The notes beneath the pieces were generated by a model. That model was not told the origin of the DNA. It saw only the letters and a program-made list of their open reading frames with translations, and ran no database searches. Of a DNA stretch of 37,194 nucleotides, positions 1 to 37,194 are shown one piece after another. This DNA comes from Jimgerdemannia flammicorona (Eukaryota). The position numbers and the translations under genes were made by a program. The stretch covers positions 1-37,194 of the forward strand of contig RBNJ01000194.1 in NCBI GenBank assembly GCA_003990765.1, in the 5' to 3' direction. The number at the start of each line of letters is the position of its first letter. The first letter of the stretch is position 1.

Positions 1-27
1 AAAAAAAAAAAAAAAAAAAAAAAAAAA
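1..27 (+). repeat. Poly(A) run at window edge, abutting the middle of a family-A LTR
   Basis: 27 consecutive A; the other family-A LTR copies have no such run at the equivalent site. Confidence 0.9.
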
Positions 28-933
28 GTGAATCTGATGAAAGTGAAGATGATGCACCCCTCCTTCACCCACCAACACCTTATCCAGCATATGAGACAGA
101 CGATGCTATTCTGTGAGATGGTGATGAAGTTCCAATGTATTATTATCTCAGTGAATAAGGAGAAGTAATCCACAAACCACTCTTCCTAGATGACTACTTC
201 ATCAGAGATGATGCAATCAATGGTGATGTCATTGAAGACTACCCAGACAGTGCCTAAACCTATAAATAGCCTAGCAGTCATAGTATAGTTAGATTAGCTT
301 TGTACAATATGACTGTGAACTGACTCAGCAGTCAGACAATCTCTTGATATGTCAGATCACACTTGTACTACATGACTGCATTCTGACTCAGCAAGACACT
401 TAGTGCTACATCCATATTCAGCATAGTCCAGATAGCCCCTCACTAGTATAAATACCCCCTCCCCCAGATCTCAGAATCTCAGACTCGAATACATAAGAAC
501 ATTCCTGAACACTTTCCTATAATATCCCTTCACATAACTACTCCTAGTATAGCAATATCATGAATAGCAAATAAACCTATTTAATAACCCACAAACCACT
601 CTTAAGTAAATCCACTCCCTGTTAGGTCCCACTCCTAACCCCACTATGAAATTTCCTAATTGGGTATTGTCTGCAGCAATACGCCAATTCAACTAAGCTG
701 GTCTTAGTTTCTTGAACTTCCTGAAATGTGGAAAATCCTGAACATCCAGAACTAGTCTGAAAAAGGACTTTGGTTGAGACATCAACCCAAACTTGAAATC
801 AATAAGCGTAGAGGATGTACTCCATATGAGATTGATCTTGACCATAAGAAAACAGTCTTCCAGAACATCCAGAACTTCCAGAAAACCCTTCCAGAACTAC
901 ATAATGGTTACCTTAAAAAGCAACTCTCTTACA
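28..933 (+). mobile_element. Partial family-A LTR (3' ~900 bp); a 3' or solo LTR
   Basis: Collinear with 25041-25954 and the equivalent part of 32418-34487. Ends ...CTCTCTTACA at 933 and is not followed by the PBS. Contains the end of the LTR ORF (TAA at 255-257) and a TATAAATA box near 447. Confidence 0.9.
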
Positions 934-1084
934 CCTTCACCATCATACCAAAATATATAAGAAAGACTTTAGTCCATGAATACCACTTTTTGATCCCCTA
1001 TTAGAGGTTATAGGATTAGCTAATTTTTCAGACTAGACTAATGAATAAGGATATATAAGAGAAGATTCTTATTCAGGAAGAATA

Positions 1085-2662
1085 TATAATGGTAATCTCA
1101 GAATAGTGACATCATTACAGAAAACAGCCTTTTCTTATAAGCTACTAGATTGAAGCATAAGAAGATTATATAGTATGACTCACCCAGGCTACAAAATGAG
1201 CAATAATGACTAACTATGAGCATTATAACTACAAGATAGATATCTCAAGGAATATAAAAGAAGGACTAAGGAACCACAGCAGCAACAACTCAAATAAGAC
1301 TCACAAAATTCCAAAATAGTCTAAAGACTTACTATAAATAAAATGCCTACTACTTGCTAAACCTCAAGGTTCAGGAACTACAAAGGATTCTCAGTCCAAG
1401 AAAGAATATTCCAAAATATCAGAAGAGCTATAAGAACTCACACCAGAAGGACTCCTAGCCTCAATCTGGGTACTGGTAACTCTTATCACTTTATCCTCTA
1501 CTACTGTAAAATGGAAACAAGGATCACTATTACTACTGAATACCTCTGGATATAGCAGAAATATGAAATAGAAAACCTCCTCTACTGGGAATTCTCTCAG
1601 ACTAGTCTCTAAGAGATATAAGATACCACTCTTATAGATATATATAAAATAAGGATAGCTAAGAAGATTTATTAGATCTTTAGATATACACTATAGTCAA
1701 TCTCCAACTTGGAGTATATCAGAGTCTCAGACTTCAAGAAATTATCAGCCTACTACACAAATGCACTAGAGGCCATAGTGGCCACAGAAGCCCAATCTAC
1801 TATCACCCTTAATAGTAATGAGGTAGAAGAGTTCTAGAATCTCATTCTCAAGAACAATCTTGATCAATTTCTGCAAGGATTGATCTCAGTATTCCAAGGC
1901 CCCAGTATCTAGGTTAGACCTCTCCAAGACCCCACATTTGTCTCTTATTTTGTAAAAGAGAATATCATAGACTGGAGAGCCCTGGATTTCCTTGCTCTTC
2001 TCTTTGCTACCAAATATGATGATGTCATTAGTGATGATATCATCTCACTAATTGGTGACATGTGTAAAGCATATGAAATGCATAATATATGCAAAACAGA
2101 CAAAATATTTACCAATCTCATTTCCTTTGAAGACATCCTAACCTCTAGCAGTGATGAAGATAAAGCCCTCAGAGTCTTGAACATTCTGCTCTGAGTTCCT
2201 TATATAACTATTTATCTGAACATCTAAATCTTCTGGTATCTTTTTCTTATATAACTGAAATCTATCAATATTTTAAACTTGTGCAATCATTTGTACAGAT
2301 ACTCAAATTTGTACTTATAACTGAAGTTTTCTGTATTCCAGTATCTTATTTATTTAGTTATTGAAATTTATATTTAGCTTTATATCTTAGCAACTATTGA
2401 ATTATATTTTGTATAAATATCTCTCTCATTTTCTTTAAAATAAAGTCAGTCTCCTCAGTTCCCTCAGTTCAATTATACTCAATTCTATACAAGCAATCTA
2501 AGAGATAATAAGATAGTTTAAAGATAAGAAGTTTGAGAACTATAAGATCTTGGAAAGGTACTCCAATAAGAACTTGCTTATAACAAACTTGTAGTTAGTT
2601 TAAGAGATATATCTTGAAGAGAATCTGATATATTTGAAGAACTCAGTGCCCACTATATAATA
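1085..2662 (+). mobile_element. Family-B solo LTR (~1.58 kb)
   Basis: End-to-end homologous to 3714-5315. Termini are mutated TG..CA (TATAAT...TAATA). Flanks GAATA (1080-1084) and GTATA (2663-2667) match 4/5, consistent with an eroded 5-bp TSD. No internal domain adjoins it. Confidence 0.8.
1175..2194 (+). pseudogene. Decayed LTR-internal ORF of family B (340 codons, unknown protein)
   Basis: One frame from ATG 1175 to TGA 2194 with no frameshift; internal stops are explicable as C>T/G>A changes. Reads ...QKYEIENLLYWEFSQTSL*EI*DTTLIDIYKIRIAKKIY*IFRYTL*SISNLEYIRVSDFKKLS... Confidence 0.7.
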
Positions 2663-3713
2663 GTATATACATATAAATAAACATGCTTCAAACTTGCTAT
2701 ATTGTATATAAATTCAATTACTTGAGTGCTATTTAAAATCTATTGATAAAATGTATAAAAAGGACTTAAAAAATTACTGTTTATTCCTTATATTGGTTTG
2801 GTCTTTAATAGGGCTGCTGAACTGGGACTTATGATTATAGCAGTATAGATTTTAATTTTCAGTATTGAAACAGATCATCACAATTTAGCTTGAAGTTCAA
2901 TATTGTAGAGAAATGATTATTTATAAAGGATTTGAGTATAAAAGGGCTCTCAGTTGATGAACCTAAGAACTACAATAAGAACTCCTTTACTACTATATAA
3001 ATATCAAACTTAATAGAATCTCAATTCATCTTTAAGAACCTTTTTCCTGAGCTTGAATACAACTGACAGTCTCTAGATGGACTTGCTTGATCAATCTTAT
3101 ACTGACACTAACTATAGTAATTAATAATATATCATTCTAATATTTGGAAACCCCTTATTACTTTTATGTCTTAGTTGGTATAAACTAGACAAATAACTAC
3201 ATATCATTTTTATTACTCTCTGCTAGTTAATAAAATCTAAAGGATCTGATTTTAAGTATCATAATATATTCAAGTAAATTTGAGCCCAATATTCTTAGGG
3301 CAATATATTATTCTATTATAAATATAATAAATCTAGTAATAGAACACTATAGAGATTTTTGAAAATTAAACAATCAAATCATTAATCTACTTTGATAAGA
3401 CTATTACTACATATATAAAAATAACTATATGAACTTAATTTATATTAAGTCTACCATAGAACTGAAAAATTACAGCACTATAAGCATTTTGAAACAAAAA
3501 TAAGATGAGAATATTTGGATAAAGAAGGAATTACCAATAAAATTTACTAATAATAATATATCAATTCTAATATAAGTATAAATACTACTTACTAAGAAGA
3601 TATTTCTGAACAAAGTCAGCAGGAATTAAATTCTAAGAAGTGAAAATTACTAGAAACTTCCCAAGAACTAAGGAAAAAATGAAAATATTAAAAGAGTAAA
3701 AGATTGTATATAG

Positions 3714-5315
3714 TGTAATAGTGATCTCAGAATAGTGATATAATTATAGAAGACAGTCTTTCCTTACAAGCCACTAGATCAGAGTATAAGAAAATTATAT
3801 GGCATGACTCACTCAGGCTATAAGATGAGCAATGATGACTAATATAAGTCATTATGACTACAAGATAGACATCTCAAGGAATATAAAAGAAGGACTAAGG
3901 AATTATAGCAGTAGTAACTCAAATAAGACTTATAAAACTCCAAAATAGCTTAAAGACTCACTATAAACAAAATGTCTGCTACCTGCCAAATCTCAAGATC
4001 CAAGAACTGCTAAGAATTCTCAGTCTAAAAAATAATATTCCAAGATATCAGAAGAGCCATGAGGATCTATATAAGAAGGACTCCTAGCTTCAATCTGGGT
4101 ACTGGTGACCCTTATTACTTTATTCTCTACTGCTATGAAATAGAAACAAGGATCACTATTATTACTGAATACCTCTAGATATGGTAGAAGTATGAAATAG
4201 AAAACTTTTTTTACTGGGAATTTCCTCAGACCAGTCTCTAAGAGATATAAGATATCACCCCCATAGATGTATATAAAATAAGGATAGCTAAGAAGATTTA
4301 TCAGATCTTCAAGCATGCACTATGATTGATCCCCAACTTGGAGTATACTAGAGTCTCAGACTTTAAGAAATTGTCAGCCTGCTATACAAATGTACTGAAA
4401 GCCATGGTAGTTACAGAAACCCAATCCACCATCACTCTCAATAGTGATGAGGTAGAAGAGTTCTGGCATTCCATTCTCCAGGACAATCCAGACCAATTTC
4501 TATAAGGATTGATCTCAGTATTCCAAGACCCCAGTATCCAGATTAGACCTCTCCAAGACCCCACATTTATTCCTTATTTTGTAGAAGAGAATATCATAGA
4601 TTAGAGAGCCCCTGATCTCCTTACTCTCTCTGCTGTTGCTGAACATAGGATACATATCATTAGCAATAATGTCATTCTGCTAATTTGCAATATGTGCAAT
4701 ATGCACAAAGTATATGAAATATATGACATATATGAAATAGATGAAATATTTGTCAACCTAATTTCCTTTAAAGACATCCTGATCTCTGGCAGCAATGAAG
4801 ATGAAGCCTCCAGGGTCCTGAACATTCTGCTCTAAGTTCTTTGTATAACTGTTATTTTTCTGGTATTCTGATCTTATATAACTTAGAAATTCTTCTAGTA
4901 TCCTTTTCTGATATAACTGAAATCTACCAGCATCTTGAACTTATATAACTATTTATACAGATACTCAAATTTTTATTTACAACTAAAGTTTTCTGTATTC
5001 TAGGATTTTATTTAGTTATCAGAATTTATATTTAGCTTTATATCTTAGTAACTATTGAATTATATTTTATATAAATACCCCTCTTATTTTCTTTGAAATA
5101 AAGTCAGTTATCTTAGTTCACTTATACTCAATTCTATATAAGCAATTTAAGAGATAATAAGACAGTTTAAAGATAAGAAGTTTGAAGACTATAAGATCTT
5201 GGAAAGATACTCCAATAAGAACTTGCTTATAACAAACTTGTAGTTAGTCTAAGAGATATACTTTAAAGAGAATCTGATATATGTATTTAAAAGACTCAGT
5301 ATCTACTACATGACA
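3714..5315 (+). repeat. Family-B 5' LTR (~1.6 kb)
   Basis: TGTAAT...ATGACA, homologous to 1085-2662. TATAAATA at 5070-5077 and AATAAA at 5097-5102. Followed by ACT-TGGT. Confidence 0.85.
3804..4835 (+). pseudogene. Second copy of the family-B LTR-internal ORF (decayed)
   Basis: ATG 3804 to TAA 4835 (1032 nt). Includes IAKKIYQIFKHAL*LIPNLEYTRVSDFKKLS at 4284-4376. Several stops differ in position from the solo-LTR copy. Confidence 0.7.
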
Positions 5316-5318
5316 ACT

Positions 5319-5335
5319 TGGTGTCTATTGATTGG
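5319..5335 (+). promoter_or_regulatory. Putative primer-binding site of family B
   Basis: TGGTGTCTATTG... begins 3 nt after the LTR end; TGG is complementary to the tRNA CCA end. The cognate tRNA was not identified. Confidence 0.55.
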
Positions 5336-5419
5336 TGATTTAAGGAAAAAACAAATATGTAACTACTATAATAACTACTCTGACTGCAAGAGTTACTCTC
5401 TGTAAGAATTTAAGACAAA

Positions 5420-8400
5420 ATGGAAATGTATCCCCCCATATTCTATAGATTTACTACTGAAGAGTCAATTCTGACTTTTATTGAAGACTTTGAGCAATTT
5501 GCCACCATATGAGCTCTCACCATAGATGTACAATTAGCCCTTCTACCAGTCAGTCTCAGAGAACCTGCCAGAGATAAGTTCAATACAATTACTATTACTA
5601 ATACTGGTATAGCCAAACTTGCCAATATAAAGAACTTCCTCAGAACTATATATTATACTAAAGAGATCAAGCAAACTCTCAAAGATTAACTCAATACTAT
5701 CTGCCAGAGACTTAGTAAAGATCCCAACTCATTCTATATCCAAATTTGTCACCAGATTATCTTGGGTAGCTATGATAATACTCTCAAGGAACAGATAGCT
5801 GATTCAACCTTCCTAAAAGGAGTCCACTATGAAATTGCCCTAGCAATCTAGTCTACTCTAGCTGCTCTGACCCTTAATCAGAAAGTAATCTTTATATAGA
5901 GATATTAGACCACCAGACACCCTGCTGAACACTTAATAGAAAGAATAACTAACATTAAGATGAAGCCATCAAAACCAATCAGCATTATACCTACTATAGC
6001 CATCAACAGACAACTATCCCCACCTATTCCCAAGATGATCAGAGCTGATCCAGTGGAGGAACTCACCCAGCAGTTTGCCAAGATGACTGTATATCTTGGT
6101 GATATTGTTAGAGAAGTACAAAGTACCAATAGGAGACCAGAACAGAAGTTTGTAGCTACTATAGAGGAGTACACCATTACATACTTCAAATATAGAGAAG
6201 AAGGCCACTATATAAAGAATTACATGACTGAAACAAGATATAGAGCTCAACCAAGTGATGCTACTAGAACTAGAGAACAAATCAATATAGTAGTCATTGA
6301 GAAGATTAGTAATACTGATGATGAAGAATACTATAAGAAGTCTGAATTCTACCCTGTTACTAAAGGTACCATAATCTAGTCTAAGCTCTATGATAAGAAG
6401 GATAATAGTAAGCCAGTTAGAAGATCAAAAAAGACCTCAACTATCACTATTCAAAGTAAGACCCAATCTAAGGAGATTGATCAAGATATAGAGTTAGATG
6501 AAGCCACCTACTAAATAATTGAAGACACTACTCCAGTCTCAGGAGAAAGTGAAAGCAAGAAAGAATAGAAGCTACATAAGACTAAGATCCACCTGTATAA
6601 TATCTACAAGAATCTCAAGAAATAGAAGATCAATGCTACTTTTGGACAACTAGCAGAAGTCTCTATCTTCAGACAGTAGTTGAGAGTAAGACTTGCAACC
6701 ACTGTTAAGAACCAAGAATACAAGATTATAAAAGCTTACAATGTACAAGAAGATAAATAAGAAGACTCAGACAAAGAATCTGAAGATCAGTACAAGATCT
6801 TAGCTTATACTCAATATCAGATTGAAGATTGTATCTTTGATACTATCATTGATACCAGTACTGGAGAATGCTTCATAAGAAAGAAGGCAATTGACTGCCT
6901 AGGCTGGGATATTGAAGAATTTACCAAAATAGTCTATGTTATAGTAGATGATATATGAGCTACCCTCCTAGACAAGATCTGAGAAGTCTCTATCAAGATT
7001 GAAGGAGCTATAATTTCAGTAGATGTGATTGTTACAAGTATCACTAACTATGACATTATCATTGATAACCAATAGCTTTATAAGGCCAAGACTATCATTA
7101 ATCTTAATACCCAGAAAATGTAGATTAACTATAGAGGAAGAAAGGTACAAGTCTCTATCAATATCTATAAAGGAGTACTATCAGACATAGAGGAAGGAGA
7201 TGAAGAGAACACAGAAGTCTTCATACACTTAGTGTCTAAGAATAAGAGCAAGACAACTAAGCTCACAGATGAGTAGTAGTACAATAAGATCATCAATAAC
7301 TATATCCCTTAAAGAAGATGTCTCCATGGTGCTAAGATGTACTGCTCTGAAAACCTGAATGACTACTGGTCCTGCATCAGTGAAGTTAGAAAAATCCATC
7401 AATAAAGGTATGAGCAAGAAGCTGTTGAAGTAAAAAGAAAAGCCAAAGAAGATGACCAGTCCCCAGAGCTTTAAGCTGATAGTGATGATGAGGAGGAATA
7501 AGAATCAGACATCACTCTCAAGGTTAAGAAGTTTTACCTGAAGCCAAGATCCCTGAATACAAGACTGAAAGAACCATAGGAATAGACCTTATCAGCATCT
7601 AAGATGCTATCCTTAAACTACAGAATACTACTCTACTTGATACTGGAATTGGAGTCAAGTTACTAGAGAACTATGCTAAAATTATCAAGACCAGGAGTAG
7701 TCTAACCAAGAGCAAAATCTCAGTTAAAGGAAGAGTCATTGACCTTGATTACACTGGTGAGATCTTTCTTATAGTCAGGAATTACAACTCTACCACTCCA
7801 TTCAAAGTCAAGAAGTATGATAGAATTGGCCAGATGCTGATTCATGAAGTCAAGAAGCCTAAGATCACTGAAGCCATCAAACTTATCAAGACTAAGAGAG
7901 GAGAACAAGGCTTTGGATCTACTAAAAGAGAAGCCTATGCTACTACTAAGATTACTGAACTCAAGTACAAGACAGACAAGGATCAGAATAAGCACACATA
8001 TACTATTGGAGAAAACTTTTCTCTAGAAGAACAACTTCTCAAGATCCTATACCAGAATGAAGGAGTACTTGCCACAGACTTTAGAGACATCCACAATCAA
8101 GAACTCAAATACTACCATGAAGTTGATACTGGTGATACTAAGCCCATCTACCAGAAAGCCAGACCTATACCATCTATCTATAGAGAATAGCTGTAAGCAG
8201 AACTCAAGGAAATAGAAGAAGCTGGTATCATTAAGCAAGCTATCAGTCTCTGGGCTTCACATATTGTTCTTGTTCTAAAGAAAGAAAGCAAGTCTGGAGA
8301 GTTTGCTCTAAGACTCCATATTAATTATATGTATGTAGGAAGCTCAATATAATTACCAAGAAAGATAGACAGCCTTTGCTAAATATTCAAGAAATCCTTA

Positions 8401-9292
8401 TCACTCTTGGAAATAAAGCCAAATACTACATTACCTTGGATCTGTTCTCAGACTTCTATCAGATTGGTCTCACTCAAGATATCAGTAAAGTGAAAAATCA
8501 GCCTTCATCATATCTGATACCACCTATATCTACCTGTGAATTTCATTTAGAATATGCAATGCACCAGTAAGTTTTCACCAAATGATGAACAGAGTCTTCA
8601 GCAATGAGATTGAAAAATAGTTTTTTATCTATATTGATAATATAATTATCTTCAGCAACACTATATAGGAATATATCAACTATATACAGCTAGTCCTTAA
8701 GAAGCTTAAGGAGCATGACCTCTATATCAAGCTTAAGAAGTATAAGTTTGTAGTTCAAGAAATCACCTATTTAGGATACATCATTAACCAGACTAGAATT
8801 CATATAGACCCCATGAAGATTGAGGCTGTTGCAGTCTATCCAAGACCAAGAATAACTACAGAAGTTCATACCTTTCTTGGACTAGCTTCCTACTATAGAA
8901 GATTCATCAGAGGATACTCTAATATTATAGTAACTATCTATGAGCTACTGAAGAAGGAGACCAAATTTGAATGGACCAAGGAGCATCAAGAAACCTTTAA
9001 TGAACTTAAGACCAGATTGACCAAAGTACCTATTCTCAAAAGATCAGACTAGAATCTAGAGTTCATCCTGCAGACAGATACAAGTGCTATAGGACTTAGA
9101 GCAGTGCTAGCTCAGAAGAAAGATGGATATGAATATGTCATCTCTTATATAAGCCAAGGTATTTGTAGAGTAGAATAGAACTACAAGTCATATAAGCTTG
9201 AATGCTTAGCAGTAGTCTGGGCAGTAGATAAGTTCCACTACTATCTAGCCAAGAAATACTTCATTATTCAAACAGATCACTCTGCTCTTGCC
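5420..9292 (+). pseudogene. Family-B gag-pol pseudogene (capsid, Zn knuckle, aspartic protease, dUTPase, RT, partial RNase H)
   Basis: Capsid-like MEMYPPIF...TFIEDFEQFA; eroded CCHC ITYFKYREEGHYIKNY (~6176); protease IIDTST (DTG-type, ~6851); RT SLWASHIVLV, LDLFSDFYQI, YIDN (~8630), FLGLASYYRRFI; RNase H LQTDTS..GL.AVL and TDH. Confidence 0.9.
7520..7923 (+). pseudogene. dUTPase domain of family B, between protease and RT
   Basis: Five trimeric-dUTPase motifs: IGIDL, TRSSL, RVIDLDYTGEI, DRIGQML, RGEQGFGST. Confidence 0.9.
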
Positions 9293-10650
9293 AGAGAATT
9301 TCCTCTAAGAAATCTTCTTAAATATCTATGCCTTATTTCCCACTAGTAGTATGGGGAGAATAGACTAGCTTTCAGTTTTGCTATTTTTCTAGAGGGTCAG
9401 TATTCTTTTGTCTTGACTTGCTGAGTTCTTGATTTTATTTATAATAATTATAATAGTACTTAATGTTCAGAGGGGTAGTATGTAGTATGGAACTGATAGG
9501 TGCTAGAGTGTTCAGATTTTAGTTGTTTAAAGAATTATATTTTTGAAGTTAGTAGTATTCTAGAGATTAGTTTTAGATTTCTATATTACATTATGGATCA
9601 GATAACCTTTTAATTTGACAAGATATTCTGGATATTTCTTATGACCATATTTATTGAGAATTTGTTCAACTTCATATTTTTCTTAGTCATTGATAATGAT
9701 AGGTACAGGTGGTTTTGTAGTTCAGTTCAGGAATAGCTTGTTATTATTTTTATTATATTGCTTGAGATGTTGGATATTAAAGACTGAGTGAATCTTAATA
9801 GTATCTGATAGTGCTAATTTGTAGGAAGTTGGAGAGACTTGTGTAATAATTTCAAATGGTTCAATGAATTTGCTATTCAGTTTTGTTGAGGGTCTGTACT
9901 TGAGATTGTAACTCAGTATTCTCTGATATCTAGTAGGACTTTTTCTCTAATATCAAAAGTTTCTTCTTGATAGTACTGATTGACATACTATAACTATTGT
10001 TCTTGAGCTTAAAATAAATTATTGTTTGCAATCTGACTTAAATTGCACATTCAGAGCAGGAATTCTTCTACAGCTTTGATAGTAGAGAGTTCATCAATAG
10101 TTCTGATAAATATCAGAAAGATATTGAGATTTTGTCTGATATTAGTGAAAAAGGTGATCATTCTTAGAAAAGCTTATTTGCTATTATTATAGACAAACTT
10201 GACTGTGGTGAGATGTTCATGCCAATCATCTTGCCTATAGAAAACATAGTTCCTTAATATTTATTCTAGAGTTCAATTCATCCTTTCAGTTTGGCTGTCA
10301 GTTTCAGGGTAAAAGGCTATAGATAGTATAAGTTTTGTTCTAAGATATATGTATATGTAGAGCATTCCAAAAATGGCTGGTAAACTTTGAATCTCAGTTA
10401 CTAATAATGATCTTTGGAAGACCATGATAGCAGAAGATGTTGTCAAATAAGAATATAGTGATTTAAGGTACTATTGCAGTTATAGCAATAGATATAAAGT
10501 AGGCTTGTTTACTAAGATAGTTCATGAAGATAATAATTATATCTTTCCTATTCTTGATTCAAGGTAGTTGTACAATGAAGTCTATAGAGATTTATTCCCA
10601 ATTGATAGATAGTACTAGAATAGAGTAGAGTAGGTCAGATTTTGCTAGTC
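9293..10650 (-). mobile_element. Inverted family-A fragment (integrase core, chromodomain, post-chromo region)
   Basis: Reverse complement matches ~30855-32203 of the full-length copy; includes PETDSQTERMN and YEVEQILNK. Confidence 0.85.
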
Positions 10651-10831
10651 TTATCATAGAATAAATTATTACAGTATATGCTAATGATAAAGAAGCTCAA
10701 ACACTCTAAGAAATCCTAAATAGTAATGATATTAACAAGTACTCCCAATATCACCAATACAAACTAAGAGATAATACTATCTATTATAAGAATAGATTAT
10801 ATATTTCTAACAATTGAGATCTCTGAAGGAC
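10651..10831 (+). mobile_element. Short plus-strand family-A fragment (RH-IN linker), interrupted by the element-C LTR
   Basis: Matches ~30516-30695 (ANDKEAQ...LYISNN.DL.R) and stops exactly at the TGTAAC terminus of C. Confidence 0.8.
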
Positions 10832-11299
10832 TGTAACAATTCTAGTTTATTTAAGAGGAAGTAGCTTAATCTGGAAGTTCTGGTTAATCTAAAGTAGCTT
10901 AAAGAGATACTTAAAGGTTTAAGTGTTCTTGAAGAATTTCTGGGAGAAAATATTCTGAGCTTTATTCAGATAGAGAACAAGGATATTTATATATAATCTG
11001 AAAGAAAGATCTGAAAGAATCTTGAAAAGAAAGAGAAATGCCAAGAAATAGATTCTCAGTAAAGCTGACTAATATATACTATTCTACAATGTTCCAAAAG
11101 GTTTCATGACTAGCTAAGATAAGATACTTGGTACAAAGGAAAGACAAGAATGTTCTAGTAGTGTCTGGGTACTGAGAGAAGGTTTCTAAGCAAGTAGAAG
11201 GTGGCAGAACATAGTAGAATATTCAAGAAATGATAAGAAAAGATTAACTAAAAGACATGAAAATATACTAAGACTAAATATGACTGTAAAATTATTACA
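10832..11299 (-). repeat. Family-C 3' LTR (468 bp)
   Basis: Inverted termini TGTAACAATT / AATTATTACA, directly adjacent to a polypurine tract on the minus strand. Confidence 0.8.
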
Positions 11300-11312
11300 T
11301 CTCTTCCTTCTT
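11300..11312 (-). promoter_or_regulatory. Polypurine tract of element C
   Basis: Minus strand AAGAAGGAAGAGA immediately precedes TGTAAT. Confidence 0.8.
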
Positions 11313-14300
11313 AAGAACCAATATCCTCATTAAGTTCTTAGATAATACAAGACTAGATATACTTAATCAAAATTTCTCAAACTTATATTAGTACATTGGT
11401 AGGGATTGACCATCTTCATATAGAGCAGAGGGCCTATTACCAGACTAATCAACTGAGAGGGGTTCGAACTTAGCTAGTAGCTTCATTTTGGTGGACTTCT
11501 TATTCATTAAATATTCTGCTGGTTCTGGGGTTCCAAAGTAAACTTCTGATGCATAAGGCACTGATCATTGCTATAGATCATCAATAATCCAAGAAAGTCA
11601 CTATAGAAATTGGGCAATGCATTTTATCTTGAAGTCTTGAACTAGATCTTGAGGTTGACCAGTAGTTCCCAGGTAGCATCATATTCAGAGTAACCCATCT
11701 ACTTGACTAAGTATTCAGGATGGCAGTAGTGGATTCATTTGTCAAGAATTTTCTCAGCTTCATACTTGATATGATCTTCAATAATTACAGAGATAGATGG
11801 CTTAGGAATTTAACCAGAGTAGAGCAGTAACTAGTTTCAGGTCTTAAGGTGTGACATATGAAAGACTGGGTGTACTCTCATGGTTTCAGGTAACTTGAGG
11901 TGGTAGAAGAATGCAGAGACTTATTCAGTGATCTCAAAAAGTCCAATATACTTAGATTGGAACTTGTTCAAAGGACAGTTGACTTGAGATTATATCTTGA
12001 GGTTCTCAGTAGACAGTAGGACTTGATCTCCAACAATATAAGTGACATTATGGTATTTCTTGTCAGCATATTTGGCTTGATGCTATTGAGCCTTCTGAAG
12101 ATTCATGGTAGTAATCTTGAGTAGTTGGTCTATTTTATCTATAAGGTTCTTAGTGATAAAGACTTGTATTTGACTGCTTTTCTTAAAAGAGAATAGATTT
12201 GCAGGGGTCTTGGGATCTTGACTATGAAGTAATCAGAAAGGGGAAAGACCAGTAGATGATTGGATGGTATTGTTGTATGCAAACTCCACATAAGTCAGAT
12301 AGTGGTCCTAATCATCTTACTTATAAGAAATATAGTTTTTAAGCATTTGTTCTAGAGTTCTATTCATATGCTTGGTTTGTCCATCAGTTTGTAGGTGAAA
12401 GACAGTAGATATAGCTAATTGAATTCCCATGGTCTTGAAGAGAGTTTGCCAGAAGTGACTGATGAACTTTGGGTCACAATTACTGATAATTACTTATGGT
12501 AGACCATAGTGATAGAAGATAGACTTGAAGAAGATTCTTGCAATATTAGGTATAGTAGCATTAGTAGTAGTTGGTTCAGCAACCATAGTCTTGATCAGAC
12601 AGTCAATAAATATGATGATAGCATTAGTACCAGATTGAGTTTATGGTAGTTAAGTTACAAAGTCTATAGTAACTTGCTCAAATTTCTTAGTAGAAATTAG
12701 CAGTAGTTGTAGCAAACTGGCTAGTACTTAGTTGGTAGACTTATTGTACTAGTATAGATTACAGCTAGTAATATAGTTCTTGATTTCCTTGACTATGCTT
12801 GGTCAATAGTAGTGGCATTGAATGTTCTTGACAGTTTTCTCAATTTCCAGATGACTGACAAGAGGGAAATCATGGTGTTCTTGTAAAACCTTATAGTATA
12901 GATTCATGTTTTCAGGTAGATAGACTTAATCTTGATGATAGATTAGATTGTTCTCAACAGTATACATATATATCCTTGAGCTCATTCAAGAAAACTTTAG
13001 TGGCAACTATGTCTTCTTTGTAAGCTTGTTTGATTTGGTCTAGAAATTCTGATACCAAGGTGACTTGTATAATTATAGTGAGGTCAGGGTATCTTGATAA
13101 GGCATCTGATACTATAAGTATCTTGCCAGACTTATAGATGATTGTCAGATTGAAGGTTTGAAGCTTGAGGCTCTACTTGGCTTATAGATATAATAGAGTA
13201 GATTGGGTGTTGATATACTTAAAAGATTGATAATCAGTAATAACATTAAACTCAATACCTTCTAGATAGCATCACCAGTAGTCTAGTGTATGTATTATTA
13301 CCAGTAGTTCCTTCTTGTGAGTGGCTAGCTTTTGTTCAGCTGAGGTCAACTTGTAGGACTTAAAAGCAATAGAATGATGTCCTTTGCTATTATCTTATGA
13401 CAGGACTGCTCTAATGGCAAAATTCAATACATCAGTAGTGACTGTGAATTTTAAGCCTTGATCTGCATTATACAGGACTGGAGTTTGGGTCAGGCAGTTC
13501 TTGAGTTCTTGAAAAGCTTATTGATAGAAAAGGTCCCAGATGTAGAGTACATAGTGGTTTGAGTGTAGGGTCTTTCTCATAAGATTAGTCAGTAACTCAG
13601 CAATTCTAGAGAAGTTTCTGATAAAGCAGCAATAGTAGTCAGCTAGACCAAGGAAGGATCAGAGTTCTGTGAGGTTTGACAGAATGGACTATTCTTTAAT
13701 TACTTCTATCTTGTATAGGTCTACTTGAATTTCTTATGCAGAGATAATGTGGCCAAGATATTTGACTTATTCTTTGAAGAATTCACACTTCTTGAGCTTA
13801 GTGTAAAGCTTGTGTTTTTGTAGGATCTTTAGAACTATTTAAATGTATTTGAGGTGTTCTTCTTTAGTTGCACTAAATATCAGAATATTGTCAAGATATA
13901 CCAATAGGAAAATAAATAGTTGGTTCTTGAATATCTTATTCATTAGGGTCTGAAATGTGACAGGTGTATTAGTGAGATCAAATGCTAAGACCAAGAATTC
14001 ATAGAGTCCAAAAGGAGTCATAAATGTAGTCTTGGGAATATCTTCTAGCTTGATTCAGATCTGGTGATATCCTGACATAAGGTCTAACTTGGTGAAGTAC
14101 TTGGCATTCTTGAGAGTATCAAAGATTTGATCAATCAAGGGTAGCAGATAGTAGTTCTTGACAGTGAGTTTGTTGAGTACATAATAGTCTATATATATTT
14201 ATAGAGTACTATTCTTCTTCTTGATGAATAAGACTGGTGAGCTATAAGGATATTTGCTTGACTGGATAGCTCTTTATATAAGTAGTTCTTCTAGTTCCTT

Positions 14301-15066
14301 CTTGACTACTTCAATTTCAAGTAGCAATATGCAGTATATATTGTGGCATTGGTTATGTATAATGAACTTCGACTGCACGGCTCAATGTGCCACTTGGTGA
14401 AGCACGCGATGTATAACTGAAGGCATTGGTGACGTTTGCGGGTTGATGGTCACATGACAGGTCGTTTGATTCGTGCAGTAATTGATAACAGCGGGAAAAT
14501 GGAGGTTGATGGCTCGCTTGTCCATCTTGGTTAACTTGAAAGGTTCCTGGCGGTCATTTGGGTCTTTGGCAGTGGGTCGGTCTTTGGCGGTCTGGTATCC
14601 TTGGGTTCTTTAGCTATATTGCTGGGGTCTTGAATCTTGAATGGCGGTTGAATGGTGGCAGTCCGAATGGCAGTCTGAATGCGTGGCGGTCATGGTCTTG
14701 AATCCTTGGCTGGGTCTCGGGTCTCGAATGGCGGTCAGGTAACATTTTCTTTCCATGGCAAGAGAAAATTCTTTAACTCAAACTTCCGAGCAATCCGTTG
14801 CTTTAGATTGTTATCTTGTTTTCAGAATTATTCAGTCTCTTGGAGGCAGTGGTTTCTTTGTAATCCTTTTTACTTTTAAATACAAGCTGACTGAGGTTTA
14901 TTCACTCTAAGAATATGGGTTATTTATACAAGTTTGCTAGCTATGGGGGAGGGGGCGCAACTAAGGCTAAGGTATACTACGTTGTGGCAAACTTTGCTAT
15001 GCTATTGGCTTGTATGATGCGAGGTGCAGGCTATTGTTTACTATGGATTGGGTTATAGGAGATAGT

Positions 15067-15390
15067 AACGCTGGATTCAGATGAGCTGACAAAATGCTGA
15101 AAATGGTGGTACTGGGTAGCAACGCTGGATTCAGATGAGCTGACATGATACAATGATTGTTGCCAGAAGCGGTTGTGGAGGGTAGCAATGCTGGATTCGG
15201 ACCTGCTGACAAAATGCTGAAAACGGTGGTACTGGGTAGCAACGCTGGATTCGGATGAGCTGACATGATACAATGATTGTTGCCAGAAGTGGTTGTGGAG
15301 GGTGGCAATGCTGGATTCGGACCTGCTGACAAAATGCTGAAAACAGTGGTACTGGGTAGTAATGCTGGAAACGGACTTGCTGACAAAAGC
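15067..15390. repeat. Higher-order tandem repeat of alternating 54- and 66-bp units (120-bp period)
   Basis: Core AAYGCTGGAWWCRGAY..GCTGACA starts at 15067, 15121, 15187, 15241, 15307 and 15361. Confidence 0.95.
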
Positions 15391-15418
15391 TGGGTTCTCA
15401 CGGCTGATGGGTGGTACT

Positions 15419-16519
15419 CTAGAGGAAATAGTACCCTTTATTTGTGGCGGGCAAATCTTGCTGGGTTGTGATTTCTTCTTCATCATATCTCTCCTCAAAG
15501 GGGGGAAGTGCCGGCCAAGAGGTGAGGGGGTAGAAAAGTGGCCAGTCATCTTCAACAACATTTTCCAATCCCTGAACTGCTTGAATGCAGACAGAGGACT
15601 GGTAGACTCTCTGTTGCTCCTCTTCTTCTTCTGAAGACTTATCAGTTTCAGTGTCAGAGGGGGTTTCTTCAGGGGCAGGGCCTTGGAGTTCTTGGGCCTC
15701 CTCTTCAAAGACAGGAACTTCTTGGGCTTCTTCTTGATTCGGTTCCCAAATGATGAGGTGTGAATTGTGGCTGACAAGGTGGTGGGTGGTTGGGGTAGCT
15801 CCAATGGGTGTTTCTATGGTAATGGGCAGTCCTTCAAATATCTCCATAAGACTCATTAGGTGATCTTGATGGTTGTCTCGGAGTGGGGTGGTGTGGAAAC
15901 CTGGCTGAGTAGGTTCGGTTTGTTGGCTTCCTACGGCAATGCAGTTGCTGCCAATAGTGTTGGCTACTTCAGATTCTATCCAGTCAGTATCTTCAGTTGA
16001 AAGGCAGAAGAGGCTGCCAGCTGTTACTCCTTGCAAGTGTGCTATAGCCCAGAGAATATGGCGGAAGATTTGGTGGACATGGAGGGCTCTCTTGATTAGC
16101 TGGCTGGTGGTTAACATTTTGGCAATGAGGTCTTCCTGATCATCTTCTTGAGTCTCATTGTGAAGGCAGTGTCCGATTTCATAGTCATGCCAGAGGGTCA
16201 TTCGTTCAGTAGAGTCTTTGAGCTATTGGGTCATTATATACCGGTAGTTGATAAAGTATCCAAGGTCCTCGGTATAGAAGTTCAAGTGTTTGGAAGTATC
16301 AGGACGCCAGATGGCCTTCTTGATAGCTTCAAAGATCAGGGTCTTTGGGCCAGGCAAAGGGGTAGAGCAGCGGGAGGTCTGGTTGGATTGGCGAATGGGA
16401 GGTATTGTGTGATAGATACTTGGTTCTTTGGTGCCGATCCCTGAGGCGGAGTATGGTTCCTTAAATAACATGGTCTTCATTTTAGCTCGGATCATCTTGT
16501 CTTCTTTTGGGATGATCAC
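15419..16519 (-). pseudogene. Family-E LTR-internal ORF (up to 367 codons) with a single in-frame TAG; unknown protein with an acidic C-terminal half
   Basis: Track ORFs 16223..16519 and 15419..16201 are in the same frame, separated only by TAG (16223-16225) and 7 sense codons (MTQ*LKDSTERMTLW). The true start may be the ATG at 16495. Confidence 0.8.
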
Positions 16520-16733
16520 CTAATGGGTCAGACTGTCTATTTGATTGTCACGCCATTATATCATCTGATCTTAGCAGTCACTGGTACTCTGTTGTCAATT
16601 GCATATGTCACAATATATTTCTTGAGTAGTACTACTCCTGGGGTCAGTTCAATTTCATGATCAACTTCTTATGTAGGTGGTAGACCAGGTAGCTTGTCTG
16701 GAAAGACATTCTTGAATTCTTCTAGCATACTAT

Positions 16734-19700
16734 CACTTAATTAAAAGACTACTACCATTAAAAACTCCTACCCCAGCTTTAATTAGAAGGGCCAGACTCT
16801 CTATATTCTCACTAAGATACTGTCTTTTGCCAGTATCACTAGTTCATCAAGTACCTTCACCATTCCCATCTCTATAAAGATCATCAAGAAACTCTACTCT
16901 AAAACTAGACTCAGATAGTGAAGACAAATCAGACATGAGTTATCTTCAGAAATTCCATAGTACAGATGAAGATATCAAGGAATTCTTTGGAGAAATTGAA
17001 GTACAAGCAGCAGCCAAGCAGTGGAGTACCCAGAGAAAGCTCAGAATATTGTAAAATTACTCTTGAGAGATTCTGCTCTACAGAAGTATAACTAAGCAAA
17101 GCAAGTTGAAGAAGATATCTATAAAGTAGAACATATTAACCATCTTTGAGCAAATAGAGACTATGTGGATAGATATTATATTTATAAGACCTGGCTCCAC
17201 ACTCAGTTCAATGGTCTTGAGTACTAATAGAAAGTACAAGAAGCTTTGACCTATATGAGATAAGCTGCCAATAAAACTCTAAAAGATTTCTACTATCAGA
17301 TTCAAGCTCAGATAATCAAGACAAACTTACAACCTATAGCTCTGGTCTCAATCATCTTCCTTAATGAAATATTTCCAGAGCTTTAAAAATGATTAGGATA
17401 GGCTATTGAAGTATTGAGCAACAAGTTGCTAAAACACAAGGATACTGGAAAGTAGACTACAGACTGCTCTAGTAAGTATAAGAATATCAAGAACTAGCTT
17501 AAGCTGAAATCTTAAGAACTTATAGAACTACTACAGAATAAGAGAATACCTACTTAAGAGTCTAATTGGTCAGCTATGAGAACAGATCCCTACTCCCAAT
17601 TCTGACTCAATATAGACAACAGCAGCAGCCTCTACTAAGAATTTAAGAAGACTCTATAACAATGCTTACTAAACAAATAAAAGACCTAGCCATTGTAGTT
17701 ACTCAGTTAAAGAACTAAGGAAGAAGATAACAATATTATCATTAAGATAATAGACCAGACTACCAGCAGCAAGATAACAGGAGTTCTACTCAGGCCCTAC
17801 CAGTTATAATTACAAATTCATCAGTAATAGGTTTCTATATCCTAACTTGCTTTAACTGTGAAAACTAAGATCACATCAAGAGGTTTTGTCTAAAGAAATA
17901 AACTCCATCCAATAATAGAAATATCAACCTTATTCAAGTGGATGAAGAGATCTGAGAAATAGAAAAAAAAGTCACTTGGCTTTATATTTAAGATGATACC
18001 TATTTATACTATAAAGCCTTTATCTCTAAGGTAACTTGGAATACAGTACCTGCACAGACCAGAGGATGAGAAAGACCTTTAAGGACCCCACTTTTACTAC
18101 TATTGCTAGTAACTATATCTACAGGCAAACATCCAATATATGACTATTCTTCCTTAGATACATACTCCTTAGAAGAAGATAAGAGAGTCAGAAGAGATAC
18201 TTCTGAACCAGAAGCTGGTCCATCAAGAGTATTAAGAGTATCTCTCTGTCTGACCTTGAAGAAGATGAGTATATGAGTATAGAGTTCTCAGTGATGAAAT
18301 ATTTAATAAAAATAAATAAAAGATCTAGATATTGAAGGAGCAATAAGCCCCATAAAGCAGCATCACTTTGGGAATATCTCTGTACTCAGAATACAGATCT
18401 CACAGTTAAATAAGTTCTTAAGAATATACCAGAAGTTAGGCAAAAATTCCTTAAGAAAGCCAAAGAGGATATTAAGAGAATCTCTGTCTAAGAATTACAT
18501 ATACTAGAGTCTAGCACTATTTATGCAATTTATGAATATCAGTGTCAAGAATATTAATCTACAAGGCTAGCTAATAAAAAAGTATAGTAAAAATATCAGA
18601 ATCCTTATTGATACTGAAGTTGTAGTTTGCATTATTATCTAGTAAATACTAAAAAGAATCAGGTAGAGAATTGATGAAGAAACCAAAGTAAGAGTTATCA
18701 TAGTAGATAGATCAGTATATACTCTCTTTGGATTAGTCAAATATATACCTATTCAAGTTGAAAAGGTCTGCCTCAATATATCTTAAGCTGTTATAATCCT
18801 GTAATCTCATATGATCTGATTTTGAAAACTAACTAATTGTACCAAGTTAAAGCTAATATAGACAAAAAAACAACTCCTGGTCTTCACCTTTCATAGACAA
18901 AAGCACAAGGTACCAATTGAGTCAAAAGGATCAAGGAGAGCAATACAGGCCTTTGAGATAGAATTATAAGGATATAGAGATATACTCACTAGTAATTTTG
19001 ATATCTTTAGAGATTCTGAAGGTAGTCAAGAAGACCTTTTTATCAGAGTTATTAATACTGAAAGCCTGGAAGCAAGCATTGATTGAGCTATTAATAAAGA
19101 AGTAGTACTCAAATTTGCAAAACTATCTATATAACCACTTTTACTTCTAAAAGAAAATTGAATTATATGAGCCTTCTGTCTAAGTATATGTATGTGAATA
19201 CTACAATTATTTACACTCACCAAGAGATTATTGTAGCAACTGCTGAATCCTTAATCTCAAAAAGGTTCTAATATCAGTAATTAAAGACAAGGATGAGTTA
19301 AAACAAGTCTCAGTTTTCAGATAAATACAATTATCCACTCCAAAGACTTTTAAGAAGATTTATAAAGAAGAGCAAAAGATCCTCTCTCACCAATCTTTAA
19401 AGACCCTCACAATTGAAAGAAATAACAATAGTATCTATACTATTACCTGAGCTCTCTAGATCATTTTACCTATTTATAATAAATACTGAAAAAGATATCT
19501 AATAAGTAAGGGAATCAAATAGTAGAATGAGAAATTTATCAAGTAAGAATACTGTGATTGTAGAAAGACTGTTACCTATTACTGATACAAATATTGAAGT
19601 ATCTACCTTAGTAAAGATATCTATAAGAACTAAGTCAAGAGGAAGGATCTTATCTTATAAGAACCTTGAATCTGCTGAACTTGTCAGAAATGTAAAAAGA

Positions 19701-20775
19701 TCAATCAAGAAGGAGACTATAAAGCTAAGAACAAGTTCTCTATCTAGGACCTATTATTAGAAATTATTACTATTATTTATTAGTATTGCCAGCTACATTA
19801 AGATAAATAAGAAGTCAATCTTATCTTTACCTTCATAGAAGTCTTAGATCTACTTAAAAAAACTAGATTCAACTATACAAAAAATCCAAAGACTGGAGTA
19901 TATTGGTCATTCTTTAAGTAAGAATATATAGAGTTCTTATCTATAGTAATAGCTATTCCTCAAGACCCAGCTAGTCATCTAAGTCAAACTACTGTCATCT
20001 TGAATACAACCTTCTCTTGTATAAATAGAAGTATTAGTAGGATATAACCTCTGTCTTCTCTATTAAACAATGTTCTATCCTAAAACTATTAGGACTTTTG
20101 ACCTTTAAATTGCACTTATTATATTACTTGAACATTATAGATAACTGGTATCAAGATCATCTCTGATAGCTAAAGAAATTACAGTAGAAGGAGGAATTAT
20201 TAATTAGAATTATTAAGGTCCTCTGAAGATCATTATTCACAACAATAGTAGAAATCACTAAGCCTTCAACTTCTTGGAAGCCATCTGTTAAATTCTATTT
20301 ATCAAAATGTCACAGCCTATTATTCAAGAGACAAATCAACTAGACAGTACTAAGAGAGAATAAGAAGGTTTTAGAAGTACCAATAGAATTCCTCAACTAC
20401 AACTTATTGAAGTCCACTTAGAAATAGTAGCTCAGTTCCAACAAATGAAACTACATATCTATCACTCTATCTGAGTAAGAGAAGATATCCTCCTTTAACT
20501 ATTTTAATAAAGAAGTCTTGATATATACCTATCTGCAGATACCAATAACCTGATATTTGAGCTATCAATAGAACTCTGAGAAAAGTATTACCTTCTCCTG
20601 GCTAAAGAATGAATCTATGACCTGATGATACCAATCTATATTCCTATCTAAAACCTGAGCTTTGAAGTAGAAACAATCTCCAGAGAAATAATATTGAGAT
20701 ATTTTGAACCACTGATAGATATCTATAAAGAAGAAGTTTTCAAATTTTTTAGGAAATAGCAAGCCCTCTCTAGTG
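16734..20775 (+). mobile_element. Family-D Ty3/Gypsy fragment (gag, Zn knuckle, protease, long spacer, dUTPase); no LTR or RT seen
   Basis: Gag MSYLQKFHSTDEDIKEFFGEIEVQAAAKQW from 16935; CFNCEN*DHIKRFC at 17848-17889; protease ILIDTEVVVCII at ~18601. Boundaries are approximate. Confidence 0.8.
19990..20381 (+). pseudogene. dUTPase domain of family D, downstream of protease
   Basis: Eroded motifs VGYNL, SRSSL, EGGIIN*NY*GPL, AIC*IL, KRE*EGFRST. Confidence 0.8.
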
Positions 20776-23676
20776 AGACTAATAGTATCAGAGAGAAAGA
20801 CTCAGCAATCAAAGCTATTTATATTAATCTTAAGTACAGACTCTCTATAAAACTAAATAATAAGTTCATCAGATCATTTAAAGTTATTGTACAAGTTTCT
20901 CTAATATCTTATAAACTAGTGCTACTAGACACTATCAAGATTCACCTAGTCTTTAATATTTAATGTCTTAAATAATATAATGAAAATAATGATAAACTAT
21001 TCCCAAATTGAACTATAAAACTACCTATATCTATCATTATTAATAACTATAAGGAATATAAAGTTGAATAAATTCTTAACAAATATAGTCACAAAAACTA
21101 TACAGAATATCTTATTAAATAAAAAGATTATCTGATCTATAATGCTATATAGAAACCCAGAGCAAACTCAGAATACTACCAACTTAGTTTAAGAATATGA
21201 TTCTTTGAATAACTAAAATACTCTAATACTTACTATTGCTATACTATATATACATATTATTTCTCTAAATATTATTAAAAGCACTCTTATAATTACTATG
21301 AATATCTTACTATACTCTTAGCAAATTAAGATAAAAGAAATACTAACTCTCTAGAAAATAGCAAAACTGAAAGCCAGCCTATTCTATCTATACTATTGGT
21401 GGAAAATAAAGTATAGATATTTAAGAAGATTTCTTAAAGGAAATTCCTCAGCAGTAAATAATATCAGAATCACTTCTGGTATATAGTATCAAATATATAA
21501 CTCTTTAATATATAAATTTAGTATTTTAGACAACTATACTATAAGTATATCACTTTTTTTAAAAAAAAAGATATTATTAGACTTTTGACTATTTAAATAG
21601 AGTAATAACACTAGATAAAATTAGAAGAACTTGATGAGAATGTCAAAAACTAAGAAGGGGAGAGTTGTAAGCATACAATCTCTAAGCTACTAAAATTACA
21701 CATCACTCTTAGAATAAATCTAAAAATTATATATAAGATTATAAAGCTAAGTCAAACTGAAGTCACAGATTACAAAACTGAGTCAATTCAAAGTTATAGA
21801 ACACAAGATATATAAAAACAGAACCTTACTAATTAAGACTAAAAGCATATAAACTGAGTATATAGTATATCAAAATAGAGAACTATAACAAATAAATCAT
21901 AACTCTTAAATATATATCCAGTTATGACTACTGAAGTTTACAACTGTATCTATATTAATATTTAGAATACTATTGTCAACTGAATCACAGTGCCTCTGTC
22001 TCTTATGAATATTTATAGCTTAACACTTCTCTACTTTATAGAAGTCTGATAGAATACCCTGAACTACTTAGTGAGGTTTACTGAATTGGACAAATCTCAA
22101 GCTACATACTATTAGATCAGCCATCTCCTGAAAGATATAGTTAATCACTACTATAATATAGATATTACTGAAATATCTCAATACCAGAAACTTATTATAT
22201 ATAAATATCAAAAACTCTTTTATAAATATACCATCTTTATTTTCTATCTCTAAATCACTACTACTAAAATGATTACTACTCTGACCTATAGCCAAATTAA
22301 TGATATAGTATAAGAATTCAACTAGAAATATATTAAGTATACACAAATTACAGATAGATCTTTTTTATACTCAGATGATTACATTCTATAAATATCTTAA
22401 GTAGAATATACTATGTAATAAATCTAGTTCAATAATAATAAAGCAAAAGACAATAATATCTCTGATATTAAAATAACTTCTAACTAAGAATTTCTGCCAA
22501 CTCTGATTACTCTACCAATCTTACTAATGAACTTACAATAGTTTATAATATTTATAAGACCTATTAGAATAATAACTACTGGTATAAATACTAATTTGCA
22601 TTCATACTTAACTATTTTAACTATAATAAAGAAATAAGAAAACACAATCTGTATCTTCAGACAACTCTTAAGATAGAACTAACAACTCTATTTTCTGAGT
22701 ATAAGTGATATAAAGAATAACTATTAGCCTATTATAATCTGCAATATATAAAACTGTAATCTACTAAAAGTATACTAATAGTAAAATTTAATAAAAGCAA
22801 AGATGATATATCTCTTCTCTGCCCACCAACACTATATCTAGCATATGAAATAGACAATACTATCCTGTAGAATAATAACTTTATTTCAACATATTATTAT
22901 ATGAATAAATAGAGAGATATAATCTAAGAACTACTCTTTCTAGATGACTATTTTATTAGAAATAATATCATTAATAGTGATCTTATTGAAAAGTATCCAG
23001 ATAGTGTCTAAAATCTATAAATAGCTTAGCAGTTATTTGTATAATTAGATTAGTCTATTTTATATAACTGTACTCTAACTTATCAGTCAGTTGATTTTTT
23101 GATATATTAGTTCATACTTTATACTATATGACTACATTCTAATTTATCAAATACTAAAGTACTGTATCTATATTTAGCCTAGTCTAGATAGCCTCTTATT
23201 AGTATAAATACTCTCTTTCTCAGATCTCAGAAACTCAGATAGAAATTGAGATAAAAATCAGATAAATACTTCTCTATATAAATATTTTTTCATATACTAC
23301 TCTTAGTATTAGTAAATAAATTTATTTAATAATTTACAAACTACTCTTATGTAAACTCATACTATATTAGATCTCACTTCTAACTAGATCCAGAAATTTT
23401 CTAATTAGATATTATTTATAGTAATTATCAATTCAACTAAGCTAGTCTTAATTTCTTGAACTTTCTAAAATAAGAAAAATTCTAAACATTCAAAATAAAT
23501 CTAAGAAAAAACTTTAGTAGAGACATCAACTCAATCTTGAAATCAATAAATATAGAGAATATACTTTATATGAAATTGATCTTAATCTTAAGAAAATAAT
23601 CTTTCAGAATATCTAGAACTTTTTGAAAACTCTTTCAGAACTATATAATAGTACTCTAACAAAGTACTCTTTTATA
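20776..23676 (+). mobile_element. 3' part of a heavily mutated family-A copy (end of integrase, chromodomain, PPT, 3' LTR)
   Basis: Collinear with ~31540-34487; PPT AAGAAGGGGAGAG at 21652-21664. Confidence 0.85.
21666..23676 (+). repeat. Family-A 3' LTR, strongly AT-shifted copy (2011 bp)
   Basis: TGTAAGC start after the PPT; ends TTTATA (eroded CTTACA). Contains a frameshifted remnant of the LTR ORF at 21924-23011. Confidence 0.85.
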
Positions 23677-23913
23677 TCTTGTGATCTAGAGAACTTACAT
23701 AATGAGGCTTATTTAACATCTCCTCTCAGATCTATACTATAGTATTGTCTTTTATCTTAATATTCTTGACCCAATTCACATCATTCTCACTCTTTCTATC
23801 TCTAAAATGTGCCTCTTCTATTAAGATATATCTTTCTCTATATGAAGATATATCTAGATATACTCTATATAGCCTCTCTATTATACTTCTTCTTTCTTGC
23901 TCACCTAGCTCTG

Positions 23914-25954
23914 TGTAAGCACACAACCTCTAAGCCACAGAAATCACATATCACTCTCTGAACAAGCCACCGAAATCATATGCAATAGCTGAACAAATCT
24001 GGAAATCACCTGTATGATCACAAAGCTGAGTCAATCCAAAGTCACAGAATACAAGACTTACACAAACAGAATCTTACCAATCAGGACCAAATATATATAT
24101 ACCAACCACCGAGACATGCCGAAATAGAGAACCAAAACAAACAATAACCACAACTTCTGAATATATACAAATATGACCACTGAGATCTACAACTGCATTC
24201 ATGCTAACATTTGGAATACCATTGTCAACTGAGCCACACCCTCTCTGCCCCTCATGAATATCTATAGCTTAGCACCCCTCTACTTTGTGGAAGCCCAATG
24301 GAATGCCCTGAACATGCTTAGCAAGGCCCACTGAATCAGATAAATCTCAAGCTACTATCAGATTGGATGCCTCCTAGAAGACATGGTCGAACACTACCAT
24401 GACATGGATATTACCCAGATGTCTCAACATTAGAAACTCATTGCCTGTAAACATCGAGAACTTTTTTATGAGTACAGCACCTTTATTCTCTATCTCTGAG
24501 TTACTACTGCTAAAATGGTTACTACTCTATCCTATGGCCAAATCAATGATATGATACAAGAACTCAACCACAAGTACCTTAAGTATGTTCAGACCACAGA
24601 CAGAACCTTCCCACACCCCGATGACCATATCCTGCAAATGCCTCAAGTTGGATATACTATGAAGGATGTCTACAATATAATTTGATTTGATAAAGACAAA
24701 GCAGAAGAAAATGATCTCTCTGACACCAACATAACCTTGAGCCAAGGATTCCTGCCAACCTTGATCACTCCACCAACCTTGCCAATAAACTTACAACAGT
24801 TCATAACTACCTATGAGATCTATTGAGACAATGACCACTAGTATGAATACTAACCTACATTCACCCCCAATTACTTCAACTATAATGAAGAGACTGGAGA
24901 ACACAACCTGTACCTTCAGACAACTCTTGAGATTGAACCAACCACTCCATCACCTGAGTATGAGTGACATGAATTACAGCCACTAGCTTACTACAACCCT
25001 GTGATTCATAGTGCTATAACCTATAGAAGATATGCAGATAGTGAATTCGATGAAAGTGAAGATGATGCACTTCTCCTTTGCCCACCAACATCTTATCCAG
25101 TATATAAGATGAATGATGCTATTCTGTGGGACAGTGATGAAGTCCCAATGTATTACTACCTCAGTGAATAAGGAGAATTAATCTGTGAATAACTTTTCCT
25201 AGATGACTACTTCATCAGAGATAATGCCATTGATGGTGATATCATCAAAGACTACTCAGACAGCATCTAAATCTTAAATAGTTTAGCAGTTATAGTATAG
25301 TTAGATTAGCCTTATACAATGTGACTGTAAACTAACTCAGCAGTCAGATGATCTCCTAACATGTTAGGTCACCCTTATATACATGACTGCATTCCGACTC
25401 AGCAAAGCACTAAGTGCTACATCTATATCTAGTATAGTCTAGATAGCCCCTTACTAGTATAAATACCCCCTCTTCCAGACCTCAGAATCTTAGACTTGAA
25501 TATTTGAACAATCTAAACACAACTCCTGAATACTTCCCTACAATATCCCTTCACACAACTACTCCTAGTATAGCAATATTATAAATCATAAATAAACCTA
25601 TTTAATAACCCATAACTCACTCTTAAGTAAATCTGCTCCCTGTTAGGTCCCACTTCTAACCCTGTCACAAAAATTCCTAATTGAGTATTGTCTGCAGTGA
25701 TATACTGATTCAACTAAGCTGGTCTTAGTTTCTTGAACTTCCTGAAATATGAAAAATCCTGAACCTCCAGAACTAGTCCAAAAAAGGACTTTGGTTGAGA
25801 CATTAATCCAATCTTGAAATCAATAAGCATAGAGGATGTACTTTATATAAAATTGATCTTGACTATAAGAAAACAGTCTTCCCGAATATCCAGAACTTCC
25901 AGAAAACCCTTCCAGAACTATGTAACAGTTATTCTAAAAAGCAACTCTTTTACA
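23914..25954 (+). repeat. Family-A 5' LTR (2041 bp)
   Basis: Direct repeat of 32418-34487; TATAAATA at 25458-25465 and AATAAA at 25591-25596. Confidence 0.95.
24173..25270 (+). pseudogene. Family-A LTR-internal ORF (366 codons), 5' LTR copy
   Basis: ATG 24173 to TAA 25270 is 1098 nt, the same length as the 3' LTR copy; stops are transition-type only. Confidence 0.8.
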
Positions 25955-25957
25955 ACT

Positions 25958-25972
25958 TGGTAGTAGTGGTTT
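25958..25972 (+). promoter_or_regulatory. Putative primer-binding site of family A
   Basis: TGGTAGTAGTGG 3 nt after the 5' LTR. It resembles a TGGTAGC-type initiator-Met PBS after C>T decay; the tRNA identity is an inference. Confidence 0.6.
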
Positions 25973-25982
25973 ACAATCTAAT

Positions 25983-28900
25983 TCTGCTTCAAGATGCTTC
26001 CTCACCCCACTACAAACCCTCTGAGAATTCTTACAAGTTGGTATAAAGCCCAACCTCTGAACTGGAATTTATTCCAAACTATCTGATAATCTGAAGAGAA
26101 TTGAACCTGATATATAAGGACAATTTGACCTTCACACCTGCAACAAGTGGGACAAACTTCATTCAAAGAAAGAAGTACTCTAGTTAAATCAGCAAATAGG
26201 TAAAACTCTATTCACCAAACTCCTTGCTCTACACCCAGTAAGTCAAGATGAAGAAGGTCTTATAATAGCCTTCTTTACTCTTCTCAATAAGAGTTTTGTT
26301 AGCTCCACAAATCTGAGCAACCTAGGATAACTAGCAGTAGTCTTTCTAGCCTTAGTCCCTCATAAAGCCCAGGCCTCTATAGCCAAGTAGCTCAACTCTA
26401 CTAACTTTCACTACACCAGAACTAAGACTGCATTATACTACTGATTCCAGAATAGCAAGGCCTACCATATTCTTAAGGAAGAAGTGAGAGAAACCCTTCA
26501 TCAACAGTCTGACCCCAAACCTGAAGCAGGCTCTGCTATTACTCTATCTGAATCTGAAACCAATACCAAACCAGAACTCAACTTTGAATTAATTCCATCT
26601 GAAATCAGATATATAACTGATTCTGTCTACTTTGATGCTGAGTAAACCCAACTACATGAGGACTAAACTGAGGAGGAGAAGGAGTATCTCAGTGAATTTG
26701 ATCCCAGATATATCACTGAAGGAGACACACCTCCATTAGGACAGAATATACCTACATAGCAGCAAATAGCTATTTATCAAGCCCTTACTCCAGACCCACA
26801 ACTACTACTCCAGCAACTTACACAGACTCAAAGAACACCCTCACACTCTGTACCAGTATCTCAAGTAGTATCAGTAACACTACTACCAATAGTCCAACCA
26901 CCTCCAGTAAACAATATGGTAAACCAACAGATTCTAGACCTCACAGCCTAAGTAGCAATAATGGTAGCAACTATTACTACCTTAGCTGAACAGACCTGAC
27001 CTACCAAAAATCTGAGCCTACCTATCTTCAATGGTACTGCACAAGAAATCCAAAGCTTTATTAGTATAGTTGATACCAACTTCAAAGCCAATCAATAGAC
27101 CAATGAGTGAGTTGCTGACCACCTTCTGATAAACAATCAAGACCATACTCTGGAACAACTCTTTGCTACTACTACAGCCTATGTCTGCTGAGTTGTTACA
27201 TTCTTCTGAGGACCTGCTGAAGAATGGTGGCAAACTCTTCCTGAAAAATCCCTCACATAAAATACCCAATCTATAGTAGTTGCTCAGAATGCAGCAAATA
27301 ATACTCCAGGATATGGAGTCCATCCTGCAGCCCCTGGACTCAAACAACTCATGATTGCTCAATACTACAGTGAAACTATGATTACCGAATCTCAAGTAAA
27401 ACTCTGCAACCTCAAATTCGATATATATAACAAGAAAGAATTTGAAACCTTCTATACAAAACTCAAGTCACTCCTGAACACTGTTAGCCTAGGATATATT
27501 TCCAATGATGAGACATGAAATGGTACAAGAGCAGACCATTTATTTGATGCCCTACCTGAATGGCTTACTAGAAAAATCTGAGAACAAGGCTGCCCAGTTA
27601 GTTGTAATCATCAACAATAGTGCTTGGTAAGAATCAAGACTATGGTCAAGTGAATCCTAACAGCTGGACCAATTCTACCCCAAAGACAATTCAACAACAA
27701 GGAAAAGACTTGGACCAAGAAGGAAGAACCTAAGCATGAAGCATCCTGAGCTCTCTCTACATCCACCCCTTGGACATCCAGAAATCACAAACCCACCCAG
27801 CCGAGTACCTTCAAGAAACTCACTGAAGGAGAAAGGAATGAACTTCAAAGAAGTGGAGCATACTTCTATTGCTAAAAGACAGGAAATATGGCCAGTGCCT
27901 GCCCCAACTGAAAACCCCGAACAGCAACACAAGCAACTATTACTACTCTGCACCACCTCAATAACCTGATCACCAGAATACTAGACTTTGTCAAGTTAAG
28001 TCAAACTGCTAAGGCCCCAACCAAAGGAAGTCAAAAGGCAGCTGGATATGATCTATATGCAGCCAAAGAAGCTACAGTTTCCAACCAAGAAGTTAAACAA
28101 ATCTATATAGGAATTAGCATACAAATCCCTGAAGGATATGTTGGAAGAATATACTATCACAGCAGCCTAGCATTGAAAGGACTCTCAGTGGAAGGAGAAG
28201 TCATTGATGAAAATTATACAGGTGAAATTATTATTCTCATCTGAAACCATAATTGGACACTCTTTAAGATTCCCATTGGTTTCTGTATTGCCCAGATTCT
28301 ATTTGAAAAAATTGAGTCAACTCTGACAGTTAAGGAAGTCTCTGAACTACTGCCCACCATCTGAGGATCCAAAGGATTTGACTCATCAAACAAGGCCCCA
28401 GCCCAATCTACTATGAAGAAAGAAGAACAATTCTATAAGAAAATCGAAGATAGATATATACCAAGTGGCTGATACTCCCATGGTATTGGAATATACTCTT
28501 TGCGAATAATTGATGATTGCTTCTCTTGTATCAACAAACTAGCTCAAAGAAGAACCAACAGAAGGAAAGCTCCTATAACTGAAATCACCACTATTGGATC
28601 AGACAAACTGCTTATACTTCAAGCTTTTGTCAACTGAGCACCTGTTAAGATTATGATAGACAGTAGTGCTTCAGGCAACTTCATCAATGAAGAAATAGCC
28701 AACAGACTCAAGGTCTTCACCTCTCTAGTATAATAAACTCAAGCAGTTGCCACAACTGATGAAACCTCCCATGTCATTAGCAAAGAAGTCTGCAATCTAC
28801 CCTTCTGAATTAGTGACTACCAAGTACATGTTACCCTCCAGATCATACCACTTCCAGACAATAAAATCATCCTTAGAACTCTATAGTTAAAACAAAAAAA

Positions 28901-31900
28901 CCCCATGATTGATTGGGTAAACCATTCTCTGATCATCAAAAAAGGATGCCACAACTTTAAACTACAAGGTGAAAAAGACCCACTCAGCTCTAGTGACCCT
29001 GGACCAAAGATCACCCACATTAACAAGCTACAGCTCAAGAAATTGGTCAAGAAATGCCCTCTCTTTGCTATCTCCATCTATCCATCCAAAGGAGAACCCA
29101 AGAACTCTAAAGAAGACCTTTCCAAAGTTGATAGCCATGTTAGACCCTTACTTCAGAAATTTCAAGATATATTTTCAAAGAAGCTTCCAAAAGGCCTACC
29201 TCCTAAACAAGCAGTAGACCATACTATCAAAACTATCCTAGATACCAAGCCAGCCTTCAAGTCAATCTACCACATATTGCCAAGAAAAATCAATGTACTC
29301 AAGAAAGAAATTAATGAACTCCTAGAATAAGGATTCATTAGACCTAGTGTATTACTCTATGGTGCATCAGTCCTCTTTGTTGTCAAGAAAGGAGGAGATC
29401 TGCAAATGTGTATCAATTACCAAGACCTCAATGAACAGACCATCAAGAACTGTTGCCCACTACCCAGAATCGATAAAATATTTGATAGGTTTACTAACCC
29501 ACAATTCATAAGCTCTTTTGACCTACAGAATGGTTACTGGCAAATTGCTATGAAAGAAGAAGATATTTACAAGACAGCCTTCTGAATCTGCTATGGACAC
29601 TTCAAGTTCCTGGTTATGCCTTTCAGCTTAACTAATACTCCTGCAACCTTCCAGATACTAATGAATACCATCCTATATCCATACCTGGACAAATTTATTA
29701 TTGTCTACATTAATGACATCTTAGTCTTTGAGAAAACTGACTCTTTGCAAAACTCAGCAAATGTGAAAGAAATCCAATTTCTTGAACACATTGTCATACC
29801 AAATAGAATCAAAGTAGACCCCAGCAAAATCTCTGCAATCAAGGATTGGCCCAGACTCAAGAAGCTGAAAGACCTCCAGTCATTCCTGGGATTAGCAAAC
29901 TATTACAGATAATTTATTACCAACTTTACCAAAATTGCTATCACTCTTACCCAAATGACTAAGCACAATAAGAAAGGAGAACAGCCCTGGACCATGAAGC
30001 AAGAGAAAGACTTCAACAATCTTGTAAATTGGGGACCTAAACAAGATACAGCCTTTCAAGTACTAAAAGATGCCTTAATAACTACTCCAGTACTTCAAGT
30101 GGCAAACTCTGCCCTGCCATATGAAGTTACTACTGATGTATCTGACCTAGCCCTTGGAGTAGTACTTATGCAAGAAGGACACCCTGTGGCCTATCACTCT
30201 CACAAATTCAATAATGCTGAGATTAACTATACTACCTATGTATGAGAAGGAAATGCTAGCCATTATAGATACTCTGATCAAATGGTGACCATACCTAGAA
30301 GAAGCACACTTCACTATATTGACTGACCACAAGTCATTAGTCAATATCAAGATACAGGCTACCCTTTCTTGAAAGCAAGCCAGATGGATGAAAGTTCTCA
30401 CCAACTTTGACTATGAAATTCAGTATCGCTCCAGTAAGAAAAACATTATTGCCGATGTAATCTCCAGACCACCTATTGAAGAAGTTATCCAAACTCTCAC
30501 CTTGGTTACCAACACTATCATGAAACAAATTATCATAGTATGTGCTAATGATAAGGAAGCTCAAGCACTCTGAGAAATCCTGAGCAGTGATAATACTGAC
30601 AAGTATATTCTGTATAACCAATACTAACTAAAGGACAATACTATCTACTACAAGGACAGATTATATGTTCCAAACAACTGAGACCTCTGAAGGACTATCC
30701 TATTTGAATATCATGATACCCCTATAGCTAGACATTTAGGATTTGACAAATGCTATAAAGTTATCTCCTAAAACTTCTATTGGCCCCATATGGCAGATTA
30801 GCTAAAGACCTACATCACTTCTTGTGATACCTGCTAACAGAATAAGTCATCAACACTAGCAAAACCTGGCTTACTCCACCCTATCTCAGTACCATCCACT
30901 AATTAGGAACAAATCTCTATAGACTTCATTGTATAACTACTCTGAACTAAGAATGAGAAAGATGCAATTATTGTCTTCATGGACTATCTCAGTAAACAAG
31001 CCCACTTTGTACCAACTACCACTACCACAATAGCACCAGACATAGCTATACTTTTGTTTGACAACATCTTTCACTATCATGGTCTTCCTAAGATTATTGT
31101 TAGTAACTGAGATCCAAAATTCACCAGCCATTTTTAGAAAGCCCTCTATATATACCTTGGAACAAAACTTGCACTATCTACAGTATTTCACCCTGAAACT
31201 AATGGTCAAACTGAAAGAATGAACCGAACTCTGGAATAAATACTAAGGAACTATATTTCCTATAGATAAGATAATTAGTACAAACACCTCACCACAGTTG
31301 AGTTTGCCTATAACAACAGCAAACAAGTCTCTCTTGAAATGACCCCATTTTTTGCCAATACTAGACAAAACCCAAACACTTCTCTGACACTTATCCAAAC
31401 TACTGATGAACTCTCTATAGTTGAAGCTATTGAAGAATTCTTACTCCAAATGTGCAATCTAAACCAGATTGCAATCGAGAACTTATTATGAGCTCAAGAA
31501 TAACAGTCACAGTATGTCAATCAACACTATCAAGAAGAGACTTTTGATATTGGAGAGAAAGTTCTACTGGACATCCAAGGATACTGAGTTGATAACCTCA
31601 AGTACAGACCATCTACAAAACTGAACAGCAAATTCATTGGACCATTTGAAGTTATCTCACAAGTCTCTCTAACCTCCTATAAATTGGTACTACCAGATAC
31701 CATTAAGATTCACCCAGTCTTCAATGTTCAACATCTCAAGTAATACAATGAAAATAATGATGAACTATTCCCAAACTGGACTACCGAACCACCTGTACCT
31801 ATCATTATTAATGACCAAGAAGAATATGAAGTTGAACAAATCCTCAACAAACATGACCACAAGAACCACCCTAAGTACCTTGTTAAATGGAAAGGTTACT

Positions 31901-31986
31901 CGATCTATGATGCAATATAGGAATCTAAGACCAATCTCTAGAATGCCATTGACTTAGTTCAGAAATATGATTTCTTAAATAACTAA
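25983..31986 (+). pseudogene. Family-A gag-pol pseudogene: N-terminal extension, capsid, Zn knuckle, dUTPase, PR, RT, RNase H, integrase, chromodomain
   Basis: Capsid LPIFNGT...GPAEEWW; knuckle AYFYC*KTGNMASACP (~27860); PR IMIDSSASGNFI (28659); RT YINDIL with a deletion after it; RH VTTDVSDLALGVVL; IN HDTPIARH..CDTC and [20 protein letters not shown] motif; chromo YEVEQILNK..YLVKWKGY (~31820-31940). Landmarks share one frame up to the 4-nt insertion at ~30240. Confidence 0.92.
27984..28390 (+). pseudogene. dUTPase domain of family A, between the Gag Zn knuckle and protease
   Basis: AAGYDLY, HSSLA (RSS-type), GEVIDENYTGEI, CIAQILF, *GSKGFDSS; in frame with both the knuckle and the protease. 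Confidence 0.93.
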
Positions 31987-32403
31987 AACCAAATACCCAA
32001 CATCTATCAGTACATACTATATATTATCCTCCTGAACATTATAATTATCATGAACAAAATCAAGAACTCAGCAAGTTAAGACAAAAGAATACTGACCCTC
32101 TGGAAAAATATGTAGCAAAACTGAAAGCCAGCCATTCTCTCTATACTACTGATGGAAAATGAGGCATAGATATTTAAGAAGATTTCTTAGAGGAAATTCT
32201 CCAGCAGTAAATGACATCAGAATCACTTCTGGTATATGGTATTGAATATATGACCCTTTAATGTATGAATCCAACATATTAGGCAACTGAACTATGAGTA
32301 TACCACTTCTGAGAAAAATGAACTTCACTGGACTTTTGACCTCCCAAATAGTATAACAATACTAGAACAAAATTAGAAGGCCCCGATGAGAATATCAAAA
32401 GCT

Positions 32404-32416
32404 AAGAAGGGGAGAG
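32404..32416 (+). promoter_or_regulatory. Polypurine tract of family A
   Basis: AAGAAGGGGAGAG, 1 nt before the 3' LTR. Confidence 0.9.
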
Positions 32417-32417
32417 T

Positions 32418-34487
32418 TGTAAGCACACAACCTCCAAGCCACAGAAATCACACATCACCCTCTGAATAAGCCACCAAAATTACACATGACAGCTGAATAA
32501 ATCTGGAAATCACCTGCATGATCACAAAGCTGAGTCAAACTGAAGTCACAGCACATAAAGCTGAGTCAATCTGAAGTCACAAAATACAAGACTTACACAA
32601 ATGAGATCTTACCAATCAGGACTAAATACATATACCAATCACTGAGATATATCGAAACAGAGAACTAAAATAAACAACAACTATAACTTCTGAATATATA
32701 CAAATATGATCACTGAGATCTATAATCACATTTGTGCTGATATTTGGAATGCCATTGTCAACCAAGCCACACCCCCTCTACCCCTCATGAATATCCATAG
32801 TCTAGCACCCCTCTACTTCATGGAAGCCTGATGGAATGCTCTAAACATGCTTAGTGAGGCCCACCAAATTGGACAAATCTCAAGCTACTACCAGATTGGA
32901 TGCCTCCTAGAAGATATGATTGAACACCACTATAACACAGATATTACCCAGATGTCTCAATATCAGAAACTCATTGCCTGCAAATATCAAGAACTCTTTT
33001 ATGAGTACAGCACCTTTATTCTCTATCTCTGAGTTACTACTACTGAAATGGTTAGTACTCTGTCCTATGGCCAAATCAACAATATGATATAAGAACTCAA
33101 CTACAAGTACCTTGAGTATGTTCAGACTACAGACAGAACCTTTCTACACCTCAACAACCATATCCTGCAAATGCCTCAAGTCGGATATACCATGAAGGAT
33201 GTCTATGATATAATTCAATTTGACAAAGATGAAGCAGAAGACAATGATCCCTCTGACACTGACATGACCTTGAGCCAAGGATCTCTGCCAATCTTGATTA
33301 CTCTGCCAACCTTACCAATGAACTTACAATAGTTCATAACCACCTATGAGACCTATTGAGACAATGACCACTAGTATGAATACCAACTTATATTCACCTC
33401 CGATTACTTTAACTATAATGAAGAGACTGGAGAACACAATCTGTACCTTCAGACAACTCTCAAGATCAAACCAACCACTCTACTACCTAAGTATGAGTGA
33501 CATAAACCACAGCCACCAGCTTACTACAACCCTGTGACTCATAGTGCTATAACTTATAGAAGATATGCAGACAACGAATCTGATAAAAGCAAAGACAATG
33601 CACCCCTCCTTCACCTACCAATATCTTATCCAGTATACAAGATGGATGATGCTATTCTGTGGGATAGTGACAAAGTCCTAATATATTACTACCTCAGTGA
33701 ATAAGGAGAATTAATCTGCAAACAACTCTTCCTAGATAGCTACTTCATCAGAGATGATGCCATCAATGGTGATGTCATCAAAGACTATCCAGATAGCATC
33801 TAAATCTTAAATAGTTTAGCAGTCATAGTATAGTTAGATTAGCCTCATACAATGTGACTGTGAACTAACTCAGCAGTTAGATGATCTCTTGACATATCAG
33901 GTCACTCTTATACTACATGACTGCATTCCAACTCAGCAAAGCACTAAGTGCTACATCCATATCTAACATAGTTCAGATAGCCCCTCACTAGTATAAATAT
34001 CCCCTCCCCCAGACCTCAGAATCTCAGACTTGAATACTTGAACAATCTGAACACAACTCCTGAATACTTCCCCACAATATCCCTTTACATAACTACTCCT
34101 AGTATAGCAATATCATGAATAGCAAATAAATCTATTTAATAATCCACAACCCACTCTTAAGTAAATCTACTCCCTATTAGATCCTACTCCTAACCCTGTT
34201 ATGAAAATTCCTGATTAGGTATTGTCTGCAGTGATATGCTGATTCAACTAAGCTGATCTTAGTTCTTGAACTTTCTAAAATACAGAAAATCCTGAACCTC
34301 CAGAACTAGTCCAAAAGAGGACTTTGGTTGAGACATCAATTCAATCTTGAAATCAATAAGCATAGAGGATATACTCCATATGAAATTGATCTTGACCATA
34401 AGAAAATGGTCTTCCAGAATATCCAGAACTTCCAGAAAACCCTTTCAGAACTATATAACAGTTACCCTAAAAAGTAACCCTCTTACA
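32418..34487 (+). repeat. Family-A 3' LTR (2070 bp)
   Basis: TGTAAGC...CTTACA followed by the TSD CTCTG. Confidence 0.95.
32706..33803 (+). pseudogene. Family-A LTR-internal ORF (366 codons), 3' LTR copy
   Basis: ATG 32706 to TAA 33803; contains track ORF 32847..33032 (SSYYQIGCLLEDM...KLIACKYQELFYEYSTFILYL) and continues in frame past TGA to ...DVIKDYPDSI*. Confidence 0.8.
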
Positions 34488-35011
34488 CTCTGCTCAGTAC
34501 ACCCCTCTTTATATTCTCTGCTGATTGCCTATTCTCCTACTAATATCTTATTCACTACCTATATTCTCTCCTTTCTTGTATTAGACTGAACCCATGTCTC
34601 TATACCAGATATAGCTTCTGCATTAGTACAATATCTGATGCTACTACTATCAGTCTCTCTGACTACAAAATTCAACTTCTTGGCCATTAGTTGAGCACTG
34701 TATACAAAGGCTATATTTATATACCTATCTCTCATTTGTTACATTTACAGACTTCTCTTACTTGTACTCATACTGCTCACATTACCAGTGATATATTCCC
34801 TCTCTTATCTCACCACTAATCATTTCTCCCCACCTCTGTATGGCCCATATCACCAGCCTCTCTCTTCTACTCACATGATTCATATCAACAGCCTCTCTTT
34901 ATCTCTTCTCCTCTCACACACCACCTGTCTTTCCATTTGAGCCATACCTAACCTCTATACCTCACTCTCTCTACAACTACCTCATGCTCTCTATAACTCT
35001 TTTATTTAGAT

Positions 35012-35693
35012 CAGTTTTATTTATTATATCCACTCTTCTTATATCTTTTTCTCTTTCCAAATATATGAACATTGAACTTCAATTGTGGGTTTTCTCTTCA
35101 CTATAGTTCTGATGTCTATAAGTTGGATTCAAATAGCTCTTCATGATGCAACTTTACTCGAGGAGAAGCATAGAGTTCAAATATTACAGCTAGACATTAA
35201 ATGAGGGGTTTCATTAGAAATTGCAGGTCAATAGTTGCAGAAATGTTTCAGATATCATATAGACAGTACAAGGGTTTTGGTGTAGCATAGATCTTTGGTG
35301 CCAATATGCTCACTTTTATATTAGCTAGAAAACACCTCTCTATCATACTGTCCAATATACATACCTGTATCATATCTGGTTTTACTCAAATGTTTCATAC
35401 ATATGCTTTATATATACTCAGTATACATATTCATTTTTGCCACCTCTCTCCCTCCTGTCTTCTGTACATCTTGATTTTTGTTTTATATACTGTTGGTTCT
35501 GGGCCAGTTTTGTTCATTGCATCCACTCTTCTTATACCTTTTTCTCTTTCCAAATATATGAACATTGAACTTCAATCATGGTTTTTCTCTTTACTGTGGT
35601 TCCAATGTCTGTGAGTTGGGTTCAAGTGGTTCTTCACAATACAACTTTACTTGAGGAGAAGTGTAGGGTTCAAACATTACAGCTAGACATTGA
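35012..35693. repeat. Two diverged ~190-bp direct repeats (35012-35200 and 35505-35693)
   Basis: Shared CAGTTTT...CTCTTTCCAAATATATGAACATTGAACTTCAAT...ACAGCTAGACATT at a constant 493-bp offset, differing mostly by transitions. Confidence 0.85.
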
Positions 35694-36195
35694 ACACAAT
35701 TTGCTGATGAAGGTTATTCCGCATGCCAGTATGACATTGGCCACCCAACAATGATAACGACTGTAATTCTGAAGGATAAACTCAACATTGGACTCCTAAA
35801 ATTGTTCTAGTTGGTGTTCCAGCAAATTAGTGAGGAAGAATTGTTCACATGTCTGTTTATTTCAGAGTAAACCCCACCGTTTTCGGGCGCAAAATATACA
35901 TAATGATTTAATGTTACGAAATGAGAGGTATGCTTAGATATTTCAGCTAGATGACAGCAGACAAAACCACACTCGCAACCCCTCTGAATGAGAATCTAGT
36001 GTTTTTGGATAGGACCCTCGTGTTACTTTGATCTGATGCAAAGATGAAAAAGATATGTTAAACCCAAAATGAATCCATCGAACCAATCCTCGAGAACTCA
36101 CTCAATCACCATCAAGCACCTATCGACAGCTCAATCCTCAAACCTGCCTCACACCAACCAGGCCCCCCCCCCCTCAAACAAAATAATGCCAACTT

Positions 36196-37116
36196 CTACA
36201 TCCCTCTGTCCCACGGGTACAGCCTGCAAGAAAGCCGATCAATGATCATGACCCTAGCGTTACGGCTAATGATGAACTGGCAGCCAGAGGCCTTGGATAC
36301 AGTGTACATGATGCCATCGCAGTGCATGTCCACGATGTGCTGCGAGGAGACCCGCGAGGCCATCGCGTCGACACCAGTACTGTCACCGGATTTAAGCGTG
36401 TGTGCAAGGAGCCAAACGAGATGCAATGTCGGGATCGACGGCTGTCCATATTGAGCTCAAGAACTGTATGGAAGAATAGAATTGGGGTTGAGAACCCAAA
36501 CCGATATTTTTCTTCTTAAATAAAACACCTTCAACCAACTGAAGTACAACAACGGATACAAACCCCCTTAACTGCCTTCATGTAAACCGTACAAACGGCC
36601 CCTACACGGTCTCAGACACTGAAGCGCATGGCCTCTACGAGCCGTTTGATGACGTCGTCAATCTCCTACCTGAACCTCCTCTAATGGGTACACAATAAAC
36701 ATGGCAGCATGGCGAGCCTCGCAAGTGTACTCAGGGTAGTCTTGAAATGGAAAAGCTCGATCGATCCGGTGATGTCTGCGGTAGTGGCATTCGTTGCCTC
36801 TATGGAACAATGCATGTTAAAGCATTTACCTCCTTTTACAAACCCACATCAAGGAAAAAACATGGTCCTCACAAAACCCACCCATTTTCCTGTTGTTGTC
36901 TTCTTCACCTTGCTACTCTCCCTCCTCTCGTCACCACAGCTCTCCATCCCCGGCTCGCCCCTCACCGGCCTCAAACCTGTCTGCCCACTATCTGATCTCG
37001 GCCTCGATCAGCGTCTGCACGTCCGTCAGAAGATCAAGCATAGCTGCCGCATGTTTGTTGAGTTGGGAGACCGGAACAGGTTGTTCGAGAAGACCCAGTA
37101 GGTGTTGCCGAGGTCC
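36196..37116 (-). pseudogene. Possible spliced host gene remnant, unidentified
   Basis: CpG-rich, coding-like composition. A candidate GT..AG intron at ~36800-36881 joins ...NNRKM to EATNATTADITGS in frame. The upstream exon has in-frame stops and no domain was recognised. Confidence 0.25.
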
Positions 37117-37194
37117 TGAGAAATATGAAGACAAGAGGGTGCCCACAAATATGTCAATTATCCGATTCTTCCCCCCCTCCCCCCCCCCCTCCCC

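Follow-up and report, generated by a model that had tools for sequence, protein, structure and literature searches.

The long LTRs of the three element types (A, B, and E) found in the window, a stretch of 37,194 nucleotides that was analysed as a whole, probably each carry a complete sense-strand gene embedded in U3, which encodes a protein of a previously unnamed family, is accessory to the element and is kept in solo LTRs. The location of the open reading frame (ORF) inside the LTRs of A and B and inside the solo LTR of E is confirmed, and is known from this window alone. A previous sequence-only reading had proposed an accessory protein encoded in the LTRs of three Ty3/Gypsy families. As a whole, its observation is partly confirmed and its interpretation partly supported. 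Of the interpretation, what finds support is its structural half, namely a sense gene family in the U3 of long LTRs that is kept by the solo E.

Element A spans 23914-34487. It is a complete Gypsy/chromovirus whose LTRs measure 2.0 kb. The 5' LTR (23914-25954, plus strand, 2041 bp, TGTAAG...TTACA) and the 3' LTR (32418-34487, plus strand, 2070 bp) are 86.5% identical and are flanked by the target-site duplication CTCTG (23909-23913 and 34488-34492). A polypurine tract, AAGAAGGGGAGAG (32404-32416, plus strand), ends one base short of the 3' LTR, and two bases past the 5' LTR lies the primer-binding-site-like sequence TTGGTAGTAGTGG (25957-25969, plus strand), a candidate by its TTGG and its position. 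The Pfam scan for domain assignment covered the stop-to-stop ORFs of at least 45 aa in the window, 231 out of 233 together and the remaining two, which are pieces of the E ORF, separately. In the internal region of A (25955-32417, plus strand) the matches on stop-to-stop ORFs comprised dUTPase (27912-28241), reverse transcriptase (RVT_1, 29331-29909), RNase H (RT_RNaseH_2, 29913-30242), SH3_Tf2-1 (31588-31740), and Chromo (31744-31917). Each LTR contains an ORF of 366 codons on the plus strand, at 24173-25270 in the 5' copy (12 internal stops, 78% identical to the 3' copy) and at 32706-33803 in the 3' copy (8 internal stops, 288 bp past the LTR start). An older, more decayed A-type LTR (21666-23681, plus strand, 71-72% identical) follows an A-type pol 3' end and retains an ORF fragment (22116-22250) that matches the A profile with E=2.5e-16.

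The two B LTRs, copy 1 (1090-2657, plus strand, ~1568 bp) and copy 2 (3714-5310, plus strand, ~1597 bp, TGTAAT...CTACA), are 81.5% identical. Six bases past copy 2 a PBS-like TTGGTG precedes the B internal region with dUTPase (7603-8187), RT (8669-9049), and RNase H (9179-9343) domains; the element is truncated near 9343. The pol sequences of A and B are 30-40% identical in three tblastx segments. Counted from a Met-Pro start and including the stop, the B ORFs comprise 284 codons in copy 1 (1343-2194, plus strand) and 288 codons in copy 2 (3972-4835, plus strand), both with internal stops.

E is a solo LTR of 2271 bp on the minus strand (14342-16612), with termini TGTGACA...GCCACA as read from the sequence. 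It is flanked by ATATAT upstream (16613-16618) and downstream (14336-14341), a target-site duplication of 5 or 6 bp, ambiguous in the AT repeat. The insertion splits the minus-strand Gypsy pol of another element, of which RVT_1 (13842-14198) and the PR/RT-linker peptide (16640-16720) lie on the two sides. Soil-metagenome contigs from three runs depart from the window exactly at 14342 into one common continuation, which begins with TTTTGGGGG (element strand), as the PBS side would. The E ORF (15419-16405, minus strand) has 329 codons including the stop when aligned with its intact relatives P0001, P0004, and P0008. Between its stop and the TATA box lie three tandem 120-bp repeats (15051-15410, minus strand; period 120, 2.6 copies, 93% matches), whose position in U3 is enhancer-like. 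The box itself, TATAAATA, is located at 14921-14928 and an AATAAA signal follows ~19 nt past it, at 14897-14902 (both minus strand). The gene is thus left behind in a solo LTR, as had been proposed. With regard to the three proposed Ty3/Gypsy families, the assignment holds for A by its domains and for B by RT and RNase H, and E is a solo LTR without an internal region in the window. The ORFs do lie inside the LTRs, but the positions previously given for the LTRs are those of the ORFs, and the LTRs are longer, as the full extent of E illustrates.

The identification as LTRs rests on the direct repeats of A flanking gag-pol domains, on one B copy directly preceding dUTPase-RT-RNase H, on TG...CA termini in A and E and the corresponding ends of B copy 2, and on the duplications at A and E. 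In all three types the LTRs measure 1.6-2.3 kb and hold the ORF in the 5' half on the sense strand, starting 200-290 bp inside the LTR and ending 190-490 bp short of TATAAATA. The proposed order of ORF, TATAAATA, and AATAAA was found in A, B, and E alike (in B, TATAAATA at 5070-5077 and AATAAA at 5097-5102, plus strand); the U3/R/U5 borders were drawn from motifs alone. Upstream of the start codon, TATAAAA occurs at ~90 bp in both B copies, TATTTAA at ~60 bp in E, and CCAAT plus TATATATATA at ~80 bp in A, with TGAGTCA repeats farther upstream, TATA-like boxes being frequent by chance in DNA of 32-38% GC.

In all five stretches the frame of the ORF is the one with the fewest stops, which agrees with the claim of one sense ORF per long LTR. 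Counting the terminal stop, E has 2 stops in this frame versus 18 and 25 in the others; the two A copies have 13 and 9 versus 19/42 and 19/39, and the two B copies 14 and 18 versus 18/35 and 24/32. The internal stops thus amount to 1 in E and to 8-17 per ORF in A and B. BLASTP aligned the E protein with that of B copy 1 over 201 residues at 26% identity (E=4.5e-12), and with that of B copy 2 at E=1.1e-08. The 31-residue block and the YEIG motif noted in the sequence-only reading fall within the 201-residue alignment. By their sequences, the E and B proteins are clearly homologous. The LTR DNA of A, B, and E, as previously stated, showed no similarity by blastn (best E 0.048-0.45, matches of at most 24 bp). 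The gene is old relative to the elements that carry it, as shown for E and B, which have it in common despite unalignable LTR DNA and a pol identity of no more than 30-40% between A and B, the two families with pol in the window.

A first search for relatives of E returned 3 of 329 candidate proteins at E<=0.01, with six members in the P0001 cluster. P0001, P0004, and P0008 are open across the E stop, where they have Gln, and have Met at the ATA of E. A subsequent family profile search among 1.84 billion representatives yielded 13 proteins within E<=0.001, of which 7 were within <=1e-10. Uninterrupted predicted relatives of 214-342 aa include P0010, P0011, and P0012, and at least four lineages that have diverged from one another (P0004, P0010, P0011/P0012, and P0009) have uninterrupted proteins. 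Intact copies of the gene are thereby shown in other data sets. The Met-Pro start (16405 in E, 1343 and 3972 in B) is common to the E relatives, B, P0011, P0012, P0019, and P0020, and the C-terminal ...LN(I/F)LL to B, P0010, and P0013. With the conserved methionine of this start taken as the true one, E and B comprise ~284-329 codons, and not the 340-367 first estimated. The distant members keep both of the most conserved motifs, YEIG and A-K/R-K/R-I-H/Y-Q-I-F-R-H. Hence the hallmarks of a conserved protein-coding gene were found: a frame that is open in relatives, a start and a stop that are kept, and proteins that stay more alike across lineages than the DNA does. Protein similarity that outlives LTR DNA similarity, together with open divergent relatives, points to selection on the protein in propagating lineages.

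The gene product of ~285-365 residues is predicted to consist of a helical N-terminal domain of ~130-190 residues and, behind it, a disordered tail that is acidic and studded with aromatic residues. In the AF2 model, most of residues 11-150 reached a pLDDT of 70-94, in an entirely helical region, and most of residues 231-324 remained <50. Searches for a described domain or fold gave no match. Pfam returned nothing for E, and with 12 family members it gave no E-value better than 0.013, the matches being to unrelated families that each occurred in one member. A sequence profile search of the PDB yielded no match at E<=10, Foldseek against the PDB none at E<=0.001 (best 0.43), and a VIA-align fold comparison with 48,161 chains reached a best Z of 3.1, with none at 5 or above. 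The ESM Atlas, queried with P0004, gave nothing usable, and of 55 pattern matches in metagenome contigs scanned with a single protein none was confirmed. To judge from these comparisons, a protein without recognisable domain or fold is a previously unnamed family, and as such a new one to characterise.

All five window copies (E, two of A, and two of B) are broken, so the window contains no functional copy. They are decayed by CpG-type transitions and stops, and E has in addition lost its ATG. Its start codon is ATA, where alignment with P0001, P0004, and P0008 shows ATG, and the single internal TAG (16225-16223) corresponds to Gln in these relatives. At 16403 all covering contigs from the three soil-metagenome runs have T>C. 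The contigs of four DNA runs that were aligned to the window are relatives of it only. Among the changes listed for E-type copies in run X1, 121 of 132 were transitions. Protein identity among E-type copies is ~77-79%, and their divergence looks more like neutral decay than purifying selection. A subset of 21 differences in the E ORF is distributed over codon positions 1/2/3 as 5/6/10, which is not significant. Ascomycete-type RIP was considered as the source of the decay and rejected, as the signature is CpG loss. Within the E LTR, the block that holds TATAAATA (14828-14945) had the highest contig depth and is flanked on either side by loose ends in other variants of the LTR. In these variants, seen in metagenome contigs, the TATA block is common and the upstream sequence different.

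Whether A belongs to the same family was addressed by several comparisons. The kinship proposed across A, B, and E stands for E and B; for A, BLASTP against E/B was not significant (best E 0.5) and the profiles are suggestive. It may be that the gene is common to E, B, and the database relatives only, and that the A ORF is unrelated, having been acquired independently or being fortuitous, with a likeness in the YQIG/...LS block that arose by chance between helical sequences. We give this reading a minor, still appreciable, share of the probability. Consistent with it, a shallow-profile hhalign of E/B versus A gave E=0.26 at a probability of 0.24%, and the deeper one, with the E/B-family profile, a probability of only 10%. 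In a six-frame search of the window with an HMM built without window sequences, the A ORFs reached 1.1 and -2.3 bits (i-E 0.075 and 0.83). The reciprocal two-sequence A profile was not significant and did not part the family from decoys, among which its members ranked (E 0.29-1.8). Against it stands that the deeper hhalign covered 117 collinear columns at E=0.0032 and paired the two most conserved family motifs. Its score of 30.2 lies 6.6 sd above those obtained with shuffled columns, none of which reached it in 150 rounds (mean 14.3, sd 2.4, max 23.3), and the reversed control scored 14.9. The profile-profile check suggested along with the sequence-only reading was accordingly favourable in its E-value and shuffles, and unfavourable in its probability and reciprocal search. 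Furthermore, the two A ORFs were the best non-E/B matches in the window, in register, and resemble those of E and B in position, orientation, size, and an acidic aromatic tail. The A frame is also conserved and open in P0009, an intact A relative with 60% identity across the C-terminal 69% and an end that falls on the same residues. This partial protein is the one A-family relative, and a database search seeded with it returned P0009 itself and nothing else. A model of the A protein (pLDDT 33.8) was too poor for fold comparison. On balance, we favour the view that A carries a more diverged version of the E/B gene.

Three other explanations concern the nature of the ORF itself. It could be a fossil, i.e., an ancestral 3' ORF or a captured host fragment that came to lie passively in U3 (e.g., by an upstream shift of the PPT). 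The five broken window copies, the neutral-looking, transition-dominated divergence within the E type, and the missing match to known domains or folds in Pfam, PDB, Foldseek, and VIA-align would fit this idea, as would the LTR variants with a common TATA block and other upstream sequence, which indicate that U3 content, possibly including the ORF, is exchangeable. However, a passive frame of ~325 codons would not remain open, yet it is uninterrupted in at least four divergent lineages; start and motifs are conserved, the C-terminal end is the same within the B type and within A/P0009, and protein similarity persists where that of LTR DNA has vanished. We therefore regard a fossil as unlikely. 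An even smaller probability, in our view a very slight one, falls to a separate small mobile element inserted into the LTRs. An ORF with an upstream TATA-like box does resemble a self-contained unit, and the U3 upstream of the TATA block differs among LTR variants, but a repeat search of the window showed the ORF bounded by no repeat family except the LTR copies themselves, and its relative placement and its orientation are the same across three LTR types without DNA similarity. Moreover, the ORF lies at one and the same site in both A LTRs and must have been part of the LTR before A transposed. That the frames are open by chance in non-coding LTR DNA, for which nothing speaks except the stops in A and B, is refuted for E and B by their BLASTP alignment and the 13 database relatives, has the depletion of stops in one frame only against it, and is negligible overall. 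Identity of the ORF with gag was likewise rejected, a separate zinc-knuckle gag region being present in the internal parts. An accessory gene within U3 thus remains the preferred explanation.

Such a gene would lie between the PPT and the promoter. In the established scheme of LTR replication, reverse transcription duplicates U3 content to both element ends; the gene would accordingly be copied to both ends of each new insertion and be retained by a solo LTR. Its expression could be achieved in two ways. The LTR might act as a small stand-alone transcription unit, in which a TATA-like box lies 60-90 bp ahead of the ATG and the AATAAA of the LTR itself serves as terminator. Alternatively, a 3' subgenomic RNA of the element might be the template from which the ORF is translated. 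The product would then act in trans on all copies. Composition and analogy, on which the functional assignment rests, tentatively suggest a nuclear protein that regulates the LTR promoter and is built in the manner of foamy-virus Tas, with a binding domain and an acidic activation tail. A role in countering host silencing ranks next and appears less likely still. Taken further, the LTR itself could be a gene in a fungal chromovirus clade, with promoter, ORF, and terminator, a trans-acting regulator as product, and solo LTRs that keep expressing it, a proposal we consider possible and rather doubtful.

Among known systems, the closest parallel in layout is the superantigen gene sag of mouse mammary tumour virus (MMTV), an ORF in the U3 of the viral LTR. 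Like the gene described here, sag is a whole sense ORF of ~320 codons inside the U3 of an unusually long LTR, is present at both provirus ends and is kept by endogenous copies. It differs in its retroviral carrier and vertebrate immune system, whereas here the carrier is a Ty3/Gypsy chromovirus (A) in a fungus-like genome. Sag is a membrane glycoprotein, whereas the protein studied here is modelled as a helical domain with an acidic disordered tail; neither E nor 12 relatives matched any Pfam family, that of Sag included, above threshold. Foamy-virus Tas/Bel1 and Bet and lentiviral Nef are encoded by 3' accessory ORFs that overlap U3 and start upstream of the LTR. Theirs overlap the LTR in part, whereas here the whole ORF is inside it. 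No sequence likeness to Tas/Bel1, Bet, or Nef was found by Pfam scans and the PDB profile search. Tas, which serves an internal promoter as well, combines a DNA-binding part with an acidic activation part, and the modelled helical N-domain and acidic C-terminal tail would give a Tas-like layout.

Ty3/Gypsy LTRs are treated as non-coding control regions and masked by annotation pipelines, and solo LTRs pass for inert scars. If the proposed reading is true, gag and pol are joined in these elements by a third gene, whose dose is doubled per insertion and which survives the recombination that deletes the remainder of the element. It would be an independent parallel, outside vertebrate retroviruses, to U3 coding of the Sag/Tas/Nef type, and a candidate for mutual regulation between TE-rich fungal genomes and their elements. 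Should solo LTRs express the gene, thousands of "dead" LTRs would constitute a dispersed multigene family.

Additional genes in related elements have been described, as far as the accessible parts of the sources go. Plant LTR retrotransposons have aORFs (Ogre, Retand/Tat, antisense ORFs), mostly of unknown function (PMC7264820), where brtn of Boty in Botrytis is also cited as an additional ORF, and CERV of C. elegans Cer1 is an extra gene in a Ty3/Gypsy element (PMC10309623). Like the LTR gene, they are lineage-specific genes besides gag and pol in Ty3/Gypsy elements; according to these parts of the sources they sit either in the internal part of the element, ahead of gag or between pol and the 3' LTR, or in antisense, whereas the gene here is inside the LTR and sense. 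In the searched passages of PMC7264820, no wording that places an ORF inside an LTR occurred. Similarly, no LTR-internal ORF in fungal Gypsy elements was found in the accessible text of open-access papers and preprints, including PMC10787394, PMC12037069, and PMC3601003. Within the accessible part of this literature, no description was found of an accessory gene wholly inside the LTR of a non-retroviral LTR retrotransposon, and the novelty assumed earlier is not contradicted there. Fungal chromoviruses bearing a dUTPase were reported by Novikova et al. (2010, PMC2864245), as far as its accessible sections go, and A and B resemble them in having the dUTPase before RT, A also in its Tf2-type integrase SH3 and chromodomain. 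The LTRs given in those sections measure a few hundred bp (SM-Tcn1, 440 bp) versus 1.6-2.3 kb here, and the legend of Figure 3 marks, for some fungal element, an 'add. ORF' of unknown function. With 13 database matches, the protein family described here is small.

The proteins encoded by the LTR types E and B belong to a conserved gene family carried in the putative U3 of long LTRs, and for these two types the membership is certain. The sense ORFs lie at 15419–16405 (minus strand) in E and at 1343–2194 and 3972–4835 (plus strand) in the two B copies. BLASTP aligned the E protein with that of B copy 1 over 201 residues (26% identity, E = 4.5e-12) and with that of B copy 2 at E = 1.1e-08. The alignment matched the Met-Pro starts, IFEAIKKAI with IFQNIRRAI, YEIG with YEIE, and SLMEIFEGPPI with GLISVFQGPSI; the 31-residue block and the YEIG/YEIE pairing pointed out in the sequence-only reading thus fall inside the 201 residues. 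The accompanying claim that the LTRs lack DNA similarity was also borne out (best E = 0.048 across LTR pairs, matches of at most 24 bp). The pol regions of A and B were 30–40% identical in the three segments aligned by tblastx.

A family profile comprising E, B, and the relatives of E was searched against 1.84 billion representative proteins, resulting in 13 matches at E ≤ 0.001, seven at ≤1e-10, and four at ≤1e-30. Among these database proteins were the B-type P0010 and P0013, two more types (P0011 and P0012), and the distant members P0017, P0018, P0020, and P0021. The motifs Y-E/Y-I/M-G and A-x-R/K-I/V-Y/H-Q/K-I/L-F-R/I-H were kept in the distant members, and uninterrupted predicted proteins of 214–342 amino acids were found in several lineages. 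The persistence of protein similarity beyond that of the DNA, the conserved start and end points, and the uninterrupted copies jointly demonstrate a real gene that is maintained in propagating lineages.

The sequence-only reading had included A (ORFs 24173–25270 and 32706–33803, plus strand) in the same family. Profile–profile comparison sustained this three-way homology only partly: E and B are joined by BLASTP, but A aligned with a 12-sequence family profile in hhalign at E = 0.0032 (117 collinear columns) with a probability of only 10%, and the reciprocal two-sequence A profile did not lift family members (E 0.29–1.8) above decoy ORFs. BLASTP of A against E and B was not significant, and hhalign against a shallow family profile gave E = 0.26. 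The 12-sequence alignment paired YYQIG of A with YEIG of the family and IACKYQELF with ALRAHQIFRH. At 30.2, it scored above each of 150 column shuffles (mean 14.3, sd 2.4, max 23.3) of the A alignment, which scored 14.9 when reversed. When an HMM lacking window sequences was run against the six-frame window, the best matches after E and B were both A frames, in register (i-E 0.075 and 0.83); the sole further match had an i-E of 2.8. The model of the A protein (pLDDT 33.8) was too poor for fold comparison. Taken by itself, the A frame is coding-like in sequence: the database protein P0009, uninterrupted over 247 residues, was 60% identical to the C-terminal 69% of the frame with the same end residues, and an older A LTR retains a fragment of the ORF. 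We favor homology of the A ORF to the E/B family, with some reservation; if it fails, A would still carry a U3 gene of its own.

The A repeats are LTRs by every structural criterion readable in the sequence. Self-comparison revealed repeats of 2041 and 2070 bp (86.5% identical) that start with TGTAAG and finish with TTACA, and the element is flanked by CTCTG on either side. A single base separates the purine run AAGAAGGGGAGAG from the 3' repeat, and TTGGTAGTAGTGG starts two bases 3' of the 5' repeat. Between the repeats, Pfam detected dUTPase, RT, RNase H, a Tf2-type integrase SH3 domain, and a chromodomain. B copy 2 starts with TGTAAT and ends with CTACA, followed by TTGGTG and then dUTPase-RT-RNase H. 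In both elements, the dUTPase lies upstream of RT (B 7603–8187, A 27912–28241; Pfam E 2.4e-18 and 4.1e-18), and in B it is an uninterrupted stretch of 195 codons. The positions previously reported as LTRs proved to be the bounds of the reading frames.

E occupies 14342–16612 (2271 bp) on the minus strand, starting with TGTGACA and ending with GCCACA. It is a solo LTR, given its TG..CA ends, the ATATAT on both flanks (a duplication of 5 or 6 bp, ambiguous within an AT repeat), and its interruption of a foreign pol frame, with the protease-RT linker at 16640–16720 and RT at 13842–14198. Relatives with 90–95% identity were present on contigs from four DNA runs, most of which were soil metagenomes. 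In three runs, contigs diverged from the window at 14342–14351, all into one common continuation beginning with TTTTGGGGG on the element strand, as expected where a full-length element continues into its PBS; this independently supports the LTR status of E.

In each LTR, one sense frame was depleted of stops compared to the other two. Including the terminal stop, the ORF frame of E had 2 stops (other frames 18 and 25), those of the A 5' and 3' copies 13 (19 and 42) and 9 (19 and 39), and those of B copies 1 and 2 14 (18 and 35) and 18 (24 and 32). A search with the E frame matched three proteins among 329 candidates (E 3e-122 to 4e-42), whose clusters have 6, 1, and 1 members. The E start codon is ATA in the window (16405–16403) and Met in aligned relatives, and an internal TAG (16225–16223) is Gln in them; the base restoring ATG at 16403 was present in all covering contigs of three runs. 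Since both lesions are absent in relatives, the intact gene has ~325 codons and the window copy of E is lightly damaged.

Of the 132 differences from the window listed for metagenome relatives in run X1, one of the four DNA runs, 121 were transitions, and A or T was found more often on the window side. The CpG observed/expected ratio was 0.46 in E (14340–16611) and 0–0.13 in the A and B LTRs (1087–5311, 21666–25956, and 32418–34488), with no TpA enrichment in the LTR stretches of any type. The window copies show the ordinary decay of methylated repeats; ascomycete-type RIP was ruled out as its cause by this CpG deamination signature with TpA not enriched. E (47% GC) is the youngest insert. Individual gene copies decay neutrally, and those in the window are dead.

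All three LTR types have one common layout: LTR start, 200–290 bp, the ORF, a spacer of 190–490 bp, TATAAATA, and AATAAA. The spacer of E contains three 120-bp tandem repeats. TATAAATA precedes AATAAA by ~19–20 nt in E and B and by ~125 nt in A, and a further 200–560 bp separate AATAAA from the LTR end. The proposed U3 location holds in that the ORF lies upstream of TATAAATA and AATAAA in all three types, but it is conditional on TATAAATA being the element promoter. The highest contig depth was found in a block around the E TATA box and AATAAA (14828–14945), which in several runs has different neighboring sequence on either side (loose ends at 14945, 14891, and 14828). LTR variants thus seem to have a common core promoter but different U3 or U5, which would fit a conserved core promoter with exchangeable U3. 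A second open frame of 260 codons (15031–15813, minus strand) overlaps both the 120-bp repeats and, in a different frame, the acidic-tail portion of the E ORF. It is lysine/serine-rich, as expected from a shifted frame of a GAA-rich stretch, has no Pfam match, and is probably not coding.

In the 3' LTR, the ORF is located within the 3' UTR of the full-length RNA, over 6 kb downstream of the cap, and would therefore need an RNA of its own. TATAAAA is found ~90 bp 5' of the Met-Pro codon in both B copies and TATTTAA ~60 bp 5' of the start in E. In A, CCAAT and TATATATATA lie ~95 and ~80 bp 5' of the start codon, and farther upstream there is one TGAGTCA in the 5' copy and two in the 3' copy. The TATA-like box of each type is plausibly spaced from the start codon, but as such boxes are common by chance in AT-rich DNA, they are only a lead; if real, each LTR, solo LTRs included, would be a small gene terminating at its own AATAAA. 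Alternatively, expression of the ORF might involve a subgenomic or spliced transcript, a strategy of complex retroviruses.

No Pfam family matched the E protein, and the 12 family members hit four unrelated families, one member each (best E 0.013). A PDB sequence search with the family profile gave no match at E ≤ 10, and no usable cluster was obtained from the ESM Atlas for the family protein P0004. The AF2 model of P0004 from a 12-row alignment (mean pLDDT 64.7) had all-helical blocks of pLDDT 70–94 across most of residues 11–150, including one 40-residue helix, and pLDDT <50 over most of 231–324. Foldseek with this model found nothing at E ≤ 0.001 (best 0.43). The best Z of VIA-align among 48,161 chains was 3.1, which is below the chance level of helical models, so the fold is not to be taken as new.

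The family proteins and A have an acidic tail with conserved aromatic or hydrophobic clusters (E, EEEEE...DDWPLFYPLTSWP; B types, LISF..D and LN(I/F)LL; A, YFIRDD...YPDSI). Many transcriptional activators, including foamy-virus Tas, consist of a folded binding or oligomerizing domain and an acidic tail. The tandem repeats of E are located just upstream of the TATA box, a position expected for response elements. On this build and these repeats, regulation of the LTR promoter in trans is the leading, albeit tentative, candidate for the role of the protein; a factor countering host silencing comes second and seems rather unlikely.

Accessory genes encoded in U3 have precedents in retroviruses. 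The whole ORF of MMTV sag lies in U3, like the present gene, and the arrangement of foamy-virus and lentivirus genes overlapping U3 is comparable; judged by sequence, the protein belongs to none of these families. In the open-access papers and preprints searched, no fungal Gypsy element with an ORF inside its LTR was found, and matches to "LTR ORF" referred to MMTV or applied the term to pol ORFs. In the available portions of two papers, extra ORFs of Ty3/Gypsy elements are either antisense or part of the internal region (PMC7264820, PMC10309623). The accessible part of Novikova et al. (2010) describes fungal chromoviruses that carry a dUTPase, as A and B do, and a figure with an "add. ORF" of unknown function (PMC2864245), which could bear on the novelty of the LTR ORF family. 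The gene family inside U3 is real and conserved, apparently undescribed, and probably also carried by A.

The 37-kb window consists of nested, decayed LTR retrotransposons of 24–41% GC, with 47–50% GC in one younger-looking insert and at the right end. It was mapped by self-comparison and Pfam scans of stop-to-stop ORFs of at least 45 amino acids (231 of 233 in the main scan; the remaining two, pieces of the E ORF, were scanned apart). The complete element A, supported by both, spans 23914–34487 (plus strand); 20825–23681 contains the 3' end of an older A-type element together with its LTR, and 27–937 the tail of a further A LTR, directly preceded by a run of 27 A at the window start (1–27). 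B LTR copy 1 (1090–2657) and copy 2 (3714–5310) are separated by ~1.06 kb of 26–28% GC (2658–3713), in which neither ORF nor domain match was found. This stretch may be what is left of an internal region after its deletion, in which case both copies would be LTRs of a gutted element preceding the longer one or sharing an LTR with it.

The B internal region following copy 2 breaks off near 9343, and A-like pol remnants occupy ~9294 to 17300 on the minus strand, E being inserted into one of them. At 9294–9343, the plus-strand B RNase H ends abruptly where a minus-strand A-like integrase/chromodomain remnant starts (9294–10652, 79.8% identical to A 30852–32201). As no LTR lies between the two remnants, the junction is due to a deletion, to recombination, or to the assembly. 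At the right end (36000–37194), GC rises to 50%, and open frames of 110–138 codons at 36062–36451 and 36685–37098 have no Pfam match; this part is possibly non-repeat host sequence. Furthermore, a 190-bp direct repeat was found at 35012–35201 and 35505–35694.

What the first reader, a model, noticed from the sequence alone, without database searches (positions are those of the whole stretch)
24173..25270. Family-A LTR ORF keeps an exact 1098-nt frame in both LTRs
ATG-to-TAA length is 1098 nt in both LTRs, whereas the non-ORF parts of the LTRs differ by indels (2041 vs 2070 bp overall). Some stops are copy-specific and repaired by the other copy (N*A vs NQA, I*F vs IQF, MIQE vs MI*E), and all are one transition away from CGA, CAA, CAG or TGG. 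This supports a real ancestral ~365-aa protein with a helical N-half, an acidic linker (DKDEAEDNDPSDTD) and a Tyr/Pro/Asp-rich C-half.
Basis: seen in the sequence. Interest (0 to 1): 0.75.

Follow-up and report, generated by a model that had tools for sequence, protein, structure and literature searches.

The report
Selected gene inside fungal retrotransposon LTRs
The 2-kb terminal repeats of an abundant fungal jumping gene each carry a real protein gene of an unnamed family, broken in both copies here but intact elsewhere in the genome, which probably helps the element switch itself on.

Summary
Observation confirmed. Both LTRs of a full-length fungal Ty3/Gypsy chromovirus (23914-34487) hold a 1098-nt frame in U3, with 12 and 8 internal stops. 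The two-LTR argument is weak: LTRs are identical at insertion, and the indel contrast has p about 0.05. Other copies prove the gene. Of 93 distinct genomic copies, 18 have no internal stop. Shared transversions are 38 of 56 synonymous (15% expected; dN/dS about 0.08, like gag), and the LTR flanks show no periodicity. The N-terminal ~140-aa helical domain is shared with LTR ORFs of two other families in this window and with a 153-aa gene after integrase in a fourth; the reverse transcriptases of A and of B/D are only ~30% identical. No Pfam, PHROG, NCBIfam or PDB match; folding failed. A promoter-like module precedes the ATG, so solo LTRs may be whole genes. A non-autonomous subfamily spread without the gene, which fits action in trans. 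Best guess: a trans-acting activator (helical DNA-binding domain plus acidic tail), inferred only; no expression evidence. The scan noted this family repeatedly on other pieces of this genome. Layout resembles MMTV sag; the protein family appears undescribed.

The parts
23909..23913 (+). 5-bp target-site duplication, left; same 5 bases at 34488-34492
23914..25954 (+). 5' LTR of family-A element (TG...CA, 2041 bp)
24027..24172 (+). Promoter-like module ahead of the LTR gene: TGAGTCA site (24027-24033), TATA-like run (24092-24101), A/C-rich leader; function inferred
   Evidence: site in 69 of 69 copies, TATA-like in 67 of 69
24173..25270 (+). LTR accessory gene, 365 codons, 12 internal stops (dead copy); codons ~1-140 shared helical domain, ~171-365 acidic aromatic tail
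25271..25465 (+). Enhancer-like stretch (usually with TGACTCA) and the presumed main LTR TATA box (25458-25465), downstream of the gene, which places the gene in U3
   Evidence: TATAAA 150-230 nt after the stop in 68 of 69 copies
25958..25972 (+). Primer-binding-site-like stretch (not matched to a tRNA here)
   Evidence: sequence
26916..32000 (+). Broken gag (CCHC) - dUTPase - protease - RT - RNase H - integrase - chromodomain; approximate ends
   Evidence: Pfam dUTPase, RVP_2, RVT_1, RT_RNaseH; CCHC, integrase and chromodomain recognised by eye
32404..32417 (+). Polypurine tract, upstream of the gene-bearing 3' LTR
32418..34487 (+). 3' LTR (2070 bp)
32706..33803 (+). Second copy of the LTR gene, 8 internal stops
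21666..23681 (+). Older, more decayed family-A LTR; frameshifted gene remnant at about 21924-23008
1..937 (+). End of another family-A LTR with the last ~80 codons of the gene
1343..2191 (+). Family-B LTR gene (LTR about 1087-2658), distant homolog, broken
3972..4832 (+). Family-B LTR gene, second copy (LTR about 3716-5311), broken
15419..16480 (-). Family-C gene inside a solo-LTR-like insert (about 14342-16612, TG...CA, TA-rich target duplication), distant homolog, one internal stop

Best explanation
Shown: a selected accessory gene lies wholly inside U3 of a fungal Ty3/Gypsy chromovirus, so it is copied into both LTRs and stays in solo LTRs. The two window copies were killed after insertion by C-to-T decay that is strongest at CpG. 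Shown: its N-terminal ~140-aa domain belongs to a family also carried by Gypsy families B and C (in the LTR, each with its own acidic tail) and D (bare 153-aa gene after integrase). Inferred: a second promoter in the first ~290 bp of the LTR makes a short mRNA for the protein, separate from the genomic RNA that starts after the downstream TATA. Inferred, weakest step: the protein works in trans as a regulator of its own family's LTR; the helical domain binds DNA or chromatin, and the acidic, aromatic-rich tail recruits the transcription machinery, as foamy-virus Tas does from an internal promoter. Inferred history: a 3' accessory gene was taken into U3 when the polypurine tract came to lie upstream of it, or the reverse. 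Step odds: real gene 0.97; homology with B, C, D 0.9; own promoter 0.65; nuclear trans-regulator of some kind 0.55; activator specifically 0.4.
For: Purifying selection: 38 of 56 shared transversions synonymous vs 0.15 expected, dN/dS 0.08; 10 of 16 in 12 copies chosen only by non-gene LTR sequence; flanks flat at 12/14/11 and 9/10/7 by position; gag control also 0.08 (8 of 11). Stop load tracks loss of GC (Spearman -0.83) and no site is a stop in more than 29 of 93 copies. Homology: a profile of B, C, D alone scores three A proteins 24.7-31.5 bits; best of 2000 shuffles 14.2. Promoter-like module in 69 near-whole LTRs: TGAGTCA upstream 69 of 69, TATA-like 67 of 69, A at -3 69 of 69, leader 87% A+C vs 62% in the LTR; family B has the same layout. 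Tails of A, B, C are 21-23% acidic, 8-14% aromatic, with no transmembrane stretch. Subfamily A2 keeps the downstream enhancer and TATA, lacks the gene and, in 6 of 6 checked, RT-RNase H-integrase, yet made 13 of 29 copies picked by the LTR 3' part. B, C and D have family-specific tandem or palindromic units before the TATA.
Against: No transcript or protein evidence. No fold: models at pLDDT 32 and 35, no structural match, no family match, no PDB sequence match. The shared domain is not basic (net -6 in A, +1 in B, -6 in C, -2 in D) and only one basic column is kept across families, a poor fit to a DNA-binding domain. D lacks the tail. Family A's enhancer has only a two-fold repeat, and the motif counts used motifs chosen after looking. 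U3 repeats are commonly host-factor sites (general knowledge). A2's spread shows only that the gene is not needed in cis. Direct A-B profile comparison was not significant (E 0.092). 29 of 69 copies have an extra ATG in the last 60 nt of the leader.
Confidence: 0.4

Rival explanations
1. Anti-silencing factor: the protein binds its own family's LTR and blocks or removes DNA methylation or heterochromatin, as VANC proteins do for plant Mutator-like elements.
For: Repeats here are strongly CpG-depleted and mutate fastest at CpG, so methylation pressure is high. The domain diverges fast between families (15-27% identity) while constrained within each, and enhancer repeats are family-specific. VANC as anti-silencing factors: PMC13547354, passages.
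Against: No similarity to any known family. A-family copies decay heavily, including both window LTRs. No methylation data.
Confidence: 0.22
2. Post-transcriptional helper: binds the genomic RNA or Gag for export, translation or packaging (like CERV of Cer1), made from a spliced or 3'-LTR-driven RNA.
For: Position at the 3' end of the genomic RNA; in D the gene overlaps the end of pol with no LTR promoter of its own. CERV precedent: PMC10309623, abstract.
Against: A and B each have a promoter-like module right before the ATG. The protein is strongly acidic (net -47), with no arginine-rich RNA-binding stretch.
Confidence: 0.15
3. Effector aimed at the host or at rival elements (cell-cycle, meiotic or nuclear-competition advantage, or restriction of other retroelements) rather than at its own LTR.
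For: Very high copy number with self-contained units, including solo LTRs (14 of 53 whole LTRs classed solo). The well-conserved tail (dN/dS 0.06; blocks kept in P0003) could be a protein-binding surface.
Against: No host-gene homolog or known effector domain found; selection was seen only on element lineages.
Confidence: 0.15
4. Not a functional gene: the equal length comes from LTR identity at insertion and chance.
For: True for the two-LTR comparison alone (p=0.046; antisense frame with fewer stops in the 5' LTR).
Against: outside homologs P0003 (66-70% identical) and P0004; the gene-less A2 middle shows no periodicity (12/10/14) and many frameshifting indels.
Confidence: 0.02

Closest known systems
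MMTV sag (whole ORF inside U3, with U3 promoters upstream of the classical one); PMC12789967, passages read
   Same: A complete ORF inside U3, duplicated in both LTRs, with a promoter-like module upstream of the main promoter.
   Different: Sag is a type II membrane superantigen of a betaretrovirus; this protein has no transmembrane stretch, no detected similarity, and sits in a fungal env-less Gypsy element.
Foamy-virus Tas, made from an internal promoter and activating the LTR; PMC12789967, passages read
   Same: Two-promoter logic proposed here; 3' accessory gene.
   Different: The foamy internal promoter lies in env, outside the LTR; no sequence similarity was found; transactivation is not shown here.
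Additional ORFs (aORF/ORF3) of LTR retrotransposons: plant env-like and antisense aORFs and Botrytis Boty (PMC7264820, part 1 of 3 read); bdelloid ORF3 types shared across lineages (PMC5408684, passages)
   Same: Family-wide, conserved extra gene at the 3' end, shared between distant lineages; family D has the classical pol-to-LTR position.
   Different: Those described lie in the internal region; in A, B and C the gene is inside the LTR. Not env-like, and no match to GDSL, DEDDy or any other Pfam family.
Fungal chromodomain Gypsy elements with dUTPase (PMC2864245, passages read)
   Same: Element A has gag-CCHC, dUTPase, PR, RT, RNase H, integrase, chromodomain, TG...CA ends and a 5-bp TSD.
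   Different: The one LTR length seen in the passages read is 440 bp (a spikemoss element); the figure legend names an 'add. ORF' of unknown function whose position and sequence I could not see. Supplements not read.
crapaud LTR subfamilies of Podospora (PMC10787394, search-listing abstract start and passages)
   Same: Subfamilies that differ by an exchanged 5' part of the LTR, like A versus A2.
   Different: Short LTRs (800 bp for both together); no LTR gene in the passages read.

Membership tests
Ty3/Gypsy chromovirus | LTRs TG...CA, TSD, PPT, pol order PR-RT-RH-INT | tested here: met
Ty3/Gypsy chromovirus | Chromodomain after integrase | tested here: inconclusive
   Motif recognised by eye; the Pfam scan did not cover that frame
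Ty3/Gypsy chromovirus | RT phylogeny inside Chromoviridae | not tested
   Only pairwise RT identities
Conserved additional ORF of an LTR retrotransposon | Present in most copies and under purifying selection | tested here: met
   absent from the non-autonomous A2 subfamily
Conserved additional ORF of an LTR retrotransposon | Located in the internal region (between pol and LTR, or before gag) | tested here: not met
   Inside the LTR, downstream of the PPT; met only by relative D
env or env-like ORF3 | Transmembrane or signal segment | tested here: not met
   Highest 19-residue hydropathy 0.74
MMTV sag | Sequence homology; membrane protein | tested here: not met
   No Pfam or PDB match; no TM
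Tas-like transactivator (works like) | Binds cognate LTR and activates it | not testable with these tools
   Only composition and promoter layout
Tas-like transactivator (works like) | Made from its own promoter | tested here: inconclusive
   Motifs conserved; no usable RNA data
DUF1016_N / YhcG N-terminal helical domain (resemblance recalled) | Match to PF17761 | tested here: not met
   No match in the genome at E 10, with zero first-look candidates; none in protein scans
Classical CpA-directed RIP (context recalled) | C-to-T mostly at CpA | tested here: not met
   CpG 0.33/0.19, CpA 0.11/0.12, others 0.04-0.07; fits methylation-linked decay better

The most novel reading that the evidence does not exclude
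A family of element-encoded, sequence-specific regulators, each matched to its own LTR repeats, has been taken into U3 in several distant fungal Gypsy lineages. Each LTR, solo ones included, is then a self-contained transcription unit, so thousands of scattered mini-genes can switch on or unsilence full-length and gene-less (A2) relatives in trans: a complex-retrovirus-style control circuit in a fungal retrotransposon.
Probability: 0.3. Interest if true: 0.85.

Novelty: new variant of a known kind. Interest (0 to 1): 0.62.

Why it matters
LTRs of retrotransposons are treated as non-coding, and solo LTRs as spent remnants. Here the LTR carries a gene under selection as strong as gag, in a family of roughly 4,000 copies (19 gene-equivalents per Mb in a 400-kb sample biased to long contigs). 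The same unnamed domain sits inside the LTR in three families and after integrase in a fourth, a natural series for studying how U3 genes such as sag and nef arise. If it is a transactivator or anti-silencer, it would help explain how these elements inflated a genome that methylates and decays its repeats. My seven completed literature searches returned no report of an LTR-borne gene in a fungal retrotransposon; the library lacks most subscription papers.

Tried and rejected
Structure: both AlphaFold jobs failed (pLDDT 31.9 and 35.5); Foldseek on the B model gave nothing at E 0.001. The complex predictor was not available, so self-association is untested. Families: no significant Pfam, PHROG or NCBIfam match (best E 0.009, judged chance); PDB best E 0.14 and 0.18. 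ESM Atlas: top scores 0.78 and 0.89, hypothetical clusters only. Search of 1.84 billion representatives: P0003, P0004 and one repetitive protein at 4.6e-05 that I treat as chance. Metagenome scan with the A protein found none; with the four-family alignment one D-type locus; viral contigs none; prokaryote contigs were not searched. DUF1016_N not met. A recalled likeness to an unnamed helical domain common in arbuscular-mycorrhizal fungal genomes could not be tested. Expression: no RNA holder listed; the one run guessed as RNA gave patchy contigs, 19 of 30 bins with a hole in the gene; no evidence either way. Antisense gene: rejected (codon-aligned antisense frame 3 of 56 synonymous; the weaker signal in another antisense frame, 21 of 56, is expected as a shadow of the sense frame). 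Longer N-terminus: frames are open further upstream in many copies, but a 2-nt indel just before the ATG segregates in 16 of 29 copies and there is no periodicity upstream. The integrase control was cut one base out of frame; 11 of 14 shared changes fall on the true third position, and its printed dN/dS is void. The indel tally is biased (copies picked by the gene) and was replaced. A gene in the A2-specific LTR middle: not supported.

Full report
Setting. The window is contig C194 of G000 (231 Mb). The genome holds 44 matches to the fungal-specific transcription-factor domain PF04082, so the host is a fungus; I did not place it further. The finding lies in the 5' LTR of a full-length element, 23914-34487, with TG...CA ends, a 5-bp target duplication and a polypurine tract at 32404-32417. 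The interior reads as broken gag-CCHC, dUTPase, protease, RT, RNase H, integrase and chromodomain (Pfam for dUTPase, protease, RT, RNase H; the rest by eye). Fungal chromodomain Gypsy elements with dUTPase are known (PMC2864245, passages).

Observation. Both LTRs hold a 1098-nt ATG-to-stop frame (24173-25270; 32706-33803). The four LTR indels (31, 2, 1, 1 nt) lie outside it. There are 12 and 8 internal stops, 5 shared. The LTRs differ by 243 transitions and 4 transversions: a fairly young insertion hit by heavy C-to-T decay. Across copies the decay is strongest at CpG (0.33 and 0.19 on the two strands), then CpA (0.11, 0.12). LTRs are identical at insertion, the indel placement has p=0.046, and one antisense frame of the 5' LTR has fewer stops than the claimed frame.

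Is it a gene? Yes. A protein search of the genome gave 112 best-scoring copies, 26 without stops (this set is biased to intact copies). Among 93 distinct full-length copies from 117 loci, 18 have no internal stop, stop number falls with GC (Spearman -0.83), the ATG is kept in 91 and the terminal stop in 92, and no site is a stop in more than 29. To avoid the C-to-T noise I counted transversions against one natural copy. Those shared by two or more copies are 38 of 56 synonymous against 0.15 expected (p 4e-19; dN/dS about 0.08), 42 of 56 at third positions. The result holds in 42 copies picked by DNA (27 of 41) and in 12 picked only by non-gene LTR sequence (10 of 16). LTR parts before and after the frame are flat. 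Both halves are constrained (0.12 and 0.06). Gag gives the same 0.08 (8 of 11). Sites are not phylogenetically independent, so the p-values are indicative. In the unbiased set of 29 loci, 12 cover the whole gene; they have 0-4 stops in frame against 14-18 and 25-38 in the other sense frames, and every indel inside the gene is private to one copy, whereas several outside are shared by 10-14 copies. Outside this genome there are P0003 (66-70% identical) and P0004. DNA contigs of three runs from three studies cover 28-30 of 30 bins of an LTR stretch, and the three indels listed lie outside the gene.

The protein family. The window's family-B LTRs (about 1087-2658 and 3716-5311) hold another frame. 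All 12 B copies that I fetched for having few stops have open frames, 11 of 246-287 aa and one of 228, under selection (13 of 34 synonymous, dN/dS 0.29). Direct A-B comparison is not significant (BLAST E 0.71; hhalign E 0.092). But the B profile finds a third family, C, at E about 1e-19, including a solo-LTR-like insert in this window (14342-16612, minus), and weakly a fourth, D. D is a 153-aa gene that overlaps the end of pol, ahead of the polypurine tract and a ~460-bp LTR; an environmental contig, L186, shows the same layout. In leave-one-family-out tests, each family scores well above 2000 shuffles: A 24.7-31.5 bits vs best shuffle 14.2; B 47-64 vs 14.6; C 69 vs 9.0; D 41-45 vs 19.6. A is the most distant member. 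The shared part is ~140 aa with about 20 hydrophobic or aromatic columns and one basic column kept. A, B and C add unrelated acidic tails (21-23% D/E); none has a transmembrane stretch. RT identity is 29-30% between A and B or D, and 65% between B and D, so the domain spans distant lineages. In the window plus 40 unselected 10-kb stretches the profile hit A 11 times, B 10, D 6 and C 3. No Pfam, PHROG, NCBIfam or PDB match, and folding failed.

How it could be expressed. The presumed main TATA lies about 190 nt downstream of the stop (68 of 69 near-whole LTRs), with TGACTCA sites before it (62 of 69), so the gene is in U3. A second module precedes the ATG: TGAGTCA in 69 of 69, a TATA-like run 60-100 nt upstream in 67 of 69, an A/C-rich leader and A at -3 in 69 of 69. 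Family B has the same layout; C was not clear. Of 53 whole A LTRs, 14 were classed solo, 26 as 3', 1 as 5' and 12 unclear. So a lone LTR may be a whole transcription unit. This is inferred from motifs; there is no RNA evidence.

A natural deletion control. Of the 29 loci picked by the LTR 3' part, 13 belong to a subfamily A2 that shares the last ~740 bp (and, where the start is held, the first ~49 bp) but has a different ~760-bp middle. That middle has no codon periodicity (12/10/14 in 15 copies) and many frameshifting indels. All 6 A2 copies checked lack RT, RNase H and most of integrase by the same two deletions. A2 thus multiplied without the gene in cis while keeping the enhancer and TATA. 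This fits a trans-acting product, but also a merely helpful one.

Mechanism. I favour a trans-acting activator: helical domain for DNA or chromatin, acidic aromatic tail for activation, own promoter for early expression. The precedent is foamy-virus Tas, and for layout MMTV sag, whose whole ORF lies in U3 with upstream U3 promoters (PMC12789967, passages). B, C and D carry family-specific tandem or palindromic units before the TATA, and L186 has a different unit again; these motifs were chosen after looking, and family A has only a two-fold repeat. Against: the domain is not basic, D has no tail, and nothing is shown about fold, location or binding. Rivals are an anti-silencing factor (VANC-like; PMC13547354, passages), an RNA export or packaging helper (CERV-like; PMC10309623, abstract) and a host-directed effector.

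Known versus new. Extra ORFs in LTR retrotransposons are known in the internal region (PMC7264820, first third read; PMC5408684, passages; an 'add. ORF' in a figure legend of PMC2864245, whose figure and supplements I did not see and which may bear on novelty). Genes inside U3 are known from retroviruses. I found no report of such a gene in a fungal retrotransposon. The scan's own notes report this family many times on other pieces of this genome; they are unchecked and not counted as support. Verdict: a real gene of an unnamed family in an unusual place, function inferred; new variant of a known kind; interest 0.62.

Noticed in passing
L062, L063, L066-L070, L075, L090, L150, L154: Non-autonomous subfamily A2: ~1.5-kb LTR with a gene-less middle, and (6 of 6 checked) two internal deletions matching window 29175-31765 and 31875-32343.
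   Followed up: yes
L147 about 5600-5800 (minus): An ORF right after integrase of a fifth Gypsy type (RT 32-37% to the others) scores E 0.049 with the family profile; possible further member.
   Followed up: partly
window 14342-16612 (minus): Family-C solo-LTR-like insert inside another element's pol; keeps CpG (o/e up to 0.77) and 48% GC, unlike its neighbours, so it may be younger or less methylated. Tandem repeat at 15063-15385.
   Followed up: partly
window 5909-9292: Family-B gag-PR-dUTPase-RT; dUTPase follows protease here but precedes it in family A.
   Followed up: partly
window 20825-23681: Older family-A 3' end (integrase, chromodomain, LTR) at 22-29% GC, followed closely by the younger element at 23914.
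   Followed up: partly
window 9294-10832 (minus): Further family-A integrase fragments in reverse, nested in the B element.
   Followed up: no
L186 after 6256: D-type relative (68% identical) with a different 18-bp tandem unit in its LTR, a hint of protein-repeat co-variation.
   Followed up: no
window 35012-35201 and 35505-35694: 190-bp direct repeat, 85% identical, outside the element.
   Followed up: no
window 36000-37194: 49% GC stretch with normal CpG and two short open frames; possibly host sequence.
   Followed up: no
L150 697-1758 (minus): Open frames that look like a DDE transposase (recalled, not tested).
   Followed up: no
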